Shown piece by piece: positions 1-64,000 of a stretch of 64,000 nt of DNA. Within the stretch, counting starts at the first letter, position 1, and each line of letters starts with the position of its first letter. The stretch is taken from contig CAZNDQ010000001.1 in NCBI GenBank assembly GCA_964571825.1, forward strand, positions 5,540-69,539, read 5' to 3'. The notes beneath the pieces are model-generated. The model had not been told where the DNA came from, ran no database searches, and was given only the letters and a program-made list of their open reading frames with translations. A program made the position numbers and the translations under genes. This DNA comes from an uncultured Planctomycetales bacterium. GTDB taxonomy: Bacteria > Planctomycetota > Phycisphaerae > UBA1845 > G020352895.

Positions 1-28
1 GACTCGCTCGGGTGGACCATCCGCCGAG

Positions 29-658
29 GTGGTGTTGCGTTGTGCCGAAGTGCTGCCCGAGCCGCGCGGCTGGGCGCTGGTGCTGGCCAGCGAGGCGGAT
101 GCGGAGCAGGTGGCCGGACTAAAGGCGTTCCTCACCATGCCGCCGGCTGATGAGAACGGGGCCATGTCGGCAATCGCCCGCGCCCGCCTCGTGCAGCTGG
201 ACGCGCCGGGTGATGCCGGCACCTGCGCGCGATGCGGCGCCGCGCTGGTAATGCGTCCGGTGTGCCCGTCGTCGACGCCGCAGACCGCGGACGACTGCGA
301 AGCGCCGGGTGACTCGGGTGGCGTGGCGGACGGCCAGCGGCTGCGGACGGCTCTTCAGCTAGCGATGGATGAACCGTCCGATGTTGCGGATATGGATCTG
401 GTGGCCTCGGTGGCGCGTCTCGTCGACGACTACCACGAACAAGTAACTGTCGCCAGCGACGCCATTGCTGCGCTGCGCTCAGCGCGTGACGACGCCGGCG
501 CCATCCGCCGCGAGGCCCGAGCCGAGGTGCTGATGGAGCTGATTGAGGAGCTGCGTGTCTATCCTGCACTGTGGGCATCGTGGGAGGACGTGATTCGACG
601 AGAGGTGCGCGCCATGCTCGCAGATGCCGAGAAGGAGCGACGCGATGGGACCGACTGA
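29..658 (+). CDS. hypothetical protein (frame stays open back to position 2, may be 5' truncated)
   Basis: 209-aa ORF co-oriented with the + strand block. No recognisable motif. Confidence 0.4.
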   Translation: MVLRCAEVLPEPRGWALVLASEADAEQVAGLKAFLTMPPADENGAMSAIARARLVQLDAPGDAGTCARCGAALVMRPVCPSSTPQTADDCEAPGDSGGVADGQRLRTALQLAMDEPSDVADMDLVASVARLVDDYHEQVTVASDAIAALRSARDDAGAIRREARAEVLMELIEELRVYPALWASWEDVIRREVRAMLADAEKERRDGTD

Positions 659-718
659 CGCAGACGATGCCGCACGGAACGCCGGGTCGACTGACTTTGA
701 GTCGCTGCGGGGTTTGCG

Positions 719-1150
719 ATGACGCTTACGGTCTACACGTCGCGCATCGACTACAGCGGCCCGGACCGTATCGATATCACGCGCAAGTCAGGATGCCGCG
801 TCGGCAAGTGCTTCGCGCCGTCGTGGAAGATCCTGAAACCGGCGCTGGACGACATGAAGCGCGCCGGCAAGATGCGCGCCGACGCGTCGTTGCTGCCATC
901 GCCGCGAGTGCGCGCCGTCGTGGTGAGCGGCGCCAACGATCTGCACGACGCAGCATGGCGCCGCTACGTTGACGCGTTCACTTCCGAGATGCGCGTATCT
1001 TATCGCGAAAACCGCGGCACGTGGGACGACGTCCTGTCCCGCGACGAGGTGACGCTGTGCTGTTACTGCACCGACGCGGCGCACTGTCACCGCCGGCTGG
1101 TGGCGGACATGCTGGTGAAACTCGGTGCGACGTATGGAGGTGAAAGGTGA
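719..1150 (+). CDS. DUF488-like protein
   Basis: N-terminal TSRIDYSG..DITRKSG and C-terminal LCCYCTDAAHCHRRLVADML resemble the DUF488 family signature as I recall it. Confidence 0.55.
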   Translation: MTLTVYTSRIDYSGPDRIDITRKSGCRVGKCFAPSWKILKPALDDMKRAGKMRADASLLPSPRVRAVVVSGANDLHDAAWRRYVDAFTSEMRVSYRENRGTWDDVLSRDEVTLCCYCTDAAHCHRRLVADMLVKLGATYGGER

Positions 1151-1830
1151 CTACCGCCCGCATCGTCGCGCTCTCAGACACGCACATGCACCACGAAAAG
1201 CTGCGCGTACCGGACGGCGACATCCTGATCCATGCCGGCGACGCGACCAACGAGGGCTTGCCGTGGGAGTTTCTTGCCTTCGCGAAGTGGTTCGCGGCGC
1301 TGCCGCACGCTGCGAAGATCTACGTGCCTGGAAATCATGACCGCGTCGTGCAGGTGTGCCACGAGCGCGGCGAAGACGGCGAGACGTGGCTGCGCGACGC
1401 GATGCCCGGCGTGAAGATCCTGATCGACCAGTACATCAACGTCGGCGTCGGCACTGGCCGCGACGTGGAGCTGCTGAAGATCTACGGCACGCCGTGGGTT
1501 CCAGCATGCGGCGTGTGGGCGTGGCAGTACGAGCGCGGCAGCGCGGAGCTTTCCGCACGGGCGCTCGCCATTCCGGATTGCGACATCCTGGTGAGCCACG
1601 GTCCGGCGTACGGCATCTGCGACGTGGATCGTGCGATGCGGACCGAGGCGCTGGGCTGCGCAGCGTTGCGACACAGGCTTGAGCTTGGCGGCGTGAAGCA
1701 TCACGTGCATGGGCATATCCACCACTGCGATCCGTGGCGGAACGAAGGCGCGTGGACGACGCACAACGTGGCGTGTCGGGTGGCAGCGTTTGATGTGACG
1801 ATCGAAGGCGGCGCTGTGGAGGTGACGTAA
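1147..1830 (+). CDS. metallophosphoesterase (calcineurin-like)
   Basis: Ordered motifs SDTH, HAGD, GNHD, SHGP and HGHIH. Start overlaps the upstream stop (GTGA). Confidence 0.75.
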   Translation: MTTARIVALSDTHMHHEKLRVPDGDILIHAGDATNEGLPWEFLAFAKWFAALPHAAKIYVPGNHDRVVQVCHERGEDGETWLRDAMPGVKILIDQYINVGVGTGRDVELLKIYGTPWVPACGVWAWQYERGSAELSARALAIPDCDILVSHGPAYGICDVDRAMRTEALGCAALRHRLELGGVKHHVHGHIHHCDPWRNEGAWTTHNVACRVAAFDVTIEGGAVEVT

Positions 1831-2078
1831 TGGCAAAGCGAAAATCCAAGTCGGCAGCAATCGGCGAGGCGGTCGACCGGCTGGCGGACGCCACGCCGTA
1901 CGGGCACGCCATGAAGTGCTTGGGTCCCACGATGCTGCTAGACGCTGCCGCGTCTCGGATTCGTGAGCTGGAGGAAACGGTCAAGTGGGTATCCGGGTGC
2001 TCCGACGCGTCCGCGCGGTCGTACGTGCGCTGCCGTCACCCCGAGCTGCTCACTGACGACGGGCGGTGCGCCACATGA
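1830..2078 (+). CDS. hypothetical protein
   Basis: 82-aa ORF with its start overlapping the upstream stop (TAATG). Confidence 0.4.
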   Translation: MAKRKSKSAAIGEAVDRLADATPYGHAMKCLGPTMLLDAAASRIRELEETVKWVSGCSDASARSYVRCRHPELLTDDGRCAT

Positions 2079-2365
2079 CCCGCTGGCGCTGGCAGTTCAC
2101 CATCGACACGAGCCGCGCCGCGTTGGCGCGATTCGGCGAGGCGATCATCGACACCGGGGCGCACGTCGTCGACACGCACACGTTCATCAAGGGACGGCTT
2201 GGCCGCGACGTGACGGCCGTTGTCATGGTGTCGCTGAACGAGGGCGACGAGGAGCGGTTCGCTGCGATCTGCAAGCCACACTTCGGCGAGATGAAGCCGC
2301 CGCCGCTGGTTCAGGTGGGCATGGTGAAGCAGCCCGACGATGGGCACCCAGGGAGGCGACGATGA
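2075..2365 (+). CDS. hypothetical protein
   Basis: ORF 2066..2365. The ATG at 2075 forms an ATGA overlap with the upstream stop. Confidence 0.4.
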   Translation: MTRWRWQFTIDTSRAALARFGEAIIDTGAHVVDTHTFIKGRLGRDVTAVVMVSLNEGDEERFAAICKPHFGEMKPPPLVQVGMVKQPDDGHPGRRR

Positions 2366-2700
2366 GCGACAACGATCCGCTAGACGATGACGGGCCGCTA
2401 ATCTGCGATGCGGATGGGTGCGCACGGTTCGCCACGACCTGGTGCGGAGGCGACGTCGCTGTGTTCTGCTGGGACCACGGCAGACCGTACCGCAAGAACC
2501 ACAACGGCCCGGACGAGAACGATCTGCTTGACTGCGCGGACGTGCTGGCCGCAGAGGCGCAGGTGCGCCGCGAGACGCTGCTTCGCGTCGCAAAGCGGTG
2601 CGTGCAGCTGGCCGAGTTGCAGGCCGCCAGCGTCGACGAGCAGTGCGACGGGCGGACAGCGTTGTTGCGTCTCGCTGACGAGTTGCGGGGTGGCACGTGA
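2362..2700 (+). CDS. hypothetical Cys-containing protein
   Basis: Internal ATG at 2362 of ORF 1963..2700, preceded by GGGAGG. ATGA overlap with the upstream stop. Confidence 0.45.
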   Translation: MSDNDPLDDDGPLICDADGCARFATTWCGGDVAVFCWDHGRPYRKNHNGPDENDLLDCADVLAAEAQVRRETLLRVAKRCVQLAELQAASVDEQCDGRTALLRLADELRGGT

Positions 2701-2879
2701 CGATCTGGCAGGCCGCGGCGTACGGCTCCGTGCTGCTGCTGATGATCGGCGGAGGCGCCGGGTGGGCTGGCTACGTAGTCGGCCGCTACGTCGAGCGGCG
2801 GCGCATCGCGACGCTTGCCGTTGCGCTGGTGCGGCGGCGTGCTGATGCGACTGTGGTCGTGTCGGAGGAGGTGCACTAA
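2697..2879 (+). CDS. small membrane protein
   Basis: 60 aa with one hydrophobic span (AAYGSVLLLMIGGGAGWAGYVV). GTGA overlap with the upstream gene. Confidence 0.4.
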   Translation: MTIWQAAAYGSVLLLMIGGGAGWAGYVVGRYVERRRIATLAVALVRRRADATVVVSEEVH

Positions 2880-2880
2880 C

Positions 2881-3249
2881 GTGACGTGGCTGCGCGCCAG
2901 CGACGTGGCGGCAGAGTTGCGCTGCAGCCTGCGCCAAGCGTACTCGCTCATGGCGGACATGAACCCGATGCGCGCCGGGCGCATGCTTCGCGTGTCGCGG
3001 TTCGAGTTTGACCAATGGTGCGCCGCGCGGCAGCATCGGCGAACATGGCAGCGAGGCTCTACAAGCGCGGGCGGATCTGGTGGACGTGGTTCTACGACGC
3101 AGATGGCAGGCGCCGCGTCAAGTCGACAAGATGCCGCGACCACCGCGCCGCAAGCATCGTCGCGCGACAACTCGAGCGCGAGAGCGCCGCTCCGGGAAAC
3201 GCAGCCTCGGCGGAAACGATCCGCGGCGCCTGCGAGCGCCTCAGAGTAG
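2881..3249 (+). CDS. excisionase-like HTH DNA-binding protein (C-terminal extent doubtful)
   Basis: GTG at 2881 gives VTWLRASDVAAELRCSLRQAYSLMADM..LRVSRFEFDQW, typical of Xis/AlpA-type HTH. The frame only stops at 3249, about 200 nt inside int. Confidence 0.45.
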   Translation: MTWLRASDVAAELRCSLRQAYSLMADMNPMRAGRMLRVSRFEFDQWCAARQHRRTWQRGSTSAGGSGGRGSTTQMAGAASSRQDAATTAPQASSRDNSSARAPLRETQPRRKRSAAPASASE

Positions 3250-4046
3250 ATCGCGAAAACCGCGGACGGAGCGACGCGACGATCTCGTACTACGAGACCA
3301 AGCTCGGCCACATTCTCCGCGTGTTCGGTGCAGACACGTTGCTGTCCGAGGTAGACCCGGTCAGCGTCGATGCGTACATCGCGACGCGGCGCAGCGAGGA
3401 CGCGTCGATCGCGACGATCGCCAAGGAGTTAGGCGCACTGCGCGGCGCGCTACGGCTCGCGGCGCGGCGCGGTGAGTACGATCGCGACCCGTCGTCGGTG
3501 TTACCGGAGGGATGGAGCGGCGGCTACAGGCCGCGCACGCGGAGCCTGACCGAGGACCAGGCACGTGAGCTGATCGCCGAGCTGCGGCACGACAGGGCGG
3601 CACACGTGGCGTTCATGCTGGCCACTGGAGCGCGGCTCGGCGAGTCGATCCGTGCGCGGCGCAGCGACATCGACCTAGACCGCCACGTGGTGGCACTGAG
3701 AGGCACCAAGACGCCAGGGGCGCGCCGCATCGTCCCCGTGCTGGCCCATGTGGCGGACCTCGCTGCACGCGCCGTATCAGGCGCAGCAAAGGCTGGCCCA
3801 GCGTACGCCCCGTGGCCCAACGTGAGGCGTGACATCGCAGCAGCATGCCGCCGCGCGCAGGTGCCGGTGGTGTCGCCGAACGATCTGCGACGGTCAGCGG
3901 CTACGTGGTTGATCGAACGCGGCGCGCCGGCCCACCTTGTGGCGTACTACCTCGGCCACGTCGGCAGCCGCATGGTGGAGCGGGTCTATGGCAGGGTCGA
4001 CGGCGAAGCGCTTGCTAGGGCCTTCGCCGCTGCAGCAGATTTGTAG
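3045..4046 (+). CDS. int: tyrosine recombinase / phage integrase
   Basis: N-terminal LYKRGRIWWTWFYD. Catalytic-region motifs ATGARLGE, LRRSAATW and YLGHVGSRMVERVYG. Lies next to a partial tRNA. Confidence 0.9.
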   Translation: MAARLYKRGRIWWTWFYDADGRRRVKSTRCRDHRAASIVARQLERESAAPGNAASAETIRGACERLRVDRENRGRSDATISYYETKLGHILRVFGADTLLSEVDPVSVDAYIATRRSEDASIATIAKELGALRGALRLAARRGEYDRDPSSVLPEGWSGGYRPRTRSLTEDQARELIAELRHDRAAHVAFMLATGARLGESIRARRSDIDLDRHVVALRGTKTPGARRIVPVLAHVADLAARAVSGAAKAGPAYAPWPNVRRDIAAACRRAQVPVVSPNDLRRSAATWLIERGAPAHLVAYYLGHVGSRMVERVYGRVDGEALARAFAAAADL

Positions 4047-4129
4047 CACGCACCCGTCGTCACGGTGCGCACTGTGCGCGCCATGCACGGCCGGCGATGG
4101 CAGGATCGCGAGATAACACAGCGATATTC

Positions 4130-4176
4130 GGTGCCGAGGGTCAGAATTGAACTGACGACACGCGGATTTTCAGTCC
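4130..4176 (-). other. attP-like core: 3' portion of tRNA-Phe(GAA), from anticodon loop to acceptor end, with no 5' half
   Basis: Minus strand reads CTGAAAA-TCCGC-GTGTC-GTCAG-TTCAATT-CTGAC-CCTCGGC-A-CC. Upstream sequence has no D arm or acceptor partner. Confidence 0.7.
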
Positions 4177-4196
4177 TGGGGCACAGGCCCTAAGCA

Positions 4197-4222
4197 TCGT
4201 GAATATTTATAAATATTCACGA
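4197..4222. repeat. 26-bp perfect AT-rich palindrome TCGTGAATATTTATAAATATTCACGA
   Basis: Exact self-complementarity read directly from the sequence. Lies between the att fragment and the first early promoter. Confidence 0.9.
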
Positions 4223-4271
4223 AGTGAAGCACAATCGTAGCAGCGACCTGCAGAAAATCGACCGCCACCCC

Positions 4272-4300
4272 TTGCGCCTCGTACTACGGATGCGTATTGT
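4272..4300 (+). promoter_or_regulatory. class I sigma70-like promoter P1 (TTGCGC-N17-TATTGT)
   Basis: Hexamers with a 17-nt spacer. AAATCGAC box (4255..4262) 9 nt upstream of -35, as in P2 and P3. Confidence 0.5.
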
Positions 4301-4340
4301 AGAGGTGTCGCCGGGACGGACCCGGCAGAGGGAGACTGAC

Positions 4341-4712
4341 ATGAGCACCTACGCGATCATCGACTCGAGCAGCACCATCATCGCCCAGGCAGACCGCGAG
4401 ACCGACGAGCAGGCGCAGTCGTGGTTCGCGGCCTTCGCTGGTCGCGGAAACAGCCTCGTGGTGCTGGACCTCGCCGATGGCGAGGTGGCGGAGACCGGTG
4501 ACGTCGTATCGGTAGACGATGACGGCGTCGCGACGGTGTGCCGCCTGACCGTCCACGACTACCAGACCGGCGAAGAGCTGGGCGAGCTGAGCGCTGAGCA
4601 GGCTGCTGCGTACGCCGCCGAGCTGGCCTCCATGACCGAGTCGGAGCGCGCCGTGGGCGCCGTCGATGGCGAGCGCTACGGCCACCCGGGCAGGACCATT
4701 TACGCCTGCTGA
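4341..4712 (+). CDS. hypothetical acidic protein
   Basis: ATG at 4341 preceded by AGAGGGAGA. 123 aa. Confidence 0.55.
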   Translation: MSTYAIIDSSSTIIAQADRETDEQAQSWFAAFAGRGNSLVVLDLADGEVAETGDVVSVDDDGVATVCRLTVHDYQTGEELGELSAEQAAAYAAELASMTESERAVGAVDGERYGHPGRTIYAC

Positions 4713-4787
4713 CGTCCTGCGACGCGACGCCGCTCTCCGGAGCGACGTCGACCGCAGCACGTGAGCTGCCACAGAGGGAGACGCGAC

Positions 4788-5003
4788 ATGACCGACTATG
4801 ACAGCTACCGGACAATGCCCTGGACCTCAGACCACGACGAGTGTGAGGCCGGGTGCGGCGTGGTCATGGCCGAGGGGCGCTACGTCGAGGGCGACCATGG
4901 CCACTATTGCTCGCGGCGCTGCCTGTACGAGCAGGAGGGCGACAGCGGCCCCTCCGACGCTTGGCTCCGCCAGCAGGAGCGCAGGCAGATGGGAATCGGC
5001 TGA
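4788..5003 (+). CDS. hypothetical Cys/His-containing small protein
   Basis: ATG at 4788 preceded by AGAGGGAGA and the repeated structured leader. Confidence 0.5.
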   Translation: MTDYDSYRTMPWTSDHDECEAGCGVVMAEGRYVEGDHGHYCSRRCLYEQEGDSGPSDAWLRQQERRQMGIG

Positions 5004-5079
5004 TGTCCTGCGACGCGCCCCGTCTCACCCGAGGCGAGGCGACCGCAGCACGTGAGCTGCAGAGGGAGAGACTGAGACC

Positions 5080-5379
5080 ATGACGAATCAAGCAGAGGTC
5101 TACGAGCTACACCTGATCGCCAGCGGGTCCGGGCCCCACGATGGCCCCGACAGCACGGCTCGCCTGTTGTCAACGCACGACACGCTCGCGGCCGCGGCGC
5201 GTGCGGGCGCGGCCTACCTCGTCGAGCACGGGGCCGCGTGGCTCCAGATCGACGATGGCCATGGCGGCATCACCGACGTGGAGGAGTGCCTCCGCGACGG
5301 CGCCGACCGCGGGGCGCCAGATGCCGCGCGCCGTGGCGAAGCGATCCGCCCTGCGGCCCTCGGACCACGGCGCTACTAG
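5080..5379 (+). CDS. hypothetical protein
   Basis: ATG at 5080 preceded by AGAGGGAGAGA and the repeated structured leader. Confidence 0.5.
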   Translation: MTNQAEVYELHLIASGSGPHDGPDSTARLLSTHDTLAAAARAGAAYLVEHGAAWLQIDDGHGGITDVEECLRDGADRGAPDAARRGEAIRPAALGPRRY

Positions 5380-5472
5380 ACGAGATTCTCCGCGCGAGCG
5401 GAGGTGACCCCGAGTTGGTTGTTGCGAGAAAAAGTCCCCACGCATGTGGGGGGAGTGAAACCGAGGAGACCG

Positions 5473-5664
5473 ATGATGCACAGGGCGTTTCAGGGAGCGA
5501 ATGGCTGGTACGTGGCGGAGGAGGACGAGAGCGGGTTTCATCGCCAGCCGTCGGTTGGTCCGTGGCTGTCGAGATCCGAGGCCGTCCGCGTAGCGCGCGA
5601 GCGCAACGAACACAGCGACGATGACGAGGCCGCAGAGTATTGGGGCGGCACCGAGGAGCCATGA
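5473..5664 (+). CDS. hypothetical protein
   Basis: Internal ATG of ORF 5404..5664, preceded by GAGGAG. Confidence 0.4.
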   Translation: MMHRAFQGANGWYVAEEDESGFHRQPSVGPWLSRSEAVRVARERNEHSDDDEAAEYWGGTEEP

Positions 5665-5705
5665 ACCGCGGCACGTGAGCTGCACGAGAAGAGAAAGGAA
5701 GAGCC

Positions 5706-6650
5706 ATGAGCAAAGTAAGATTGTGGGTGCTGGGGGCACCGGATCCAGAAATGGCAGCCATCGAAGCGCTCCTCGCGCAATGCGGTGAGCAGGTGGCCCA
5801 TGCCACCGTCGGCGGTACGCGCGTGCGGCCCGATCAGGCGTACGCCGATGCGTGCACCTGGCACGACCCGGACCCGGATTCGTGGGACGAGATCATCACG
5901 ATCGAATGCGGGCCTACCACGCGCGTCACGCAGCGCATCGACCATCACCGCTCCGGAGACCCGGGCCATGGCCGACCACCCGTCGAGTTCCTGGCCGCCA
6001 GCTCGATCGGTCAGGTGATCGCAGCGCTTGCGCGGTTGGGGCGGCTCCCGACGGCGTGGGAGCGCTCCGATCTCGCCACCATGCGCCACCCACCAGGGCA
6101 CATTGGCCTTGGCGCGCGCCCCGGATCGCGGACGCGATCGACGTGGGTCGTGACCACGTCCGCGTTCGACGGGCGAGGCGCCACACTCATCCCCGACGAT
6201 CTCGTCCTCGTTGCGGCCGCCGATCACTGCCTCGCCGCCGCGTACCGCGGCGAGTGCCCAGGTGTCGACCCTGACGCGCTCATGCGCTGGCGCGTAGAAT
6301 CGCGCGCCGCGTTCCAGCGCCGCGACCCGGCGCGCTTGCTCGCCGATGTCGAGGCCACACGCGCGGCGCTGCAGAAGGCCCCTACGATCACGCTCGCCTC
6401 GGAGCCTCCCCAACCGGTCATCGTCGCCGACATGCGCCGCGACACACCGTGGCCGGAGCTGCCGGAGGCCGCCGCGCGCGAGGGGATCGGTTACGTCTCG
6501 GGGCCGCTCGTCGGCCCTGACGGCCGGCGCAAGTTCACGTGCGCCGGAACCCGCGAGCAAGTGCGCGCTTGGCTGGATTGGGCCAAGGCGCCTCTCATCG
6601 ACGTCTACGGCGATCCCGAGCGGGGCTTCGCGGGCGGCTACGAGCCATGA
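5706..6650 (+). CDS. hypothetical protein (IDHH..GDPG motif, function unknown)
   Basis: 314-aa ORF with an AAGGAAGAG Shine-Dalgarno (SD) sequence, preceded by the hairpin GCGGCACGTGAGCTGC. Confidence 0.55.
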   Translation: MSKVRLWVLGAPDPEMAAIEALLAQCGEQVAHATVGGTRVRPDQAYADACTWHDPDPDSWDEIITIECGPTTRVTQRIDHHRSGDPGHGRPPVEFLAASSIGQVIAALARLGRLPTAWERSDLATMRHPPGHIGLGARPGSRTRSTWVVTTSAFDGRGATLIPDDLVLVAAADHCLAAAYRGECPGVDPDALMRWRVESRAAFQRRDPARLLADVEATRAALQKAPTITLASEPPQPVIVADMRRDTPWPELPEAAAREGIGYVSGPLVGPDGRRKFTCAGTREQVRAWLDWAKAPLIDVYGDPERGFAGGYEP

Positions 6651-7015
6651 CCCGCACCACCATCACACGCCTCGCCCACGAGACGGGCGCCGCACCGTGG
6701 CTCGTGTGGACCGACTTCGGGCCGGTGCTCCGCGACGAGCACGGCGACGAGCCGCTGCGCCTCGGCTCGCTGGCAGAGCTGGAGACGCAGCTACGCGGGT
6801 GGGTCGACAGCTGCCGCGTGCACCGACTCGTCAGCGGCATTCACGACCGCCGCAAGCAGCTGGGGCTGACGCAGGCCGAGGCGGCCGAACGCGCCGGCAT
6901 CACCCAGGGCGCCTGGAGCCACGCCGAGCGCGGCTACCGTGAGCCGCGCCTCGACCTGCTCGAGCGCATGGCGGCGGCGGTGGGGCTGCGCGTGGAGCTG
7001 GTCGACGACACGTGA
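6647..7015 (+). CDS. XRE-family HTH protein
   Basis: C-terminal RRKQLGLTQAEAAERAGITQGAWSHAERG is a classic XRE HTH. ATGA overlap with the upstream gene. Confidence 0.6.
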   Translation: MTRTTITRLAHETGAAPWLVWTDFGPVLRDEHGDEPLRLGSLAELETQLRGWVDSCRVHRLVSGIHDRRKQLGLTQAEAAERAGITQGAWSHAERGYREPRLDLLERMAAAVGLRVELVDDT

Positions 7016-7236
7016 TCCTCCGCGGCCTCACCCTCACCCAGGCGCTGCGCTGGCACCTCGAGCGCGCCGGCGATCCCCCCGCTGCTCGTGTGCCGCGCCC
7101 TCAACCTGCGAGTCGAAGCGCTGCGGCTGTCGGGGGCGCGGAAGGCGCGGAGCTGCTGGGCCCGGGCGGAAACGCGGCACATGTCGGGCGCTTGCGGAGT
7201 CCGGACCGACGATGATCACAAATCGACACCAACCCC

Positions 7237-7265
7237 TTGACACGGACCCCGCGAAGCCTCATACT
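7237..7265 (+). promoter_or_regulatory. class I promoter P2 (TTGACA-N17-CATACT), leaderless
   Basis: Consensus -35, 17-nt spacer, and the ATG 7 nt after the -10 with no SD. AAATCGAC box at 7220..7227. Confidence 0.6.
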
Positions 7266-7271
7266 CTGGAC

Positions 7272-7631
7272 ATGTCGAAGCGACACACCGCGGGACGCAG
7301 CAAGCACGACAGCCGCCCCCGGCGCGAGTCGCTCAGCAAGCGCCTGGGCCGCGTGGCCCGCCGCATCAAGGCGCGCGACGACAACCGCTGCGTGTACTGC
7401 GGCTCGGACGGCGACGGTGCGCACCTGCACCTGGACCACCTCACGCCACGCAGCGCTGGCGGCGCGGACGTGGCGAGCAACCTCGTCACCGCATGCCGGC
7501 GCTGCAATACGGCGCGACAGAATATGTCCGTCGCGCAGTGGTCGGCGTATGCTCGTACCGTGTACGGCCTGACTTTCTCGGCGCGGCAGATTCGCGCCCT
7601 GGCGCGCCGACGCCTTCCGGAGGCAGCATGA
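7272..7631 (+). CDS. HNH endonuclease
   Basis: CVYCG..HLDHLTPRSAGG..NLVTACRRCN matches the HNH ββα-metal (beta-beta-alpha-metal) motif with flanking Cys pairs. Confidence 0.8.
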   Translation: MSKRHTAGRSKHDSRPRRESLSKRLGRVARRIKARDDNRCVYCGSDGDGAHLHLDHLTPRSAGGADVASNLVTACRRCNTARQNMSVAQWSAYARTVYGLTFSARQIRALARRRLPEAA

Positions 7632-7846
7632 TCCACTACTACGCACAACCCTGCAGTGACCGCCTCCTGGCGATCCTCCGCACCCGCAACGACGACGGTC
7701 AGCCCGAGCTGGTCGTCGCGTGGCAGTACGACGACGCAGACGGCGCCGACCTGACCATCACCCGAGCGGATGGCAGCGAGCCGTCGCCGAGCGAGGAGGC
7801 GCACATCATGGCGACCCTCGCGGCGAACCGGGTGGAGCCGATCTGA
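7628..7846 (+). CDS. hypothetical protein
   Basis: ATGA overlap with the HNH gene stop. Confidence 0.45.
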   Translation: MIHYYAQPCSDRLLAILRTRNDDGQPELVVAWQYDDADGADLTITRADGSEPSPSEEAHIMATLAANRVEPI

Positions 7847-7892
7847 CAGTCACCCGCGACTAGTCGCCCTTGATTGGTACGACGATACAGCC

Positions 7893-8123
7893 ATGACCAG
7901 CATCATCATAACGACCGCGCCGCACGAAGACGGCCAGCGGATAACGGCTGCGCGCGACGGCGTCGCGCTGGCGTGGCTCCAGGTGGGGCTGCATGCGCGG
8001 TGGTCGCAGTGGGGCGAGCCGATGGGCTCCCCGGATCCACTCGCTGGGCGCAACGCGATCCGTGAGCACCTGCTGAGGACCGGCAGCGCGATCCGGCCCG
8101 CCCGCGAGCGCGCGCCATGCTGA
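7893..8123 (+). CDS. hypothetical protein
   Basis: Internal ATG of ORF 7770..8123. Weak start context. Confidence 0.3.
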   Translation: MTSIIITTAPHEDGQRITAARDGVALAWLQVGLHARWSQWGEPMGSPDPLAGRNAIREHLLRTGSAIRPARERAPC

Positions 8124-8187
8124 CCTCCGCCGCCATCCGCCGCATCGTGCGCGAGGAGCGCTGCGCCGCCCCGGTGCTGGAGTAGCA

Positions 8188-8520
8188 GTGCCCTACGCTG
8201 ACGGAACGTGCCGCTCGTGTGGAGACGAGCCCGAGCCGGGGCGCACCCGCTGTGCCCGCTGTGCCGCGCGCCGTCGCCGCGATGCCGCTGCGCTCCGTGC
8301 CGCAAGGCGCCGCGCCGGGCTGTGCCTGACGTGTGGCGCCAAGGCGGTGCGTGACCGCGCCTACTGCGCCGCGCATCTCGAGGCGTACCGCGCCCGCGCC
8401 CGTGGCGAGCCGGGGCTGTGCGTGACGTGTGGCGCCGCCACGGAGGGCGATGCGGTGCGGTGTGCGTATCACCAGGAGCTACGTCGCGAGGCCCAGCGGA
8501 GGCGGCGGGCGGCGGAGTGA
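8188..8520 (+). CDS. hypothetical protein with three CxxC..C..C repeats (zinc-ribbon-like)
   Basis: Repeated C(R/L/V)(S/T)CG...RCA(R/Y)(C/H) units. Confidence 0.45.
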   Translation: MPYADGTCRSCGDEPEPGRTRCARCAARRRRDAAALRAARRRAGLCLTCGAKAVRDRAYCAAHLEAYRARARGEPGLCVTCGAATEGDAVRCAYHQELRREAQRRRRAAE

Positions 8521-8551
8521 TGGGAATCGTCAGAAATCGACACGGCAGGGC

Positions 8552-8580
8552 TTGGCCTGGACCCATAGAAGCCTCATACT
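8552..8580 (+). promoter_or_regulatory. class I promoter P3 (TTGGCC-N17-CATACT), leaderless
   Basis: Same -10 and discriminator AGGGAC-ATG as P4. AAATCGAC box at 8534..8541. Confidence 0.5.
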
Positions 8581-8586
8581 AGGGAC

Positions 8587-8907
8587 ATGAACGAGACACG
8601 CACCACCATCCGCTGCAACGCCCACAAGCTCATCGACGCCATCTTCGCGAGCGCCACCGCGTGTCGCGCCTACGATCTGCAGAGCGGCTTCGTGGGCGTC
8701 GACTGCGATGCCTCGGTGGCTCGCTCCACGTACGAGAGCATGCGCCGGTCCGGCTGCAAGCCCGGGTTCCGCTACGAGCACGAGGCCAAGCCGTTGCGCG
8801 ACGGTGGTAGCCGCCCGCCGCGCTACGTCGTGCGGATCCACATGAGCCTGTGGTACGAAATCGAAGCTCCCGCGCCCGCAATGCTGCGCCAGCGAAGGGC
8901 GGCGTGA
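8587..8907 (+). CDS. hypothetical protein
   Basis: ATG 7 nt after the P3 -10. Starts MNET like the gene at 9172. Confidence 0.5.
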   Translation: MNETRTTIRCNAHKLIDAIFASATACRAYDLQSGFVGVDCDASVARSTYESMRRSGCKPGFRYEHEAKPLRDGGSRPPRYVVRIHMSLWYEIEAPAPAMLRQRRAA

Positions 8908-8910
8908 GCC

Positions 8911-9117
8911 GTGACCAGCGACACCACGGGCACACGCATCCGCGCCGCCAGGGAAGCCGCGGGGCTGACCCAGGCGGAGCTTGCGCGGCGTGCGGGCATG
9001 TCACGGGCGCAGCTGCACCAGCTGGAAACGGACTGGCGCGGACGGGTGCCCGATGTGCGGACTGTGCGCAAGTTGGCGGATGAATTGGGCGTTGCGTGGG
9101 CGGACCTGTATCCGTAG
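8911..9117 (+). CDS. XRE/Cro-like HTH protein
   Basis: RIRAAREAAGLTQAELARRAGMSRAQLHQLE is a classic HTH. GTG start. Confidence 0.65.
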   Translation: MTSDTTGTRIRAAREAAGLTQAELARRAGMSRAQLHQLETDWRGRVPDVRTVRKLADELGVAWADLYP

Positions 9118-9137
9118 AAAAATATGAGCGTGACCCC

Positions 9138-9165
9138 TTGCGTCGTGTATAGCCGTGGCTATACT
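9138..9165 (+). promoter_or_regulatory. class I promoter P4 (TTGCGT-N16-TATACT), leaderless
   Basis: -10 followed by AGGGAC-ATG, as in P3. Confidence 0.5.
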
Positions 9166-9171
9166 AGGGAC

Positions 9172-9678
9172 ATGAACGAGACGATGACCACCGCGTCGAC
9201 CTGGACCCACCCCTTCGAAGCCGCCGGCCTCGGCAAGGCGCCGTTCCGCTGCGTTGGTCGCGAGTCGTTCGCGGCAGGCGGCGGCGCTGGCCCCGGCGTG
9301 CGCGTCCTCGGCGAGACCAGCGATGGTGTACGCATCGAAACGTCGCCAGGCACCAGCTGCGACTACTGCGGCACGTACATCATCAACGCGTTCTGGATCC
9401 TCTCGTCCGACGCGCGCCGCTTCAAGGTCGGCTGTGACTGCGTCGCGAAGACCAAGGACGCCGCGCTGACGAAGCAGGTCAAGCGCCTCGTGTCGGAGGC
9501 TGCCGCGGCGAAGCGCAAGGCTCGCAACGCGGCACGGCGCGACGCGCGCCGCAACGGGCCGGCGAGTGCGGCGCAGATCGCGTACGCGCAGGAGCTTGGC
9601 GCGACGGCTGAGCAGGTGAGCGGCATCACGTTGGCGGACTGCTCGGCGCTGATCGACTCGCTGCGGAGGGTGTCGTGA
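9172..9678 (+). CDS. hypothetical protein
   Basis: ATG 7 nt after the P4 -10. 168 aa. Confidence 0.5.
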   Translation: MNETMTTASTWTHPFEAAGLGKAPFRCVGRESFAAGGGAGPGVRVLGETSDGVRIETSPGTSCDYCGTYIINAFWILSSDARRFKVGCDCVAKTKDAALTKQVKRLVSEAAAAKRKARNAARRDARRNGPASAAQIAYAQELGATAEQVSGITLADCSALIDSLRRVS

Positions 9679-10007
9679 CCCTGCGCGACGCAGCGGCGCG
9701 GCTCGTCAAGGCGATTGCCCGCGCCACCGAGGAGCATGGCTCGCCAAACCGGTTCTGGTTTCGCGAGTTGGAGCAATACGGTGGCCCGCCAGCGATGATC
9801 GCTGGTCGCGCGGCGCGACTCTACCGGGATCGCCTGTCTACCGAGGCGGACGCCTGGCTAGTGAACGGGGCGATTGAGGTTGGCGCCGTGATCTGCGGCG
9901 TGTGTGAGCATGAGTGGTGCGGCCCAGCCGACATGCCCAGCGGAGAACCGGCACCGTGCCCGAGGTGTGGCAACAAGTACGAGGATCATGTTGTCCGCGG
10001 CTCGTGA
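9675..10007 (+). CDS. hypothetical protein (C-terminal CxxC..CxxC)
   Basis: GTGA overlap with the upstream gene. Confidence 0.45.
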   Translation: MTLRDAAARLVKAIARATEEHGSPNRFWFRELEQYGGPPAMIAGRAARLYRDRLSTEADAWLVNGAIEVGAVICGVCEHEWCGPADMPSGEPAPCPRCGNKYEDHVVRGS

Positions 10008-10066
10008 CCACAAAAGCGAAAACGCCCCCGACCCGCAAGGGCCAGGGGCGTCGGGGTGATGTGATG

Positions 10067-10082
10067 GTGTCGTGCTACCTGC
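10067..10082 (+). promoter_or_regulatory. class II motif variant on + strand (GTGTCGTGCTACCTGC)
   Basis: First 11 nt are identical to the 17-mer. Co-oriented with the gene at 10097, which has a GAGG SD. Confidence 0.4.
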
Positions 10083-10096
10083 AGCAACGAGGCAAC

Positions 10097-10660
10097 ATGA
10101 TCTGTACCTGCGGCAACGAGACGGACCATGAGATCGCGCGCCGCGAGACGGCGGATGGCGTCACCGTCTACCTGTGGAGCGACGGTGCGGTCACGGGGCG
10201 CATGGGCTTCGCGCTGCGCGGCGTGACCCTGGTTCGCCCGAAGACCGCCGAGGCGATCCGTCGCGAGCGCGCTGCTGGTTGGATGCTAATGGGCGACGTG
10301 TGCCTGTACGACCTTGACGAGGTCGGCGCGCTCTACGACGCGTGCCGCTGGGCAGCGCGCCGCGGGCTCGGAGTCGCCGGGGCGCGGGAGCGATTGGTCA
10401 ACAGCAAGGGTCCACGCGTCACGCCTCACTGGGAGGTGTACCAGACGGACCGTGACGGCAACCCGCGTGTCCGCGTGTGGCGGCTGCCGCGCATTGCCTG
10501 GCATGGCCTTGCCGTGTGGGATGAGGTTGCGCCCGGGCACTCGCGCGGGCGCTACCTGGTGTGCACCGTGGACCGCGACGGCGTCGCGGAGTCCACCGGC
10601 ATGTACTTCTCCAACCTGCGCGACCTCGCGGCGTACCTGGACGAGGTTCGCGCGTCGTGA
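10097..10660 (+). CDS. hypothetical protein
   Basis: ATG at 10097 in ORF 9914..10660, downstream of the motif variant and a GAGG SD. Confidence 0.5.
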   Translation: MICTCGNETDHEIARRETADGVTVYLWSDGAVTGRMGFALRGVTLVRPKTAEAIRRERAAGWMLMGDVCLYDLDEVGALYDACRWAARRGLGVAGARERLVNSKGPRVTPHWEVYQTDRDGNPRVRVWRLPRIAWHGLAVWDEVAPGHSRGRYLVCTVDRDGVAESTGMYFSNLRDLAAYLDEVRAS

Positions 10661-10929
10661 CAACGGTCCGCCTACGCCTCGGTGCTCAGCAAGCCAGCGC
10701 GTTGCAGATCAACCTGACCGACCCGGCGCACGACGTCGACCGCGAGCCGTGGTGGCCCGTGGTGGAGCGCGACGCGCTGGTATTCGCCGACACGGACCGC
10801 GACCGCGTCGCATCGCTGCTCACCGACATGGCAAACAGCGAGGACGCGCAGCACGAGGCGACAGGTTGCCGATATGCCGCCGCGGCGCGGGATGCGCTGA
10901 CGCGGTTGGTGGCGCGATGTCGCGCCTAG
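10657..10929 (+). CDS. hypothetical protein
   Basis: GTG at 10657 overlaps the upstream stop. Last gene of the + block. Confidence 0.4.
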   Translation: MTTVRLRLGAQQASALQINLTDPAHDVDREPWWPVVERDALVFADTDRDRVASLLTDMANSEDAQHEATGCRYAAAARDALTRLVARCRA

Positions 10930-11438
10930 CAGCTCACGAAGCTGAACGGCGCGGCCACCGTCGTGCAGTGCCGCGCCGCGGCCTCCAGCGCCTTCTTGAC
11001 GCGCGTTCGCGCTCCCATGGTGGCAGGCAGCGCCGACAGCGCGCCGAGCGCGTAATCGCAGCCTGAGCCGCCTGCGTGGTAGCCACAGCCGACGCCGTGT
11101 ACGCCGAGCTTGCAGTCGACGTTGAAGATCTGCCCGCCCACGCCGATGAGCAGGTCCATGCCCGCTGGCTCGAGCCCCACGTCGCCGAACGCCGTGTCGA
11201 TCATCGGCACCACTTCGCCGAGCAGCCAGCGCCACGGGTCGCCTCCGCCGTAGCGCGCAACGTTGACGTGGCGGATCAGATTGTCGGCGCGGCACTCGCC
11301 AGCGTAGCCCCACACCGCGCCGCGCCGCGACCACACCTTGCGCTCGCTGCAGATCGTCGTGCTGACGCCCCACGACACGGCGGAGTCGGCACCGATGGTC
11401 ACGGTGCCGTTGTGTTCGACGGCTGCGATGCAAGTCAC
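10926..11438 (-). CDS. proteasome-β / HslV-like Ntn hydrolase
   Basis: GTG start then TCIAAVEHNGTVTIGADSA (Thr at position 2). Later AGGSGCDYALGAL and ALEAAARHC, co-linear with HslV as I recall it. Confidence 0.6.
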   Translation of the reverse strand: MTCIAAVEHNGTVTIGADSAVSWGVSTTICSERKVWSRRGAVWGYAGECRADNLIRHVNVARYGGGDPWRWLLGEVVPMIDTAFGDVGLEPAGMDLLIGVGGQIFNVDCKLGVHGVGCGYHAGGSGCDYALGALSALPATMGARTRVKKALEAAARHCTTVAAPFSFVSC

Positions 11439-11641
11439 GCGTTGCCCCCGGCGCCGCTGTACATGCTTCGCGTGTCGACGTAGCAGCGCAGGCAGACGAG
11501 CCACCAGTCGCCGCGTGGCGACGATGCGGTGTGCCACGCGTGGCCGCGTGCATCGGTGCACGGACCGACGCACCGGGCCGACTCGCTGTGCAGCAATCCG
11601 CAGGCGACGCAATCGGTTCCAGAATCGGCAGACTTGCTCAT
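11435..11641 (-). CDS. hypothetical Cys-rich protein
   Basis: Overlaps the downstream start by 4 nt. 68 aa. Confidence 0.4.
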   Translation of the reverse strand: MSKSADSGTDCVACGLLHSESARCVGPCTDARGHAWHTASSPRGDWWLVCLRCYVDTRSMYSGAGGNA

Positions 11642-11838
11642 GCGCACCTCGGCTGGTTACCTGCCCACCCGTACTTCGGAGATTCGATCGTTTCGCCACT
11701 GGCGTCGTAGTACTTGTACGACCCGGGCCATCCGGGCGCCCACGAATAGCAGCGCTTCTGACCGCACCGCTCGCACTTGTCGAAGCGTGCGTAGCCGTAC
11801 GTGTGCGTGGTCTGCCAGTTGTGCTCGGTCGTGATCAT
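11638..11838 (-). CDS. hypothetical protein (CxxC)
   Basis: 66-aa ORF tightly packed in the operon. Confidence 0.4.
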   Translation of the reverse strand: MITTEHNWQTTHTYGYARFDKCERCGQKRCYSWAPGWPGSYKYYDASGETIESPKYGWAGNQPRCA

Positions 11839-11841
11839 GGC

Positions 11842-12159
11842 TCACACCATCGACTGGTAGAGCCAGCCGAAGCCGGCGCAGAACAGGCTCAGCAGGATCG
11901 AGGTGACCAGCGGCGAAAGCGCCTTGGTCACCGCGTCATCGGCGTCGTCGTCCTTGGGCGGCTTCTGGAAAACCAGCATCGTCACCAGCGCGGAGATGCC
12001 GCACGCGTGCCAGAACCCGATCGCAGCCACACCAAGCGGCACGACGAACCAGCCCCACAGCAGCGAAAGCGACCAGCCGCGTGCAACCAGTGCCAACACC
12101 GTGCCCACGAACCACGCGGCCACGAGGCCGCATCCGACGACTTCACTCTTCTTCGCCAT
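11842..12159 (-). CDS. membrane protein (3-4 TM)
   Basis: ATG at 12159 preceded by GGAGGG. Several hydrophobic spans. Confidence 0.5.
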   Translation of the reverse strand: MAKKSEVVGCGLVAAWFVGTVLALVARGWSLSLLWGWFVVPLGVAAIGFWHACGISALVTMLVFQKPPKDDDADDAVTKALSPLVTSILLSLFCAGFGWLYQSMV

Positions 12160-12209
12160 GTTGTTCCCTCCGTCGCAGTATTCGCAGGCCCTGCGCGGCC
12201 GTTGTTCCG

Positions 12210-13298
12210 CTACGCCGCACCCCGCTGCGCTTCGACGACGACGCCCTCCACAACGCATCGCCTGTTGACGATCGGCACGCCGTGGAGATGTACGTCACCG
12301 CTCGGCGTCATGTAGCCCAAGCCGAAGCCGTGCTGATACTCACGCTGCGCCACCAGCTTGTTGCGGTAGTCGTGCGCCACGTCGTCGCGCGCCAGCCACC
12401 CGAAGCACGACGCCACGTGCTTGTCGCCGGTCGACGTGCCGAGGTACACCGTCTGCATGCGGTGAAGGTGGCCGATCACAACGTTGCAGCCGCCGTCGAC
12501 CAGAGCTTGCTGCGCCGCGTATTTGCCGTGCTTGCCGAGGTCGTGCGTGCAGTACAGCTTGCCGAGCCACACGCCATCGCCGTAGTCGCACCATTCCCAG
12601 CCGCGCTCGTCCAGCTGCAGAAGCGACGGGATGCTGACCATGCCGAACAGCTCCGGAGCGCGGTCCCACAGGTAGCGGCGCAGCCGGTCCTCGTGGTTGC
12701 CGAGCGTGATGATCTTTCGCTGCACGCCTGGGATCGCGTCTAGCTGGTCCAGCAGCTCACGACACACCGCGATCTCGCCCTCGAGCTGCCCGCGGCGTTG
12801 CGGGTGACGGCTGTGCGTAGACACTGTGTAGCAGTCCGCGAAGTCGCCGTTGTGCACGATGATGCTCGGCCGAAACACCTGTGCCGCGAGCAGCATCGTG
12901 TTCCACGCCGCCACGTCGTGATACGGCGCGTGCGTGTCCGGAATGAATAGGATGCGATGCAGCCACTCTGGCTGCGGCGCGTAGTTCTGCGGCAGATGCG
13001 CAACGCGCGGACGCGGCCCACTGGCAGCGAGCATGTCGCACCGCGGCGAGGCGGGCTCCGTGTCGTGACGAGTCCAGTCAACGTTGCCGTTTCGCACCGC
13101 GCTCGTTTCGTAACGTACGCTGCGCAACGTCGGCGGGTCACTCGTCGCACCGCGACTCGACAAGCCGCCACTTGGCGAACCGCAATGCCGCGCCCGCGCC
13201 CGCCGCGCCGTCGACTCGTTGACTCCGTACGCAACGGCAAGCTCGGCGTTGGACCGCGACCAGTCGGCGCGCGACCAGTCGATGCCGACGTTCCTCAC
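12210..13298 (-). CDS. metallophosphoesterase with N-terminal HTH-like region
   Basis: Motifs DTHAPYHD, GDFAD, GNHE and GHLH. GTG at 13298 overlaps the upstream stop (GTGA). Confidence 0.7.
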   Translation of the reverse strand: MRNVGIDWSRADWSRSNAELAVAYGVNESTARRARARHCGSPSGGLSSRGATSDPPTLRSVRYETSAVRNGNVDWTRHDTEPASPRCDMLAASGPRPRVAHLPQNYAPQPEWLHRILFIPDTHAPYHDVAAWNTMLLAAQVFRPSIIVHNGDFADCYTVSTHSRHPQRRGQLEGEIAVCRELLDQLDAIPGVQRKIITLGNHEDRLRRYLWDRAPELFGMVSIPSLLQLDERGWEWCDYGDGVWLGKLYCTHDLGKHGKYAAQQALVDGGCNVVIGHLHRMQTVYLGTSTGDKHVASCFGWLARDDVAHDYRNKLVAQREYQHGFGLGYMTPSGDVHLHGVPIVNRRCVVEGVVVEAQRGAA

Positions 13299-13672
13299 TG
13301 CGACACCCCGCGCGACATGAGCCGTTCTCGCAGGTCGCAGATGCGCATCCACACCGCGAAGCCCATTGCGGCGGTGCGTAGCGCATCGTCGGCAAGATCC
13401 GGGTCGATGTGGCGCACCTTGGTCCATTCCACGAAGCCCCATCCCGCAACGTCCAGCGCCTCCTCTGCCCACTCGTTGCAGATGTAGCCAGCCGGTAGCC
13501 GGAACGACTTGTCGCCGTAGTCGCGCTGCCCCTGCGCCATACGCGCCTCCAGCTGCGACATGAACGCGCCCCACTTGCCGCGCTTGTAGTAGCCGAGTTC
13601 GCCGACCTCGCCAGCAAGCGCCGTTGCGTAGGTGGGCCACGCCGCCAATGGTTCGCTGCTATCGCCGTCCAT
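13295..13672 (-). CDS. hypothetical protein
   Basis: ATG at 13672 preceded by GAGGAGGAG. Class II motif about 48 nt upstream. Confidence 0.5.
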   Translation of the reverse strand: MDGDSSEPLAAWPTYATALAGEVGELGYYKRGKWGAFMSQLEARMAQGQRDYGDKSFRLPAGYICNEWAEEALDVAGWGFVEWTKVRHIDPDLADDALRTAAMGFAVWMRICDLRERLMSRGVSQ

Positions 13673-13720
13673 CTGCTCCTCCTCGCTTGAGATGCGCCAG
13701 CAATCCAGCCATCTCGTCAC

Positions 13721-13737
13721 GCCGCATAGCACGACAC
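13721..13737 (-). promoter_or_regulatory. class II 17-mer GTGTCGTGCTATGCGGC
   Basis: 17/17 match. Upstream of the gene starting at 13672. Confidence 0.55.
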
Positions 13738-13849
13738 ATCGCGGCGATTAGTTCGCGCATGAACGGGTCGCGCAGGATCGTTCGCAGTTCATCGTCGCTC
13801 ATGTCCTCGCGTCGTGCTATGTTGTGGCCTGCAAAGGCCGCGCAGGGCC

Positions 13850-14173
13850 TCAAATGCTGCGACAATTGCCCAGCCTCTCCAGCTCGGCCGCCCGCACTCG
13901 CATCTCGTTCACGATCCACTGTCTCTCGCCGGCAAGTGCCGCGTCGCTGCGTTTCGGCCACTGCCGAATGCGCTCCTCGATCTGCGCGAACCGGTGCGCC
14001 ATGTCCATGCACCGCTTCGCCTTCGCCACGTCGAAGCACGGCAGCCGTGGCTCACTGAACCGGCGCGCCTGCACCGTGGCGCGCTCGGCAAGCTGCCGCG
14101 CGCTCATTGCGATCTGGCGCCAACCGAGCACGGATGGCGTCGGGCTGCTGTCGGGTGCGGCGGTCATAGGCAT
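13850..14173 (-). CDS. hypothetical protein
   Basis: High GC3 frame. The second ATG (14167) forms an ATGA overlap with a 33-aa upstream ORF. Confidence 0.45.
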   Translation of the reverse strand: MPMTAAPDSSPTPSVLGWRQIAMSARQLAERATVQARRFSEPRLPCFDVAKAKRCMDMAHRFAQIEERIRQWPKRSDAALAGERQWIVNEMRVRAAELERLGNCRSI

Positions 14174-14265
14174 GCCTCGGATCCGCTGCCGCTGCAGTCA
14201 CCGGTATGCGACAGGTGCGCCGGCACGAGCAGGTGGAGCGTCACGGTGTCGTTGTGGTCACACAT
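14164..14265 (-). CDS. possible 33-aa ORF (MCDHNDTVTLHLLVPAHLSHTGDCSGSGSEACL)
   Basis: GGTGAGG SD 5 nt upstream and a stop overlapping the next start. Below the ORF-track size cut-off. Confidence 0.3.
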   Translation of the reverse strand: MCDHNDTVTLHLLVPAHLSHTGDCSGSGSEACL

Positions 14266-14267
14266 CG

Positions 14268-15200
14268 CTACCTCACCAGCGGCAACCGCCGCGCCCAGTT
14301 CAGATCCAGATAGGCACCCTCGGCGCCATCACGAAACCCGACATGCCGATGCGACCCGCTCCGCTGCCACACCGCCCACGCTGGCCAGTACGCGGGCCAC
14401 GACGGCTCGTCCGCCGCGGTGTAGTGCGCCACCCATGGCGAGAACCGCTCCAGCCATTGCGGCCTGCCAAGCGTCACGTAGTGCGACGGCGACATGTACA
14501 CGAGGCAGTCGCCGTACTCGGTGGCGAGCACGTCGGCGATGCGCTCGCCCTTCGCGTTGTGCGCCGCGGCGTCAACGGGACCATCGGCGCCGCTGTCGTT
14601 GTACTCAAGATCCAGCGCCGGTACGATGTCGCCGGCTGCGATGTGCGCAAGGTCCATCTGCGCCTGGAACGACGCGAGTTGCGCATCGACGCTCTGTTGC
14701 TGCCGAAAGAACATGTACGCACCGACACGCAGCCCAGCGGCGCGCGCGTCGGCGATGTGTCGGGCGAAGTGGCGATCTGCCGACGTCCCGTAACACGCCC
14801 GCGCGATGCAGAACGCGTAGTCGCGCGCGAGCAGATCCCAGCGCAACAGCGACGGCGGCTGATGGTGCGAGATGTCGATGCCGGCAACGTCGTTCAATTC
14901 GGCTGAACTTTCGTGCGCGGCGGGCCCCGATATTCCAGATGGAATATTTTCATTCCGTTCGGAATAATTCACGTCAGCATCGTTGCCGTCAGGCGCGAAC
15001 CCTCGCTCAAAGTGCCATGCGATGACGGCGCGGTCTGTACCCTCGCCGTGGATGCCGTCAGCGCCGCCGCTCCCTGCGACCATGCGCGCCGGCTCGCCGC
15101 CCCACCGCAGCAGGTAGCGTTGCAGCACGGCGACGTCGGTGCCACGGTCGCCGCGCCTCGTGATACGCGGTGGTGTTTCGGCGTGGGCAGGGTTGGTCAT
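14268..15200 (-). CDS. endolysin: peptidoglycan-binding domain plus GH25 muramidase
   Basis: GDRGTDVAVLQRYL matches PG_binding_1-type repeats. GIDISHHQ...DLEYN matches GH25. ATGA overlap with the upstream gene. Confidence 0.8.
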   Translation of the reverse strand: MTNPAHAETPPRITRRGDRGTDVAVLQRYLLRWGGEPARMVAGSGGADGIHGEGTDRAVIAWHFERGFAPDGNDADVNYSERNENIPSGISGPAAHESSAELNDVAGIDISHHQPPSLLRWDLLARDYAFCIARACYGTSADRHFARHIADARAAGLRVGAYMFFRQQQSVDAQLASFQAQMDLAHIAAGDIVPALDLEYNDSGADGPVDAAAHNAKGERIADVLATEYGDCLVYMSPSHYVTLGRPQWLERFSPWVAHYTAADEPSWPAYWPAWAVWQRSGSHRHVGFRDGAEGAYLDLNWARRLPLVR

Positions 15201-16504
15201 GCTGCGTCTCCTGGGAAGAGCGACGCCTGCGCTTCGGGCTCCCACGCTACAATGCGTGCCTGTGCGATGGCGGCATAGTCCTCGTCTTGCTCAATGCCGA
15301 TGAACGAGAAGCCCTCCAGCTTCGCGGCTATGCCCGTGGTACCGCTGCCGCAGAATGGATCGAGGATCGTGCCGCCCGGTGGCGTGATGAGGCGGGCGAG
15401 CCAGGACATAAGAGACAACGGCTTGACGGTGCTGTGTTTGTTGGCGCGCCCGCTGCGCTCGTCGCGCGGTAGCTCTGCACAGCCACGCTCCCGTTCGCGC
15501 GTGGACGCTTTGGCGCAGTAGTAGAAGCGTGAGGCGCCACCGGTGTCACGGAAGCCGGGAAGCACAACCGACGACGACGACGACGACGACGACGACGCAT
15601 ATCCCATGCCGCGACCAGTGGTAGCGCCACGATTTAGTGTGCCGCCGGCAAATCCTGGACGCTCCCCACTCTGCTCGTCCAGCTCAGCGGCGGCGACCTC
15701 ATCCAACACCACATTCGCCGGCCATCGCCCGCCGGGGTGACACGTGATGCCCTCGCCCGGTGGCGCCGCGATCTTCTCCGTATCGGGCTGCGCAGTGTTG
15801 CCGCTGCGCTTCCACGATTCGGGTCGGTCCGGCTCGTTCCAGTCCGTCGCAATGCGGCACGCGTCGATGTTGATCGCGCCGGTGCCATGGGCGAGGACGT
15901 TGGCGGCAATGGTCTTCTCGGCGAGCGGCTTGCGACACAGCCACCAATCCTCTGCCGCGGGCTTCAGTGCAGTTCCCCACCCGGACCATTGTTGCGCCTC
16001 GGCACTGGATGGCGCAGTGACAGCTACGGCGATCGGTGGCGCAGTGCCCACGCCCACGCCGTAGCTGCCGCCCTTGTCCTTGCACGACACCGCGGCATTG
16101 CCGCCGAGTTTGCGCGACCCTACGACGCGCGGCTTTTCGCCGAGGTGCTTGTCAATCGCCTTAGGCACTGACAGGCTCTTCGGAAATCCTGAACCGAACA
16201 AATGCGTCACGCGATCTCTCACCTCAAAGCCGGAGTTCTCCAACGCCATGCCGGTCCAGTGCGAAGTGCGCGGCAGTGCCCACACCAGCGCGTGACCTCC
16301 CGGTTTCAGCACGCGCAGCGCCTCGCGCATCACCTCGGTGAGCCATGCAATCCACCGGTCGCGACCCCCCTTGTCGCTGTCCCACGACTCACACATGAAC
16401 GAGATGCCTGCCGGCGGATCTGTCACCACAGCATCAACGCTGCAGTCCGGCATGCCGCGCATCACCTCGATGCAGTCTCCAACGATGACGCGTTGCTCAC
16501 TCAT
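15197..16504 (-). CDS. DNA methyltransferase (β-class N4/N6, motif IV before motif I)
   Basis: VVTDPPAG near the N-terminus and ILDPFCGSGTTG near the C-terminus. Contains a 9-Ser run. Confidence 0.85.
   Translation of the reverse strand: MSEQRVIVGDCIEVMRGMPDCSVDAVVTDPPAGISFMCESWDSDKGGRDRWIAWLTEVMREALRVLKPGGHALVWALPRTSHWTGMALENSGFEVRDRVTHLFGSGFPKSLSVPKAIDKHLGEKPRVVGSRKLGGNAAVSCKDKGGSYGVGVGTAPPIAVAVTAPSSAEAQQWSGWGTALKPAAEDWWLCRKPLAEKTIAANVLAHGTGAINIDACRIATDWNEPDRPESWKRSGNTAQPDTEKIAAPPGEGITCHPGGRWPANVVLDEVAAAELDEQSGERPGFAGGTLNRGATTGRGMGYASSSSSSSSSVVLPGFRDTGGASRFYYCAKASTRERERGCAELPRDERSGRANKHSTVKPLSLMSWLARLITPPGGTILDPFCGSGTTGIAAKLEGFSFIGIEQDEDYAAIAQARIVAWEPEAQASLFPGDAA
15569..15597 (-). repeat. 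(TCG)9 trinucleotide repeat encoding Ser9 inside the methyltransferase
   Basis: Nine perfect CGA units on the + strand, read directly. Confidence 0.95.
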
Positions 16505-16511
16505 ACGCCGC

Positions 16512-16528
16512 GCCGCATAGCACGACAC
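16512..16528 (-). promoter_or_regulatory. class II 17-mer GTGTCGTGCTATGCGGC
   Basis: 17/17 match. ATG of the methyltransferase (16504) lies 9 nt after TATGCG. Confidence 0.6.
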
Positions 16529-16529
16529 A

Positions 16530-17486
16530 TCACCCAGCCAAGCCCCGGAACAGCGACGGCTGCGCCGGCTCATTGTTGCATGCTGGCGAGAACCAGATCA
16601 CCTCCAGCTCAGTCGTCTTGCTGCCCGAGTACGTGTGCCGGCCGCGAGACCAGCGATACTCGGACCACCCCGGCATGTCGTGCTCGCCTTGGTGCCCACA
16701 CAGCGCAACGCGCAGGTTCTCGTTTGCGCGACACCACTCCGCGACGGCCCCGGCGACGCTGCCGGAGCCGTAGACGCCTTCGAAGCCGTCATAGGGCGGG
16801 TCCATGAAGCACGCGGTGTCGTCGCCGCCGTAGTGGTGATTCAGGCAGCGCGACCAGTCGCCGTGAATGACGCGGACGCGCTCTAGCCGGTCGGCGAGTT
16901 GTCGCAACCAGCGCAGCGCAACACGCCCCGACGATGTGAGCATCTCCGGATCGCCCCTCCCGGCGTTGCCGCTGTGGGGGACTTGGCCGATGGCTTGGAC
17001 GCCCCTCCCGGCGTCGCTGCTGTGGGGGACTTGGCCGATGGCTTGGACGCCCCTGCCGGCGTCGCTGCTGTGGGGGACTTGGCCGAACCAATCGCACCAC
17101 CCCGATCCGATCCACGCGCACTGCCCCCATAGCCACCAGCCAGCGACCTTGGCGTCACCTGGCCAGTCCGGGTCCTGCAGCTCAGCGCCGAGTCGTTCGC
17201 GCTGTTGCATGAGCCAGCCATGGCGCGCGCCCATGTCGATGTGACTCACAGGGTAGTCGGCCCACTCTGCGACCGCGTCGGGCTGGTGCTTCGTGCACCG
17301 CCAAAAATTGGCGACCATGCCGTTGAGATCGCCGATAACTTCCAGCGACGCGGGCCGCGGCGCACCGAGCAGGACGGCTGCGCTGCCGCAGAACGGTTCG
17401 ATGTATTGCTTTGGCGAACCGAAGCGCCGCCACACCTCGTCGACGACTGCGCTTTTTCCGCCGAAGTACGGCCAGGGAGCCTTCAT
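16530..17486 (-). CDS. D12-class (Dam-like) N6-adenine DNA methyltransferase with internal 16-aa repeats
   Basis: PYFGGK near the N-terminus and DPPY later. GQVPHSSDAGRGVQAI repeated about 2.8 times. Confidence 0.8.
   Translation of the reverse strand: MKAPWPYFGGKSAVVDEVWRRFGSPKQYIEPFCGSAAVLLGAPRPASLEVIGDLNGMVANFWRCTKHQPDAVAEWADYPVSHIDMGARHGWLMQQRERLGAELQDPDWPGDAKVAGWWLWGQCAWIGSGWCDWFGQVPHSSDAGRGVQAIGQVPHSSDAGRGVQAIGQVPHSGNAGRGDPEMLTSSGRVALRWLRQLADRLERVRVIHGDWSRCLNHHYGGDDTACFMDPPYDGFEGVYGSGSVAGAVAEWCRANENLRVALCGHQGEHDMPGWSEYRWSRGRHTYSGSKTTELEVIWFSPACNNEPAQPSLFRGLAG
16953..17089 (-). repeat. 48-nt tandem repeat, about 2.85 copies, in frame
   Basis: Copies at 16953..17000, 17001..17048 and 17049..17089, with 2-3 substitutions. 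Confidence 0.9.
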
Positions 17487-17490
17487 GCGC

Positions 17491-17507
17491 GCCGCATAGC
17501 ACGACAC
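17491..17507 (-). promoter_or_regulatory. class II 17-mer GTGTCGTGCTATGCGGC
   Basis: 17/17 match. ATG at 17486 lies 6 nt after TATGCG, with no SD. Confidence 0.6.
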
Positions 17508-17508
17508 A

Positions 17509-18810
17509 CTAGCCCACCAGCTCCACACCATCCGCAGCGAGCCGCGCGATCAGCTCCGCCACCTCGTCCATCCCACCGTCGCCAAGCGCACCGGGTTTAC
17601 CCTCGGGCCACATGATGTACCCGGGCACACGTGGCGCACCGCTATCAGGCGGCTCGTCCGCGGCGACAGGCGGCGCAACAGCGCGGTCGTGACACCACGG
17701 CGGGAGCGACACGTAGCCCAGCAGCGCTGGGTCGCTCGCCGGTCGCTCCGTGATGCGCCACGACGTGCCCTCGTTGGCCCCGATGGTCCGCTCGCCCGAC
17801 GTGTCGGCATCGATGACGCGGCACCCGTGACGCTGCCACGCCTCGGTGCCGCGCTTGCTGATGCGCCAGTCGCCTGGGCGCGGGATGTACCCGTGCGCGC
17901 GTGTACGCCACAGACCGAGGCGCTGCGCGTCCTGCTGCATCTCCAGCCCGCTAACACGGTACGCGTGCGGCAACGTCTCGCCCGGCAGCAACGCCATACG
18001 CCCCGCGAAGCACCCGCCAGCAACGCACCAGTCACCCGACGTGAGGCCGAGCTTCGTCTCGCGACCTCCGATGACGCGCGTGGCCGGCGCGAAGTACTCC
18101 GCGATGCGCGGTCCAGTGTTGTGGCCGCGCGTCTCGAGGTTCCCGCGTGCCAGCTCAGCGTACGACGCTTCGATGCACCGCTCCGCGTAGCTGCGCGCCG
18201 GGTCCTGCCATGGGTCTGTGGGCGGCATGTCGGTCGCGTCGTCAGCGGGTCGCATCAGCACCAGCGTCATGCTGTAATCCACATGATTCTCACCGTGCGA
18301 CGTGTCGGTGCTGCGCTGGACGATCTGTGCCGTCGTCTCGTTGGACTCGGCCGGATGCGTAGGGAGACCCCAGTCGACGCCACGCGGAACGTGCCACCCG
18401 TACAGGTAGCGCACCGCGAGCCCCGCAGGCGTGGCGCACCAGTGCTTGCCCACGTTGCCGACGACACCCGGAGCGGCGACGCCGCGATCGGTGAGCGCCG
18501 CTGCGATGTCGGCGTCGATGGCAGCGCTGTGCTTGGCGCCGTCATCGTTGGCTCGCGCCGCCGGTTTGCCTGATGACGCAGCAAGCCACAGCTGTTGTGT
18601 GTGCGGCCGGTTCTTCAGCCACGCCGATTCCCACCGCGCATCAAGCACGTTCGGCACCGGCAGCAGCGCGCCTAGCCTGTGCGCCCACTCCTCAGCGTCG
18701 GCATACGACACGTTGATGCGCTTACCGTCGATGCGCAGGGCATCGCGTGACACGTCCCAGCGCGAGCCGTTGCGCAGCGTGATGGTCGCCCAGTCGTGTT
18801 GCGCGGTCAC
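17509..18810 (-). CDS. putative cell-wall hydrolase (NlpC/P60- or CHAP-like central domain)
   Basis: GHNTGPRIAEYF...WCVAGGCF...PRPGDW...HGCRV pattern. GTG at 18810 after GGAGGA, with a GTGA overlap. Confidence 0.5.
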   Translation of the reverse strand: MTAQHDWATITLRNGSRWDVSRDALRIDGKRINVSYADAEEWAHRLGALLPVPNVLDARWESAWLKNRPHTQQLWLAASSGKPAARANDDGAKHSAAIDADIAAALTDRGVAAPGVVGNVGKHWCATPAGLAVRYLYGWHVPRGVDWGLPTHPAESNETTAQIVQRSTDTSHGENHVDYSMTLVLMRPADDATDMPPTDPWQDPARSYAERCIEASYAELARGNLETRGHNTGPRIAEYFAPATRVIGGRETKLGLTSGDWCVAGGCFAGRMALLPGETLPHAYRVSGLEMQQDAQRLGLWRTRAHGYIPRPGDWRISKRGTEAWQRHGCRVIDADTSGERTIGANEGTSWRITERPASDPALLGYVSLPPWCHDRAVAPPVAADEPPDSGAPRVPGYIMWPEGKPGALGDGGMDEVAELIARLAADGVELVG

Positions 18811-19037
18811 TTCTCGGCGTCCTCCACGCACTTGCCCCACTGGCCGAGACAGAAATTAAGGCACTTGTCGAGATCGGGCTGACGCTTCTCATGCGCCTCG
18901 TGGCACTTCTGGGCGCAATACACCAGTCTATGGTGACACCGGTGTCGCGCCTCGTTGTCGTCGGGCCGGTGCCCGTCGCCATGCATCGGCGCCGCATTAG
19001 CGAGCAGCGCAGCGAACAGGATCGCGGCGAGCTTCAC
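18807..19037 (-). CDS. secreted Cys/His-rich small protein
   Basis: Signal peptide MKLAAILFAALLANA, then 6 Cys in 55 aa. Confidence 0.5.
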   Translation of the reverse strand: MKLAAILFAALLANAAPMHGDGHRPDDNEARHRCHHRLVYCAQKCHEAHEKRQPDLDKCLNFCLGQWGKCVEDAEK

Positions 19038-19384
19038 AGCTCCTCCGCAATCTCATCGACGCACACCGCAACGCATCGCATCGCGTCCGGCATGCACGCC
19101 ACACCGCCGTCCACCGCCTCCAGCGCGGCGCGCATGCAGTCGTTCAGCGCGTAGCCGCACTCGCGGTTACACTCCGCATCGTCGCCGCACGCGTCGATGC
19201 ACAGGTCCACCGTGTCGACGCAAGCCTCGGCGTCGTCCAGCGCGTCGCCGAGCTGCCGCGCGCACGAATCCGCACCGCTGACACAATCGCCGAAACAGTC
19301 CACGGCGCCGTCGACCGCTGGGATGCAGGTCAGTCCGAGCAGCGCCAATGTCAGCGCGGCTACACTTCGCCTCACGATACTCAT
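19034..19384 (-). CDS. secreted Cys-rich acidic protein
   Basis: ATG at 19384 gives MSIVRRSVAALTLALLGLTC, then 12 Cys. Preceded by an AGGTGGA SD inside a 5-codon uORF. Confidence 0.55.
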   Translation of the reverse strand: MSIVRRSVAALTLALLGLTCIPAVDGAVDCFGDCVSGADSCARQLGDALDDAEACVDTVDLCIDACGDDAECNRECGYALNDCMRAALEAVDGGVACMPDAMRCVAVCVDEIAEEL

Positions 19385-19402
19385 CGCATCCACCTCATGC
19401 GT

Positions 19403-19419
19403 GCCGCATAGCACGACAC
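19403..19419 (-). promoter_or_regulatory. class II 17-mer GTGTCGTGCTATGCGGC
   Basis: 17/17 match. ATG of uORF MRWMR (19398) lies 6 nt after TATGCG. Confidence 0.6.
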
Positions 19420-19462
19420 GTTTTGCCCACCGCGGCGCTCCAGGTAGACAACTTTGTCCCGC

Positions 19463-19515
19463 AGAAATAGAAAACGCCGCCACCCGGCCCGGGAGGGACA
19501 AGCCAGGTGGCGGCG
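19463..19515 (-). terminator. Rho-independent terminator
   Basis: 10-bp stem CGCCGCCACC/GGTGGCGGCG followed by TTTTCTATTTCT on the minus strand. Confidence 0.65.
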
Positions 19516-19576
19516 CAAGTTGCAGCCGCGACGATGCGCGGCGAAGGCCCAGGCGCGGCCCGGACTCCAGTGTAAT

Positions 19577-20143
19577 CTATGGTGACGGCGCGCAGGAGTC
19601 GTAGCCGCGCTGTGCCGCTTCGATGCGCTCAGGTGGCGCCGGGTGCGTCGTCGCGGTCCCGCCACCGGTGCTGCGCAGAAACGCGGTGAACCCGCTCAGA
19701 TGGCAGCTGACTAGCGCCAATGCGCAGCCAGCCACCGAGTCGGCGTACAGCTCGCGCTCGTGGTCGGACATGTCGACGCGTCGCGACAGGGCGTGATCGG
19801 CGTGTGCCAACTCATGCGCGAAGATGCCGATCGGCGCGCCCGGTCCGAGGTTGTCGCCGAGCATCTCCATCGCGCCGCGGTCGAACTCGATCTCAGCGGT
19901 GCGCGCGTCCGGGTCAATCTCGATCGTCGCGATCGGCGGGTAGTCATACGTCGGCTTCAGCACGACGTGATCCGGCACGGCGAGGCTCGGCGAGCGACGC
20001 TCCCTCACGAGCCGCAGCCCCTGTACCGCGATGGCGTAGGCCATCTCTGCGCTCAGCTCGCCGCACGGGCAGTAGCGGGCGACGCGTGCTTGCTGGCACC
20101 CGCTCAGAATTGTCAGAACGAGGACCAACAGCAACGCGCGCAC
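19577..20143 (-). CDS. lipoprotein, putative zinc metallopeptidase
   Basis: Lipobox LTILSGC, HELAH (HEXXH) motif, GTG start after AAGGAG. Confidence 0.6.
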   Translation of the reverse strand: MRALLLVLVLTILSGCQQARVARYCPCGELSAEMAYAIAVQGLRLVRERRSPSLAVPDHVVLKPTYDYPPIATIEIDPDARTAEIEFDRGAMEMLGDNLGPGAPIGIFAHELAHADHALSRRVDMSDHERELYADSVAGCALALVSCHLSGFTAFLRSTGGGTATTHPAPPERIEAAQRGYDSCAPSP

Positions 20144-20146
20144 GGC

Positions 20147-20284
20147 TTACTCCTTTGGGCGACGACGGCGACGCAGCTCGGCGTCAATGTCCTTGTCGAC
20201 TGCGTCCCGCTGCTCTTTGCTGTCACCCGCGGCGCGCTTGTACAGCGCGGCGATGACGTCCAGCAGCCTGTCGATCCACTTCAC
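20147..20284 (-). CDS. possible 45-aa basic protein
   Basis: GTG overlapping the upstream stop. High GC3. Below the track cut-off. Confidence 0.3.
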   Translation of the reverse strand: MKWIDRLLDVIAALYKRAAGDSKEQRDAVDKDIDAELRRRRRPKE

Positions 20285-20490
20285 TTGCGCAACTCCCGCT
20301 CGTACAGCCGCACGCCGCGCACGCACGCAACGTCACGGTCGGCGACCACGTCGGCGTCGGTCTGGTAATCCTCGAGGCACCGTTCCTGAGCCGCCTCGTA
20401 TGGCCCGACGACGAAAGGGCAGCACCCCGACAGCGCGTTCGCGATCACGATGACCAGCCCGAACAGCAGGATCTTCAACTCCACACTCAT
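20281..20490 (-). CDS. small lipoprotein (o-spanin-like size)
   Basis: MSVELKILLFGLVIVIANALSGC has a lipobox. ATGA overlap with the upstream gene. Confidence 0.5.
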   Translation of the reverse strand: MSVELKILLFGLVIVIANALSGCCPFVVGPYEAAQERCLEDYQTDADVVADRDVACVRGVRLYERELRK

Positions 20491-20693
20491 GTCAGCCTCG
20501 CCTCGTTCCGTGCGCGACGTCGCGCCGAGCACCCGGCGTCGTAGCCGTCGTCAAACGCGTCGCGCTCCCTCTCGTTCCACACGTCGTCGGCCTGCGCCGG
20601 GATGCGATCCAGCAGGCCAATGGCACCGCGGCGCCAGCCCATCATGTAGGCGCGCATCGCGGACGAGTCGTCCAACTGCTCTACGTTCTCCAT
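20487..20693 (-). CDS. hypothetical protein
   Basis: 68-aa ORF packed in the operon. Confidence 0.4.
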   Translation of the reverse strand: MENVEQLDDSSAMRAYMMGWRRGAIGLLDRIPAQADDVWNERERDAFDDGYDAGCSARRRARNEARLT

Positions 20694-20902
20694 GTGGCCC
20701 TCTCGTATGCCGCCGCGGCGAGCGCCAACTTTTCCAGCAGCAGCTTCGCAAGCCGGTCCACGGTGAACTGTCGCGGACTACCGGACCAGCTCATGTGGTG
20801 CGGCCCAGCGTCGCCGTCCAGTTCGATACGGATCGACATGCGAGATGCGCCACAGCCCTTCACGAGCCGCATCGCCTGCCTGAACGTCAACGGCCGATCC
20901 AT
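20681..20902 (-). CDS. hypothetical protein
   Basis: 73-aa ORF packed in the operon. Confidence 0.4.
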   Translation of the reverse strand: MDRPLTFRQAMRLVKGCGASRMSIRIELDGDAGPHHMSWSGSPRQFTVDRLAKLLLEKLALAAAAYERATWRT

Positions 20903-20958
20903 GTCACCAGCGCAACAGCAACACGCTCACGATCGCGAGCAGCGTTGAGAAGAGTCGC

Positions 20959-21312
20959 TCAACCCAGTGCACGGCGCCGCTCCTGTCGACTCTCGTGGCA
21001 CCCGTCACACAGCGTCAGTATCCAACCGCCGCCACGCCGGCTGCCAGCCGCCCCGCAGTTCTCACAGGTTCGCGCACACTCCTCCTCAGCGGTGCGAATC
21101 AGCGCCTCGGCGGTGTCATAATCGCTGCTTTCGTGATACACTCGCAGTCCGCCGAACTTTTCCTTGACCTGCGTCACCGTGACACCACCGAGATCAGCGA
21201 GCTGTTCACCGAGTCGCTCCACGATCGGAACCCATCCGTCACCGACGTCGACGCCGCAGCGTACGTTTTGGTAAATCGGCATGCGCGCAATCATGTCTGC
21301 CAGTTTGCTCAT
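20959..21312 (-). CDS. hypothetical protein (KEKFGGLR motif, C-terminal CxxC..CxxC)
   Basis: ATG at 21312 lies 6 nt after the TATGCG of a class II motif. Confidence 0.5.
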   Translation of the reverse strand: MSKLADMIARMPIYQNVRCGVDVGDGWVPIVERLGEQLADLGGVTVTQVKEKFGGLRVYHESSDYDTAEALIRTAEEECARTCENCGAAGSRRGGGWILTLCDGCHESRQERRRALG

Positions 21313-21316
21313 GCGG

Positions 21317-21333
21317 GCCGCATAGCACGACAC
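21317..21333 (-). promoter_or_regulatory. class II 17-mer GTGTCGTGCTATGCGGC
   Basis: 17/17 match with leaderless spacing to the ATG at 21312. Confidence 0.6.
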
Positions 21334-21340
21334 ACCACGG

Positions 21341-21640
21341 CTACTGCGCTGGCGGAACGGCGGGCTTCGTAGCGCGCAGGTTCAGCAGCGCGAACGCCAC
21401 GGTCAGCCCAGCGACCAGCGACTCCATCCACGGCCGACCAGCAATTAGCAGCGGTGCAGCGGTACCGGCCGCGCCGATGAGCGCGCCGCGCAACGTGGGC
21501 AGCATGGCCCGCCACTGCTCGGCGAGCGGCACGCCGTCCTGGTACTTCGCGGCGATCCACGTGACCAGCACGAGGACCGAGCCGACCATTGGGCCGAGCA
21601 TGCCAGAGGTGAGTGCGTTTGCGATTGTCTGCTCGTCCAT
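21341..21640 (-). CDS. membrane protein, holin candidate
   Basis: Three hydrophobic spans. Follows the XhlA-like gene after the fibre genes. Confidence 0.4.
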   Translation of the reverse strand: MDEQTIANALTSGMLGPMVGSVLVLVTWIAAKYQDGVPLAEQWRAMLPTLRGALIGAAGTAAPLLIAGRPWMESLVAGLTVAFALLNLRATKPAVPPAQ

Positions 21641-21644
21641 GGTT

Positions 21645-21851
21645 CTATCCGATCGCGAATTGCGCGCCGACGTAGGCGCTGAGAAAGATCGTACCGACGA
21701 GGAACAGTGAGCCTACGACCCACCGTCCCCAGTGTCGCCGCGACTCCTTGACGTCGCACACCGCGGCCTCAACCACCGCGAGGCGCTTGTCGATGTCGTG
21801 GACCTTCTCTTCGATCCGGTCCAGCTGCGTCTGTCCAGGGCCTCGCATCAT
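21645..21851 (-). CDS. XhlA-like tail-anchored membrane protein
   Basis: N-terminal coiled region (LDRIEEKVHDIDKRLAVVE) plus a single C-terminal TM, as in XhlA lysis-associated proteins. Confidence 0.45.
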   Translation of the reverse strand: MMRGPGQTQLDRIEEKVHDIDKRLAVVEAAVCDVKESRRHWGRWVVGSLFLVGTIFLSAYVGAQFAIG

Positions 21852-21855
21852 GTGG

Positions 21856-22656
21856 CTATCCGAAGTTGTGCGTCATGAGCTTGTAGACGTGGAACACGTA
21901 TGACGTCTCGTTGGCTGAGTCGGGCGTGAACGTAGCCAGCACGTTGCCGCCGCTTGCCTCGAGGGTGCGCGCCCATGCCTCGTCGTCCTCACCATCTTGC
22001 CCGCCGCTTGAGCCGATCGCCGACGCTGTTCCAGAGATGCACTTGAATCCGAGGATCACGTTGTACCAGGCGCCGTGTGGCGTCGTTGCGTCGAACGCCA
22101 GCAGCCGCAACGCGTACACAGACACCTCGTCGTCCGCCATTGCGATCGTGGCGAGCGTCGTCTTGCCCGCTCCGCCCGCGAGTGCCCCGGAGCCGCTCGC
22201 GACCAGTTCGCCCCAGGAGCCACGGATCGATGGGTTGATCGCAGCCACGCCGCCGAACGTGGCGTCGCTGACGTTGTCCTCGTCGTCCAGTTCGCCAGCG
22301 CACAGGACCTCGCGCCCAGATACGGTAGGGACGTACCACTTTACCTCGGCGCTCATCGCGGCGGATGGCCGCGACGTGCTCGGGTCGATGCCGCCCGCAA
22401 CCGTGGCCTTCAGCACGCCAGCGGTGCCTGCCTCGCCAGCGGTGAACGACACGGTCTGATTCACGCTGCCCGATGGCGTCAACGTGTAGTCGCTGTCGTC
22501 GGTGGTCTCGTCGGTGCGCGATACCGCCCACGTCACCGGAGCAACGCCAGCGATGTCGTCTAGCGTCGCGACGATCGCGCCACCGGCGGCGACAGCGACC
22601 TTGGCACCGACCGCGGCGCCGTTGATCGAAAATGCGGGACTCGGTGTCGTCGGCAT
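21856..22656 (-). CDS. putative tail fibre or fibre-associated protein
   Basis: Position after the baseplate genes. Gly/Ala/Thr-rich. Confidence 0.4.
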   Translation of the reverse strand: MPTTPSPAFSINGAAVGAKVAVAAGGAIVATLDDIAGVAPVTWAVSRTDETTDDSDYTLTPSGSVNQTVSFTAGEAGTAGVLKATVAGGIDPSTSRPSAAMSAEVKWYVPTVSGREVLCAGELDDEDNVSDATFGGVAAINPSIRGSWGELVASGSGALAGGAGKTTLATIAMADDEVSVYALRLLAFDATTPHGAWYNVILGFKCISGTASAIGSSGGQDGEDDEAWARTLEASGGNVLATFTPDSANETSYVFHVYKLMTHNFG

Positions 22657-23747
22657 CAGGAGAATCCGTATCGGTGCCGCGCGTCCTGGATGCCCTCGGG
22701 CTCACCGGTCGGCGCGGTTGGGTTCGTGGCAACGATCGCGTCCAGGTACGCCACGATCAGGTCGTCGAGTTTGCTAGGCGCCGCGAGCGTGTTGGTGCTG
22801 TCCGCTGCGCCGTGCGTGTCAGGCGATGCGATCTGCACGCGGTGCCGCTCGTAGCAGCGCTCACGCAGGTCAGCGCTCAGCACCGTGGCTTGCGCCAACG
22901 TCTGCGCGGCTGGCGCAACGGGCACGTTCGTGCCGTCGTCGTGGTCCTCGGTGTGCCACGGGTTGCTGCTGCCGCCCACCGGCGCGTTGCCGCCGAGGTT
23001 GTACTCTGTAGTGCTGGTCAGCAGGTGACCGAGCAGCGCCTCGTGGAGCAGGTTCAACGTGGCGATGGCGGCTGCCTGCGAGCCGGTGCCGTGCGCGTGG
23101 ACGCCGTTGGTGATGTCCGCCGACACGTGCACGCTGCCGCTCGTTAGTTCGCGGTGCGCCTCGTAGTTGGTGAGCAGGTCCGCGACGCCCGTCTGCAGGT
23201 CGGTTCCTGCCGAAGCGACAGTGACGCCAACGAGCGCGGCGAGAGGCGACGTGACGCTGCTCTGTAGCGCTGCGATGCGCGCCGTTTCGGTGGTCGGCTC
23301 CACAAGCGTAGCGGCGCGGATCGTTTCGTCGACAATCGTGAGCCGCAGCGTTGCGCCGTCGCCTGCCTCGGTGCCGATGTACAGATCCGACGTGGCGCCG
23401 ACGTGTGCCGTGCCCTCCTCTGTGCCGAGGATGTGCACGCCGCGCACGCCGGCCGGATCGCCATCGAACGACGGCGCGCCTGGATCGCGGCGGATGTCGA
23501 CGACCGTTACGCCGTACTCACCGGCCACGTCTGGCGTGAACGTTTCGACGTTGGTCCCCGCGAGCAGCGCCGCGACAACGCCGGTCTGGTCCTCGTCGGT
23601 CGGCGTGACAAGCAGACCAGTGGTAAGCGCGGACTCGGCCGGCACGGACGACAAGATCCAGACGCGGTCTGTTCCGCTGAGCGCGTCGGACGACAGCGTG
23701 ATGGTTTCGCCGACGACGGGATAGGTCGGCGAGGTGGAGATCGTCAT
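22656..23747 (-). CDS. putative tail fibre protein
   Basis: Position. 363 aa, Thr/Gly/Ala-rich. Confidence 0.4.
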   Translation of the reverse strand: MTISTSPTYPVVGETITLSSDALSGTDRVWILSSVPAESALTTGLLVTPTDEDQTGVVAALLAGTNVETFTPDVAGEYGVTVVDIRRDPGAPSFDGDPAGVRGVHILGTEEGTAHVGATSDLYIGTEAGDGATLRLTIVDETIRAATLVEPTTETARIAALQSSVTSPLAALVGVTVASAGTDLQTGVADLLTNYEAHRELTSGSVHVSADITNGVHAHGTGSQAAAIATLNLLHEALLGHLLTSTTEYNLGGNAPVGGSSNPWHTEDHDDGTNVPVAPAAQTLAQATVLSADLRERCYERHRVQIASPDTHGAADSTNTLAAPSKLDDLIVAYLDAIVATNPTAPTGEPEGIQDARHRYGFS

Positions 23748-23750
23748 GTG

Positions 23751-24341
23751 CTATGGCGTGCCGATGCCGTACGCCACCGGGGTCCACTCACCCTGCGGGT
23801 TGGACGCGGTGAGCGACGTGTCGAACATGAGGTCCACGAAATCGGTGGCGGTGTTGTTGCTGGTGTAGATCGGATTGCTGTTCCCGCCCTCGCTCGCGAC
23901 GGCGATGTCGTGCGTGGCGCTCGGGATGTTGAACGAGATCCGAATCACTTCACCGTTGACGCACGGTTCGGCCATCGACGCCTTCACCGTGATCGTGTGG
24001 GTCGACGTGGCCGCGGAGCTGTCCACGAGGTACAGTGTTCCGGCGCTGCCTGCGTCAAGATCGCGGATAGTCACGTTGGCATTCGTGATGGTCACGCGGG
24101 TTGGCGGGCATGCCTGCCTGCCGCTTGTGCCGAACGTGTACGTGCCGGACAGCGACGTGTCTGTCTGCACGCCACCGAAGCCGCTGCCGTTGAAGTTGAC
24201 CGCGGCGGACGGCGTGTAGTTGCCGCCTGAGGTTCCGTCGACTGCGCGCGACTGGTTAATGTCGAGCTGATTCAACGCAGCGGCGAGCAGTCGCGAGACG
24301 CCATCAGTGAGGCCGAGCGGCCAGACGCGAGAGAATGCCAT
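23751..24341 (-). CDS. putative tail fibre or baseplate-distal protein
   Basis: Position only. Confidence 0.35.
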   Translation of the reverse strand: MAFSRVWPLGLTDGVSRLLAAALNQLDINQSRAVDGTSGGNYTPSAAVNFNGSGFGGVQTDTSLSGTYTFGTSGRQACPPTRVTITNANVTIRDLDAGSAGTLYLVDSSAATSTHTITVKASMAEPCVNGEVIRISFNIPSATHDIAVASEGGNSNPIYTSNNTATDFVDLMFDTSLTASNPQGEWTPVAYGIGTP

Positions 24342-24377
24342 GTCAGATGTCGCGGTATTTGAGGCACCGCGCTGCCA

Positions 24378-25025
24378 TTAGATCAGTGCGTGTCCGATGA
24401 TCGTTTCCCCGACGATGAACTCAGTACCGGTTCCGATCTCGTACGTGAGCCACGCGGGGCGCATGTGGTCCAGCGTGTTGGCGAGGTTCTCCACCTTGCG
24501 CAGGAACGTCGGCTCGTTGAGGCCATTCTTGTTCATCCGGATCGCGATGTGCGCCGTGTTGCTGCTGAACTCGTAGCCAGGCGGACCGGGATTGACGCCG
24601 GGCCAGTAAGCGACGCGGTCCGCGTCAGGCACCGGGACGAGCGCTTCGAAGTTGTCGCCGAGTGCGGTGCGCGCCGCTTCCTCGAGATCTGACAGCGCGT
24701 TACGTGTCACGCCGCGCAGGCGCGATGCGATGCGGCGTCGTCGGTCAACGAGCGTGTCGTTGCGGCCGACGCGGATCCGCATGATCGTCTCCCAGTCCGC
24801 CAAGGCATCCTGCATCTTGAGCGGGAACGCCTGGTTGCCGGCGCGACGATTGATCGCCCACAGCATCGTGATGGCGAGCGCGTCCGTCTTCGCTTCGATG
24901 TTCGCTTCGGACTCGCTGCCAACGTCCCAGCCCGGCGCGAGGTAGTCCAGGATCGCCTGGTGCTCCTGCTCCAGCGTGGGATCGTGCGCTCCGAAGCGCC
25001 ACGGGAAGCGCGCGGGGAATCGCAT
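24378..25025 (-). CDS. Mu gp48-like (DUF2313) baseplate protein
   Basis: Size, position near baseplate J, and the DYLAPGW.. / RRRIASRL pattern recalled from DUF2313. Confidence 0.5.
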   Translation of the reverse strand: MRFPARFPWRFGAHDPTLEQEHQAILDYLAPGWDVGSESEANIEAKTDALAITMLWAINRRAGNQAFPLKMQDALADWETIMRIRVGRNDTLVDRRRRIASRLRGVTRNALSDLEEAARTALGDNFEALVPVPDADRVAYWPGVNPGPPGYEFSSNTAHIAIRMNKNGLNEPTFLRKVENLANTLDHMRPAWLTYEIGTGTEFIVGETIIGHALI

Positions 25026-25071
25026 CAGCTAGCCGTCGCAGCTTTGAGGCGCCGCGCTGCCTTTGTGTGAA

Positions 25072-25087
25072 TCGTGTAGCACGACGA
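25072..25087 (-). promoter_or_regulatory. weak class II variant (GTCGTCGTGCTACACG)
   Basis: Shares TCGTGCTA. About 45 nt upstream of the ATG at 25025. Confidence 0.25.
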
Positions 25088-25090
25088 CCA

Positions 25091-25621
25091 TTAGCCGAAC
25101 AGCGGAACGGTGACGGCGATGGACGCGGCGCTTTGATCGCCAGCGTCAGCGAGCACGCCGCGCGGCGACTCAACCTTGATCGTGACGGTGTTGCCGCTGA
25201 TGGTAAGCACCTCGGCATACAGATCGTCGCTCTCGTCGCCGCTCATCACGCCAGGGAGCGGCGCGGACCAGAACGAAACGGTTTCCACGCCGCCGCTCCC
25301 GGCCTCGCTGTACGTCGCGGCAAAGGTCGACGAGTACGCGATCGTGTAGCGCCCGGTGGCGGTCTTCGTGACGGTGGGCTTCTGTCCGTCGCCGCTGCCC
25401 CAGTGCGAGCGGTGCGACACCATCGTGGTACCGAGCGCGCCGGCTGCACCCGTGTGCGTGGCGAGCCGCACGATCGCTTTGGGCGAGGTGTTGCTCATGT
25501 GCGCCACGGTCTCCAGCAGCGCGTTGCCCTCGTCGGAGTCCATCTCCGTTTCGGGATCGGTGCGCGGGACTGCGTCGGTGAACGGTCCACCGAAGTTGCC
25601 GATGGTCTTTGGTGTAGCCAT
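25091..25621 (-). CDS. hypothetical structural protein
   Basis: Position in the baseplate module. Confidence 0.4.
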   Translation of the reverse strand: MATPKTIGNFGGPFTDAVPRTDPETEMDSDEGNALLETVAHMSNTSPKAIVRLATHTGAAGALGTTMVSHRSHWGSGDGQKPTVTKTATGRYTIAYSSTFAATYSEAGSGGVETVSFWSAPLPGVMSGDESDDLYAEVLTISGNTVTIKVESPRGVLADAGDQSAASIAVTVPLFG

Positions 25622-25627
25622 GTGCTC

Positions 25628-27142
25628 TTACAAGGTGGCGCGGAACGAGAGGCGCTTGAGGGAGAGGATGCGCGGCGAAAGCGCCGTGGTCGCCGGAACG
25701 GACGGCGTGGTCTTCGTCGTCTTGGTTCCCTCTGAGAACCGTCCTGCGAACGAGACGTCGCTGACCTCTGCGCGGTCGCTGATCCCCTTGAGTTGCAGCG
25801 ACGTCAGCGCGTACGGTCGTTCGATGTCGGGACCCGGCTTGCGCCGCGCGTAGAACAGAATGTCCGTGTTGCTGCTCTTCTCTCCGCACCCAAGCAGCTT
25901 GGTGGAAGCGAGGAACGCCGCGGCGTACTCGTCCAGGTACTCAGCGTCAGGACTTACGTAGAGACCGGACTCAAGGAAGCTGTCGGCCGCCGATCCGAAC
26001 AGGTCCAGAACGCACGTGTACGCCCCAGACGATCCGCCGACAGAGACGATGCTGAAGTGCTTCATCGTCTCCTCGGTATAGTCCCACACCGCGATGCGGT
26101 TTCCAGCCAGCGGCGGATCTGCGCTGGTGCTGTTGACCGTGATCTGGATGAGCCCGCTTGACGTGTCCGTCACGGCGCTGATCTCACCGAACACGTTCGG
26201 GCCGCTCTCGTTGTCAGATGGCCACGGAACGGCATCCAGCCAGCCGCCGCCTGCGCCGCCTGCGCTCTTCGGCAGCGCGAGACCGAGCCCGATGATGGCG
26301 TCGATCTCCTCCTCGGTGACGCTCGTCACGTTGAGCGACACGTTGCCCGGCATCTCAGCGGCAATGGCCGATGCCACCTGGTCCTGCACCGTGGTGTTGA
26401 GCGACAGATCGTCGCCGCCTCCCATGATCGCAACGTCGTAGCTCGACGGTCCGCGTGCTGTTGGGTACACGGCCGCGAACGCTACGCTTGCGTTGGCGCC
26501 CTCGGCCCACTCCTGCACCTGCGACCAGTTTCCGCCGACACCGGGAAAGCCGAGGCGTCGCAGCAGGCGCGCGCGAAGGTCCTCGTCGTCGTCAGCGTCA
26601 GCGGCACCGTCAATGCCGCCTGGTGCAACGGTTGCCTTGGTGCCGAGGTACGTGATGGACGAACTGTCCCACGTGATGATCTCGCCCTCGTCAAGGTTCG
26701 CCGAGTCGCCGGTGTCGATCGACTCAAGCTTGACGGCGCCGCCATTCGCAACCCCGACGTTGATCGCGGTGGTCTGGTATTTTTTGCCGCTGGCCGACGT
26801 GCCTTTGAACGATGCCGGCACGGTGAGCGACGTGGCCGGCGAGAGGACAACGATGGTGACGAAGCCGCTGGACTTGGTGGCGGGCCGCTTCGTGACACCG
26901 AAGATCCCGGCCCACTCCTGCAGGTCGTCGCCGGTCGCCGTCAGCGGGTTGATCCGCTTGTTGATGAGCCGGCCGTTCTGGGTCGCGACCGCGAGGCGCT
27001 TGGCGACTGCGAGCGTGCGGTGCCACAGCTCACTGTCCTTCGCGACGTTGGCCGTGACGCCGATCGTCGCGTAGCCGTAGCGCAGATCACTGAGCAGCTG
27101 TGAGTGCAGCTCGGCTACGGTGGGGTAGACAGGATCAGCCAT
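25628..27142 (-). CDS. baseplate J / Mu gp47-like protein
   Basis: 504 aa. The N-terminal region resembles the baseplate J family. Gene order fits. Confidence 0.7.
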   Translation of the reverse strand: MADPVYPTVAELHSQLLSDLRYGYATIGVTANVAKDSELWHRTLAVAKRLAVATQNGRLINKRINPLTATGDDLQEWAGIFGVTKRPATKSSGFVTIVVLSPATSLTVPASFKGTSASGKKYQTTAINVGVANGGAVKLESIDTGDSANLDEGEIITWDSSSITYLGTKATVAPGGIDGAADADDDEDLRARLLRRLGFPGVGGNWSQVQEWAEGANASVAFAAVYPTARGPSSYDVAIMGGGDDLSLNTTVQDQVASAIAAEMPGNVSLNVTSVTEEEIDAIIGLGLALPKSAGGAGGGWLDAVPWPSDNESGPNVFGEISAVTDTSSGLIQITVNSTSADPPLAGNRIAVWDYTEETMKHFSIVSVGGSSGAYTCVLDLFGSAADSFLESGLYVSPDAEYLDEYAAAFLASTKLLGCGEKSSNTDILFYARRKPGPDIERPYALTSLQLKGISDRAEVSDVSFAGRFSEGTKTTKTTPSVPATTALSPRILSLKRLSFRATL

Positions 27143-27560
27143 GGGTGACGGTCACGGTCGACTCGCGCTGCGTGCGCTGGTTGACGTAGGAAACGGTTTC
27201 GCGGAACACTCCCGCCGCGGTACGACCGACGAACACTGCCGACTCGCGTCGTCCGTTGCGGACCACAGCGGGCAACGTGATCGCGCCCTCGCGGACCATG
27301 GACTCGAGCGCCGCGAGGATGCGCTGCTTGCGCGCCGTCAGCTCGCGGTCGTCGTCAAGGTTGCGTGGCGGTCCGCCGCCTGCGTACGACACTGCGAGGA
27401 TCACGCGCTGCGCGATCGGGTCCATGCCGGCCGCGTTGCCGTTGTCGTCGATCTCGTAGCTCTGCGCGACGAAGTCGATCTTCCGCGAGCCGGTGACGAC
27501 TGTCTCGTCAGGCGACGGGAGCGACGTGAAGCGCGCGTATGGTCCGGCGTGGTAGCCCAT
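27135..27560 (-). CDS. putative baseplate protein (gp46/W position)
   Basis: Position immediately upstream of J. Overlaps the J start. Confidence 0.4.
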   Translation of the reverse strand: MGYHAGPYARFTSLPSPDETVVTGSRKIDFVAQSYEIDDNGNAAGMDPIAQRVILAVSYAGGGPPRNLDDDRELTARKQRILAALESMVREGAITLPAVVRNGRRESAVFVGRTAAGVFRETVSYVNQRTQRESTVTVTHG

Positions 27561-27563
27561 GGA

Positions 27564-27869
27564 TCAATCGAGCGGACAAGGTATTGACGGCAGCGATGGG
27601 AGCTGCGGGAATGGCGGGAGCCCAGGAATCGTCGGCAGCGCAGGGAACGGGATCGCGGGCAGTCCAGGCAGCGACGGCAACGCTGGGAGTGAAGGCAGCT
27701 GCGGAAATGGCGGCAGTCCCGGAATCGATGGCAGCGCAGGCAGCGCGATCGTTGGGATGCCCGGGAGCGCCGGCAGCGGCGGAAGTGAAGGCAACTGCGG
27801 GAATGGCGGCAGTCCCGGAATCGACGGCAGTACCGGGAACGGGATCGGCGGAAAGGCGCAGAGGGTCAC
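27564..27869 (-). CDS. proline-rich repeat protein (xPx triplets, 32-aa period)
   Basis: GTG start after a GAGGTG SD. Stop is 3 nt before the next start. The opposite strand is also open (see findings). Confidence 0.4.
   Translation of the reverse strand: MTLCAFPPIPFPVLPSIPGLPPFPQLPSLPPLPALPGIPTIALPALPSIPGLPPFPQLPSLPALPSLPGLPAIPFPALPTIPGLPPFPQLPSLPSIPCPLD
27601..27851. repeat. 96-nt tandem repeat, about 2.6 copies
   Basis: Copies at 27601..27696, 27697..27792 and 27793..27851. Confidence 0.85.
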
Positions 27870-27885
27870 GCCGCACCTCGCGATG

Positions 27886-27900
27886 TGATATGGCTACGTC
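27886..27900 (+). promoter_or_regulatory. extended -10-like element (TGA-TATGGC) with leaderless spacing
   Basis: TATGGC, then 6 nt, then the ATG at 27901. Same geometry as the class II motif. Confidence 0.35.
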
Positions 27901-28509
27901 ATGCGACACGTAGCGAAATTGGGATTGCTCGCGCTGTGCGGGCTTGTGGCGTGCGGCAACGACGAGGCGGGTGTCACGCCGCAGAAGGACACGACAGCCT
28001 CGTCAGGCGGCTCTGGTGGCGACGGCGGGGCAACCAGCGGCGGCGGTGGATCTGGCGCCGACGATGGCGGACCCGCGGCGTTCACCGGCGGGTCTCGGCT
28101 CAAGGTGCGACGGCTAGTGGCTGACGACGGTTCGGTGCAGCTGCTTGGGTTCCATGACTCGGAGCTTGGCGTGAATTGCGGCTTCACGCGCGCTTCCGAT
28201 GGCGCGATGCGGTGCCTACCGTCGAACGTGGCGGCAGCCGGGTCTTACTTCGCTGACGCGGCGTGTTCAGAGCCAGCGGTAATCGGTCTCAAGAATTGCG
28301 ACCAGCCGGACTTCGCCATCTCTCTTGAGGGCGTGTGTGGCGATCACAGGCGCGTCCACCAGCTCGGCGCAGAGCTGACGTCGCTCTACACGGGGACGCC
28401 ATCTAGTTGCCTAAGCCAGGTTGCGTTGCTGGCCACATACCGCGCGTGGGCACTTGGTGGATCCGTGTCGCCCGGAGAGTTCGTCTTAGCCGAGGAGTCT
28501 GTGGACTAA
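27901..28509 (+). CDS. lipoprotein (opposite-strand moron inside the baseplate operon)
   Basis: MRHVAKLGLLALCGLVAC lipobox, Gly/Ser linker, 8 further Cys. Its stop overlaps the stop of the convergent gene. Confidence 0.65.
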   Translation: MRHVAKLGLLALCGLVACGNDEAGVTPQKDTTASSGGSGGDGGATSGGGGSGADDGGPAAFTGGSRLKVRRLVADDGSVQLLGFHDSELGVNCGFTRASDGAMRCLPSNVAAAGSYFADAACSEPAVIGLKNCDQPDFAISLEGVCGDHRRVHQLGAELTSLYTGTPSSCLSQVALLATYRAWALGGSVSPGEFVLAEESVD

Positions 28510-29351
28510 AACGACGCCTTGACCTTGCTGGATGCCAGCGGGGTCGCGCTCGGCGCCGCTGGCGTAGATGTCGCCTTTGCGGTTCCTCCGCCGCCTCCGG
28601 TAACGGGCAACCCCGTGGTCTTCAGAAGCGTGTCAATGGAGCCGATCCATGTGGTGACTTGCGCGTACCAGGCAAGGAACTGCGTAGCTAGCACGACGAA
28701 GTCAGTCGTCGCCGGATCTGCCGCGCCCATGTTGACGCCGCCACACAAATTCAGCGATGCTGCGCTGAGCGTCATCTTGTCTTCGACGATGTCGATGAAC
28801 GCCGCGCCCGTGTGCGATCCGAGGTAGACGTTACCGTCGTTTGTCAGCACGAAGCTGTGTCCCTTTTCGTGCACCAGCGAGATCGACGCCTCGTCAGCCT
28901 TGCTGTTCATCGCGAACACGTGAGCCTTCTGCGGCGTCCCCGGCGTGCCGGTGAACGGGTCGGCTCCGCTGTTGCGCACGGTGTACAGCGTCAGCGCCGT
29001 TGCGTCGCGCGAGTCGTGCTCGGCAAAGGTCATCTGCACGAACCCGCCTGAAGGGTGCATGATCATGACGTCGCCGTCCTTCCTTGCGCCGACCTTCGCG
29101 TTGTAGCGATTGTCGTGAACGCCGAGGACGTAGAAGTCCTCGCCGTCGCGGAAGTACTGCGCCTGACACGACTCACCGCTAAGCGCCGCCGGCATCGGGC
29201 GCGAGTAGAAGCCCCATGGGGTTAGCAGTACCGCCTCGCCGCAGTGCGCCTTCTTCAGGTCTGCCCAGCCGAGTTGCGCACGCACCTCGCCGTCCGTCGC
29301 GTCGGTGGCGATGATGTCGCCCTCGTAGAAGTCAACGTCGTCACGCTGCAT
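28506..29351 (-). CDS. baseplate central spike (gpV / Mu gp45-like)
   Basis: Position after the hub protein. Gly/Ala/Thr C-terminal tail. Confidence 0.5.
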   Translation of the reverse strand: MQRDDVDFYEGDIIATDATDGEVRAQLGWADLKKAHCGEAVLLTPWGFYSRPMPAALSGESCQAQYFRDGEDFYVLGVHDNRYNAKVGARKDGDVMIMHPSGGFVQMTFAEHDSRDATALTLYTVRNSGADPFTGTPGTPQKAHVFAMNSKADEASISLVHEKGHSFVLTNDGNVYLGSHTGAAFIDIVEDKMTLSAASLNLCGGVNMGAADPATTDFVVLATQFLAWYAQVTTWIGSIDTLLKTTGLPVTGGGGGTAKATSTPAAPSATPLASSKVKASF

Positions 29352-29354
29352 TGT

Positions 29355-30113
29355 CTACGCTACGCCCTTGGACCACCGGTCCAGGCTGAGCCACTGAATC
29401 GCGCCATCGCTACGACGTCGCACATACAGATCGCAGAACGCGTACAGTCCGCGTCTCTGGTCTGGCGTCATCGGGCTGGACAAACTCCACGAGCCCAGTT
29501 CCGTGTTAGCGAGCGCGGTCTTGTTGATCTGGACCGTGCCGCTGTACCCGTCGCCAGACGTGGACTCGATACCGTAGCGCGAGATCTCAAGATACTGCTT
29601 CGTGGGATCGTCTGTCCGCTGCGACAGGTACCAGTCGTACTCGTCTGCGCCAGGGATCGCATCTGTCGCGAAGTTGTTTACGGTTGCAACAAGCTCGCCT
29701 GTTCCAGCGGTCTCTGTCACGGATATGCCGCCACTGAACCCACCGCTGCGCACCTTGTCCGTGGTCTGCGAGAACGGGCCCGGCCACTCCTCGAGCGCGT
29801 CGATGCCGACGTAGAAGCTCCGCAGCTGTTGGCCTGGCGTAGCGCCCTCGGCCGTCAGCGTCGCGCCGCTCGCGTCCCACGTCATCAGCGTCGCGGTGAG
29901 CGCCGAGATGTACCCGCGCTTGCCGTCGTTGTTCGCTGTGTTCTTCGGCTCGCAGTACATGCCGGTCGCGGCACCGTCGGCGATGAACGATCCGCCCGCC
30001 CGCTCGATCGTGCTCGGCGGGCCGGCGGTGAACGTCATGCCAGCGTCCGGCGCGCTCAGGATGCGGTCCGCGAAGATGTAGCGGAACGTGGTGTAGTTGG
30101 CGAGGATGGTCAT
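29355..30113 (-). CDS. hypothetical baseplate-module protein
   Basis: Position only. Confidence 0.4.
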   Translation of the reverse strand: MTILANYTTFRYIFADRILSAPDAGMTFTAGPPSTIERAGGSFIADGAATGMYCEPKNTANNDGKRGYISALTATLMTWDASGATLTAEGATPGQQLRSFYVGIDALEEWPGPFSQTTDKVRSGGFSGGISVTETAGTGELVATVNNFATDAIPGADEYDWYLSQRTDDPTKQYLEISRYGIESTSGDGYSGTVQINKTALANTELGSWSLSSPMTPDQRRGLYAFCDLYVRRRSDGAIQWLSLDRWSKGVA

Positions 30114-30114
30114 A

Positions 30115-31323
30115 CTACTCGCCGCCGAGCTGGAGGGCGTGCTTCGGGATCCAGGTCAGCATGGTGATCTGCCCCTTGTCCTTGGTGCCCGTCATGGTCC
30201 GCTCCAGCAGCCACATGTCCTCGTCGATGTTGAACGCAGTCGCGACGACGCGACCCACTGTGTTGACGGCCCACACCGCGTTTGCGCTGACCGACTTGAA
30301 GCCGTCGACCGCGTGCCGCACTGTGAATGCGCTGACGCTTTGCGCGCAGTGCAGCAACGTGGCGTGCGCCTCGCAGCGCTCCTTGTCGCGGCTCTTTTTG
30401 TCGATCTTGTAGCGCGGCTTCCACGGACCGGCGTACAGGTATCGCCCGTCAGCAAGGTCCACGAGCTGGTCATCGACGAACGGCGCGTCACTCGGGCGCG
30501 TCACACCGGCGACCCTTACGCCGCCGCGTGGCGAGCCGGCGGTCACCTTGCTGCGCTTCGCCGCGTCCTTGCCGACGATGAGCGTCTCGGAGAACTGCCG
30601 ATCGATCGTGTCCTTCACGACGATGCTCGGCTCCATCAGCATGCGGTCGCCCTTGTTGGACAGGTCGCTGTCCTGCGCCACGACGTAGCGCGCTTTCTGC
30701 TCGTAGTCGGGCGAGCCGACCAGCAGCTTGCCGTCGTAGTCGCTGCGCATCACAAGTCCGACGCGTGACAGGAGGCGATTGCAGAACCCGAACGCGCTGT
30801 CACTCTGCGCGGTGGCGAGGTCCTTGTGCGTAAGCTCGTCTAGCGCCGGAGGGTTTGCCCCGCCGCTGAGCGCCTTGCCGCTGATCGCGGTGATGTCGGC
30901 GGACTGGTCCGACACCAGCGTGGTGAAGCCGAACGGGGCGAGGATCGACAGGATCGCATCGGCCATCGGTGTGTCGGCGCCGAACGACTGCGCCACGAAC
31001 GGGTCGACGCTGGCCTCGTAGATCGTGCACAGCGGCGACTTGCACTCGGCGCGCATGAGGTAGCCGTCGCGGCCAAGCTCCTGCTCCACCGTGGTGATGA
31101 GCATCCGCGCTTGCTGGCGGCCGTCGATGTGCAGCGTCACCTCGCCGCCCTTGACGATGCGGTCGCGGTATTCCTCGCGGTCCAGCAGCGGAACGGCAAG
31201 GTCGAACGTCAGCGAGCCGAGCGGGTCGGTGTAGTTCTCGCGATACGTGAACTCGCGCGCGACGGTGATCGGATCGCCCTCGGCGAACTTGATCGCCCAG
31301 TCGGCGCGGGTACGCTTCGACAC
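30115..31323 (-). CDS. late control D / Mu gp44-like baseplate hub
   Basis: 402 aa, positioned after the DNA-circulation-like gene. Confidence 0.55.
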   Translation of the reverse strand: MSKRTRADWAIKFAEGDPITVAREFTYRENYTDPLGSLTFDLAVPLLDREEYRDRIVKGGEVTLHIDGRQQARMLITTVEQELGRDGYLMRAECKSPLCTIYEASVDPFVAQSFGADTPMADAILSILAPFGFTTLVSDQSADITAISGKALSGGANPPALDELTHKDLATAQSDSAFGFCNRLLSRVGLVMRSDYDGKLLVGSPDYEQKARYVVAQDSDLSNKGDRMLMEPSIVVKDTIDRQFSETLIVGKDAAKRSKVTAGSPRGGVRVAGVTRPSDAPFVDDQLVDLADGRYLYAGPWKPRYKIDKKSRDKERCEAHATLLHCAQSVSAFTVRHAVDGFKSVSANAVWAVNTVGRVVATAFNIDEDMWLLERTMTGTKDKGQITMLTWIPKHALQLGGE

Positions 31324-31332
31324 GGTTCGTCG

Positions 31333-32226
31333 TCAGAGGTAGAATTGCAGCTCGGTGCCGCGCGGAACAGTCGGCGTCGCGAGCGCAAAAAGGTTCAGCG
31401 AGATCACATCCTCCAGCGTGTTGCCGACAGAGTCAGCGAACGCGCTTAGCGGCGTGTCTGTCTCGAGGACTGCGGTGCCCTTCTGTCGCGCGCGGTCTCG
31501 CGTCGGTGGGTCCTCGCCGAGGTCTTTGTACGCGCCCCACAGCGCAACGAGATCGTCGTGCGCCTGCGTGACCCCGGTCTCGCCGGCAAGCATGCGCCGC
31601 TCTGCGATCTCCACCATGCCGGCCACTGCGCTGGTCATGCCGTTGATCGCGCCAACCACGTCCGCTTCGGCGCTGGCAACGAGGCCGTCGATCATCGCGG
31701 GCCCGTCCGTGATGTCGGTGACTGGCGCCTCGTCTGGCAGGAAGATCCCCGCCTCTGACGACGACTGGCCAGCCTTGACGCTGAGCGCGGTCAGGTTCGC
31801 CTTGATCGGCTGAAGCTCGTTGGCCTCCTCCGGATCTTTGATGTCGGTCGACCAGACGATGTCGGCCACGACGCCCGCGGTGCTCTGCGCGTTGAGCGTG
31901 ACCTTGACGCTCTGGATGACCGCGTTGACCTTGCCGAGCAGCGGGTGGACGAGGTCGCCGGGCTCCGGATCGCGCAGCTCCTTGAGCCACTCGTTCCACA
32001 CGTCTGGGAACAGCCCCGTCTCTAGCGAGTTGAGAAAGTAAAGCCTGACCGGCAGCGTGTCTTCGCTGAGGCCAGTGCTCTCATGGTGCGCGCCGTTGAC
32101 GTACGGGAACTGCCGCTTCGCCTGGCCGAGCGACCACTCGGCCGACGCGTCGTCGTACCACTGGTGCTCCAGTCCGCGCCACGACAGGATGGGCAGCGCT
32201 TGAATGGCGCGTAGTTCGTCGGCCAT
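31333..32226 (-). CDS. Mu gp43-like (DNA circulation N-terminal domain) tail protein
   Basis: Immediately follows the tape measure gene. N-terminal ILSWRG..FPYVNG pattern. Confidence 0.55.
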   Translation of the reverse strand: MADELRAIQALPILSWRGLEHQWYDDASAEWSLGQAKRQFPYVNGAHHESTGLSEDTLPVRLYFLNSLETGLFPDVWNEWLKELRDPEPGDLVHPLLGKVNAVIQSVKVTLNAQSTAGVVADIVWSTDIKDPEEANELQPIKANLTALSVKAGQSSSEAGIFLPDEAPVTDITDGPAMIDGLVASAEADVVGAINGMTSAVAGMVEIAERRMLAGETGVTQAHDDLVALWGAYKDLGEDPPTRDRARQKGTAVLETDTPLSAFADSVGNTLEDVISLNLFALATPTVPRGTELQFYL

Positions 32227-32229
32227 GGG

Positions 32230-34410
32230 TTAGCCAGGGAGGTTCGACGCGACAGCGGCGCCCTTGATCGCCCCAGCTGCTTCCTTCAGCGCACCAGCGG
32301 CGTCGCGCAGTTCCTTTCCGCCCAGCAGCGCGTCCTTCATTTCGTTGCGGACGCCCTGGTCGGTGGTGTTCTGCATCTGCGTGATCTGGTCGCGCAGCTG
32401 TTGGATGATCGCCAGCTGTTCGTCGCTGTGCCGGATGTCCGGCCCGACGTTCGCCATTGGATCGGCGATGATACTCTCGGCGATCCCTTTCGCGCGGTTC
32501 TCGCGGTGCGTATCGCTTGCAAAGTCAAACGTGGCGCGGTCCGCCGAGAGGTAGCGCTTCACAAACTCTTCGGCGCTCACCGTCTCGTTGGCGCGGTCGC
32601 TCATCGACTGCCACTGCGTTTCAGCGCTGCGTTTGATGTTGTGCTGGCGCTCGATCTCGCTGTTCAGCGAGTTGAGCTGCGTCATCTCAACGTCGCTTAG
32701 GGTTCCTCCGCTGCGTACCTTGGCGAACAGCGACTCACGCGTCACCGAAGCCTTCGCAATAGCTGCATCGGCATCGCGGATGTGCTCCTCGGGAGACCTG
32801 TCGCCGACGATGCCAAACTCCTTGAGCTTGTCCACCGCGAGCTGTCCAGCCTCGGCAAGCGCGTGCATGGTCGTAACCAGCGGCGAGAACACGCCCGCAT
32901 CGGCGAGCGACGACACTGCACCGAGCAGCGCGGCAAACGCTGGCGTGACCTCTTGCCCGACCTGCGCTTTCAGCGACTCCCACACCGAGGTCAACGCCGC
33001 GCTGCTCTGCTGCTGTGCGCTCGCAAGGTCTCGCTGCACCTCGGCGTAGGCGCCGCTCGTCTCAGTGGCGCGCGCGATGCGCCGCCGCAGTGCGTCGACT
33101 CCGTCCGCTCCCTTCGCGGTCGCCTCGGCGTACTCCATGATCAGCGGACGCAGCGCGCGGATGCCTTCCTCGCCGAAGATCTTTTGCAGGCCAACCTTCT
33201 TCTTCTCCATGTCGGTTCCGCCAACCTTGGCGATCGACTCCACGAGGATGTCGGTGATGTTGCGCGCGTTGCCCTGCTTGTCGAAGACGTTGACGCCTGC
33301 CGTCTTGAGCTTCGTGCTCTGGGCCGTCAGCTGACGGAACGTCGCCTCAAGCGCAGACGCGGCCTGCTCTGGTGAGCCGGTCGCGGTGCGCGCGATCTGC
33401 GTCAGGCCGCCGAGCGTCGCCACGGCACCGGCGCCCTTGCCGATGCCAAACGAACCCGCCGCCGCTGCCAACTTGGGGAACTGCTTCGCAGCGTCCTCAA
33501 GCTCGAAGCTGCCCTGTTTGCCCTGGACCGTGAGGATCGCCATCGCATCCGCCATCTCCTCAACCGTCTTGACGTCGAACTTCTCAAACAGGTCTGCCAT
33601 CGCGCCCGCAAGCGCCGAGGTGTCGGTACCCGTCGCGACCGAGAACTCCGCCATGGTGCGCTGCAGATCGATCCCGAGCTGCATGTTGCCCGTCTTGCCG
33701 ACGAACTCATCTACACCAGCGGCAATGTCGGCCGCCTTTGCGCCACGCACGCCGACCGCAGTAGCCTCGAATCCGCGGCGGAGCCTGTTTGCGTCGAAGC
33801 CCTCGCCGCCCTTGATGGCGAGGCGCTTGCTGAAGTCGTCCAGCGCCAGCGATTCACGCAGCGCCCTGCCGCCAACGAGCGCACCGGCGCCCATGACAGC
33901 GCCGGCACCAGTGATCGCGGCGCCGCCAATTGCTGCGATGGCGCCACGAATGCGTGAGCCACGCGCCTCGCGTCGTTGCTCGGTCCTGCGTGCAAGATCG
34001 CGCTCGTGACGCTCTTGCAGCTTGGTGCGGCGATCGAGGTGGCTGCGCACGTCGCGCTCACGCTGCCGGTCCAGCCCTTGCTGCACACGCGCGGCGCGGC
34101 GTGCTTCACGGATCTGCGCGTCAGCCGCCTTCTTTGCGGCGCGCTCCTGATCGCGCGCCACCTTGAGGCCGAGCTTCTCCGTCTCGCTCATCGGCCGCTT
34201 CGCCGATGACCACGCCTCCGACACCTGTTTCGCTGCGCCACGGGACGCGCCAGCGGCGCCGCGGCCTGCCTTGGCCGCCGCCTTCGGGAACGATCCGAGC
34301 GCCTTGTTGGCCTGCGCCTCGAGGTCGCCGTACGCGTCGCCGATCGAGCGGATGACGCTCTTCAGCTTGTCGTGACCGTCCGAGACCCAGACGAAGCGCG
34401 TATCGGGCAT
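32230..34410 (-). CDS. tail tape measure protein
   Basis: 726 aa, Ala/Gly-rich helical, with a TP901-type core-like segment. Position fits. Confidence 0.85.
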   Translation of the reverse strand: MPDTRFVWVSDGHDKLKSVIRSIGDAYGDLEAQANKALGSFPKAAAKAGRGAAGASRGAAKQVSEAWSSAKRPMSETEKLGLKVARDQERAAKKAADAQIREARRAARVQQGLDRQRERDVRSHLDRRTKLQERHERDLARRTEQRREARGSRIRGAIAAIGGAAITGAGAVMGAGALVGGRALRESLALDDFSKRLAIKGGEGFDANRLRRGFEATAVGVRGAKAADIAAGVDEFVGKTGNMQLGIDLQRTMAEFSVATGTDTSALAGAMADLFEKFDVKTVEEMADAMAILTVQGKQGSFELEDAAKQFPKLAAAAGSFGIGKGAGAVATLGGLTQIARTATGSPEQAASALEATFRQLTAQSTKLKTAGVNVFDKQGNARNITDILVESIAKVGGTDMEKKKVGLQKIFGEEGIRALRPLIMEYAEATAKGADGVDALRRRIARATETSGAYAEVQRDLASAQQQSSAALTSVWESLKAQVGQEVTPAFAALLGAVSSLADAGVFSPLVTTMHALAEAGQLAVDKLKEFGIVGDRSPEEHIRDADAAIAKASVTRESLFAKVRSGGTLSDVEMTQLNSLNSEIERQHNIKRSAETQWQSMSDRANETVSAEEFVKRYLSADRATFDFASDTHRENRAKGIAESIIADPMANVGPDIRHSDEQLAIIQQLRDQITQMQNTTDQGVRNEMKDALLGGKELRDAAGALKEAAGAIKGAAVASNLPG

Positions 34411-34763
34411 TAGCGTCCAGCGATCTTCCTAGCGAGCCGGTCCACACCCTTGCGCATCAGATCGTCGGCGCGCTCGGCTACGGCTTCGAAGTCGCTCCAC
34501 CCGCTAGCAGCGAGGTACTTGCCGTAATGCATGCCCATCTCCAGCACGACTTCGATGCTGTCGCCGGCCTCGTTGACGTCGGCGACGGTACTGTCGCGCA
34601 GGTCGCCGGTGCGGTCCGTGTATGGGTCCGTTGCACGCAGGTGTGCCGCCGCCTGCTCGGCCACGTCGAACATGTTGGTTGCGACGTCATCCAACTCGCG
34701 CTCTGCGCGCCGGACCCAAGCGGGGATGGTGCTACGTACCGGCATGCTCTGGTTGGATCTCAC
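34410..34763 (-). CDS. hypothetical tail-module protein
   Basis: 117-aa ORF abutting the tape measure start. Confidence 0.45.
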   Translation of the reverse strand: MRSNQSMPVRSTIPAWVRRAERELDDVATNMFDVAEQAAAHLRATDPYTDRTGDLRDSTVADVNEAGDSIEVVLEMGMHYGKYLAASGWSDFEAVAERADDLMRKGVDRLARKIAGR

Positions 34764-35595
34764 TCAGCGCGTCGATGATGTCGGATGCGGTTGGCTCGCT
34801 CATTCCCTGGGCAATCTCCACCGCGCGCCGCCCAATGCTTTCCGGGTCGAGCCCGGTGCGGACCGCAACGGCGCCGATCGCCGAGGCGATCTGGTTGCCG
34901 ACAATGGCGTGGTTCGTGTCGTCGATGAACGCGTTGGCGCCAGCGGCACCGATGTACCGCAGCAGCTCCTCGCGCTCGTCATGCCACATCGTCGCCATCA
35001 ACACGAACGCTGACGCGGCGTCGGTGGGGTCAAGCATCGCAACGGACAGCTCCGGGATGTTGGTGTCACGGTGCGAAACGCACGAGTCACGCAGCGCTTC
35101 GATGAACTCGTGGTCGATGCGCTCAGGGATGGGACCACGCGCGCGGCGGACCTGCACATAGGTGCGCAGCAGACAGCCAATCTGATCGCTATCGAGATTC
35201 TTCAGCATCCACTCCGGCGTACCGAAGCAGGGGCAGTTGTCGTCGGGCGACAGGCATGCGCGGTACAGCGCCTCCACCGTCTTCACGTCGACGAGCTGGT
35301 CCGCGTCGTTGCTCGCGCGCTGCGCAGCGTCGCCGGTGAGACCAGCCGCAGCGACACGTGCCGCAACGAACGCGTGAGCCGCGTTGACGGCAGCGATGTC
35401 GTCCCACTTGCTGTTGACCACGAATCGGATCTTCGGCAGCGGTGCGCCGTCGTGCCCGAAGAACCCCGTGACGTCAACGTCCTGGTAGTACTGCGGGCGC
35501 GCCTCGTAGGCAGCCTGCCACGGCGTCTTCGGCTCTGCCGGCTTGTTGCCGGGCATGTGAGACTTCGCCGGCTGCGTCTGTCCGGGTCGTTTCAT
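34732..35595 (-). CDS. hypothetical protein
   Basis: ATG at 35595 preceded by GGAGGAGGG. The longer ORF upstream of it is only the translated tRNA. Confidence 0.5.
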   Translation of the reverse strand: MKRPGQTQPAKSHMPGNKPAEPKTPWQAAYEARPQYYQDVDVTGFFGHDGAPLPKIRFVVNSKWDDIAAVNAAHAFVAARVAAAGLTGDAAQRASNDADQLVDVKTVEALYRACLSPDDNCPCFGTPEWMLKNLDSDQIGCLLRTYVQVRRARGPIPERIDHEFIEALRDSCVSHRDTNIPELSVAMLDPTDAASAFVLMATMWHDEREELLRYIGAAGANAFIDDTNHAIVGNQIASAIGAVAVRTGLDPESIGRRAVEIAQGMSEPTASDIIDALSEIQPEHAGT

Positions 35596-35647
35596 TGCTT
35601 CCCTCCTCCGGTCTGTCGCGGTATTCGTGGCCCCGCGCGGCCGAAGG

Positions 35648-35720
35648 TCTGAGCGGCACGATTCGAACGTGCGACCCCGAGCACCCAAGGCTCGTGCGCT
35701 ACCAACTGCGCTACGCTCAG
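35648..35720 (-). tRNA. tRNA-Pro (anticodon UGG)
   Basis: Full cloverleaf read by hand: CTGAGCG-TA-GCGC-AGTTGGTA-GCGC-A-CGAGC-CTTGGGT-GCTCG-GGGTC-GCACG-TTCGAAT-CGTGC-CGCTCAG-A. Has C1:G72, G37 and A73. Confidence 0.9.
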
Positions 35721-36340
35721 TCTTTCGTCGTCGCAGCACGCGCCGCGCGATACGCGAGCCACTGCCCGTCGGTCATGTCGCCAATCGGCACACCGAAGAA
35801 CCGGTCAGGCCGCTGAATGACGCGACTGCCGACTGGCTTGCCGCGCGCGTCGACAATCTCCTCGCGGCCGTCGGTGCAGCCCGCAAGCGCCGCGGCGCGT
35901 GCGTAGTTGCTCGGATGCGCGGCGCCGAGCGTAAGGTAAGCAAGCCAAGCGTCGTGGTTGCAACGCAGCAGCGACGGCGACACGGTGCGCAGCGCCCTCA
36001 CCGTTGCGGCGATGACCGCGTCCGCGTCGCGCTCGTCCATGTCGAGCACAGCGCGCGCCGTGGCGAACATGCGCCGTCCGCCTGCGTCGTGCAACGACAG
36101 CGCGGTCAGTTCCGCGCCGAGCATGTACGCGCGCACCTCTTCGCTGTGCTCTGCGACGGCGTCTACCGCTGCCGCGTCGTCCAGCGGGTGCAGTGCGCGC
36201 ACCTCGGCGTCAAAACAAAAAGCCCCGCCCTCCGCCCCTGCGATCGGCAGTCGTACAGGAAGCGAAGCGCGGGGCGCGCGAAGAAGGAGCCGAAAGAGAC
36301 GTTCTGCCGGTACGTCACTCGGCGGACCGCTCGGATCCAT
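35717..36340 (-). CDS. hypothetical protein (tail assembly chaperone position)
   Basis: Lies between the tube and tape measure genes. Stop codon overlaps the first 4 nt of the tRNA. Confidence 0.45.
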   Translation of the reverse strand: MDPSGPPSDVPAERLFRLLLRAPRASLPVRLPIAGAEGGAFCFDAEVRALHPLDDAAAVDAVAEHSEEVRAYMLGAELTALSLHDAGGRRMFATARAVLDMDERDADAVIAATVRALRTVSPSLLRCNHDAWLAYLTLGAAHPSNYARAAALAGCTDGREEIVDARGKPVGSRVIQRPDRFFGVPIGDMTDGQWLAYRAARAATTKD

Positions 36341-36381
36341 CGTCTATGTCGCGGCTCGCGCCGCCCCTCCGTTGAACGCGC

Positions 36382-36762
36382 CTACTTGAAGCGCGGTGCC
36401 GGCGAGCCGACGCTGGACATCTCGATCGATTCCGTGGTCGGTGCGCCACTGGCCGCCGAGCGCTTGTAGCTCTCGACGATGAACTTGCCGACCAGCTTGT
36501 CTGGTGCGGCGATGCCCTGGACCTTGATCTCCACCTCGGTGCGCGCCTCTTTCGCGGCGGCCCAGTCGTACTCGGTGCCCGCCTTGGGGACAGCGTTCGT
36601 GATGGAGATCATCGTCACGTCGGGTCCAGGTGCGGGACCCGCGCGACCGAGCGGAATGGTATCCACTGGCGCGTTGGTGTTGGGCTGGTCGACGTCGATG
36701 GTTTGGTTCTGGTAGATCAGAATGCCATCGGCCCAAAGCGTCATGCCGAGGTAAAGCGACAA
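36382..36762 (-). CDS. tail tube protein
   Basis: 126 aa, directly after the sheath gene. TTG start after GGAG. Confidence 0.55.
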   Translation of the reverse strand: MSLYLGMTLWADGILIYQNQTIDVDQPNTNAPVDTIPLGRAGPAPGPDVTMISITNAVPKAGTEYDWAAAKEARTEVEIKVQGIAAPDKLVGKFIVESYKRSAASGAPTTESIEMSSVGSPAPRFK

Positions 36763-36780
36763 GGCGTGCTCCGTTCAGTT

Positions 36781-36810
36781 GCGCGCCGACGCGAAGGGGC
36801 GTCAGCGCGC
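36781..36810 (-). other. 12-bp GC-rich hairpin between the sheath and tube genes
   Basis: GCGCGCTGACGC-CCCTTC-GCGTCGGCGCGC on the minus strand, with no U tract. Confidence 0.5.
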
Positions 36811-36829
36811 TAAGGATGTTGACGTGGCG

Positions 36830-38407
36830 CTAGTACGCCTGACCGGACTCCGCGATCACGGTGCCGGTCTTGATGAGGTGCTCGATCGTCTTCTTGTCCT
36901 GGAAGATGCTGAACGAGCCGCCGCCGTTGTAGACGCAGCTGAACTTCTCCAGCATCTCCTGCTTCGCACTCGGCTTCATGATCGGACCCGGATAAAGACC
37001 GTACGGCGAGTTGCTGCACATCTCATTGAGATGGTTCTCGTAGATCGCCACGATGTCGGCCGGCGTGGTCGTCAGCGCGGGCGGCAGCTGCCCTTCCGGC
37101 GGATCGTCGTCCGCGTTCGGCTGGAGCTTCGCAGTCATCGAACCGAAGAACAGCTCCCAGTTGCTGTGCAGACAGCGCGGGATGTGGCCCTCGCGGACCT
37201 TGTAGTCGTTGCTTCCGGCACTGTTCAGCGACTGGTTCGTGATGAAGCGCTTGATGCGCATCGCGCCCCTCTCGTACGTGATCGGGATAATCCCGTTGTC
37301 GAGCGCGGTTCGGATCTCCGTGTCCGTCGGCACGTCGGCCTCGAGACGCGGGCGCGGGATGTTGACCGCCAGTCCGTTGATGTTCGCCGCGGGGTAGGCG
37401 ATCTGGTGCTTGCGCGCCTGAGCCGCCATGTACGCGGCGATCCAGCCGCCGGGCCAGTCGTTGTTTTCCGCCCACGTGCAGTGCGCGGTCCACAGGTTCA
37501 TCTGGGCATCGGTCGACACCGTCACGGCTTCCGTGTTGGTGCCGGTGAGGCCGACAAACAGCAGCGTGTCGACGCCGTTGATCGGAAGCGCCAGGGTGCG
37601 CAGCGCTTCGGTCAACTCGCCAAGTCCGTTGTCGGTCGCAGTTGGGGCGCTCGTCGGGCTCTTCGGCGTGACGACGTAGTAGAAGAGATTCTCCTTGGCG
37701 CGCGCCGTCAGCGCAGCGATCGCCGCGGTGTGGTCGTCCTCGGTCGCACCGGCTACAGCGTCGGCGGTCTGCTTCTGCGCGACCTGCGTGTTGGTCGGCC
37801 CGATGAGCCGCACGCGCAAGCCGAGCGTCGCCGACGCGCCCTGGATGAGCGCGGTGCCGCGCGGACCGATGTTCGCCGCGGTCACCACCACGTCGAGCCC
37901 GGTCGTTGCCGCGGTCGGCGCAGCTGCGGTGAACGGACAGCGCCCGCCCTCGGCTGCGTTGATGGCCGACTGCACGCGCGCCGCGACGGTCGCCTCGCTC
38001 TCGTTGGCCTTGCGCGGCACTTCGATGGTTCCGTCTGCCCAGTCGATCGCGATGGTGCCCGGCTGATCCGACGTTCCCTGAATGTTGAGGACCGTGGCCG
38101 CAGCGGTGCCGCCCGACTCGGTGGGACAGAGCACGTAGATCGTGCCACTGGGATCCACTTTCCGAATCTGCCGGTACATCCACGCGGCTTCGCTGCGCGG
38201 ACCGAGGCGCGACTCAGCGTCGGCGTCGTCGGCGATCGGCGTGAGACTGATCGCGTCGACCGTCTCGGTACCGCCGCTCGTCTTGTTGCCGATGACGAGG
38301 TACGGCAAGGAGCTGACAGCGCCGGGTCCTCCGCCGCTGCCGGGACGGTACTCTCTCCGGTGTGCTGGAGACGGATCGGTGGGGTCTACCCCAAGCAGGC
38401 CAGCCAT
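36830..38407 (-). CDS. contractile tail sheath protein
   Basis: 525 aa, upstream of the tube gene in a Mu/P2-like order. Confidence 0.7.
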   Translation of the reverse strand: MAGLLGVDPTDPSPAHRREYRPGSGGGPGAVSSLPYLVIGNKTSGGTETVDAISLTPIADDADAESRLGPRSEAAWMYRQIRKVDPSGTIYVLCPTESGGTAAATVLNIQGTSDQPGTIAIDWADGTIEVPRKANESEATVAARVQSAINAAEGGRCPFTAAAPTAATTGLDVVVTAANIGPRGTALIQGASATLGLRVRLIGPTNTQVAQKQTADAVAGATEDDHTAAIAALTARAKENLFYYVVTPKSPTSAPTATDNGLGELTEALRTLALPINGVDTLLFVGLTGTNTEAVTVSTDAQMNLWTAHCTWAENNDWPGGWIAAYMAAQARKHQIAYPAANINGLAVNIPRPRLEADVPTDTEIRTALDNGIIPITYERGAMRIKRFITNQSLNSAGSNDYKVREGHIPRCLHSNWELFFGSMTAKLQPNADDDPPEGQLPPALTTTPADIVAIYENHLNEMCSNSPYGLYPGPIMKPSAKQEMLEKFSCVYNGGGSFSIFQDKKTIEHLIKTGTVIAESGQAY

Positions 38408-38719
38408 TTACTTGTCACCCTTCTTCTTCACGGCAGCCGACGCAGGCATCAGCATTGCGCCCGCCTCGGCAATCGACTTGCAGCACACGACCTTGCCGTC
38501 GCCGATCAGATCGCCTCGCGACAGCGCCTTGCGGATCGCTCCGTCCAGCGCCACCACCTCGGTGCACGGCGCGTATCGGTCGACGAGGCTCACGGGCTTG
38601 TCGAGCTTCTCCAGCTCGTCCCAGCCCTTCTCGCGCTGGCCGGCAAAGCGCTTTCCCGTCGTATCGGGATGCGGGACAAGCACGCCAGGCTTGCCCGTGA
38701 CGCAGACGAATCGCTGCAT
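38408..38719 (-). CDS. hypothetical protein
   Basis: Abuts the sheath start with a 0-nt gap. Confidence 0.45.
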   Translation of the reverse strand: MQRFVCVTGKPGVLVPHPDTTGKRFAGQREKGWDELEKLDKPVSLVDRYAPCTEVVALDGAIRKALSRGDLIGDGKVVCCKSIAEAGAMLMPASAAVKKKGDK

Positions 38720-38802
38720 GGGTGTATCTCCGTTGCGGCGCGTGTCGCGCTGCGGTGAATCGGCGCGGAGCGCGAAGCATCCGCGGTAGTTGGTGTGCGT
38801 CG

Positions 38803-39324
38803 CTACGGGTCGATGCAGATCCGAAGCCGCGAGAAGTTCGTTCCGTCGAAGCGGAAGTCAGCGCTGCCCGTGTTGCCGGCAGGGAACGTGAAGATCGTCC
38901 CGCCACCAGCGCCGCCATTGACAACAGCGATCGTGTAGATGCTCAGGTCATTGCGGACGATGGTCACGACGGCGCCAACCGGCACGCCCGTAGGCGACAG
39001 CGTCAGTGTGCGATCGTCGCTCAGCGTCGACGCGGGCATCGTGAAGATCGTCCCGCTGCCGATGCTCAGCGTGGCGTCGGCGTTGCCGAGTGCAGCGCTC
39101 GCCGCGGTGTCGCCGAAGATGGCATGCCACCGGCCAGCGTCGCCGCCGGTGTGGCCGATGACGGTGAGCCCGTTCGTAGCGGTCGTATCGTCCGCGACCC
39201 AGCGGTACATCAGGCCGTTGTCGACCACGTACGCCCAGTGGCGCGACCTCGCGTAGCCACGCTGTGCCGCAAGCGTCGACACGTCGTCGTAGATTGCTGC
39301 GCTGCGCGGTACAGTGGGTGCCAT
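38803..39324 (-). CDS. hypothetical head-tail joining module protein
   Basis: Position only. Confidence 0.4.
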   Translation of the reverse strand: MAPTVPRSAAIYDDVSTLAAQRGYARSRHWAYVVDNGLMYRWVADDTTATNGLTVIGHTGGDAGRWHAIFGDTAASAALGNADATLSIGSGTIFTMPASTLSDDRTLTLSPTGVPVGAVVTIVRNDLSIYTIAVVNGGAGGGTIFTFPAGNTGSADFRFDGTNFSRLRICIDP

Positions 39325-40085
39325 CAGTCTGCTCCGCCGTCAGGCGTTGGGCTCGGCGCATCGACGACGCGGTCAGTCCACAGCGCGTCGCTGCCGTCGT
39401 GCTTCACTGTCGCCCTGATGTCGCGCGTCAGCGCGTCCGCGCCGGCTTGTCCGATCAGCTCACGCACTGTCCAGCGCGCTTGCACAGCGGGGTATCCTCG
39501 CTGCACCGCACCGTCGCCGCCGCTGTTACGCGACGCGCTCAGCGGTCGCTGCCCCGGCTCGAGCTGCACGTGGCCGAACGACGAGCCGTCGTACTGCCAC
39601 CCCTCGATGCCGAGGCGGTTCGCGATCGTCTCGCCAACCGGCATCGTGCCGTAGCTGAACGTCTCGTGAAAGCCTAGCTTCGTTGCGCGCCCGAGCGTCG
39701 CGTCGACCAGGCTGTACAGCCCGTTCATCGTCTCGCTCGGGATGAGCTGCTCGGCGAAGATGTACAACGCGCGCAGCTGCGTCACGCGCTCGTCAACCAG
39801 CTGCGTGTACGGCCGCGTCACGATCGACTCGCGCCACATGTACAGCGCTGGCGGGTTGCGTCGCGCATGACCACGACCCGGATCGCACGCCACCGCGTTG
39901 CCTGACGGGACCGCCGCGTTGGGCTGTCCAGCGATGTTGGCCAGCCGCGTGTTGAGGTCGGCGTTGAGCCAGTGCGCGAAGTAGCTGAGCAGTCCGATGA
40001 CGAGCGGGTCATTGACCTGCGTGTCGGCATCGCCAGCAACCAGCGGCAGATCATGTGCGCCGACCGTGCTCGCAGTGGTCGGCAT
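39324..40085 (-). CDS. hypothetical protein
   Basis: Position only. Confidence 0.4.
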   Translation of the reverse strand: MPTTASTVGAHDLPLVAGDADTQVNDPLVIGLLSYFAHWLNADLNTRLANIAGQPNAAVPSGNAVACDPGRGHARRNPPALYMWRESIVTRPYTQLVDERVTQLRALYIFAEQLIPSETMNGLYSLVDATLGRATKLGFHETFSYGTMPVGETIANRLGIEGWQYDGSSFGHVQLEPGQRPLSASRNSGGDGAVQRGYPAVQARWTVRELIGQAGADALTRDIRATVKHDGSDALWTDRVVDAPSPTPDGGAD

Positions 40086-40088
40086 GGC

Positions 40089-40493
40089 TCAGCCCTCGGG
40101 GTTCGGTTGGCGACGGTTCAGCGCGCGCAGGACCAGCGTGCGACGGAACGGCCGCGACGTGTCGATCGCCTCGCCTGTGTAGTCGCCTTCGTTCGGTCCT
40201 TCGACCTGGTAGAACACCTCGGTCAGCGACGACTCGCTCGGGTTCAACTCGGCCGGCGTCATCATGATGTTCACCGGCGTGCACACCAGCGTACGCCCAC
40301 CGTCGCGCTCCTGCACGCGCGGGCGCGGCAAGATCTCAGTCCGCTCGTCGGTGTACGATCCAGTCCGGACCGCGCCTCCGTCATGGGTGCGCACCACAGC
40401 GAAGATGCGGTTCGTGCGCACGTCGAGCCCCGTGGGACCGGCGATCTGTTGGATCACCTGGTAGACGGGGCGGAACGATTCGCGGAACGTCAC
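40089..40493 (-). CDS. hypothetical protein
   Basis: GTG start, packed in the operon. Confidence 0.4.
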   Translation of the reverse strand: MTFRESFRPVYQVIQQIAGPTGLDVRTNRIFAVVRTHDGGAVRTGSYTDERTEILPRPRVQERDGGRTLVCTPVNIMMTPAELNPSESSLTEVFYQVEGPNEGDYTGEAIDTSRPFRRTLVLRALNRRQPNPEG

Positions 40494-40494
40494 G

Positions 40495-40671
40495 TCAGTT
40501 CGGCGCGTCGCATGGCGAGAGCATCGCCTTGAGGATCGCTTCGATCTGCGGCTCGTTGAGATCGCAGTCGCGGATCATGTCCACCACGGTGGCGCGCACC
40601 TCGTCAACGGTGCTGTCGGCGATGAGTGCCACGATGGGCAGGAGCGCTTCGATGCGTGCGGAGAGGGTCAT
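40495..40671 (-). CDS. possible 58-aa protein
   Basis: ATG after a GGAGA SD. High GC3. Fills the gap between flanking genes. Confidence 0.35.
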   Translation of the reverse strand: MTLSARIEALLPIVALIADSTVDEVRATVVDMIRDCDLNEPQIEAILKAMLSPCDAPN

Positions 40672-40675
40672 GGCG

Positions 40676-41830
40676 CTATCTCCTCAACTCCCACCTAACA
40701 GTGGCCGTGCTGCTCGCATTGGAGCTATTCAGTGTGAACCCGCTGGTTGCCTTGCTGGTAACCCAGAAGTTCTCATCGGCCTCGCCACCGAGCAGGACGC
40801 CATAGTTGGCATCGGGTTCCGTCGCCGCAAAGCTCACCGCCTTCGTGCTCGCGCCCGTGAACGTGGCGAGGCCACCAGGATTGAGCACGTTCACGATGGC
40901 TGGAGATGGTCCCGCAACGACGTTCACCGGAAGCGCCTGGTAGCCACCAGAATCGATGATGCAGGCGCCTACGGTGTTGTTGACTTCCAGCGCGATGTTC
41001 GGTGACGAGAGTGCCTGCCGGTTGTTGAGCCAGCAGAACCCAACGCACAGCTCCGCGTTGACGAGGCGTCTCGGGTCGCCCGACGCTTGCGTGATCCGGC
41101 AGCCTTGAACGGTGGTGTTGGTGCAGCGGTAGAACTTCAGCGACGGATCGGCAGCGGTATGTTCGACGTGGATCGCCTGAAGCGACAGCGCCTCGCACCA
41201 CTCGAACCGCGCTACGCCCTCGCCGGCAAGCCCGGTGCCACCGGTCCCCTGAATGAGCCCGCCTGCCCAGTTGAACGTCTGGGCGTAATACAGCAGGCAA
41301 TCGTTTTGCGTGTTCTGGTTCACGCGCAGGTTCGACGCGCGCGTCTGCTTTGCGCCGTCGTTGCTGTCGCCCTCGGTGCCAACCTGCAGCCCAATTAGGC
41401 AATTCTGAATGTGGACGTTGTTGATCGACGTGTCCTGCGCGTCGCCGTGCAGCCACAAGCCGGCACCGTCGGCGTCATTGACGATCCACAGGTTGCTCAG
41501 GTCACAGAAGTGCGCACCGTCCACCTCGATTCCGCCACCGTCGAGCTTGAAGTTGCGCAGGTAGTGCTGAATCCAATACGCGGCGCCGTCGTAGGATGGC
41601 TCGACGATGATCGCCGGACCGCTGCCGGTGTAGCGCAGCGTAGTCAGCGCGGGCCCCGACCCCTCGATGCCTCCAAGTGTTCCTGTCGAGATCGTCAACG
41701 GAGTGTCGAACTCGTGTGTCCCAGGCGGGAACACCAGCGGAGCACCGATAGCGAGGGCCGGTGACAGTGACAGTGCCGGATCGCCGGATCGAAAGATCAC
41801 GGCCGCCCTGTTGTCCGCCCGCCAACTCAT
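40676..41830 (-). CDS. right-handed β-helix (pectate-lyase-fold) protein, possible depolymerase
   Basis: Repeated N/C-containing turns (NNVHIQNC, GCRITQ, NNTVGACIID) typical of parallel β-helix repeats. Confidence 0.5.
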   Translation of the reverse strand: MSWRADNRAAVIFRSGDPALSLSPALAIGAPLVFPPGTHEFDTPLTISTGTLGGIEGSGPALTTLRYTGSGPAIIVEPSYDGAAYWIQHYLRNFKLDGGGIEVDGAHFCDLSNLWIVNDADGAGLWLHGDAQDTSINNVHIQNCLIGLQVGTEGDSNDGAKQTRASNLRVNQNTQNDCLLYYAQTFNWAGGLIQGTGGTGLAGEGVARFEWCEALSLQAIHVEHTAADPSLKFYRCTNTTVQGCRITQASGDPRRLVNAELCVGFCWLNNRQALSSPNIALEVNNTVGACIIDSGGYQALPVNVVAGPSPAIVNVLNPGGLATFTGASTKAVSFAATEPDANYGVLLGGEADENFWVTSKATSGFTLNSSNASSTATVRWELRR

Positions 41831-42618
41831 AAGCCGTATCGCTCAGTGGCGTACGACTCAAGCTGCTCGCACTGCGCGTCGCTTAGTCGTGAACTCCACA
41901 CCCCGCCCTCGGCGTATCCGATTGACGGTGGGTCTCCGCCGAGCGTCAGATTGCCCACGGTGAGCGACCCTAGGCTATCAGATGTAGTTGGCGTGTCGAG
42001 GTACGAATCCGCTGCCACCTCGGTGCCGTTGAGCCGCAGGCTGTAGCCCGTTGCGTCGGTGCGCGTGATGATGACGTGCTGCCCAACGCCCATGGCAGGT
42101 GCGCCGCCGCCAGACAGGTTGACGACGAATGATGTCCCGCTGCCGTTTCCGATCTGCCAGAGGAGAGCGCCCGACGTTCCCACACCAAGGTCGAACCCGA
42201 TGCGCGAGTTGAGTGAGCGCAGCGTGGAGAAGAACGCGCCGGCATCTGCTGCGTCCACATCAATCACATGAAACGTCGTGCAGTCGGTACCGTTGTGCAG
42301 CCGGTTGAACACACTCTTGGCGCCACCGAAAACGAGCGCGTGCGATGTGTCGGCGTTGGCGTAGGTGATGCTCGGCCGGTTGTTCAGGTCGGCGTTTTCT
42401 GCGTCGTACAGCGGCTGAGCGGACGCCGTCCCCTGCGCAACGTTGTTGCCGTTGCCACTCTGGTCGGCCCACGCGCTGACGTCCGTGCCGTTCAGCGTCA
42501 CCCCCATGTCGGCCCGCAGCCACAGCACCGCGCCGGCGATGTCCGTCGGCAGGAACGGCGCAATCGCACCCCGCCGCCTCCGCCCGCGGCGCAGAACCCA
42601 CTCAATGGCGCTGGACAT
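41827..42618 (-). CDS. LamG / concanavalin-A-like lectin-fold protein
   Basis: The WLRAD..DQSGNGNN..G....P pattern is typical of Laminin_G_3-type domains. Confidence 0.45.
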   Translation of the reverse strand: MSSAIEWVLRRGRRRRGAIAPFLPTDIAGAVLWLRADMGVTLNGTDVSAWADQSGNGNNVAQGTASAQPLYDAENADLNNRPSITYANADTSHALVFGGAKSVFNRLHNGTDCTTFHVIDVDAADAGAFFSTLRSLNSRIGFDLGVGTSGALLWQIGNGSGTSFVVNLSGGGAPAMGVGQHVIITRTDATGYSLRLNGTEVAADSYLDTPTTSDSLGSLTVGNLTLGGDPPSIGYAEGGVWSSRLSDAQCEQLESYATERYGL

Positions 42619-42627
42619 GTCGTTGCG

Positions 42628-43653
42628 TCAGCTTCGCGCCGGCATACCCAGCGCCGCGCACAACTCCGCCGTGACGGGGTCGTACACGCGCCGCATGCGC
42701 AGCGAGATGGCGATATCAGCGGCAAGCATGGGCAGGATGAGCAGCGGTTCGATGGCGGCGACACCGGCGGCAGCAATGCACCTCACGGCGAGGTCCGCGG
42801 CGACGATGAAACGAGCGTTGCGTACCGGGGCGAGGGCATGTGCTCCGATGAGGAGGGCCACGACCACAGCCTCGGCGCCCGTGGCAATGCCGGTGGGCAA
42901 CAGGAGGAACGGGAGAGGAGAGAGGAGCAGAAGGTCCGTCAAGAGACGGTGCGGAGCGCCGCGCTGGTGAGCGCGCGCGTAGGGATTGTCGTGGCCGCGC
43001 GACGATGCGCGCAGCACCCGCCACGCGAGGCGCGGACCGTACAGCAGCGCCAGGGACGCGACCCACACTGCGATGCCGATTGCGACGCCCAGGAGAGCCA
43101 CAGGCGCGCCGTAGAGACACGCGGCGGCAACGGCGGGCAGGGAGAACGCGGCGCCCTCCTTGAGGCTCAGCAGCGCGAAGACGAGGACCGCGACGCCGAG
43201 CAGCGAGCCGTGGAGCCCGGCACCAATGGCGAGCAGCGTCACGGCAGCGACGGGTCCGTCCTGCAGCGCGCGGCGCCCCACGATGTGGAGCAGCGGCGAG
43301 ACGAGACAGAGCGCCACGGCCGCGTATGCGATCGTGTACTCGGTGAGGATGTCAGCGAACGCATACGCGGCGGCGAGCGGCGCCATGAGCAGCGACAGCA
43401 GCGGCAAGGCGCGGTGCGATACGCGGCGGAACAGCGCGACCAGCAGCAGCCAGAGCCACCGCGTCGGTGCGGGGAAGCAGTGCAGGTCGGGGCGATCGAC
43501 GAACCGCTGCGCGAGGCGGCGGAGCGCGCCGATGCCCTCGGTGCGGGTCGCGTCGGCCTGTGCCGTGTAGACGATCTCGTCGTAGCCCGCGACGGGCGGC
43601 GGGTCGGCTGGGATGCGGCCGGAGACGGCGGCGTAGAGCTGGGCGGCGGTCAT
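42628..43653 (-). CDS. polytopic membrane protein (about 9-10 TM)
   Basis: Hydrophobicity pattern. Sits in the GT/methyltransferase cluster. Confidence 0.55.
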   Translation of the reverse strand: MTAAQLYAAVSGRIPADPPPVAGYDEIVYTAQADATRTEGIGALRRLAQRFVDRPDLHCFPAPTRWLWLLLVALFRRVSHRALPLLSLLMAPLAAAYAFADILTEYTIAYAAVALCLVSPLLHIVGRRALQDGPVAAVTLLAIGAGLHGSLLGVAVLVFALLSLKEGAAFSLPAVAAACLYGAPVALLGVAIGIAVWVASLALLYGPRLAWRVLRASSRGHDNPYARAHQRGAPHRLLTDLLLLSPLPFLLLPTGIATGAEAVVVALLIGAHALAPVRNARFIVAADLAVRCIAAAGVAAIEPLLILPMLAADIAISLRMRRVYDPVTAELCAALGMPARS

Positions 43654-43826
43654 TCGCCCACCGTGTCCGCAGCAAGCCGTGCGTCAAGCGCAGCAACGCG
43701 GCACCATGACGACAGGCTGGAATGCACCAGGTCGGATCGCAGGTGCGCGTCCGCGATTGCCATGGTTCCGATCGTGCTCAGCGCAAGCACAATCGAACCG
43801 AAGAACCACGAGTCGTTGAGTTCCAT
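43650..43826 (-). CDS. small single-TM protein
   Basis: ATG at 43826 lies 7 nt after the TATGCG of a class II motif. ATGA overlap downstream. Confidence 0.4.
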   Translation of the reverse strand: MELNDSWFFGSIVLALSTIGTMAIADAHLRSDLVHSSLSSWCRVAALDARLAADTVGE

Positions 43827-43831
43827 GCCGC

Positions 43832-43848
43832 GCCGCATAGCACGACAC
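43832..43848 (-). promoter_or_regulatory. class II 17-mer GTGTCGTGCTATGCGGC
   Basis: 17/17 match. Confidence 0.6.
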
Positions 43849-43861
43849 GGCAGCGCTGCAC

Positions 43862-44491
43862 CTAGCGCCGAAACACACCCAGCGTCATCGTCGCAGCGTT
43901 GGTCTTGTCGCCCTTGAGCCGACGTAGCGGTGGCGATTCGTCACGCCACCCTGCGTCACGCAGCAGTTTGCAGCACTCGCGCGGCACGTCGAAGTCGCGA
44001 TCGTCGAACACGAACAGCGATACGCGCGGCGACGCAATGACCTGCTCGGTGAAGCGGCGCTGCTCGTCGGCGTGGTCGCCGTCGTAGAACACCACGTCGT
44101 AGTCCAGCGGCGCGGCGAGCGTCTCACTGCGGTCGAACGCGACGGAAAGCTCCGGCGCGTCGAAGTACTTGAGGCGGTTGCGGTCGAAGTCGACCGGCTT
44201 CGCTGGGCGCCCTACCCACTGGTCCGCCACGTGGGCGTCGACCGTGTGGAGCCGCCAATTCTCCGGCGACTCACGCAGCGAATGCACGATGCCGCACGTC
44301 GACAAGCCGCGGTAGTGGCCCACCTCCAGGATGCGGTACTCGCTGCCGTAGCAGTCGCCGCCGCGGACCAGCGCCATCAGCAGGTCCAGCTCCGCGACGC
44401 TGAGTAGGCCACCCTGCGCGCCCCACACCTCTGCGCCGAGCGCTTTGATTTGCGCGGCGTTCATGGCCTGGGTGGCGTTGTGTCGCGGCAC
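43862..44491 (-). CDS. class I SAM-dependent methyltransferase
   Basis: ILEVGHYRGLST (motif I-like) and VFYDGDH (post-I acidic loop). Confidence 0.55.
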   Translation of the reverse strand: MPRHNATQAMNAAQIKALGAEVWGAQGGLLSVAELDLLMALVRGGDCYGSEYRILEVGHYRGLSTCGIVHSLRESPENWRLHTVDAHVADQWVGRPAKPVDFDRNRLKYFDAPELSVAFDRSETLAAPLDYDVVFYDGDHADEQRRFTEQVIASPRVSLFVFDDRDFDVPRECCKLLRDAGWRDESPPLRRLKGDKTNAATMTLGVFRR

Positions 44492-44525
44492 TCGTCAGCC
44501 CCGCGCGGCTGTATCGTCTGCGCAG

Positions 44526-44702
44526 TCAAAGTACGACCCACACCAGCAGCGCCGCGGTCAGCGCGTGCAGCACCGACCACGCCGCGAAGGGCCACGCGCC
44601 GTACACCGACGCGATGACGAGCCACACCAGCGATGCCGTCGCGTTGGCGAACAGGCCGGCAATGAGGATGGGTCGCGCGTCGGGTGGCGGGAGTGCGGTC
44701 AT
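44526..44702 (-). CDS. small 2-TM membrane protein
   Basis: ATG at 44702 lies 9 nt after the hexamer of a class II variant. Confidence 0.4.
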   Translation of the reverse strand: MTALPPPDARPILIAGLFANATASLVWLVIASVYGAWPFAAWSVLHALTAALLVWVVL

Positions 44703-44709
44703 TGTGTCA

Positions 44710-44726
44710 GCCACATAGCACGACGC
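44710..44726 (-). promoter_or_regulatory. class II variant GCGTCGTGCTATGTGGC (15/17)
   Basis: Two substitutions, same orientation and context. Confidence 0.5.
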
Positions 44727-44760
44727 ATATGGCCACCATTCCGCTGCAACCGTGGCCGAA

Positions 44761-46194
44761 TCACGCCGCAAGCGCATCCGCCTGCTCGCGCTGCGCTTTC
44801 GCCTCGGCGATGTCCTCGCGCAGCCGCTTGGCGTTTTCGTCGAACCGCGCCCACTCGCTCCGCGGCAGCCGCGGCGTCGCGCGCAGCTGCTCGATGTAGT
44901 GCAGCGCTTCCTCTTGGCGACCGAGCCGCGCGAGCGCCCCGATCAGCTCATCGAAGGCACGCCACTGATACACCGGCTCGTGCACCATCAGTGCGTCTTG
45001 CGGCATCTGCATCTGTGCCGCGCGGCGCGCGAACAACTCGGCCAGCGCATAGTCGCCCGAGTCGTTGCAGATGACCGCGCATGCCCACAGCGGCTCGGCG
45101 CGTCGCGGGCGCATCTGGTACGCCTCGAGGTAGTTGCACAGCGCAGCGCGCCGGTCCGCGTCGGTCCGATTCGCGCGCTTGCCGTCCTTCTCGCCGGTCT
45201 CGCCGCCGCTCGCCTTGTAGTCGAACAGCGCGGCGCGCATCCACGCGGCGTAGTACCGCTCTTCTGGCCAGCCACCGAGCGACACGCGCTTGTCGAACGC
45301 GTCGATCGCCTCGTCGATGCACAACGCACCGGCGAGCGCCTGGCCGAGGTAGTACCAATGACGCGGGTTGTTCGGCTCGCGCTCCACCATGCCGCGCAGC
45401 ACCTCGGCGTCGCGGAGGTACTTGTCGCGGCCCTGGTCGTTGCGGTGCGAGTCGTTGTGGCTCAGCACCTCCAGCGGCAGACACGGCGGGGGCAGCAGTG
45501 GCATGCCCTTGGGTAGCGTCAATACCTCGTGTAGCTCGTACACGTAGTGCCAAGGCAACGCGGCGCGCACCAGCACGCGGCGTACCCAGACGCCGTCGTG
45601 GTCCGTCATGCGCAGGCGGATCGAGTACGCGTCCGCGGTGAGCGGTTGCGGGTCGCCTGGATTGGCCACGTCTTCGCAACCGACGTGGCCAAAAGTGACG
45701 CCGTCCGGTCCGGTCAGTTCCTCGTCAGCGTCGATGACGAACAGGTAGCCGGTGGCGTCACCTCCGTCGCGGGCCAGAACCTCGCGACCCAGATCGAGCG
45801 ACTGGTTTCGGTTGGTGGAGAAGTCGACCCACTCCCGTTCGATCAACTCGCCGGGCATGTCAGCCATCATCTCGCGGACGATGTCCTGCGTGCCGTCGGT
45901 GCTGCCCGTGTCCACGATCGCCCAGTGCGTCACGTGCGGGCGCACGGTGCGGAGGCATCGTTCGATGACCTTCGCCTCGTTGCGGACGATCATGCAGAGG
46001 CATACCGGCGTGCGTGGCGAGTCCGCGTGCGGTTGCTGACCGTTGCTGTCAGCTGGTGAGCGCGAAACGTTACCGTTGGTGTAACTTTGCGCGCGTCGGG
46101 CAACCGCGTGCTCGGGCAGGATGTACCCGTGCGCGATGAGCCAGAAGCGCAGCCACGCGACGAGGCGCGACCAGGCGCGGATGATTCGGTCCAT
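44761..46194 (-). CDS. GT2-family glycosyltransferase with C-terminal TPR-like repeats (paralogue A)
   Basis: CLCMIVRNEAKVIERCL..IVDTGSTDGT..DADE motifs. C-terminal WYYLGQALAG-type helical repeats. ATG after GGGAGGG. Confidence 0.75.
   Translation of the reverse strand: MDRIIRAWSRLVAWLRFWLIAHGYILPEHAVARRAQSYTNGNVSRSPADSNGQQPHADSPRTPVCLCMIVRNEAKVIERCLRTVRPHVTHWAIVDTGSTDGTQDIVREMMADMPGELIEREWVDFSTNRNQSLDLGREVLARDGGDATGYLFVIDADEELTGPDGVTFGHVGCEDVANPGDPQPLTADAYSIRLRMTDHDGVWVRRVLVRAALPWHYVYELHEVLTLPKGMPLLPPPCLPLEVLSHNDSHRNDQGRDKYLRDAEVLRGMVEREPNNPRHWYYLGQALAGALCIDEAIDAFDKRVSLGGWPEERYYAAWMRAALFDYKASGGETGEKDGKRANRTDADRRAALCNYLEAYQMRPRRAEPLWACAVICNDSGDYALAELFARRAAQMQMPQDALMVHEPVYQWRAFDELIGALARLGRQEEALHYIEQLRATPRLPRSEWARFDENAKRLREDIAEAKAQREQADALAA
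45847..45936. repeat. 90-bp segment identical to 51112..51201
   Basis: Base-by-base identity read directly. Encodes VTHWAIVDTGSTDGTQDIVREMMADMPGEL. Confidence 0.9.
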
Positions 46195-46321
46195 CACTGC
46201 CCTCCCAGGCGATGGTGAGATGTGTCCCGCCGCGCTAGCTAGGCGCATTGGCTTTCGGCGACCCGTGGCTACCCATTGAGTCGCTCATGCGGGCCGGACC
46301 AGCCCGGGTAGTTGTGTTGCG

Positions 46322-46642
46322 CTACGTCGCCGGGTTTCCGCCGCCGACCTGCCAGCCGCGCAGCGTGGCGATCACTTCCATGCCGGTCGCGCTCGCCTCC
46401 AGCCGGATGTGGCTGATCGCTTCGGGGATCTCGACGCACGTCGCAGCGGCAAGGCTGATCGCCGTGCCGTGGTCGATGTACGTCGTACCGTCTGCGCTGA
46501 TCTCGACGTCGAGCGTGCCGCTGTTGAATGTGCCGGTCAGCGTGAGCCACTTGTCGGCCATGTCGCCGCAGAACATTGCGGTACCGTCAGCCGGCGTCGC
46601 CGGGCACGCCAAGCGGCGGAAGATGTAGCCTCGATCGCTCAT
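46322..46642 (-). CDS. hypothetical head-module protein
   Basis: Position only. Confidence 0.4.
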   Translation of the reverse strand: MSDRGYIFRRLACPATPADGTAMFCGDMADKWLTLTGTFNSGTLDVEISADGTTYIDHGTAISLAAATCVEIPEAISHIRLEASATGMEVIATLRGWQVGGGNPAT

Positions 46643-46654
46643 TGTGCCTCGCTG

Positions 46655-47290
46655 TCAATACAGCGCGATTGCGCCGCCGCCCATTCCGCCGCCGGCCTGT
46701 CGGCCGAGCCACCATTCGTAGATCCCGCAGAGCTTTGCGAGTTCACCGCGCCAGTACTGCCGCGCGTCGACCAGCTGCGCGAAACGCGTCTGCGACGATG
46801 CGCTGCTGCCGGCCGGGTAGAACTCGATCTCATCGACGCGCTTCAGCCCGGCGCCCTGTACACCGCTGCCGCCCCCGCCAAGCTCGTCGGCGATGAGTTG
46901 CAGTTGGCGGAGCGCATTGCGCACGTGCGACTCGCCAGCTTCGACCACAACGGGGTACGTGCCGCTGTGCGCCTTCTGCAGCAACACGGTCAGCGACGTG
47001 CCGCTGATGCTCTGCACGCTGCAAAGCTCCTGGCGTGCATCGACGTCTACAACGACGCGGTCAAACGCCGCGAAGCCCGTACCTGACGCGAGCGTCAGCG
47101 TGACGGGCGTCGGTGCCGACGCTGCGGTGACAGCGGTGCTCGACGTGGTCGATGCGCCCGCCGTCATGTACTGCTGAATCACCGACGTGAAAACGGAATG
47201 CACGCCAATGAATGGCTCGGCACCCACCTCCAGCAGATTCACGCCAAGCTCGGCGCGGATGCGAAGAACCTCGCTATCAGTGAGACTCAT
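46655..47290 (-). CDS. hypothetical head-module protein
   Basis: Position only. Confidence 0.4.
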   Translation of the reverse strand: MSLTDSEVLRIRAELGVNLLEVGAEPFIGVHSVFTSVIQQYMTAGASTTSSTAVTAASAPTPVTLTLASGTGFAAFDRVVVDVDARQELCSVQSISGTSLTVLLQKAHSGTYPVVVEAGESHVRNALRQLQLIADELGGGGSGVQGAGLKRVDEIEFYPAGSSASSQTRFAQLVDARQYWRGELAKLCGIYEWWLGRQAGGGMGGGAIALY

Positions 47291-47316
47291 GGCCGGCTAC
47301 CTCGCAGGCAACCGGC

Positions 47317-47730
47317 TCAGTGCTGGCGGTACTGATAGCCGATGGAGAACGTATCCGACGCCGTTCCGGTCACGACGCCGACCTCGATCGCCAGGCGCGC
47401 GTACTTGAAGCCCTCGATGCAACTTGGCGCAGGAATCACCTTGGTGACCGACGCGTCAGCGCCGTCCGTGCCAGTGGCGAGCACGACGGCCGCTGCGTTC
47501 TGCGACCCGTTGGCCACGTCGACCCAGGTCGTGGTGTCGTTGCTGGCCTGCCACTTCGCGGCGAGGGTGATCGTGTCGGTCTCGGCGTCGACCGTGACGA
47601 GTGCGCTGAGCGACTCGGCGCGCTGCTTGGAGCCACCGATCGTCACGTGGTTTCCGGTGACCGTTCCACCTGGCGCTACGCCAGTCGCGGTGCCGGTCTT
47701 GAGGTGTGCGTTATAGCGAAGAAAGCCCAT
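47317..47730 (-). CDS. hypothetical protein (decoration or head-associated position)
   Basis: Directly follows the capsid gene. Confidence 0.4.
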   Translation of the reverse strand: MGFLRYNAHLKTGTATGVAPGGTVTGNHVTIGGSKQRAESLSALVTVDAETDTITLAAKWQASNDTTTWVDVANGSQNAAAVVLATGTDGADASVTKVIPAPSCIEGFKYARLAIEVGVVTGTASDTFSIGYQYRQH

Positions 47731-47846
47731 CTTGTATCGGTGCCTCTGTCAGTGCGCGACTCGCGCGGTGTGGCGCACCAGGCGCCGAGAGATTGGGTGC
47801 CGACCGCCCGCGCCGTGACGCAACGGGCGGTCAGCTGCGCTCAGCA

Positions 47847-48932
47847 CTAGGCCGAGCTGCGAACGCTCAGCACGAAGCTGTTGTCGGCGAGGCCGAACGC
47901 GTGATCGGCGAGCCAGATCACCTTCGCGGTTTCGCCGTAGTTGTCGTCGGTCGACGCGGCGACGCGCGGCGCGCGACCCATGCCGGCGAGCAGCGCTCCG
48001 GGGGCGATCAGGTGACCGCGGTGCACGTTCACCGAGGAGCTGTTCGCCGGAGCGTTCAGCGTGGTCGCCTTGAACACGTGCATCTTGCTGATGCTGCCCA
48101 CGTAGGACGGGAACACGGCGTTGTACTGCGGATGCGCCTTGCCCCACTCGATGCCGTCCGAGTCGCCCTTGAGCTGACGCAGCTGCGTCGGGCTGAGCAC
48201 GAGCATGCGGAAGCCGTCGCCGAGCGTCGGCAGGTTCGCGTCGTCGGCCTGTTGCTCCGCTCTGAAGATCTGCTCCAGCGTCAGCGGGAACGATCCGACC
48301 GTGGTCGCATCGTTGTCAGCGCTCATGCCATCGGGGTAGACGGTGGTCGACGCGAGGTCGAGCAGCGCCACGTTCACGATGTCGAGGAACCGATCGTAGT
48401 CACGCCGCAGCTGGCTGCCGACGATCTTGCTTGCCTTGTGCACACCCATGTTGGCGTCGAACGCCTCGATTCCCATCGGGGCGACGCGGCTGTTCGCGCT
48501 GTCGTACGGGCCACCGTAGCGGAACAGCGTGAGGCTGGTCTGCTGCGCGGTCGGCTCGATCGCCGTGGTGCTGATCGAGGTGCCCGTCGCAATGCGGCGC
48601 GCGCTCTCGGTCGCCGTGGTGTTCTCGTATACCGGGCGATTGATGCGCACCGTGTTGCCGGGCGCCGCGTTGAAGTCGACCGTCGCGGCGATGATCTCGC
48701 TCGACAGCGGGCCGCTCAGCATCAGGCGATCCTGCTCGGCCGCGGCGTAGTCAGCGCCGACGCCGCCGACGCTGCGACCGGGGAGGCCCAGCTCCTCGGG
48801 GGTGTCGAGCGACGCCATCAGTGCCGACTTGAACAGCTGCGCGTAGAGGTACTGCGGCTCGGGCGCCGCAAGCAGCATGTCGCTGGTCTTGTCGTAGAAG
48901 CCCTCGGGCATCGAAACGCGGGAGTAAGACAT
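47847..48932 (-). CDS. major capsid protein
   Basis: 361 aa, after the scaffold-like gene. AAGGA SD. Size and position typical of HK97-fold MCPs. Confidence 0.65.
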   Translation of the reverse strand: MSYSRVSMPEGFYDKTSDMLLAAPEPQYLYAQLFKSALMASLDTPEELGLPGRSVGGVGADYAAAEQDRLMLSGPLSSEIIAATVDFNAAPGNTVRINRPVYENTTATESARRIATGTSISTTAIEPTAQQTSLTLFRYGGPYDSANSRVAPMGIEAFDANMGVHKASKIVGSQLRRDYDRFLDIVNVALLDLASTTVYPDGMSADNDATTVGSFPLTLEQIFRAEQQADDANLPTLGDGFRMLVLSPTQLRQLKGDSDGIEWGKAHPQYNAVFPSYVGSISKMHVFKATTLNAPANSSSVNVHRGHLIAPGALLAGMGRAPRVAASTDDNYGETAKVIWLADHAFGLADNSFVLSVRSSA

Positions 48933-49029
48933 GTGTCATCCTTCGCCGCGCGTATCGCTGCGGCGTAATCTGTCCGTTGACTTCCCGGGGCGCGCCAACA
49001 CCGCTATGCGGGAGGCGCAATGAAAGGCT

Positions 49030-49830
49030 CTACGCGGACTTCTCGTAGACCTTGGGGTTCGCCGCGGCATAAGCAGCAGCGGCAAACGGATTGGCCGACC
49101 TGGCGCGCTCGTACACCTCGCGGTGATTCGGCTCGCTGGTCGTGACAGCGCCGGCGGGTGCGCCGGGGCTGAGAGTCGTGTTGGCGGGTGCAGCGGGCGT
49201 CTGCGCCGCGGCCTGCTGTTGCGCGGTCACCGCAGCAGCTGCGACAGCAGCGGCCTGCGCCGCTTCCTTCGCCTTCTGCCACGTGGGCGCCAATGCGCCG
49301 ATCGTGCGGAGCTGCGCAGCGACATCGTCACCCGCAATCGCCTTGACCGCGGCCTGCTCGTCTTCGCTGAGCACGCCCATCATACGCGCGGCCTGCTCCG
49401 TCGCGACAGCCTCGAGCGCAGCAGCGCGGTCCTGTGCGGCTTTTGCTGCGGCGGCTTGCTCAGCGGCGCGCTGCTCGGCGGTCTTGCTCGCCTCGGCTGC
49501 CGCTTGTGCTGCGGCAATGGCCTGCTTTGCCGCTTCGACGTCGGTGATCCCAAGCTGCGAGAGCAGCTCGGCCTGCGCGGACTTCTTCGCCGTCTCCAGG
49601 CGCGGAGCAAGCCAGCGGGGGTCGCCTGGCTGCGGCTCTGCAGGCGGTTGCTGCTGAGCAGGTGCCGGCGGTGTCGGAGCGGTGGGCGGTGTGGCGGGCG
49701 CAGGTGGCGCGGACTGCGCCGGCTGAGCGGGCGCAGCCGTCTGCGCTGGTGCCACGGCTGGCGCGGTCGGGGTCGTGGGCGGTGCGGTGGGCGCAGGATT
49801 GCCCTGCGCAGCGGTCTCAGTACCAGACAT
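49030..49830 (-). CDS. scaffolding protein with Pro/Thr/Ala-rich N-terminus
   Basis: Ala/Gln/Glu-rich helical body directly upstream of the capsid gene. Confidence 0.55.
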   Translation of the reverse strand: MSGTETAAQGNPAPTAPPTTPTAPAVAPAQTAAPAQPAQSAPPAPATPPTAPTPPAPAQQQPPAEPQPGDPRWLAPRLETAKKSAQAELLSQLGITDVEAAKQAIAAAQAAAEASKTAEQRAAEQAAAAKAAQDRAAALEAVATEQAARMMGVLSEDEQAAVKAIAGDDVAAQLRTIGALAPTWQKAKEAAQAAAVAAAAVTAQQQAAAQTPAAPANTTLSPGAPAGAVTTSEPNHREVYERARSANPFAAAAYAAANPKVYEKSA

Positions 49831-49838
49831 TGCGTTCT

Positions 49839-49865
49839 CCGTTCGACCGATTAACGGGCGTCGTC
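49839..49865 (-). promoter_or_regulatory. conserved leader element (copy S), shared with 56590..56615
   Basis: GACGACGCCCGTTAATCGGTCGAAC, with hairpin CCGTT/AACGG, just before the scaffold ATG. Confidence 0.5.
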
Positions 49866-49896
49866 CCCTGGGGAGATGTTGTGTTGGTTCGACGCG

Positions 49897-50154
49897 CTAC
49901 GCGTCGGTCACGATCGCCATCACGCTCCACTTGTCGACGAACGTGCGGTATGGCTGAAAGCTCATCTCTGCCTTGGCCCGCTCCTCCTCGGGAAGGCACC
50001 ACTCACTGACAAGCACGGCGTCGCCGCGCTTTACGCCCTTTGCTTCTGGCCCAACGGCGAGCACCTCAGCAAGCAGCCCACCCGGCGAGTCTTCGCGGAT
50101 CTTGTTCTCCACGATCTCGACATCGACGTGGCTGCCCATTGGCTTCGTCTTCAT
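49897..50154 (-). CDS. GroES/Cpn10-like protein
   Basis: KPMGSHVDVEIVE..GGLL..AEVLAVGPEAKGVKRGDAVLV..VMAIVTDA is co-linear with the GroES pattern, with a short mobile loop. Confidence 0.5.
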   Translation of the reverse strand: MKTKPMGSHVDVEIVENKIREDSPGGLLAEVLAVGPEAKGVKRGDAVLVSEWCLPEEERAKAEMSFQPYRTFVDKWSVMAIVTDA

Positions 50155-50160
50155 TGGTCC

Positions 50161-51297
50161 CTATGCAGCGGCTCGCGCCGCGTCGTTCTGTGCCGCCAGC
50201 CCACGCATGTATGCGAGGTTGTCCGCCATGCGCTGGCGATGCTCTGCGGGAATGCTTGGGTGCGTGGCGAGCGGTGCGTAGATACGCAGCGCCTCGTCAA
50301 TGCGCCCGAGGTTCGTCAGCGCGCCGCACAGTTCCTCGGCGGCGCGGTAGTGGTAGACGCTGCCGTACACAGGCAACGAGTCGGTGGGTCGCCTCAGTCG
50401 ACACGCAGCGCGTGCCCACACCTCGGCGAGGGCGTGTCGCCCTGCGTTGGCGTGCAGCACCGCAATGGCCCAGCACGGCTCGGCTCGCGTCGGGCGGGCC
50501 TCATAGGCGCGCTCGTAGGCGGCAATGACCTCGGCGTCGTCGCGGCCGAGAAACTCCAACAGGCGCGCCGTCTCGTAGTGCGAGTGGAAGACCTCTTCGT
50601 CGAAGCCGCCCTCCATCTGCACGCGCCGCGCAAACGCATGCAGCGCCGCGTCGTACTGCTGCGCGCCGGCAAGCGCCTGCGCGAGGTAGTACCAGTGTCG
50701 CGGGTTGTGCGGGTCGTCGGCGATCTCAGCACGCAACAACTCGGCGTAGCGCGCACACTTCGCCTTATCGTCCTCCGACGAGTGACCGTCGGCGTGGTTG
50801 CGCAGCCGGAAGCCCTCGACGATGCGGTGCGGACCGTCCTGTCCCGGGCACGCCACGACCTCGTGGATGCGACCGACGTAGCGCCACGGAAGGTCCAGCC
50901 TGATCAGCGTCAGCCGATACCAGCGTTGATCTTCCATCTCCAGCGGGATGGCGTACGCCGCCTCGGTCAGCTCAGGCAGCGTTGCGCCGTCGTCTGCCTC
51001 CAGCACCTCGTCGGCGTCGATGCACAGCGCGTAGTCGGCGCCCATGTCGCGCGCCATCGTCAGCGCGCGGTTGCGTGCCGAGCTGAAGTCGCGAAACTCC
51101 ACCTCGGCAAGCTCGCCGGGCATGTCAGCCATCATCTCGCGGACGATGTCCTGCGTGCCGTCGGTGCTGCCCGTGTCCACGATCGCCCAGTGCGTCACGT
51201 GTGGCAGCACCGAATCGAGACAGCGCGCAATGACACGCGCCTCGTTGCGCACGATGAGACACGCGCAGACGCGCGGTGACGTGTTCCCTCCCGTCAC
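50161..51297 (-). CDS. GT2-family glycosyltransferase with C-terminal TPR-like repeats (paralogue B)
   Basis: CACLIVRNEARVIARCL..IVDTGSTDGT..DADE. WYYLAQALAG repeats. Confidence 0.75.
   Translation of the reverse strand: MTGGNTSPRVCACLIVRNEARVIARCLDSVLPHVTHWAIVDTGSTDGTQDIVREMMADMPGELAEVEFRDFSSARNRALTMARDMGADYALCIDADEVLEADDGATLPELTEAAYAIPLEMEDQRWYRLTLIRLDLPWRYVGRIHEVVACPGQDGPHRIVEGFRLRNHADGHSSEDDKAKCARYAELLRAEIADDPHNPRHWYYLAQALAGAQQYDAALHAFARRVQMEGGFDEEVFHSHYETARLLEFLGRDDAEVIAAYERAYEARPTRAEPCWAIAVLHANAGRHALAEVWARAACRLRRPTDSLPVYGSVYHYRAAEELCGALTNLGRIDEALRIYAPLATHPSIPAEHRQRMADNLAYMRGLAAQNDAARAAA
51112..51201. repeat. 90-bp segment identical to 45847..45936
   Basis: Direct repeat, same orientation, 5.26 kb apart. 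Confidence 0.9.
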
Positions 51298-51304
51298 GCG
51301 CTCT

Positions 51305-51682
51305 CTACGCCTCGTCGCAGCTGACGATCAGCTGGACGTCCTCGCTGGTCGACGCGAGGTTCAGGTCAGCGCCGGTCGACGTGACCAGGTCGAACGTGAG
51401 GTCGTCCGAGGACACGGCGAGGGACCCGCCGGCATAGACGTCGGCGCCCGCGTCGGTGAGACCAGGCTGGCCACCGCAACAGCTGCGGAGCGTCACGGTC
51501 TTGCCGTTCTTGGTTGCCGCGGCAATGGACGCGCCAACGGCCTCCAGCGCGACGGTGTCCGCCGAGCCGGTGAACGCATCGGACCAGCTCGCGCCGATCG
51601 CGTAGGTCTTGCGGTTGCCGCGGCCCGATGGCGACGCAGCGATGAGATTGATTGAGGTAACAGTGCCAGTGACAACGGCCAT
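51305..51682 (-). CDS. hypothetical protein
   Basis: 125-aa ORF in the head module. Confidence 0.4.
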   Translation of the reverse strand: MAVVTGTVTSINLIAASPSGRGNRKTYAIGASWSDAFTGSADTVALEAVGASIAAATKNGKTVTLRSCCGGQPGLTDAGADVYAGGSLAVSSDDLTFDLVTSTGADLNLASTSEDVQLIVSCDEA

Positions 51683-51712
51683 GTGATGCTCCGGTGGTGG
51701 CGCTCAGCGCGC

Positions 51713-52102
51713 CTATGCGATGCGCCGCACTGGCGCGGTAGTGGTCTTGTTCTCTGCGGCAGCGATGAGCCGATCTAGCTCGGCAAGCTCCGCCTTGAGT
51801 TGCTCGTGGCGCTTCAGCTCGCGCCGGATCGCTTTGCGCCGCGCCCTGGCGGCCTTGAGCACGCCGCGCGGGCCGAGACCGTCAAGCGGCGCCTCGGCGG
51901 TGGCGGGCTTCGCCGCTGACCGCACAGCGGCCGCCGGGGGCGCCACACTCGGCAGCTGCAGCTGAGGCGAGCCGCCCTGCGCTCCGCTCATGGCGTGCAA
52001 TTGCGCAATGAGCGCCCCGCCCGGGACGACGTCGTCCGGTGCGGGCGCTGGGTCACTGAGCGGCACGATGCCGCCAGTGGTCATCTGGAACGCCTGGCCC
52101 AC
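51713..52102 (-). CDS. hypothetical protein
   Basis: 129-aa ORF with a C-terminal basic coiled segment. Confidence 0.4.
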   Translation of the reverse strand: MGQAFQMTTGGIVPLSDPAPAPDDVVPGGALIAQLHAMSGAQGGSPQLQLPSVAPPAAAVRSAAKPATAEAPLDGLGPRGVLKAARARRKAIRRELKRHEQLKAELAELDRLIAAAENKTTTAPVRRIA

Positions 52103-52105
52103 GCG

Positions 52106-52375
52106 CTACTTGCGACCGCGCTTGTTGCGCTTCGGTGCGTCAGCCGCACTCGCCGTATGCGCGTCGGGTGACGCAGACGCGTCGCCATCCGCAGGGCTGT
52201 TCGCAGAAGCGGCATCGTCCGCTGCAGATGGCGAGGACATGTCCAGGGCCGTCACCGGCGCGGCGTCGCGCTTCGGTGCGCTGCCGACACATGCGCCCCA
52301 CGACGCCTCGCCGCAGCGCGGACAGGTGGGCGCCGCGTCGTCGTTTTCGTGATGGCAGATGAGGCAGGGTTTCAT
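52106..52375 (-). CDS. zinc-ribbon protein with acidic/Ala-rich tail
   Basis: MKPCLICHHEN..CPRCG. ATGA overlap with the upstream gene. Confidence 0.4.
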   Translation of the reverse strand: MKPCLICHHENDDAAPTCPRCGEASWGACVGSAPKRDAAPVTALDMSSPSAADDAASANSPADGDASASPDAHTASAADAPKRNKRGRK

Positions 52376-53079
52376 AGCTCCGACTTTCGGACGATGACCA
52401 GTGTGTCCATGCAGCGACAGTTGGGATGCACGGCACCGGGCTCGCCATCTGGCCACGTGTCGTCTGCCGCGATGATCTCGTCGTCGTAACCTCTGCAGAC
52501 CTTGCAGGAGTCCAGCGCGGCGAACCACTTGCGGGCAACAACCAGCGCATCTGCGCGGTCCGGGTTGGCCTTGGCGACTGCGTCGGCCACCTTCGCCGCG
52601 GCCTGCGAGCGCACAGCGGAGAACGACAGCGCGTTCTCGGTGGCGACGGTAGACGCTAGACCGCGACGGATGGCGCGCGACGCCACGATCCGCGGTGACG
52701 AAGTCCCCGTCGCCTTGGCTGCGACGCGCTGCGCCTCCCAGCGCTTGGCGACGCGCTTACCGATGCGCTCGGCGTGGCGGCGATCTGCGGCGCGCTCCTT
52801 GGTGAACGCGTCGAATGCCGGAAGCGTCGGCTGTACGAGCTTGGCAGCAATGAGCGCCGCGGTCAGCTCGCGCTTCATCGCCCGCAGCGATACGCGTCTG
52901 GCGCGTCGTCGTGCGAGCAAGATCGCAGCGGCTACGGCAGCGGCGACTTTTGCCTCGTTGCCGTTGCGCGCGGCGCTATTCGTCGTCCGCTGCGCCTCGG
53001 TCTGACTCGTCCGCTCCGCCGCGAGCAGATCCGCCGCGCTTTGCAGGTGCGCCCTCGTCACCGTCCTCGGCGTCGGCAT
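52372..53079 (-). CDS. head morphogenesis protein (Mu F / SPP1 gp7-like)
   Basis: C-terminal VHPNCRC motif. Follows the portal gene. The start may lie downstream of 53079 because of a 104-nt overlap. Confidence 0.6.
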   Translation of the reverse strand: MPTPRTVTRAHLQSAADLLAAERTSQTEAQRTTNSAARNGNEAKVAAAVAAAILLARRRARRVSLRAMKRELTAALIAAKLVQPTLPAFDAFTKERAADRRHAERIGKRVAKRWEAQRVAAKATGTSSPRIVASRAIRRGLASTVATENALSFSAVRSQAAAKVADAVAKANPDRADALVVARKWFAALDSCKVCRGYDDEIIAADDTWPDGEPGAVHPNCRCMDTLVIVRKSEL

Positions 53080-54736
53080 TTAGCTTCTCCACGGCGTCGT
53101 GCAGTGCCTTGTCGGCGGCGCCCTTCTCCGTCTCCAGCTCCTTCAGGTAGCCTTCGACGTCGTCAATGCCGTAGCGCTGTGCGCGGCGCTCAACGGCGCT
53201 ACGTAGCGTGATGATGCCGGCCTCCAGATCGTCGCGGACCGTGGCGGCTTCCTTCTGCTCGTCCTCGAGGTCCGGCGTGAAGTAACTCGGCCACGCCAGC
53301 GTGATGTCGCTCTCGTCAAGCTCCGCCGCACGCTGCACCGCAGCCATGAGGCGCCGCGGGAACCTGAGCGCGCCCTCGCCGACCTTCGCGATGATCCGCA
53401 GCAGCATCAGTGAAGCCGGGATCAGGAAGTTGTCGCCGAAGTCGTCGCGGTACTGGTCGCAGCGGTTGATCTGCCGCGCGCGGAGCAGCTGCAGGGCTTT
53501 GCCCGACAGCGCCGATGCGAACTTGAACGCGTCGGCGTCCAGGAACACGACGGCCAGCGACTCGGCGAGCTTGATCCGCTGGTCGCGCGCGTTGTCGTCG
53601 ATCGCCTTGAGCGCGTCGCCCGGCAGCGTGTGGAGCTGGACCTTGGCGTTGGGATTGTCGTACTGCCAGACCTCGCCGGGGCCTTTGCGGCGGCCCATCT
53701 TCTCGGTCGAGCCGCTGATCCATCGGCTATTGGCAGGGTTGTCGCCCTTGTAGCCGACAATCTGGTTCGTCGTCTGATCGTAGATTGGCTCGCTCGGACT
53801 GCCGCCCCGTGGCGTGCCGTCCATCTCGACGACGTATCCGGGCGCCGTTGGGCCGGTGCCGCGACGAACGCCGATCTCGGTCCATTGAGGATCGCCGGCC
53901 ATCAGCGCTGCGCGGTGCCGCTGCGACACGCTGAAGTCGTGCGCGCGCACCTCGTCAAGCAGCAGCTCGTGGATGGCCCTGCCGTCGAAGCTACCCTCGA
54001 TTGAGCAGCCGCGCATGTGCGCGTACCAGACAACCGGGCAGAACCCGAAGCCGTGCACAGCCTTGCGCTTTTCGCGCCAGCCAGATTCGTCTAGTGGCGA
54101 GCCGTGCTTGTCGGCTACGCGCGGCTCGTACTCGACATCGACCTTACCGTCGATGACGCGGCGGTAGAGCTTCGTGACGCGATGCCACTTGCCATCAGCG
54201 CCAAGTGCGTCCTCAAAAAACGGGTACTGCACGACTAGGCGCGACACCTTGCCGTCCTCGTCGAACTCCGGCTCGCACTTGGCCGGATCGATCGTGGTCG
54301 CGCTGAGGCGCCCGTTGACTACGCCAAACGTGACGCAGCCGGATCGGCAAGACTGCCCGGTCCCGAACACCTCTTTCGCGACGGTGCGAAACCGAACGCG
54401 ACGGTGCGCCTCGGCGATGGCGTCTGTGACGTCGTTGCTCTCGGTGGCCCGCTCTTCGCCCTGCTCGTCCTCGACCGTGACGTTGAACGCCGGCCAGCGC
54501 GCGTTCCCGAGCAGCAGGTCAAGGTTGCTATCGATCGCGTTGCGAACGATTGGATAAACGAAGCACGGCGCGCGCTTGAACAGCGGCACGTCCGCTGCGA
54601 ACCAGTCGGCGAGGTGTTCGTACTGTCGTCCGTCGACCCAGCGCTGCAGGTCCTCGAGATAGTGCGCGCGGGGTGACTTGTTGCACCTCGCGGTTTCGCG
54701 CGCAGCTTCGGCGCCTACAAGCTGCACGTCGGCCAT
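52976..54736 (-). CDS. portal protein
   Basis: 586 aa, immediately after the large terminase. Acidic C-terminus. Confidence 0.7.
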   Translation of the reverse strand: MADVQLVGAEAARETARCNKSPRAHYLEDLQRWVDGRQYEHLADWFAADVPLFKRAPCFVYPIVRNAIDSNLDLLLGNARWPAFNVTVEDEQGEERATESNDVTDAIAEAHRRVRFRTVAKEVFGTGQSCRSGCVTFGVVNGRLSATTIDPAKCEPEFDEDGKVSRLVVQYPFFEDALGADGKWHRVTKLYRRVIDGKVDVEYEPRVADKHGSPLDESGWREKRKAVHGFGFCPVVWYAHMRGCSIEGSFDGRAIHELLLDEVRAHDFSVSQRHRAALMAGDPQWTEIGVRRGTGPTAPGYVVEMDGTPRGGSPSEPIYDQTTNQIVGYKGDNPANSRWISGSTEKMGRRKGPGEVWQYDNPNAKVQLHTLPGDALKAIDDNARDQRIKLAESLAVVFLDADAFKFASALSGKALQLLRARQINRCDQYRDDFGDNFLIPASLMLLRIIAKVGEGALRFPRRLMAAVQRAAELDESDITLAWPSYFTPDLEDEQKEAATVRDDLEAGIITLRSAVERRAQRYGIDDVEGYLKELETEKGAADKALHDAVEKLNADAEDGDEGAPAKRGGSARGGADESDRGAADDE

Positions 54737-54780
54737 GTGGTGTCGCTTCGCTTGGGTTGTCGCTTCCGGGTGCCGTGCCG

Positions 54781-56121
54781 CTACATGTCGGCGATGACGG
54801 TCTTGGTTGCGATGGGTGCGTTGGCGGCGCGTAACGCCATGGCCAGCGCCCAGAATGAATCAGCGTGTCCCTCGCTGGTCCGCGGCGCCTCATACGAGAC
54901 GTTGCCGGCCTGCGTGACGACGCGCTTGATGGAGCACACGTCGCGGAACAGCTGCTCGTTGTCGCGAGGCATTCGGATCATGTCCGACGCGAACAGCGAG
55001 TGCGCGCGCGTCGCCATGTCCTCTTTGCTCTGCAGGGTGAAGCTCACGGGCTCGACGCTCATCTCGCCGTACGCCGCTTGCGCCTCGGAGGCAGGGAACG
55101 CACCCAACCCGGTCGCGTCGATGCACATGCGCTCCACACCGAACGGCGGCGCGAAGGCGCGCGCCACGAGCATCTGAATGTCGCCGAGCTGCGTGCGCTT
55201 GCAGGTGGCAGTGTGGACCACGTGGTAGCGCCCGTCGTGGTTGCGTCGCACGATGGCCAGCTCTGTCCGATCAACCTCTTTGCCGATGTCGAGCCCAGCC
55301 CAGCACGGTCCGTGCGGGATGTACGTCGAATCGATGCGGGCCGCTTCGACCAGGTGCGTCGGGATGTACTGCTGCTCGTTGTCTAGGAATGAGCAGCAGA
55401 ACAGCTGGTTGAAGACGCGCTCGTCGCCGCGCGCCAGCCTCCAGCAGTCGGCGATGTCGACTGGCATGCCATCGGCGATGGCGTCGTCCAGCGTTACGGC
55501 GTGGCGCGAGTACCCTTCGTTCTGCTTCGGGTCACTCCACAGCTCGTAGAACAGACCCGCCGCGCCGTTGGGCGTCGACAACCCGCGGATGCGGTAGCCG
55601 TGCAGCGCGGTGCCCGCCGCGCCGTCCCACACCTCGTAGGGCCGGTCGTAGTACGCCAGCTCGTCCAGGATGACGTTGCCGCTAAACGAGCGGCCCGCCG
55701 ACGTGTTGGGCAGCGACAGAATGCGCCCGCCATCGCCGCGGCCGTTGCCGCGCATGATGAGCTTGGTCGCACTGTTGTGCAGCGGGACGGCCCATCGCGA
55801 GCCAAGCTCGGCGAGCGCCGATGCGTGCAGCTTCGACTTGGCGAGGACCTCGTCGGCCTCGCGCTGCCCCAGCGAGATGACGGTCGTCGTCTCGCCGAAC
55901 AGCCCCCACAGCACCGCGGCACCCGCGATGGTGTGGCTGATCCCGATCTGTCGCGACTTGAGCGCGAGCATGAACCGCGACCAATCGAGTATCCACTCGA
56001 GCTGGAAGCGGTAGAACGTGTGCAGCCACGCGTCTACCGCGGCGAACTCACGCGACGGTAGCGCCTCGCGCAATCCGTCGTAGGTCCGCTGGGCGTCAGC
56101 GCTGAGAGTCGGCAGCGCCAT
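54781..56121 (-). CDS. terL: terminase large subunit
   Basis: Walker A-like KSRQIGIS and Walker B-like VILDELA, followed by a nuclease-half pattern. Position fits. Confidence 0.8.
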   Translation of the reverse strand: MALPTLSADAQRTYDGLREALPSREFAAVDAWLHTFYRFQLEWILDWSRFMLALKSRQIGISHTIAGAAVLWGLFGETTTVISLGQREADEVLAKSKLHASALAELGSRWAVPLHNSATKLIMRGNGRGDGGRILSLPNTSAGRSFSGNVILDELAYYDRPYEVWDGAAGTALHGYRIRGLSTPNGAAGLFYELWSDPKQNEGYSRHAVTLDDAIADGMPVDIADCWRLARGDERVFNQLFCCSFLDNEQQYIPTHLVEAARIDSTYIPHGPCWAGLDIGKEVDRTELAIVRRNHDGRYHVVHTATCKRTQLGDIQMLVARAFAPPFGVERMCIDATGLGAFPASEAQAAYGEMSVEPVSFTLQSKEDMATRAHSLFASDMIRMPRDNEQLFRDVCSIKRVVTQAGNVSYEAPRTSEGHADSFWALAMALRAANAPIATKTVIADM

Positions 56122-56581
56122 CGCGCGCCTCGTCGCTCTGCGGCGTCAGCTTGCCGAAGCGCTCCGCCATGATGCGGCGTGCCTGCTCCGGCGTCGCCTC
56201 GGTGGTGGTCACCTCGTGGCGCTCCGCTGCCTTGACGCCGCTGATCTCAGCCCACGTCTTGGCAACGAGTGCCACAGCGCGCGGGTCACGGTCGACCTTC
56301 GCAACGGCGCTTGCCAGTGCGGCATTGAGCGCCTGATTGACATCGATCTCGATGCCCTCGCGATCGGTCACCTCGGCGCGCACGATGCGGCTCGCCTCCG
56401 CGCAGTACTTCTTCGCCGTGTCGCGATGGACCTGCCACGCCTCGGCGAGCGCCTTGTAGGTGCGGCCACGCTCGAAACGGAGCGCGCGCATCAGGTCCGC
56501 GATGTAGTCGACGCGCTGGTCCGGTGTGGACAGCGCCGCAACCTCGGGCGAGGTCGGCCCTGGGATGTCGTGGTGTGCCAC
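56096..56581 (-). CDS. putative terminase small subunit
   Basis: 161 aa, overlapping the terL start, with an HTH-like segment. Called by position. Confidence 0.45.
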   Translation of the reverse strand: MAHHDIPGPTSPEVAALSTPDQRVDYIADLMRALRFERGRTYKALAEAWQVHRDTAKKYCAEASRIVRAEVTDREGIEIDVNQALNAALASAVAKVDRDPRAVALVAKTWAEISGVKAAERHEVTTTEATPEQARRIMAERFGKLTPQSDEARDGAADSQR

Positions 56582-56589
56582 TGTGCCCC

Positions 56590-56615
56590 CGGTTCGACCG
56601 TTAACCGCCGTCGTC
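56590..56615 (-). promoter_or_regulatory. conserved leader element (copy T), shared with 49839..49865
   Basis: GACGACGGCGGTTAACGGTCGAAC, with hairpin CGGTT/AACCG, 10-11 nt before the GTG start. Confidence 0.5.
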
Positions 56616-56672
56616 GCGTGGTGGGGTGGGTGGTGATAAGCGGCGGTGTTGGACCGCGCGTGAGAGATCTGG

Positions 56673-57044
56673 CTACGCGAGCATCACCGCAACGCCGCGG
56701 GCCGACGGCTCGCCAGCTATCTCGTCCCACACCGTCGCGACGCCCTTCGCCATCGTCGCCTGGCCGCGTGTCAGCGCCATACGCGGCGACATCATCAGGT
56801 AGACGACGTCGCACGGCTTGCCGTCGTGGTTGCGCGCCAGCCACTTGCGCAGCGCCCGTGCCGACTGGACGCCCTCCACGACCCACGGGCCCGGCTCGTC
56901 GAAGTAGCGTGACGCAGCCTCGCTTGCCTCGCTCCACGCGTGCGTTGCGATTAGGTCGTCCAGGTGCCGAACCGTGTCGACACCGAGCCGCGTGGACAGC
57001 GTCGTCTTGCCGGTCCGTGGCACGCCCGCGATTACGATGCGCAT
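56673..57044 (-). CDS. P-loop NTPase (small kinase/ATPase-like)
   Basis: MRIVIAGVPRTGKTTL is a Walker A motif at the extreme N-terminus. Confidence 0.55.
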   Translation of the reverse strand: MRIVIAGVPRTGKTTLSTRLGVDTVRHLDDLIATHAWSEASEAASRYFDEPGPWVVEGVQSARALRKWLARNHDGKPCDVVYLMMSPRMALTRGQATMAKGVATVWDEIAGEPSARGVAVMLA

Positions 57045-57843
57045 CGCGTTGTCCCAGTACTCCACGTCACGTACCGCGCGAGCCGCTGCGCCCTGCGCTG
57101 TAGCTCGGCGTACGTCACCTCTTGCGACGCGTCCTGCTCGGCCGGCGCCATGTTGCGCCAGATGCTCAGCATGTGGGCCCACTTCTCGTCGCCTCGCTCG
57201 CCCCGTTGGTGCGGTCCGCGAGCTGGTAGACGATGACTCTGTGGTAGAGGGCGATCATGAAAAGCCCAGCGTGGCACAGGCGCTCGCGTCTGCGCGACCC
57301 TGGGCGGGTTAGTCGTTGTGGTTTGCTGAGTTGTCGCAGTACTTGAACCGCTGCGCCGGTGTTGGTGGACCAGCTGGGTAACGCTCCCAGTAACATCGCC
57401 GCTTGGTCGTAGTATTCGTAGCGCTACGCCGCTTCGTGGACCAGAGCGGAATCGGACCGCTTCGGCTCAGCTTGCAAGGCTGGCCACCAGCCCACTGGAC
57501 CGGCCCAGGCAGCCCGCATCGCTACGGGCCAGGCCACATCGGCACGAGGCGCTCGCGTCTCATGCCGCCCCTCGCCGACGTGTGTCGGCGCGTGGCTTCG
57601 GGGTTGCGTCACTCGGGGCTTGTGAGGCCCCTCGGGGTGTGATCCCACGCGACGCAGTGGACCGTGTCGGTACTGCCCCGACCGTCCGCGGCGGTCCGCG
57701 TTGCGGTGTTCCGCCACGTCGAAGCTGTTTCGGCCCGTGAGGCGCTGGACCCTGCGCCGACGTCGTGCCGCAGCGTTGGCGTCGTGGCGAGCAGGATCCG
57801 AAGCCCTCATATATATAGGGCAAAACATGTCCGCTGGTGTCCC

Positions 57844-58257
57844 TTACTTCACCAAAAGATGCTTAACGGCGCGGGCCAGGGCGCGCTGTCTTGCGTCGAT
57901 TGTGTCAATGAGTTCGTATATCTCCTCAACGCAGTCTCGCACCTCGCCGACAATATTCGCCGCTTCGTCTAGAAGAGACGCACGGCGAAGAGCATCTCGT
58001 GTTGTCCAGCACCTGCCGCCACCGGCGACCCCGCTCCGGCGAAGCCCGCCTCCGAAAACCAAACGCTGCCCCGTTTGCTGCTCAGCGCGGCGCAGTCGGC
58101 GCTTGGCTCTGCGCATCGTGGTCGGCGTCGGTTCGCCATCTGCCCCGAGCCATTTGCCGCCCGGGTCAACGTCGGCTAACAGCCGGCACACGTCGGCCAT
58201 GGTCAGCTGTTGGGCCAACTGCGCCCTGGCGCGCTGCGGCACCGGGCGCGGCTTCAT
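57844..58257 (-). CDS. hypothetical DNA-binding protein
   Basis: LTMADVCRLL HTH-like start and a C-terminal coiled segment. Last gene before the 660-bp non-coding region. Confidence 0.4.
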   Translation of the reverse strand: MKPRPVPQRARAQLAQQLTMADVCRLLADVDPGGKWLGADGEPTPTTMRRAKRRLRRAEQQTGQRLVFGGGLRRSGVAGGGRCWTTRDALRRASLLDEAANIVGEVRDCVEEIYELIDTIDARQRALARAVKHLLVK

Positions 58258-58958
58258 TCGTCACCACCCGTAGCTCGCTCAGCATGCTCGCGCAGCGACG
58301 ACAGCGGCGTGACGGCATCGTCGCTCAGTCCCAGTGCCTCCATCCACGCCTCTGCTCTCAGGTCAGCGTCGACCGGATCGCCAAGCAGCTCGCTCAGCAG
58401 CAGCTCGCTCCGTCGCCGCCCCTGCGCCCTGGCGCGGTCCCTCTCGGCACGGGCCGCAGCGCGATCGTCTCGGCGAATGTCCTGCCACGACAAGTGCGCC
58501 TCGGTCAGGATCCGCACGGCGCGCGCAACCTCACCGGCGCCCTCGCGCTCGGCCCACCGCAATGTCTTGCCGTTGTCGCGGAGAATGCGCCGCACAATGT
58601 TGGCCGCGATCCCGTAGTTGCTCGCCAGCGCTGGGCCGTCGTCTTCGGTGTTCGGGTGTCGCAACTCGTAGCTGATGCACAGCGCCGACTGGTGACGCTT
58701 CTGCAGCTTGCGAAACGATGCGAGCAGCCACCGCTGCCGAGACGCCGCGTTGACTTGGCGCGGCGTGAGCGTTGCCGCGCTGATCCAACCGGGCTCCAGC
58801 CACGCCGCGAGCGGATCGGTTGCCGGAATGCCCACCGCGCCGCCTCCGCCCGACATGGCCACGTCGAGTTGATGTCCCATCGCCGACGAGTAGCCAAGCT
58901 CGGCCGCGGAGTCCCAGAACAGCCACGCCAGGTCAAGGTCAGGATTGATCGCGCTCAT
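58254..58958 (-). CDS. hypothetical protein with sigma region-4-like HTH
   Basis: ATG at 58958 (ATGA overlap). The ALASNYGIAANIVRRILRDNG segment is HTH-like. Confidence 0.4.
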   Translation of the reverse strand: MSAINPDLDLAWLFWDSAAELGYSSAMGHQLDVAMSGGGGAVGIPATDPLAAWLEPGWISAATLTPRQVNAASRQRWLLASFRKLQKRHQSALCISYELRHPNTEDDGPALASNYGIAANIVRRILRDNGKTLRWAEREGAGEVARAVRILTEAHLSWQDIRRDDRAAARAERDRARAQGRRRSELLLSELLGDPVDADLRAEAWMEALGLSDDAVTPLSSLREHAERATGGDE

Positions 58959-59569
58959 ACGTCCACCGTCCACCTGATAGGCTCCGGACTGATGCCCGTG
59001 TCGGCGATGAACGCCGCGAGCCACGCTCTGGCGCCATCCTCGCCGAGCGACGCATGGCGGTTGTTGCGGACCCACTGCGACGCGTGCAAGGCCGCAAGGC
59101 GTCGCTCCAGCGCGTGCGCGGCGAGACCCGGTGGCGCGCATCTGTGCGCTACCAGTCGCGCCACGACCCGGCGCAGCTTCGACTCGTACAGCGCCTCGTC
59201 CGCGTCCTGAACGCCCTCCGGTGAGCTGCCAAGCGGCTCGCCTACTGCGAGGAACTCCAGGTCGCTGCAGATCTCAGCGAGCACGTCGACGCGCCCCTCC
59301 TCGTCCTCGAAGAATCCCTCCGCATGGTAGTAGCGGTCTGTCTTCGGGATCTGGCGGACCAACGTGTCGTCCATTGGCTTGGCCGCGCAATGCCACCCGG
59401 CCGGGCACTCCGCGTGCACGACACCAACGTCGGTGTACGCGGCGGATTGGCCAGGCAGGATGTGGCGCCCACACTTGCGGCACGGGAGACGCGGCTCGCG
59501 CTCGCCGAGCAGCTTCGTGCCAGCGATGAACGGGCGCGTCGTCCTCGGCCTCGTTACGATTGCAGTCAT
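58955..59569 (-). CDS. hypothetical protein
   Basis: ATG at 59569 lies 6 nt after the TATGCG of a class II motif. Confidence 0.45.
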   Translation of the reverse strand: MTAIVTRPRTTRPFIAGTKLLGEREPRLPCRKCGRHILPGQSAAYTDVGVVHAECPAGWHCAAKPMDDTLVRQIPKTDRYYHAEGFFEDEEGRVDVLAEICSDLEFLAVGEPLGSSPEGVQDADEALYESKLRRVVARLVAHRCAPPGLAAHALERRLAALHASQWVRNNRHASLGEDGARAWLAAFIADTGISPEPIRWTVDV

Positions 59570-59573
59570 GCAT

Positions 59574-59590
59574 GCCGCATAGCACGACAC
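59574..59590 (-). promoter_or_regulatory. class II 17-mer GTGTCGTGCTATGCGGC
   Basis: 17/17 match with leaderless spacing. Confidence 0.6.
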
Positions 59591-59617
59591 ACCCGGTCAC
59601 CACGACGCGGGCACTCC

Positions 59618-59653
59618 AAAAGAAAAAGCCCGACCGCCTCGCGACGATCGGGC
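59618..59653 (-). terminator. Rho-independent terminator closing the Y-RNA cluster
   Basis: GCCCGATCG-TCGCGAGG-CGGTCGGGC followed by TTTTTCTTTT. Confidence 0.7.
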
Positions 59654-59672
59654 CGAACTACCATGGTGTCAG

Positions 59673-59796
59673 GGTCAACGGCGGGATTCGAACCCGCGAC
59701 CTCCCTCGTGCAAAGAGATAACCGTTCCGCTGCGGCCCGAATCGGGCAAAGAGGTGCGAGACGGAATAGGCGCTCTACCAGCTGAGCTACGTTGAC
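59673..59796 (-). ncRNA. tRNA-like RNA with a Y-RNA-type hairpin in place of the anticodon arm (module 3)
   Basis: Perfect acceptor (GTCAACG/CGTTGAC), D arm (GCTC-AGCTGGTA-GAGC) and T arm (GCGGG-TTCGAAT-CCCGC). A 68-nt insert carries CTTTGCCCG-ATT-CGGGCCGCAG..GGTTATC. Confidence 0.65.
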
Positions 59797-59843
59797 CGGT
59801 GTTCCCGGCTTGAATTGCACCAGCGTTACCGGCGTGAAAGGCG

Positions 59844-59894
59844 ATAACCCTCATGCTTCGGCCCGCGGACGGGCAAAGTGTTGCCGAGGGGTAT
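59844..59894 (-). ncRNA. Y-RNA-like module 2 (Ro-helix motif closed by a tetraloop)
   Basis: ATACCCCTC..CTTT-GCCCG-TCCG-CGGGC-C-GAAG..GAGGGTTAT folds as one long hairpin with a bulged C. Confidence 0.5.
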
Positions 59895-59929
59895 TGAACG
59901 GTGTCCTGCTCACTAGACGACGGGAACAG

Positions 59930-59992
59930 ATGTCGGGCAAGTTGGTGCGGCAGGGGAACATACCAGATAACCCTACCACTTCGGCCCGACAT
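59930..59992 (-). ncRNA. Y-RNA-like module 1 (compact, canonical topology)
   Basis: Termini pair as ATGTCGGGC/GCCCGACAT, with bulged C/G, AAGT/ACTT, GGTAGGG/CCCTGCC and loop TTATCTGGTATGTTC. The 5' end coincides with the predicted TSS. Confidence 0.65.
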
Positions 59993-59997
59993 GGAAA

Positions 59998-60015
59998 CTC
60001 TATAGCACACCACAC
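59998..60015 (-). promoter_or_regulatory. class II-related promoter of the Y-RNA cluster (GTGTGGTGTGCTATAGAG)
   Basis: TGC-TATAGA extended -10. 6 nt to the A that starts the Y-RNA terminal helix. Confidence 0.55.
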
Positions 60016-60035
60016 GCGTCGCAGTATTGGCAGCC

Positions 60036-61787
60036 CTACGCGGCTGACGAATCTTCTGTGAGGCCACACGCGAACTCAGACAGGAGCTGCGGCGTGGCCG
60101 TGTCGAACCCGGCGACGTCGATCATGCCGGCGTCGCTCGGGTCTGCGATCGTGAACTCGGTCGCTTCCATTGCGACCACCGCGAGCTTAGCGTCGATGCC
60201 CATCTGCTGGCGGTACTGCTTCAGCGCGACGTGGGCATGCAAGTCGCCCTGCCACGTCTCGTTGTCAGTGTAGATGTGAAACACATCGACCGGCACCTTG
60301 TGCTCCATGGCCCACATCATCGGCAGGGCGCAGTCCGTGCCACCCATCGGGATCTGAGCGATCCGCTGCATCGCGTCGCCGATCCTCATGCGCGGCGAAA
60401 TGTCGACCGTGCTGATACCCGACCGCAGCGAGCTGTTGTGACCGTAGGCGCGGTACCCGGCGCTCGCCCACTGCCCGGTGCAACGCGGATGCGACCAACC
60501 CGCGTCAGCGCTGGAGAACGCCACCACGCCGCAGTTCGGCTCCACGGCCAGCGCAACCATCGCCATCGCGGTCGCAGCCTCGCGACACGAGACGAAGTCG
60601 ATCCCGGCGACCGGCGCGCCCATCGATCCTGACACGTCCAGCGCCAGCAGGTGCCGCTTGCCGGTCTTCGGCACGGCACCGAACGCCGCGTAGAACGCCG
60701 CGTCCAACGCGTCGGTGACCTGCGACACGGGCCCCCACGTCAGCGAGCCCTTCACGCCACAGCCGCGCGCGTACACCTTCTGCGCCGCCATCAGCGCGAT
60801 CGGGTGCATCCGGGCGCGGCGCAGTCGCTCGACATCGCCGAGCCGCTCCGCAACGGTGCGCGACGCATCGGACAGCGGCGCGATCAGCCCGACGCTCGTC
60901 ATCTTGCCGAGGTTGCGGATCATAGCCGTCATGGGCATGCCGACGAGTAGCGCCTCCCACACCTCACGGTGCGCAAGCAGCTCAGTCGGCACCATCTCGC
61001 GCGCGAGTCCGCGCTCCACAATGAGCTTCGCCGCTGCTTTGGGATCGGTCGCCAGCGTCTTGCACTCCTCGTACGCGGCGATCAGGTCGGGCAGGTGCCG
61101 CTTCAGTGCGCCCTGTTCCTCCACCGCGTCGCGGCGCTTCACGATGCGCTTGCCCATGCCGTCGCTGCCAGCCACGGCCCACCGAAGCGCGGCCTCGGCC
61201 GGTAGCTCCAGGTTGTCCGCGAGATGGCACAGGCGCAGCACGTCGCGATGCGACCAGCCGTTGCGCTGTTGGTACTTCACGAGCTGCAGCGCCAGCTGGT
61301 CGCCCGTCTTCGCCGCGTACCACTTGCCGACACCACGCCGCAGGCCGCGACCCCACCCGCGCAGCTCGTTGACGATCGCGACAAACTCGAACAGGTGCGT
61401 CCCGATGCGGCACACGTCGGGTAAGGCATCCAGCGCAGCACGGCGCGCCTCGGGCGACTCCGACGCTGCGCAGATGGCCAACGCGAAGATCGCCGGGCTG
61501 TTCTTTGGCGCGTTGCCGGCTTGACTCACCTCGGCGATCGTCCGCACGGTGCGCAGTGGATCGGCGACTACGCAGCGACGGACGGCGGCGGCGTTGTCCA
61601 GCGTGAGGGCGCGCTCCTTGACGTAGTAGGTGCCGCCCTCGCTGCCGAGGATCAGGAAGCGCTGCAACCGCGCCCAGTCGTCCACGACGAAGCTGTAGCC
61701 GCCCGCGTTGTTCTCCTGCTGCAACGGGGACACCGCCTCGGACTGCGGCGTGTGGATCGGGTTGAGTGCCGTGGTGTAGATGCTCAT
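60036..61787 (-). CDS. rsr: Ro60 / Rsr orthologue (TROVE plus vWA domains)
   Basis: NNAGGYSFVVDDWARLQRFLILGSEGGTYY (TROVE N-terminus) and C-terminal MIDAS LALDVSGSM. ATG at 61787 after the motif. The longer ORF upstream is not supported. Confidence 0.88.
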   Translation of the reverse strand: MSIYTTALNPIHTPQSEAVSPLQQENNAGGYSFVVDDWARLQRFLILGSEGGTYYVKERALTLDNAAAVRRCVVADPLRTVRTIAEVSQAGNAPKNSPAIFALAICAASESPEARRAALDALPDVCRIGTHLFEFVAIVNELRGWGRGLRRGVGKWYAAKTGDQLALQLVKYQQRNGWSHRDVLRLCHLADNLELPAEAALRWAVAGSDGMGKRIVKRRDAVEEQGALKRHLPDLIAAYEECKTLATDPKAAAKLIVERGLAREMVPTELLAHREVWEALLVGMPMTAMIRNLGKMTSVGLIAPLSDASRTVAERLGDVERLRRARMHPIALMAAQKVYARGCGVKGSLTWGPVSQVTDALDAAFYAAFGAVPKTGKRHLLALDVSGSMGAPVAGIDFVSCREAATAMAMVALAVEPNCGVVAFSSADAGWSHPRCTGQWASAGYRAYGHNSSLRSGISTVDISPRMRIGDAMQRIAQIPMGGTDCALPMMWAMEHKVPVDVFHIYTDNETWQGDLHAHVALKQYRQQMGIDAKLAVVAMEATEFTIADPSDAGMIDVAGFDTATPQLLSEFACGLTEDSSAA

Positions 61788-61794
61788 GACTTGG

Positions 61795-61811
61795 TCCTCA
61801 TAGCACGACAC
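61795..61811 (-). promoter_or_regulatory. class II variant GTGTCGTGCTATGAGGA (13/17)
   Basis: First 13 nt identical. The 3' end reads GAGGA (SD-like). ATG at 61787. Confidence 0.55.
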
Positions 61812-61812
61812 A

Positions 61813-62115
61813 TCACGGATACTCGCTGGCCAACTCGGACGCGCACTGGCGACAGACCACGCGCTGCGGTGGAGTTGGCTGCGGCAGGATGGCCCGCAGC
61901 GCAGCGGCGACGCCGGCTGCAAATGCTTCGCACTCCTCGTTGGTCGGACGAGCACTGAGTGCCTCGCTCGCGATGCGTCGCTTGACGATGTCGACCACCA
62001 CACACCACTCGCTTTCATCTGTGAAGTCCAGGCGGGATCGCTTTCCTTCAAGTCGTTTCCACCAGCCGCGAAGCAGATCGTGATCGCCAATCGGTTGCCA
62101 GTTAACCTTGCTCAT
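61813..62115 (-). CDS. hypothetical protein
   Basis: ATG at 62115 (MSKVNWQPIG), overlapping the upstream stop by 14 nt. Confidence 0.4.
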   Translation of the reverse strand: MSKVNWQPIGDHDLLRGWWKRLEGKRSRLDFTDESEWCVVVDIVKRRIASEALSARPTNEECEAFAAGVAAALRAILPQPTPPQRVVCRQCASELASEYP

Positions 62116-62701
62116 TGCTCGCAGCCTCCAGTTGTTCCAACCAATCCTTGCCGAGGTGCCGCCGCGCAGCCTTGGCAAACCCATCCGCAGTCGCGCGCAC
62201 CGTCACCGTCTTCGGTCGAAAGCCAGCCTCTACCATCGCAGCATGCGGCGACATCTCCCCCGCTACGACACGCTCGTGCAGCGTCGGCGCGTCCTTGCGC
62301 AGGCGGCGGAGGGCCTTCGCCGCAGTATTGCCCTCTGGTCTTCCAACTGAATCGGTAACATTGTTACCAGTTTCACGCCCACCATCAGCGGGCCTTCCCG
62401 GCTCACGCCTCACCGCCTCATCGAACAACGACAGCGCTTCGGGGTCGCCGCGGAGCATGTTGCGGACGATGTCGATCGTTGCGCCCAGCCCCTCCAGCGG
62501 CTTGGTCGCTACGAACTCCTCAAACCGGTCGAAGCGCACGGTCTCGCCAGTCTGGATGACGCGCTCGCGCCACAATTCGCGACGAAGAATCTTCTTCAGA
62601 AGCCCCGGCACAAGTGCAAGCGTCGACGAGACCGACATCGCCTGTCGCAGCGACACGACCAGCTCGTCACCAAGACGCTTCTCGTCAAATGGCGACGGCA
62701 T
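62102..62701 (-). CDS. hypothetical DNA-binding-like protein
   Basis: 199 aa. The C-terminal AAKALRRLRKDAPTLHERVVAGEMSPHAAMVEAGFR segment is common in phage replication-module proteins. Confidence 0.45.
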   Translation of the reverse strand: MPSPFDEKRLGDELVVSLRQAMSVSSTLALVPGLLKKILRRELWRERVIQTGETVRFDRFEEFVATKPLEGLGATIDIVRNMLRGDPEALSLFDEAVRREPGRPADGGRETGNNVTDSVGRPEGNTAAKALRRLRKDAPTLHERVVAGEMSPHAAMVEAGFRPKTVTVRATADGFAKAARRHLGKDWLEQLEAASNEQG

Positions 62702-64000
62702 CGCCTCTCAGCCATGAACTCACGACGCGCATCCTGTTCTCCAGTTCATCGATCGATGGGTTGTTGTTGTACTCACCGCCGATCTTGTTCACGCGCGCCC
62801 ACGCTGCGCGGTAGTCCACGACCCCACCGCTCTTGTGGAACCGGACAGCGTAGCGCTTTACTAGCTTGTTCAAAGCCCGATTGCTGGCGTCGCGACGCTC
62901 TGCCATGGTCGGCGTACGCTCAGGCTGAGCGTCGGTGCGATCCACGAAGGCTCCGTGTAGACGAATCGCAAGAGCCATGTCCACGGGAGATCGGATCTCC
63001 CCTACGCGCGCCATGAGCGCCTCGGCAGCTGCGATCTCGTCCGACGTGAATCGCTGCCCGTCAAAGATCGTTCCAGCGTGTTCCGCCTCGGTGGCGCCAA
63101 CTGGAACGAAGTCCCCGCCAGTGGCCGCCCGCGGCGTCTCTCCGCGGAGCGCGCGCCTCGCAACTTCGTCGGCGCCGATGGCGCGCGCCACCTCGTCTTT
63201 GACGCGGTCAGCAAATCGAACCAGTGTGCTGTCCGATGGCATGTAGAAGTGGGCCACGCCGTCTCCGCCGCGCACGGCGCGTCCCATGAACTGGCGAAAG
63301 AACATCTCCGTGAGGATGTTCGTCGCGTACACAAGGACGCGCGTCCGCTTGATGTCGGTCCCCTCGCTCACCATGCGCACTGACACGCACCACGGTTCGT
63401 TCCCCCGGCGCAGTCGATCGATCTTGGCGCCGGCCTCCGCATCGTCCGACACAACAACAACCGGCGTCACACCCAGGTGGCGCCTCATGGCCCCGGCAAT
63501 CGCGCGCGCATGCTGCTGATCGACCGCGGTCACCAGCCCCATGGCATCCGGTGTGTCGCCGGCCCGAATCTTCATCAGCTGCTCGTGCGCCTCGCGAAGA
63601 AGGTTAGGCAGGAACGCAAACTCCACATCAACTTGCAACGCGGTCAGCAGCGTCTTGCGAGACAGGTCTGCATCACCATCGGCGAGTCGGCTGGTATGGC
63701 TCTCGCCGTGCTGTCGCCACGTCATCTCGCCGTCGAAGTGGTGAAACAACACCGGGCGACATGTTCCAGCAGACAACGCTTCATCGTAGCCGAACGCGTA
63801 GTCGGCCTTACACTTGCGCCCAGCCCCGCCGTCATCGGTGACCGCGTCCTCGTACTCAACGAATGGGATGTCCCCGGCGTCCTCGCGCCAGGGTGTGCCC
63901 GAGAGACACAGTCGCATTGTGGCGGAGTTGAACGCCGTGACCAGGCTGCGCCCCCAATCACGCCCCTCGGCGGCGTGATGGATCTCGTCGGCGATGAACA
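62685..64000 (-). CDS. DEAH-box superfamily-2 helicase (5' end outside the window)
   Basis: The frame is open to the window edge and reads FIADEIHHAA (motif II) and LSGTPWR (motif III). A helicase C-terminal domain follows. Confidence 0.75.
   Translation of the reverse strand, partial: FIADEIHHAAEGRDWGRSLVTAFNSATMRLCLSGTPWREDAGDIPFVEYEDAVTDDGGAGRKCKADYAFGYDEALSAGTCRPVLFHHFDGEMTWRQHGESHTSRLADGDADLSRKTLLTALQVDVEFAFLPNLLREAHEQLMKIRAGDTPDAMGLVTAVDQQHARAIAGAMRRHLGVTPVVVVSDDAEAGAKIDRLRRGNEPWCVSVRMVSEGTDIKRTRVLVYATNILTEMFFRQFMGRAVRGGDGVAHFYMPSDSTLVRFADRVKDEVARAIGADEVARRALRGETPRAATGGDFVPVGATEAEHAGTIFDGQRFTSDEIAAAEALMARVGEIRSPVDMALAIRLHGAFVDRTDAQPERTPTMAERRDASNRALNKLVKRYAVRFHKSGGVVDYRAAWARVNKIGGEYNNNPSIDELENRMRVVSSWLRGDAVAI

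Follow-up and report, generated by a model that had tools for sequence, protein, structure and literature searches.

SunS and ThuS are peptide S-glycosyltransferases that modify glycocins, SunS being encoded by the prophage SPbeta, and GmaR is the O-GlcNAc transferase of Listeria flagellin. All three act in the cytoplasm and use a nucleotide sugar to glycosylate a peptide or structural protein directly, as described for GmaR and flagellin (PMC9638930). In cluster O mycobacteriophages, an O-methyltransferase and glycosyltransferases are encoded between the portal and capsid-protease genes (PMC4351075). A polytopic GT-C protein of the lipid-carrier type normally signals extracytoplasmic glycosylation of envelope polymers (PMC11127046).

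Here, we describe a probable glycosylation cassette of an uncultivated phage in a 64-kb stretch of DNA, referred to in its entirety as the window. Two genes, GT-A and GT-B, each encoding a GT2 glycosyltransferase with TPR-like repeats (GT2-TPR), bracket a head module in this window (Table 1).

Table 1. Features of the glycosyltransferase and head gene region, in window coordinates.
Feature	Coordinates	Strand	Remarks
GT-C-fold membrane glycosyltransferase-like protein, minimal (predicted)	42628..43653	minus	341 aa, ≈10 transmembrane helices
Class I SAM-methyltransferase-like protein	43862..44491	minus	Methyltransf_24 type, 209 aa
Small ORF (2-TM)	44526..44777	minus	83 aa, two C-terminal hydrophobic helices
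GT-A	44761..46194	minus	GT2 + TPR glycosyltransferase, 477 aa; ORF open to ATG at 46248
Possible second, older conversion tract	45331..45375	minus	NPRHWYYL.QALAG; partner 50668..50712 in GT-B
90-nt block, copy 1	45847..45936	minus	inside GT-A; encodes HVTHWAIVDTGSTDGTQDIVREMMADMPGE
Head module between GT-A and GT-B	46322..50154	minus	
Small head gene	46322..46642	minus	
Small head gene	46655..47290	minus	
Small head gene	47317..47730	minus	
Major capsid protein	47847..48932	minus	PHROG 1357 major head protein
Scaffold	49030..49830	minus	
85-aa ORF	49897..50154	minus	
GT-B	50161..51297	minus	GT2 + TPR glycosyltransferase, 378 aa
90-nt block, copy 2	51112..51201	minus	inside GT-B; encodes HVTHWAIVDTGSTDGTQDIVREMMADMPGE

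Two divergent GT2-TPR genes

As a preliminary description of this DNA had stated, both genes encode a GT2 region: each scores above the 23.3-bit cut-off of the Pfam GT2 model PF00535 (GT-A, 32.4 bits; GT-B, 42.4 bits) and contains the motifs IVRNEA.VI.RCL, IVDTGSTDGT and DADE. The TPR-like C-termini, also proposed there, fell below threshold when single sequences were matched to TPR models, but were recovered with the family profile, which matched consensus TPR proteins (E = 4e-25) and the TPR region of OGT (E ≈ 4e-11). No transmembrane helices were found in the GT2-TPR enzymes. GT-A falls in PHROG 13126 (E = 1e-25) and is identical to sequence P0019 from the same NCBI contig (94,892 bp), while GT-B matched GmaR (4.5e-12) and SunS (3.8e-9) among PDB sequences. 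An N-terminal extension of ≈60 aa with a Trp/Leu/Arg-rich hydrophobic helix is present only in GT-A; it has a GC3 of 0.78, and from 46194 to 45993 the reading frame offers no other start codon.

By BLASTP, GT-A and GT-B are 45% identical over 402 columns (E = 1e-97). Outside a shared 90-nt block, identity is 54% for DNA (43% at third positions, with no identical run longer than 13 nt) and 42% for protein, bearing out the earlier claim that the genes are paralogues divergent over most of their length. In a tree calculated with the block masked, they were placed in separate subclades: GT-B with its orthologue P0002 as sister (≈60–61% identity), which has the equivalent position in locus L015, and GT-A with P0004 and P0005 (51%) and a methyltransferase-linked clade. 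The divergence and the separate subclades indicate either an old paralogy or independent acquisition of GT-A and GT-B. Recent duplication was ruled out by the 42% masked identity and the tree.

Evidence for a short gene-conversion tract

The two copies of the block are identical base for base over precisely 90 nt, making it the longest exact repeat of the window; the runner-up is 36 nt. The block corresponds to 30 codons, in frame, in the nucleotide-sugar-binding part of the GT2 domain. Elsewhere in the two genes, only 56% of the codons for identical residues match, and the probability of 30 identical codons, given identical amino acids, is ≈3e-8. Even at 70% identity, a value assumed for the conserved N-terminal region, a 90-nt identical run would arise by chance with P < about 1e-11.

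A recent gene conversion had been proposed for the block, and the identical synonymous sites, a three-way identity scan along the genes and the split in the masked tree all support it. In the scan, the block, its flanks and one short patch stood out by a GT-A/GT-B identity clearly above that of GT-B with its sister; the excess was smaller close to the 5' end and in two windows of the C-terminal part. We are highly confident that the identity reflects a short, recent, intragenomic gene-conversion (patch-recombination) tract. The source is a metagenome-type contig, and IVDTGSTDGT, part of the block, is a conserved GT2 motif, so that an assembly or consensus artefact or purifying selection on the motif might be considered. 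We regard the chance of either as very slight, since both copies are in frame within unique, diverged flanks, all 30 codons agree at their synonymous sites as well, half of the block (QDIVREMMADMPGE) varies across the family, and ordinary short reads, if such were used, would be expected to span 90 nt.

The conversion probably ran from GT-A to GT-B, because the short block peptide is closer to that of the GT-A clade (P0005, QDIVRAEMADLPGQL) than to that of the GT-B sister (P0002, PALVHEAMAGIPGKL). A second pair of segments (Table 1), 87% identical at the nucleotide level over 15 codons, had a GT-A/GT-B identity of 0.83 in the scan, compared to 0.64–0.67 between GT-B and its sister, weakly hinting at a possible older tract. 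Deletion between the direct repeats, another earlier suggestion, is mechanically possible, but would be lethal, as the scaffold and capsid genes would be lost with it.

The bracketed head module

The head module is syntenic with 19 related loci, as well as with L020 and L021. The bracketing holds for the 85-aa ORF, the scaffold, the capsid and three small head genes, but the label "GroES-like" previously given to the 85-aa ORF does not: its only support is a sub-threshold ADH_N match (E = 0.028), and no match was found among PDB sequences. The Pro/Thr/Ala-rich N-terminus of the scaffold and the Thr/Ser-rich structural proteins had been taken as clues to glycosylation. However, this N-terminus is equally present in relatives without any glycosyltransferase, the Ser/Thr content of the head proteins shows no difference between relatives with and without the cassette, and no head-protein feature correlated with cassette presence in the relatives. 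The circumstantial scaffold argument therefore fails.

The cassette in related phages

At least eight related metagenomic phages have one GT2-TPR gene in the same slot, which precedes the scaffold and capsid genes. In most of them, this gene is either coupled with or fused to one that is homologous to the membrane-protein gene at the far end of the region (Table 1). The membrane-protein homologue follows GT2-TPR immediately in L007, L016 and L017; in L019, a methyltransferase gene lies between the two; and in L005, L020 and L021 they form an in-frame fusion. All of these cassettes occupy one shared slot. Further GT2-TPR::membrane fusions were found in P0131 and P0135, and P0172 is fused in the reverse order. 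In L015, the GT2-TPR gene has no adjacent membrane gene.

The methyltransferase of the window matched PF13578 below threshold (E = 1e-4), and is 62% identical to that of L019. Because of the gene order in L019 and a natural GT2-TPR::methyltransferase fusion, P0007, it appears to be functionally linked to GT2-TPR. The 83-aa ORF had no Pfam or PHROG match and no homologue at any related locus, and is unique to this genome.

When relatives were collected by the capsid protein alone, the cassette was present in only about 2 of 13, and is therefore dispensable for assembly. We consider it probable that the cassette, which includes a methyltransferase and a GT-C-fold protein absent from the preliminary description and so changes the mechanistic picture, is a functional unit. 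It is accessory and combines GT2-TPR with a minimal GT-C-fold membrane protein and, in some cases, a SAM-methyltransferase. A lineage of high-GC, metagenome-only myoviruses carries it as an insertion in the late head operon, with the small head genes on one side and the scaffold and capsid genes on the other. The genome described here has a duplicated and split cassette: GT-B retains the ancestral slot, directly before the scaffold and capsid genes, and GT-A is placed right after the head genes, together with the 2-TM ORF, the methyltransferase gene and the GT-C-like gene.

Cellular GT2-TPR homologues adjoin a GT41 OGT-like gene, genes for a secreted collagen-like protein with RmlA and RmlC, or a PMT_2 gene, canonical in the case of Streptomyces marianii; many have no GT-C neighbor. 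Tunturiibacter phage Tunturi_5 encodes a homologue at 36% identity, and its surroundings contain no membrane partner.

The membrane protein has a predicted GT-C fold

The AlphaFold (AF2) model of the membrane protein had a pLDDT of 95.2 and a pTM of 0.93. A Foldseek search of the PDB returned ALG9, ArnT and ALG3 as the top five matches, followed by STT3, Pmt4, Emb and AftA, with a TMq of 0.51–0.60 for ArnT. By this model, the protein is a minimal GT-C-fold enzyme. The window protein itself had no Pfam match and no sequence-level match to the PDB, but distant members of its family match PMT_2 (PF13231). An Asp-Glu motif is typical of GT-C catalysis. In 55 diverse family sequences, ≈20 charged or polar positions show complete or almost complete conservation, among them such a motif (Asp25 invariant, Glu26 nearly invariant).

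The usual first GT-C helix is missing. The Lys/Arg-rich loops are all on the side of the Asp-Glu motif, the opposite loops being almost devoid of Lys and Arg; in family members that possess the first helix, it lies right at the N-terminal end, preceded by 4 Lys/Arg and followed by 24. Since the fusions have no transmembrane helix between GT2-TPR and the membrane protein, and given the charge distribution, the conserved face is predicted to be cytoplasmic. To our knowledge, this is the opposite of every known GT-C enzyme.

The membrane protein might instead be a non-catalytic anchor, or unrelated, with GT2-TPR using nucleotide sugars to glycosylate virion proteins directly, in the way that GmaR modifies flagellin. 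This would suit L015 and the GT-B position, which lack an adjacent membrane gene, as well as Tunturi_5 and the many cellular homologues without a GT-C neighbor. However, the ≈20 conserved residues argue that the membrane protein is an active enzyme, and the repeated, independent fusions in both orders argue that it acts jointly with GT2-TPR, making a passive role improbable.

Proposed function

When the GT2-TPR profile was searched against the PDB, it matched SunS (1.5e-22), GmaR (3.2e-22) and ThuS (2e-16), and neither GtrB nor DPMS, which are polyprenyl-phosphate GT2 enzymes, was among the matches. The protein-directed action suggested earlier is thereby supported by homology. With SunS and GmaR as the closest solved relatives, late, membrane-associated protein glycosylation is the best overall explanation for the conserved cassette, with a probability of roughly 0.6. 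The cassette and capsid genes would share a transcript late in infection, as suggested by the gaps of 7 and 6 nt that flank GT-B and by the coding strand, which from 42 to 53 kb has no site resembling a promoter or terminator. Soluble GT2-TPR would dock on the membrane protein, to which it is fused in some phages; together, they would glycosylate an acceptor in the cytoplasm, most likely a TPR-bound protein, and the methyltransferase would subsequently O-methylate the glycan. We put the odds that the acceptor is a protein at about even. Position and precedent make virion head proteins the leading candidates, although only tentatively so.

A polytopic GT-C partner of the lipid-carrier type is unexpected for modification of a capsid in the cytoplasm.

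The pairing of a GT2 with a GT-C enzyme is characteristic of three-component extracytoplasmic glycosylation, of which phage-borne systems exist (PMC11127046). By this alternative, GT2-TPR would charge undecaprenyl phosphate with a sugar, the product would be flipped, perhaps by the 83-aa 2-TM protein, and the GT-C-like protein would transfer the sugar to LPS, a surface polymer or a protein. Receptors would then be masked, leading to superinfection exclusion or sparing progeny from adsorption to debris. The GT-C fold, the PMT_2 matches of distant family members, the gene pair in S. marianii, the accessory nature of the cassette and an integrase encoded within the window are all in line with such a system. 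We nevertheless find it unlikely: GT2-TPR lacks transmembrane helices and resembles SunS, GmaR and ThuS rather than a GtrB/DPMS-type synthase; there is no conserved flippase, the 83-aa ORF being confined to this genome; the membrane protein has no first helix, and its conserved face is predicted on the cytoplasmic side; and the genes are in the late head operon without a promoter-like site of their own, unlike typical lysogenic-conversion genes. Because of the integrase, the cassette may still have a role in lysogenic conversion.

Comparison with known systems

The membrane protein resembles PMT, TMTC and ArnT (the PMT_2 group) in its fold, in the PF13231 matches of distant members and in the invariant Asp-Glu in the first loop region, and some members of its family carry TPRs, like TMTC. 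It differs in having ≈10 transmembrane helices without the first one, an inverted predicted orientation, and, for the window protein, no PDB sequence match or Pfam match of its own.

Like the GtrABC seroconversion systems of temperate phages, the cassette combines a phage-encoded GT2 with a GT-C-fold membrane enzyme (PMC11127046). Its GT2, however, is soluble and SunS-like, not GtrB-like; a conserved flippase is lacking; the GT-C-like protein is minimal, without the first helix or extracytoplasmic domain, and predicted to face the cytoplasm; and the genes are in the late head operon, not beside the attachment site.

Mycobacteriophages (Corndog/cluster O, Che8) likewise have an O-methyltransferase and several glycosyltransferases inside the structural operon (PMC4351075). 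The relevant portions of PMC4351075 and PMC11600133 mention no GT-C-like membrane partner, unlike the cassette. No sequence relation to the mycobacteriophage glycosylation genes was found, with no mycobacteriophage among the tblastn matches; the host here is probably not an actinobacterium, and virion glycosylation, in contrast to theirs, is a prediction from sequence.

The closest likeness in architecture is to SunS, ThuS and GmaR, which share the N-terminal GT2 domain (GT-A fold) with its DxD motif, followed by TPR-like helical repeats. Nevertheless, the phage GT2-TPR proteins are remote from SunS, scoring 37–40 bits against the SunS equivalog model TIGR04195 (cut-off 350 bits), and no glycocin precursor or transporter is encoded nearby. 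Unlike SunS and GmaR, they are encoded within a head operon, where a GT-C-fold membrane protein and a methyltransferase are their coupled or fused partners.

Two anciently diverged glycosyltransferase genes flank the phage head genes

The genome in the window is myovirus-like and lies on the minus strand. The region 44100-52000 had no DNA similarity to known phages, the capsid protein had no tblastn match in 50,697 phage records, and no similar isolated phage was found in GenBank. A genome scan with a narrower alignment returned only two contigs (L020 and L021), both in Polyangiaceae MAGs and both again phage. The GC content of these Polyangiaceae-binned contigs (65-68%) and that of the window (67%) weakly suggest a possible myxobacterial host.

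Features of the window, with coordinates on the forward strand
Feature	Position	Strand	Remarks
Tyrosine integrase	3015..4046	+	PF00589, 5.7e-18; N-terminal SAM-like domain
GH25 lysozyme	14268..15245	-	peptidoglycan-binding domain
D12-class (Dam-like) DNA methyltransferase gene	16530..17531	-	
Exact direct repeats within the D12 gene	16971..17086		36 and 31 nt, offset 48 nt
ORF with tRNA-Pro at its 5' end	34732..35739		
tRNA-Pro (anticodon TGG)	35646..35720	-	~1.1 kb beyond the tail-sheath gene, on its 3' side
Tail sheath	36830..38407	-	
Membrane protein mem	42628..43653		341 aa
Gap between methyltransferase and mem	43654..43861		208 nt
Methyltransferase	43862..44491		
GT-A	44761..46194	-	477 aa, P0019; frame open up to ATG at 46248
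90-nt block, GT-A copy	45847..45936		
Small head protein	47317..47730		
85-aa ORF	49897..50154	-	
GT-B	50161..51297	-	378 aa, P0001
90-nt block, GT-B copy	51112..51201		
MuF-like head protein	52372..53079	-	
Portal	52976..54736	-	assigned by position and similarity to the gene preceding the head genes in related loci; no PHROG match
Large terminase	54781..56121	-	
Region resembling a phage Ro60 gene with Y RNA	59673..62090	-	
124-nt tRNA-like element	59673..59796		Rfam, 48.2 bits
ceN72-3_ceN74-2	59930..59993		Rfam, 48.7 bits
Ro60/TROVE + vWA protein	60036..62090	-	PF05731, 1e-47; PF25045, 2.4e-60

GT-A and GT-B, which had been described as paralogues combining a GT2 catalytic region with TPR-like repeats, were both real minus-strand ORFs containing the quoted motifs. 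The 477-aa version of GT-A (P0019) and GT-B share one 94,892-bp NCBI contig. The two proteins aligned by BLASTP with 45% identity over 402 columns, bearing out the paralogy. Both matched PF00535 (GT2) above the gathering score of 23.3 bits, with 32.4 bits for GT-A and 42.4 bits for GT-B, and both matched PHROG 13126. The DxD motif reads IDADE in both proteins, and D94-A95-D96 (GT-B numbering) is invariant among 33 family members.

When the 90-nt block shared by the two genes was masked, GT-A and GT-B were 42% identical. The closest relative of GT-B was then P0002 (60%), encoded at the same position in the related contig L015, while GT-A was closest to the homologues P0004 and P0005 (51%) and clustered with P0003 (locus L019) and P0007 in a methyltransferase-linked clade. 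Judged by sequence, GT-A and GT-B are not recent duplicates. GT-A carries an N-terminal extension of ~60 aa that has no alternative start codon and a GC3 of 0.78, and which we consider real. A Trp/Leu/Arg-rich hydrophobic helix within this extension is the sole hydrophobic segment, there being no C-terminal transmembrane helices in either GT-A or GT-B, and it could hold the enzyme at the membrane.

Several other features of the genome were recorded. Directly downstream of the Ro60 gene are two Rfam matches, one of them to ceN72-3_ceN74-2, a nematode sRNA family whose members we take to be Y-RNA-like stem-bulge RNAs, and the other to a tRNA-like element; together, they resemble a Ro60 gene of the phage accompanied by a Y RNA of the YrlA type. 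A tRNA-Pro gene sits inside the structural gene block, and the D12 methyltransferase gene contains two exact direct repeats.

A 90-nt identical block points to gene conversion

The claimed identity between GT-A and GT-B was exact over 90 nt and could not be extended by a single base on either side. The block is the longest exact repeat of the window, the runner-up being 36 nt, and comprises 30 in-frame codons in a codon alignment of the two genes. An identity check along both genes confirmed their divergence elsewhere, with 54% nucleotide and 43% third-position identity outside the block, where the longest identical run was 13 nt. Since the same codon is used for only 56% of the identical residues outside the block, the probability of 30 identical codons is ~3e-8 with the amino acids taken as given; a 90-nt run by chance would have a probability below ~1e-11, even with 70% identity. 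Sequence varies within the GT2-TPR family over half of the block (QDIVREMMADMPGE), so purifying selection on the protein cannot account for the identity. Each copy is in frame and lies within unique flanks, which makes an assembly artefact unlikely.

The gene conversion proposed in the preliminary description was upheld: an identity tract that includes synonymous sites, diverged flanks and local phylogenetic incongruence were all found. In a three-way DNA scan of GT-A, GT-B and the L015 gene, which is the sister of GT-B, GT-B was nearer to GT-A than to its own sister most clearly at the block and a few flanking codons. One other short patch, NPRHWYYLAQALAG, showed the same pattern with 83% nucleotide identity and may be an older conversion tract; smaller excesses of identity were seen in two windows of the C-terminal part and also at the 5' end. 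The block peptide resembles the GT-A clade (P0005: QDIVRAEMADLPGQL) more than the GT-B sister (P0002: PALVHEAMAGIPGKL), and GT-A was therefore probably the donor, although this is a weak inference. The further suggestion that the block could mediate a deletion held in so far as the copies are direct repeats, 5,265 nt apart, but a recombination event between them would be lethal through loss of the scaffold and capsid genes, so the suggestion carries little biological weight. The tract represents a clean case in which two old paralogues of a phage genome have been homogenised over a short patch.

The glycosyltransferases belong to a cassette with a fixed site in the head operon

Relatives were collected as 14 IMG/VR loci via the capsid protein (40-67% identity), and others via the glycosyltransferase and mem proteins. 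The glycosyltransferase is absent from most relatives, and the cassette of GT2-TPR and mem, with or without the methyltransferase, is present in about 2 of 13 relatives selected by capsid protein; it is dispensable. Wherever a relative carries it, the cassette is found with the small head genes on one side and the scaffold/capsid genes on the other. L015 has the order of the GT-B site, with the glycosyltransferase, the 85-aa ORF and the scaffold following one another, and so GT-B holds the ancestral slot in the window. A second group directly after the head genes consists of GT-A, an 83-aa ORF with two transmembrane segments, the methyltransferase and mem. The 83-aa ORF had no family match and was absent from all related cassettes.

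In three loci (L007, L016 and L017), a single GT2-TPR gene is followed by a mem homologue, with a gap of at most 8 nt or an overlap, and L019 has the order GT2-TPR, methyltransferase (62% identical to that of the window), mem. In L005, L020 and L021, GT2-TPR and mem are fused in frame into a protein of ~700 aa. The same fusion occurs in P0131 and P0135, the reverse order, mem::GT2-TPR, in P0172, and a GT2-TPR::methyltransferase fusion in P0007. By sequence, the three functions are linked by these natural fusions, which also name functional partners for a large uncharacterised family of "TPR-containing glycosyltransferases" known from Streptomyces and myxobacteria.

Gaps of 7 and 6 nt lie on the two sides of GT-B, and the coding strand from 42 to 53 kb showed no promoter- or terminator-like sites, consistent with late co-transcription of the cassette with the capsid genes. 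The only sizeable gap in the glycosylation module, between the methyltransferase and mem, has no assigned gene and likewise showed no promoter- or terminator-like site; ORFs of at least 60 aa overlapping it are in alternative frames and fail the GC3 filter. The 85-aa ORF had been labeled GroES-like, a label that we could not support: the ADH_N "GroES-like" match was below threshold (E = 0.028) and there was no PDB match. This ORF is conserved only in L015 (57%), where it also directly follows the GT-B orthologue. In L019, which carries the cassette, the homologue of the small head protein has twice the length (14524..15387; 287 aa versus ~140) and may be an extended decoration protein. We found no description in the literature searched of GT2-TPR genes inside phage head operons.

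The GT2-TPR enzymes are remote relatives of protein glycosyltransferases

A profile of 33 GT2-TPR family sequences was searched against the PDB. It matched SunS (1.5e-22, positions 3-224), GmaR (3.2e-22, positions 1-193) and ThuS (2e-16), while the repeats matched a consensus TPR (4e-25, positions 177-297) and the TPR region of OGT (~4e-11). GmaR transfers GlcNAc to flagellin through its N-terminal domain, and recognition of the protein substrate has been ascribed, as a proposal, to the TPR (PMC9638930). On the SunS equivalog model TIGR04195 (NCBIfam), the window proteins scored 37.4 and 39.7 bits, far under the cut-off of 350 bits, and are therefore remote relatives rather than SunS orthologues. 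We rejected a glycocin (SunS-type bacteriocin) role, given that the genes lie in the head operon and that neither a precursor peptide nor a transporter context was apparent.

The neighbours of cellular homologues lean towards protein glycosylation, while proving nothing. A canonical PMT_2 gene adjoins a GT2-TPR homologue in Streptomyces marianii; it was considered as a member of the phage mem family and rejected. A GT41 OGT-like TPR protein neighbours another homologue in a 12.8-Mb genome. In Streptomyces griseoruber (L023, 3965..6116), a secreted collagen-like protein of 320 aa with long Gly-X-Y/GAQ repeats is encoded directly upstream of the chromosomal homologue P0095 and is preceded by RmlA- and RmlC-like genes; this protein is a candidate natural substrate of the family. 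Two GT2-TPR paralogues with a metallo-beta-lactamase-fold gene between them occur on a bacterial chromosome (L024, 7001..10126), and paired paralogues thus recur outside phages.

mem has a GT-C fold with a predicted cytoplasmic face

mem itself had no Pfam match, PMT_2 (PF13231) included. Word-index searches yielded only 3 and 6 homologues, and an exhaustive profile search was needed, giving a family of 425 representatives (50%-identity clusters). Distant members of 350-420 aa, some with TPRs, match PMT_2 with E down to 3e-14, and the member P0273 carries PF13231. The family profile had no match among PDB sequences, mem had no match in BFVD at E < 1e-3, and tblastn found none in the 50,697 phage records or in any isolated phage.

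An AF2 model from a 3-sequence alignment (pLDDT 54.6) was discarded; with 55 sequences, pLDDT was 95.2 and pTM 0.93. The best Foldseek matches of this model in the PDB were almost all GT-C proteins, including ALG9 (9.5e-4), ArnT (TMq 0.51-0.60), ALG3, STT3, Pmt4, EmbA/B/C and AftA, and on the model, mem has a GT-C transmembrane fold. No variation was seen among the 55 sequences at D25, R65, R236, D240, R281, R291 and D325, and E26 (at least 90% conserved), Y29, R127, D132, E166, Y225, Q230 and Y324 are nearly invariant. Like the PMT group, mem has an Asp-Glu motif (D25-E26) in the first loop. Given these conserved residues, mem looks like an active enzyme.

Known GT-C enzymes have their catalytic loop on the extracytoplasmic side, after the first helix (PMC11127046; PMC6801728), whereas the phage mem proteins have no first helix, start with the Asp-Glu region and are predicted to be oriented otherwise. 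In the GT2-TPR::mem fusions, a short hydrophilic linker runs from the cytoplasmic enzyme to the Asp-Glu region with no intervening helix, and in mem::GT2-TPR the conserved C-terminal YDPVT motif continues straight into the GT2 domain. The Lys/Arg-rich loops of mem (N-terminal region, 127-131, 206-235, 274-279 and C-terminus) are all on the Asp-Glu/C-terminal side, and the alternating loops are almost devoid of Lys/Arg, which fits a protein of ~10 helices with both ends inside. Twelve family members do have a first helix, at the extreme N-terminus; 4 Lys/Arg precede it and 24 follow, a charge bias characteristic of an N-out anchor. Taken together, the absent helix, the fusions, the charge bias and the anchor lead us to predict that the conserved Asp-Glu face is cytoplasmic. 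We know of no cytoplasm-facing GT-C enzyme, and found none described in the literature searched.

Discussion

The best-supported reading is that a late-expressed, membrane-associated glycosylation module would modify an acceptor in the cytoplasm, most likely a TPR-bound protein, and that the glycan would be O-methylated. Virion head proteins are the leading candidate, because of the invariant cassette slot and the precedent of the cluster O mycobacteriophages, in which an O-methyltransferase and glycosyltransferases lie between the portal and capsid-protease genes (PMC4351075); modification of the capsid and tail tube has been reported (Freeman 2023, cited in PMC11600133). Against a virion target stand the dispensability of the cassette and the lack of an acceptor signature. 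The Pro/Thr-rich N-terminus of the scaffold, previously offered as a hint, is the same in relatives with and without the cassette, as are the Ser/Thr content of seven head-protein families, which had also been invoked, and the capsid C-termini. It also counts against this target that, to our knowledge, no cytoplasmic protein glycosylation needs a GT-C partner.

The main rival is a Gtr-like modification of the host envelope, for which the pairing of a GT2 with a GT-C protein would speak, as would the integrase, which hints at a possibly temperate phage and is relevant to a role in lysogenic conversion. Gtr-type systems use a membrane-anchored GT2 of the GtrB/DPMS type, whereas the GT2 here is SunS-like, has no C-terminal helices, and gave no profile match to GtrB, DPMS or ArnC-type polyprenyl-phosphate synthases in the PDB at E < 0.01. 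Such systems also have a dedicated flippase (GtrA, SMR or MATE type), but no conserved flippase accompanies the cassette, the only candidate being the 83-aa ORF. The predicted topology of mem and the late-operon position likewise argue against envelope modification.

We give roughly a one-in-five chance to the most novel form of the head-protein reading, namely that mem and its ~425 relatives are an inverted GT-C branch with a cytoplasmic Asp-Glu face, paired or fused with SunS-like GT2-TPR enzymes, and that the phage builds methylated head-protein glycans at the inner face of the membrane from unflipped lipid-linked sugars, with the methyltransferase added. If true, this would mean both a cytoplasm-facing GT-C enzyme, a challenge to the general rule of extracytoplasmic action for this class, and virion glycosylation outside actinophages. 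The pairing and fusions provide a directly testable GT-C-fold enzyme that possibly acts on the cytoplasmic side.

As far as we know, glycosylated phage particles have been demonstrated only in mycobacteriophages, where virion glycans lower the neutralising antibody response. Like Corndog (PMC4351075), the window and L019 have glycosyltransferases and a methyltransferase in the structural operon near the capsid genes. The enzymes differ: the 19 tblastn matches of GT-B in the 50,697 phage records included none from mycobacteriophages. The presence of another set of enzymes, unrelated to the first, in a slot of this kind would suggest that sugar decoration of virions, or of another late target, is a recurrent phage strategy. 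SunS/GmaR-like GT2-TPR enzymes and structural-operon glycosylation are of kinds already known, while an inverted minimal GT-C enzyme would potentially be a categorical novelty.

What the first reader, a model, noticed from the sequence alone, without database searches (positions are those of the whole stretch)
59618..61811. Phage-borne Ro60/Rsr gene followed by a promoter-to-terminator cluster of three Y-RNA-like modules
**The protein.** CDS 60036..61787 begins ...NNAGGYSFVVDDWARLQRFLILGSEGGTYY and ends with a vWA MIDAS motif (DVSGSM). That is the TROVE plus vWA architecture of Ro60/Rsr.

**The RNA motifs.** Twenty nucleotides past its stop, on the same strand, a class II-like promoter (59998..60015) opens about 375 nt of non-coding sequence that ends at a strong terminator (59618..59653). 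This stretch holds three copies of CGGGCCG(A/C)AG-N6-8-GGTTATC. It also holds three copies of the complementary (A/C)(C/T)TTGCCCG.

**Module 1 (59930..59992).** It folds with its termini paired:
- GTCGGGC/GCCCGAC
- a bulged C(G)
- AAGT/ACTT
- GGTAGGG/CCCTGCC

This is the conserved bulged-C terminal helix that Ro binds in Y RNAs. From memory, human Y1 starts GGCUGGUCCGAAGGUAGUGAGUUAUCUC. Module 1 reads GUCGGGCCGAAGUGGUAGGGUUAUCUG.

**Context.** Rsr/Y-RNA pairs are known in bacteria and a few phages. A tandem triple-module locus with its own promoter in a temperate high-GC phage is unusual. It may serve RNA repair or counter-defence (inference).
Basis: partly seen in the sequence, partly recalled or inferred. 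Interest (0 to 1): 0.85.

Follow-up and report, generated by a model that had tools for sequence, protein, structure and literature searches.

The report
Phage Ro60 gene with tRNA-shaped Y RNAs
A phage carries a Ro60 (Rsr) gene followed by three Ro-binding "Y" RNAs; two of them are built as whole tRNA-like molecules with the Ro-binding hairpin inserted in the anticodon stem, a layout I did not find described for the known bacterial Y RNA (YrlA).

Summary
CDS 60036..61787(-) is a Ro60/Rsr protein (TROVE plus Ro60-vWA). The 375 nt downstream hold the window's only three GGTTATC motifs, three GGGCCG(A/C)AG strands and three complementary strands, and end at a strong terminator.

Module 1 (59930..59992) is a small Y RNA that resembles animal Y RNAs; it scores above Rfam's threshold for the nematode Y-RNA homologue. 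Modules 2 (59800..59927) and 3 (59673..59796) are not simple repeats of it. Each is a tRNA-shaped RNA with a 7-bp open acceptor stem and D and T arms. The Ro-binding helix sits as a closed hairpin, 3' strand first, inside the 5' strand of the anticodon stem. A 7-nt anticodon-like loop is kept.

This is the known tRNA-mimic YrlA with its parts in un-permuted tRNA order. About 29 distinct relatives lie in rsr loci from metagenomes and uncultured viral contigs, with strong covariation. The nine cultured phages I examined showed no tRNA-order unit; canonical YrlA was identified in five. The likely route is one transcript cut by RNase P into three Rsr-bound RNAs.

Phage Rsr/Y-RNA pairs and multi-Y clusters are already known. 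The topology is a new variant and bears on the dimeric-tRNA origin model of YrlA. Expression, processing and binding are untested.

The parts
60036..61787 (-). rsr: Ro60/Rsr protein, 583 aa (TROVE ring plus Ro60-type vWA domain with the MIDAS motif DVSGSM)
   Evidence: Pfam TROVE 5e-48 and vWA_Ro60 1.6e-60. PDB 9nen, 1yvp and 2nvo at E 1e-110 to 1e-116. 355 phage relatives at 48% identity or less.
61800..61811 (-). Copy of the window-wide GTGTCGTGCTAT motif, 12 nt upstream of the rsr ATG. Candidate promoter.
   Evidence: 12 copies against 0.6 expected. Each lies 9-12 nt upstream of an ATG. Promoter function is inferred.
60002..60013 (-). One-mismatch copy (GTGGTGTGCTAT) of the same motif. It lies 9 nt upstream of the first paired base of module 1. 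Candidate promoter of the Y-RNA cluster.
   Evidence: The ATG-equivalent position is the first base of the module-1 terminal stem AUGUCGGGC/GCCCGACAU. Inferred.
59930..59992 (-). Module 1: small Y RNA that resembles animal Y RNAs. Termini are paired; it carries GGGCCGAAG, an upper stem, GGGUUAUC, and CACCAACUUGCCC on the 3' strand.
   Evidence: Rfam RF01656 at 48.7 bits, gathering score 38. MFE -28.9 kcal/mol with paired termini. 15 similar RNAs in rsr loci have a covarying terminal stem.
59800..59927 (-). Module 2: tRNA-topology Y RNA. Acceptor stem GUUCCCG/CGGGAAC, discriminator A. The D arm resembles tRNA-Glu/Gln. The T arm is degenerate (T loop UGCAAUU).
   Evidence: R1 covariance model 98.9 bits. 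Cognate acceptor duplex -10.4 kcal/mol against 0 for the non-cognate pairing. With the insert deleted, it matches tRNA-Glu/Gln genes.
59848..59890 (-). Ro-binding hairpin of module 2: 3' strand, UCCG loop, then 5' strand GGGCCGAAG. It is inserted between tRNA positions 29 and 30 and followed by UUAUC.
59832..59842 (-). Anticodon-like hairpin of module 2: GC, loop CUUUCAC, GC (U33, A37).
59673..59796 (-). Module 3: tRNA-topology Y RNA. Acceptor stem GUCAACG/CGUUGAC, discriminator C. D arm, variable loop AGGUC and T arm (UUCGAAU) are canonical.
   Evidence: Rfam tRNA 48.2 bits with a 64-nt insert. R1 131 bits, but module 3 is a seed of that model. The MFE fold gives a cloverleaf plus a long arm. 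With the insert deleted, the best hit is tRNA-Ala at 84%, E 3e-10.
59722..59764 (-). Ro-binding hairpin of module 3: 3' strand, AUU loop, then 5' strand GGGCCGCAG. It is inserted between tRNA positions 28 and 29 and followed by UUAU.
59705..59717 (-). Anticodon-like hairpin of module 3: CUC, loop UUUGCAC, GAG (U33, A37).
59618..59654 (-). Intrinsic terminator: 12-bp G+C-rich stem followed by UUUUUCUUUU.

Best explanation
This is a phage-borne Ro60 (Rsr) cassette with its own Y RNAs.

**Transcription (inferred).** One transcript of about 375 nt starts near 59992-59994. It comes from the repeated phage motif at 60002-60013, or from read-through out of rsr. It ends at the terminator at 59618-59654.

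**The three RNAs (shown by sequence and comparison).**
- Module 1 is a 63-nt Y RNA with paired termini.
- Modules 2 and 3 are tRNA-shaped RNAs of 128 and 124 nt. Each has an open 7-bp acceptor stem, D and T arms and an anticodon-like 7-nt loop.
- In modules 2 and 3 the Ro60-binding helix is a closed hairpin inserted in the 5' strand of the anticodon stem.
- These are the same building blocks as the tRNA-mimic YrlA: Ro helix, YUAY motif, 'V' hairpin, T arm, acceptor, D arm. Here they are in un-permuted tRNA order.

**Processing (inferred).** The spacers are only 2 and 3 nt. Host RNase P cutting at the 5' ends of modules 2 and 3 would release all three RNAs. 3' trimming and CCA addition would follow. 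This has been shown experimentally for M. smegmatis YrlA, not for this locus.

**Function (inferred).** Each RNA binds the phage Rsr through its GGGCCG(A/C)AG helix. The tRNA-like part (modules 2 and 3) or the loop (module 1) acts as the stabilising or effector-binding end. By analogy this gives Ro60-Y RNA-PNPase type complexes that redirect RNA decay or repair during infection.
For: **Protein.** Ro60 identity is established.

**Motifs.** The Ro-helix motifs occur only here in the 64-kb window.

**Module 1.** Above Rfam's gathering score for the Y-RNA homologue sbRNA. It belongs to a covarying mini-Y family found in rsr loci.

**Module 3.** An Rfam tRNA hit with a 64-nt insert.

**Topology in the window.**
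- Cognate upper stems are the most stable partners: -15.3, -11.8 and -9.2 kcal/mol, against -8.8 or weaker for non-cognate pairs.
- Acceptor strands pair only within a unit: -10.4 and -8.1 kcal/mol, against 0.
- The Ro hairpins are closed by 3- and 4-nt loops.

**Family support.**
- A covariance model built from 5 sequences found about 29 distinct relatives in rsr loci. 28 of 29 have perfect 7-bp acceptor stems.
- RNAalifold on a MAFFT alignment independently predicts the acceptor stem (7 of 7 pairs compensatory), D stem, T stem and the lower Ro hairpin.
- Pair counts: 88.8% of cells paired, 29 of 35 pairs with changes on both sides, 0 of 500 shuffles as high; slid controls give 37-46%.
- Split anticodon stem: 19 of 29 members have 5 of 5 pairs with a 7-nt loop. 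Controls with other loop sizes give 0-2. Among the 20 members tabulated, U33 and R37 are invariant and pairs 28-42, 30-40 and 31-39 covary.

**Locus design recurs.** L020 and L083 have rsr, then a mini-Y, then a tRNA-shaped Y RNA. L174 alternates mini-Y and tRNA-shaped units.

**Published precedent.** YrlA is a tRNA mimic. M. smegmatis YrlA, which has a 7-bp acceptor stem, is cut by RNase P and gains CCA, and YrlA and YrlB come from one precursor (PMC4201824). Thermus phage phiLo Ro60 binds phage Y-like RNAs and host PNPase (PMC12135203).
Against: - There are no expression, processing or binding data.
- No Rsr more than about 55% identical was found in any collection searched, so conservation of this exact cluster is untested.
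- Module 3 departs from the published motif GNCGAAN0-1G (GCCGCAG), and many family members do too.
- Module 2 has a mismatched T stem, a non-canonical T loop and no GG in its D loop.
- The comparative structures are about 10-12 kcal/mol above the MFE, and the MFE does not give the small hairpin.
- The pair counts come from a model-fitted alignment.
- The promoter is inferred only from motif over-representation; no sigma-70 consensus was found.
- CCA is encoded in only 3 of 29 members.
- No PNPase, RtcB or other partner gene is seen nearby.
Confidence: 0.8

Rival explanations
1. Canonical YrlA reading. The 5' strand of module 2 pairs with the 3' strand that lies upstream of module 3. Between them sit the T arm of unit 2, a short closed acceptor-like hairpin (CCGG-GAACA-CCGG) and the D arm of unit 3. 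That would give one ordinary, permuted YrlA flanked by two orphan half-units.
For: The Rfam YrlA model aligns to 59740..59851. Tandem canonical YrlAs exist in Gordonia phage Cashline and in L036, and my tRNA-topology model cross-hits them.
Against: - The YrlA hit is 16.6 bits against a gathering score of 69 (E 1.3), with several non-canonical pairs.
- The upper stems prefer their cognate partners, and the two acceptor strands at the junction do not pair (0 kcal/mol).
- This reading leaves half-units without partners, whereas the tRNA reading pairs every strand.
- 28 of 29 relatives have perfect within-unit 7-bp acceptor stems that covary.
- Chen et al. flagged this kind of cross-unit hit as a false positive.
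Confidence: 0.05
2. Modules 2 and 3 are real decoding tRNAs (Glu-UUC and Ala-UGC). The Ro-binding hairpin is an intron-like insert that is removed, or tolerated, so the locus supplies tRNAs as well as Y RNAs.
For: - The anticodon-like stem-loops are intact, with U33 and R37.
- With the insert deleted, the sequences match tRNA-Ala and tRNA-Glu/Gln genes.
- The acceptor stems are open and 7 bp long.
- Wang et al. raised the idea that some YrlA RNAs might be processed into forms closer to canonical tRNAs.
Against: - The insert is in the stem, not the anticodon loop. From general knowledge, no bacterial enzyme is known to excise such an insert.
- Across the family, tRNA body type does not track the 'anticodon'.
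- Members with Ser or Leu 'anticodons' lack the long variable arm of those tRNAs.
- Module 3 lacks the G3:U70 pair that AlaRS recognises. This is read from the sequence; the identity rule is general knowledge.
- Module 2 has a degenerate T arm.
- ARAGORN calls neither module as a tRNA.
- No RNA ligase gene is seen in the window, though only some of the ORFs were scanned.
Confidence: 0.07
3. The region is decayed tRNA genes plus chance repeats, or it codes for protein, and has no Ro-related function.
For: Mechanical ORFs of 84-153 aa overlap the region. The window has high GC.
Against: - The overlapping ORFs have no Pfam match.
- The motifs are unique in 64 kb.
- Two Rfam hits reach their gathering scores.
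- The same architecture recurs next to rsr in about 20 independent loci with compensatory changes.
Confidence: 0.02

Closest known systems
YrlA (Y RNA-like A; Rfam RF02553; Chen et al. 2014, Wang et al. 2018)
   Same: It is encoded beside rsr on the same strand. It has a Ro-binding 5'-strand motif, then YUAY, then a small 'V' hairpin, and tRNA-like T and D arms with an acceptor-like stem. M. smegmatis YrlA has a 7-bp acceptor stem, is cut by RNase P and gains CCA.
   Different: In YrlA the RNA termini sit in the Ro helix and the acceptor-like stem is closed by a loop, so it is a circularly permuted tRNA. In modules 2 and 3 the termini sit in the acceptor stem and the Ro helix is closed by a 3-4-nt loop. 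The Rfam YrlA model scores only 16.6 bits, and only across the unit junction. Five of the cultured phages I examined (Cashline, Cali, Sparky, Trina, Big4) have identifiable canonical YrlA.
Animal Y RNAs and nematode stem-bulge RNAs (Rfam RF01656)
   Same: Module 1 keeps both strands of the conserved helix (GGGCCGAAG... and ...CACCAACUUGCCC), the GGGUUAUC motif and paired termini. It passes the RF01656 gathering score.
   Different: It comes from a phage. It is much shorter (63 nt, small loop). It has no oligo-U/La-type 3' end. It is co-transcribed with tRNA-like RNAs.
Thermus phage phiLo Ro60 with Yrl1 and Yrl2 (PMC12135203)
   Same: A phage-encoded Ro60 with phage-encoded Y-like RNAs next to the gene. 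In vitro it forms complexes with host PNPase.
   Different: The phiLo RNAs lie upstream of the gene and are described as stem-bulge-stem RNAs with paired termini. No tRNA-topology unit is reported there.
D. radiodurans Yrn1
   Same: A Ro-bound Y RNA with some tRNA-like features, including a T arm. Both strands of the Ro helix are retained.
   Different: In Yrn1 the Ro helix continues from the termini and the tRNA-like arms are arranged differently. The Rfam Deinococcus_Y_RNA model gives only 19.8 bits on module 1.
Circularly permuted tRNA-like genes (permuted tRNAs of algae and archaea; two-piece tmRNA)
   Same: The same RNA fold is encoded in two circular orders, with tRNA-processing enzymes defining the ends. 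Permuted tRNAs are discussed. Two-piece tmRNA is from general knowledge.
   Different: Here the canonical order is the newly seen form and the permuted order (YrlA) is the known one. No ligation step is implied.

Membership tests
Ro60/Rsr protein | TROVE (HEAT-repeat ring) domain | tested here: met
   Pfam PF05731, 5e-48.
Ro60/Rsr protein | C-terminal Ro60-type vWA domain with a MIDAS motif | tested here: met
   PF25045, 1.6e-60. DVSGSM is in the translation.
Ro60/Rsr protein | Full-length similarity to structurally solved Ro60/Rsr | tested here: met
   9nen, 1yvp and 2nvo at E 3.5e-116 to 7e-110.
Y RNA (Ro60-bound ncRNA) | Encoded close to the Ro60 gene on the same strand | tested here: met
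   The cluster starts about 40 nt after the rsr stop codon on the - strand.
Y RNA (Ro60-bound ncRNA) | Ro-binding motif GNCGAAN0-1G on the 5' strand of a bulged helix | tested here: inconclusive
   Modules 1 and 2 carry GCCGAAG. Module 3 carries GCCGCAG, one mismatch. All three have a complementary 3' strand.
Y RNA (Ro60-bound ncRNA) | Physical association with Ro60/Rsr | not testable with these tools
   Needs immunoprecipitation or a gel-shift assay.
YrlA (RF02553) | Rfam gathering score (69 bits) | tested here: not met
   16.6 bits, E 1.3, spanning the module 2/module 3 junction.
YrlA (RF02553) | tRNA-like T and D arms, YUAY motif and V hairpin | tested here: met
   Module 3 is canonical; module 2 is degenerate.
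YrlA (RF02553) | Termini in the Ro helix and an acceptor-like stem closed by a loop (permuted order T, acceptor stem, D) | tested here: not met
   The order is acceptor 5' strand, D, Ro hairpin, V, T, acceptor 3' strand. The Ro helix is closed by UCCG or AUU loops. The acceptor stem is open and pairs only within a unit.
tRNA (RF00005) | Cloverleaf scoring above the gathering score | tested here: inconclusive
   Module 3 scores 48.2 bits (gathering score 29), but only with a 64-nt insert. Module 2 is not reported. ARAGORN calls neither.
tRNA (RF00005) | Continuous 5-bp anticodon stem | tested here: not met
   The stem is split 2+3 (module 3) or 3+2 (module 2) by an insert of 51 or 56 nt.
tRNA (RF00005) | Aminoacylation and decoding | not testable with these tools
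   Indirect evidence argues against it: body type does not track the 'anticodon', and module 3 has no G3:U70 pair.
Nematode sbRNA (RF01656) | Rfam gathering score (38 bits) | tested here: met
   Module 1 scores 48.7 bits. This reflects the shared Y-RNA helix, not nematode origin.
Intrinsic terminator | G+C-rich hairpin followed by a U run | tested here: met
   12-bp stem with 8 G-C pairs, then TTTTTCTTTT.
Sigma-70 promoter | -35 and -10 consensus hexamers | tested here: not met
   0 sites in 59000-62500. Only the over-represented 12-mer motif supports a promoter.

The most novel reading that the evidence does not exclude
Modules 2 and 3 and their roughly 29 relatives could be a separate functional class: tRNA/Y-RNA chimeras that carry CCA and can be charged. 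With a free acceptor end and an anticodon-like loop, they could take phage Ro60 to tRNA-handling machinery such as synthetases, EF-Tu, the ribosome or anticodon nucleases. They could also be the ancestral order from which permuted YrlA arose, by tandem duplication followed by loss of the outer halves. The tandem module 2-module 3 pair would then be the postulated 'dimeric tRNA' intermediate.
Probability: 0.15. Interest if true: 0.85.

Novelty: new variant of a known kind. Interest (0 to 1): 0.6.

Why it matters
Ro60 and Y RNAs are conserved from bacteria to humans, and Ro60 is a major autoantigen. What the tRNA-like half of bacterial Y RNAs does, and where it came from, are both open questions.

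Published work describes YrlA as a circularly permuted tRNA mimic and proposes that it arose from a dimeric tRNA transcript. This locus and its relatives show the same parts in un-permuted order, often in tandem. That supplies the missing configuration for a duplication-and-permutation route.

It also supplies natural Y RNAs with a free, RNase P-type acceptor end. Experiments on CCA addition, charging and tRNA-binding partners therefore become straightforward.

In practice these RNAs escape current annotation. ARAGORN does not call them, the Rfam YrlA model misses them, and the 2014 survey discarded hits that overlapped tandem tRNA genes. A dedicated covariance model would find them.

Tried and rejected
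**Searches for close relatives.**
- Megablast of 59500-62000 against 50,697 phage records found nothing.
- Protein-seeded scans of genome, viral and metagenome collections found no Rsr above about 55% identity. No orthologous cluster could be aligned base by base.

**Standard RNA tools.**
- Rfam YrlA and Deinococcus Y RNA models give only sub-threshold hits. Y_RNA (RF00019) gives no hit at E up to 10.
- ARAGORN calls neither tRNA-like unit.

**Tests of the decoding-tRNA idea.**
- Brute-force deletion of candidate inserts followed by ARAGORN was too permissive to be a test.
- A test of whether tRNA body type matches the 'anticodon' across the family was negative. I therefore dropped the idea that these RNAs mimic specific isoacceptors.

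**Context.**
- A search for conserved neighbour genes across 21 loci found only rsr.
- Pfam on 9 neighbouring ORFs gave nothing informative.

**Cultured phages.** Nine were examined. Canonical YrlA was identified in Cashline, Cali, Sparky, Trina and Big4. No tRNA-order unit was found in any of the nine.

**Left unfinished.** I aligned 8 canonical YrlAs (A6) but did not build a second model, because the complementarity test already separated the two topologies.

**Papers not held in the library.** Sim et al. 2020 (Annu Rev Microbiol), Sim & Wolin 2018, and Burroughs & Aravind 2016. An earlier description of the un-permuted form cannot be ruled out.
Full report
**1. The observation**

The - strand is the sense strand. 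The CDS runs from the ATG at 61787 to the TAG at 60036-60038 and encodes 583 aa. It matches Pfam TROVE (5e-48) and vWA_Ro60 (1.6e-60). It matches solved Ro60/Rsr structures 9nen, 1yvp and 2nvo at E about 1e-110 to 1e-116.

- GGTTATC occurs three times in the whole 64-kb window on both strands, all between 59717 and 59972.
- The composite 5'-strand motif occurs three times.
- The complementary 3'-strand motif occurs three times.

A 12-bp hairpin followed by a T run at 59654-59618 fits an intrinsic terminator.

**2. Context**

The window is a phage or prophage with myovirus-type structural genes.
- Large terminase at 54781-56121, tail sheath at 36830-38407, baseplate wedge at 25628-27142 and tape measure at 32230-34410.
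- A tyrosine integrase at 3015-4046.
- G+C is about 67% throughout.
- The terminase is only about 30% identical to any phage in the collection, and the Rsr region has no megablast match. The lineage is unsampled and the host is unknown.

Ro-like genes are common in cultured phages. 355 records match, mostly Mycobacterium and Streptomyces phages, at 48% identity or less. Phage Y RNAs are published (PMC4201824; PMC12135203).

**3. Module 1 (59930-59992)**

Module 1 folds with paired termini. It scores 48.7 bits on Rfam RF01656, the nematode Y-RNA homologue, whose gathering score is 38.

Fifteen RNAs of the same design from other rsr loci align with it. Their terminal stem covaries. Both strands of the Ro helix are kept. 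Chen et al. describe that as the animal/Deinococcus-like state.

**4. Modules 2 and 3 are tRNA-shaped**

Rfam's tRNA model matches 59673-59796 at 48.2 bits, with 64 nt inserted in the anticodon arm. Read along the RNA, the strands come in the order 5', 3' (module 1), then 3', 5' (module 2), then 3', 5' (module 3). In modules 2 and 3 the Ro helix is therefore a hairpin, closed by UCCG and AUU loops.

Each hairpin sits inside a unit with these parts:
- a perfect 7-bp acceptor stem (GUUCCCG/CGGGAAC in module 2, GUCAACG/CGUUGAC in module 3);
- a D arm;
- a 4-5-nt variable loop;
- a T arm.

Duplex energies support pairing within units.
- Cognate upper stems give -15.3, -11.8 and -9.2 kcal/mol, against -8.8 or weaker for non-cognate pairs.
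- Acceptor strands pair only within a unit: -10.4 and -8.1 kcal/mol, against 0.

The alternative is a canonical YrlA spanning the module 2/module 3 junction. It scores 16.6 bits against a gathering score of 69 and leaves half-units unpaired.

**5. Relatives**

Long 'tRNA' hits next to rsr turned up in other loci. I built a covariance model (R1) from five sequences. It found strong matches in protein-seeded loci from genomes, viral contigs and metagenomes. It also found matches in loci retrieved by a DNA pattern for the closed hairpin.

After removing duplicates, 29 members remain from the first two sets. 28 of them have perfect 7-bp acceptor stems.

RNAalifold on a MAFFT alignment, made without the model, predicts the acceptor stem, D stem, T stem and the lower Ro hairpin. 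All seven acceptor pairs show compensatory changes.

On the model-fitted alignment 88.8% of cells pair and 29 of 35 pairs change on both sides. No shuffle of 500 reaches that level, and slid controls give 37-46%.

About 20 of roughly 150 rsr loci carry at least one such unit.

Locus designs like the window's recur.
- L020 and L083: rsr, then a mini-Y, then a tRNA-shaped Y RNA.
- L043: three tRNA-shaped units in tandem.
- L174: rsr, mini-Y, tRNA-Y, mini-Y, tRNA-Y, mini-Y.

**6. The split anticodon arm**

The Ro hairpin is inserted in the 5' strand of the anticodon stem, between positions 28/29 or 29/30. After its YUAY motif comes a 2-3-bp stem with a 7-nt loop. Then come the two or three bases that pair back to positions 27-28 (27-29 in module 2).
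- 19 of 29 members have all five pairs. Controls with loops of 5, 6, 8 or 9 nt give 0-2.
- In the 20 members tabulated, U33 and R37 are invariant, positions 34-36 vary freely, and pairs 28-42, 30-40 and 31-39 covary.
- This small hairpin is the 'V' stem-loop of Chen et al.. In these un-permuted molecules it occupies the place of the distal anticodon arm.

With the insert removed, module 3 best matches a tRNA-Ala gene (84%, E 3e-10). Module 2 matches tRNA-Glu/Gln genes.

Across the family, however, tRNA body type does not follow the 'anticodon'. Members with Ser or Leu 'anticodons' lack long variable arms. I therefore read the loop as an anticodon-like U-turn loop, not as evidence of decoding.

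**7. Relation to known YrlA**

YrlA has the same parts in the order Ro 5' strand, YUAY, V, T, closed acceptor-like stem, D, Ro 3' strand. Wang et al. describe it as a circularly permuted tRNA and discuss a model in which it arose from a dimeric tRNA transcript.

I examined nine cultured phages. Canonical YrlA was identified in five of them, and none showed a tRNA-order unit.
- Cashline has two tandem units closed by GCGA and UUCG loops.
- Sparky has a 7-bp stem closed by UUCG.
- Cali, Trina and Big4 also have the canonical order.

The window's units are the un-permuted order. The module 2-module 3 tandem has a 3-nt spacer, which is the dimeric configuration that model needs.

Chen et al. discarded hits that overlapped tandem tRNA genes. 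None of the 36 held papers that mention YrlA describes this order.

**8. Likely mechanism**

Shown here: the protein identity, the three Ro-type helices, the tRNA topology and its conservation.

Inferred:
- Transcription from the motif at 60002-60013, or read-through from rsr. The motif is one of 12 copies of GTGTCGTGCTAT against 0.6 expected, each 9-12 nt upstream of an ATG. Here the equivalent position is the first base of module 1's stem.
- RNase P cuts at G59927 and G59796. With spacers of 2 and 3 nt these cuts release all three RNAs. CCA addition would follow, as shown for M. smegmatis YrlA.
- Rsr binds each Ro helix.
- An effector role by analogy with Ro60-Y RNA-PNPase complexes, including the phage phiLo case.

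No conserved partner gene accompanies rsr across the loci. The cassette therefore looks self-contained and reliant on host enzymes.

**9. Weak points**

- No expression or binding data exist.
- No close orthologue of this locus was found.
- Module 3 and many relatives depart from GNCGAA.
- Module 2 has a degenerate tRNA elbow (T loop and D loop).
- The comparative folds are 10-12 kcal/mol above the MFE.
- The promoter is inferred.

**10. Verdict**

A phage Rsr/Y-RNA cassette is a known kind, and multi-Y clusters are ordinary. The tRNA-order, acceptor-open form of the tRNA-mimic Y RNA is a new variant, as far as the accessible literature and Rfam show. It is supported by covariation in about 29 relatives.

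Noticed in passing
window 10067, 13726, 13809, 16517, 17496, 19408, 21322, 43837, 44715, 59579, 60002, 61800: The 12-mer GTGTCGTGCTAT occurs 12 times with up to 1 mismatch, against 0.6 expected. Each copy lies 9-12 nt upstream of an ATG. Most are followed by a palindrome (ATGCGGCGCGCAT) that contains the start codon. It may be a phage promoter/operator for transcripts with little or no leader.
   Followed up: partly
window 35646-35720 (-): An ordinary tRNA-Pro(UGG) gene lies among the tail genes. It is the only canonical tRNA in the window.
   Followed up: no
window 3015-4046 (+); 15197-16573 (-); 16530-17531 (-): A tyrosine integrase and two DNA methyltransferase ORFs. The second methyltransferase ORF holds a 48-bp tandem repeat of 2.8 copies at 16952-17086. 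Another repeat, 96 bp in 2.6 copies, lies at 27603-27847.
   Followed up: no
L162 2646-2854 (Rhodococcus phage Trina, NC_042040 84277-84485): A feature annotated as a pseudo 'tRNA-OTHER' lies just upstream of the Ro gene. It overlaps the 5' part of a canonical permuted YrlA at locus 2782-2914. A Band-7-like gene follows Ro, which recalls the published link between Band-7 proteins and tRNA-like RNAs.
   Followed up: partly
window 59808-59824 (module 2 T arm); L066 1817-1939; L121 4314-4440; L099 2021-2140; L084 1657-1783: A variant T loop (UGCAAU, or UGCGA followed by C or G then U) appears in these units. In module 2, L066 and L121 the D loop also lacks the usual GG. This suggests a covarying alternative tRNA elbow in a subclass.
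   Followed up: no
L174 9030-9560 (IMGVR_UViG_3300049021_000095): A five-RNA cluster lies directly after rsr: mini-Y, tRNA-shaped Y RNA, mini-Y, tRNA-shaped Y RNA, mini-Y. This is a more elaborate version of the window's design.
   Followed up: partly
21 rsr loci carrying tRNA-shaped Y RNAs (L004, L020, L040, L042, L043, L052 and others): All-against-all BLASTP of flanking ORFs finds no conserved neighbour of rsr, apart from shadow ORFs. The rsr plus Y-RNA unit seems to move as a self-contained cassette.
   Followed up: yes
window 56673-57182 (-): A small P-loop protein (GVPRTGKTT) gives only a weak, sub-threshold AAA_18 match. A kinase role, for example polynucleotide kinase, is possible but unsupported.
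   Followed up: no
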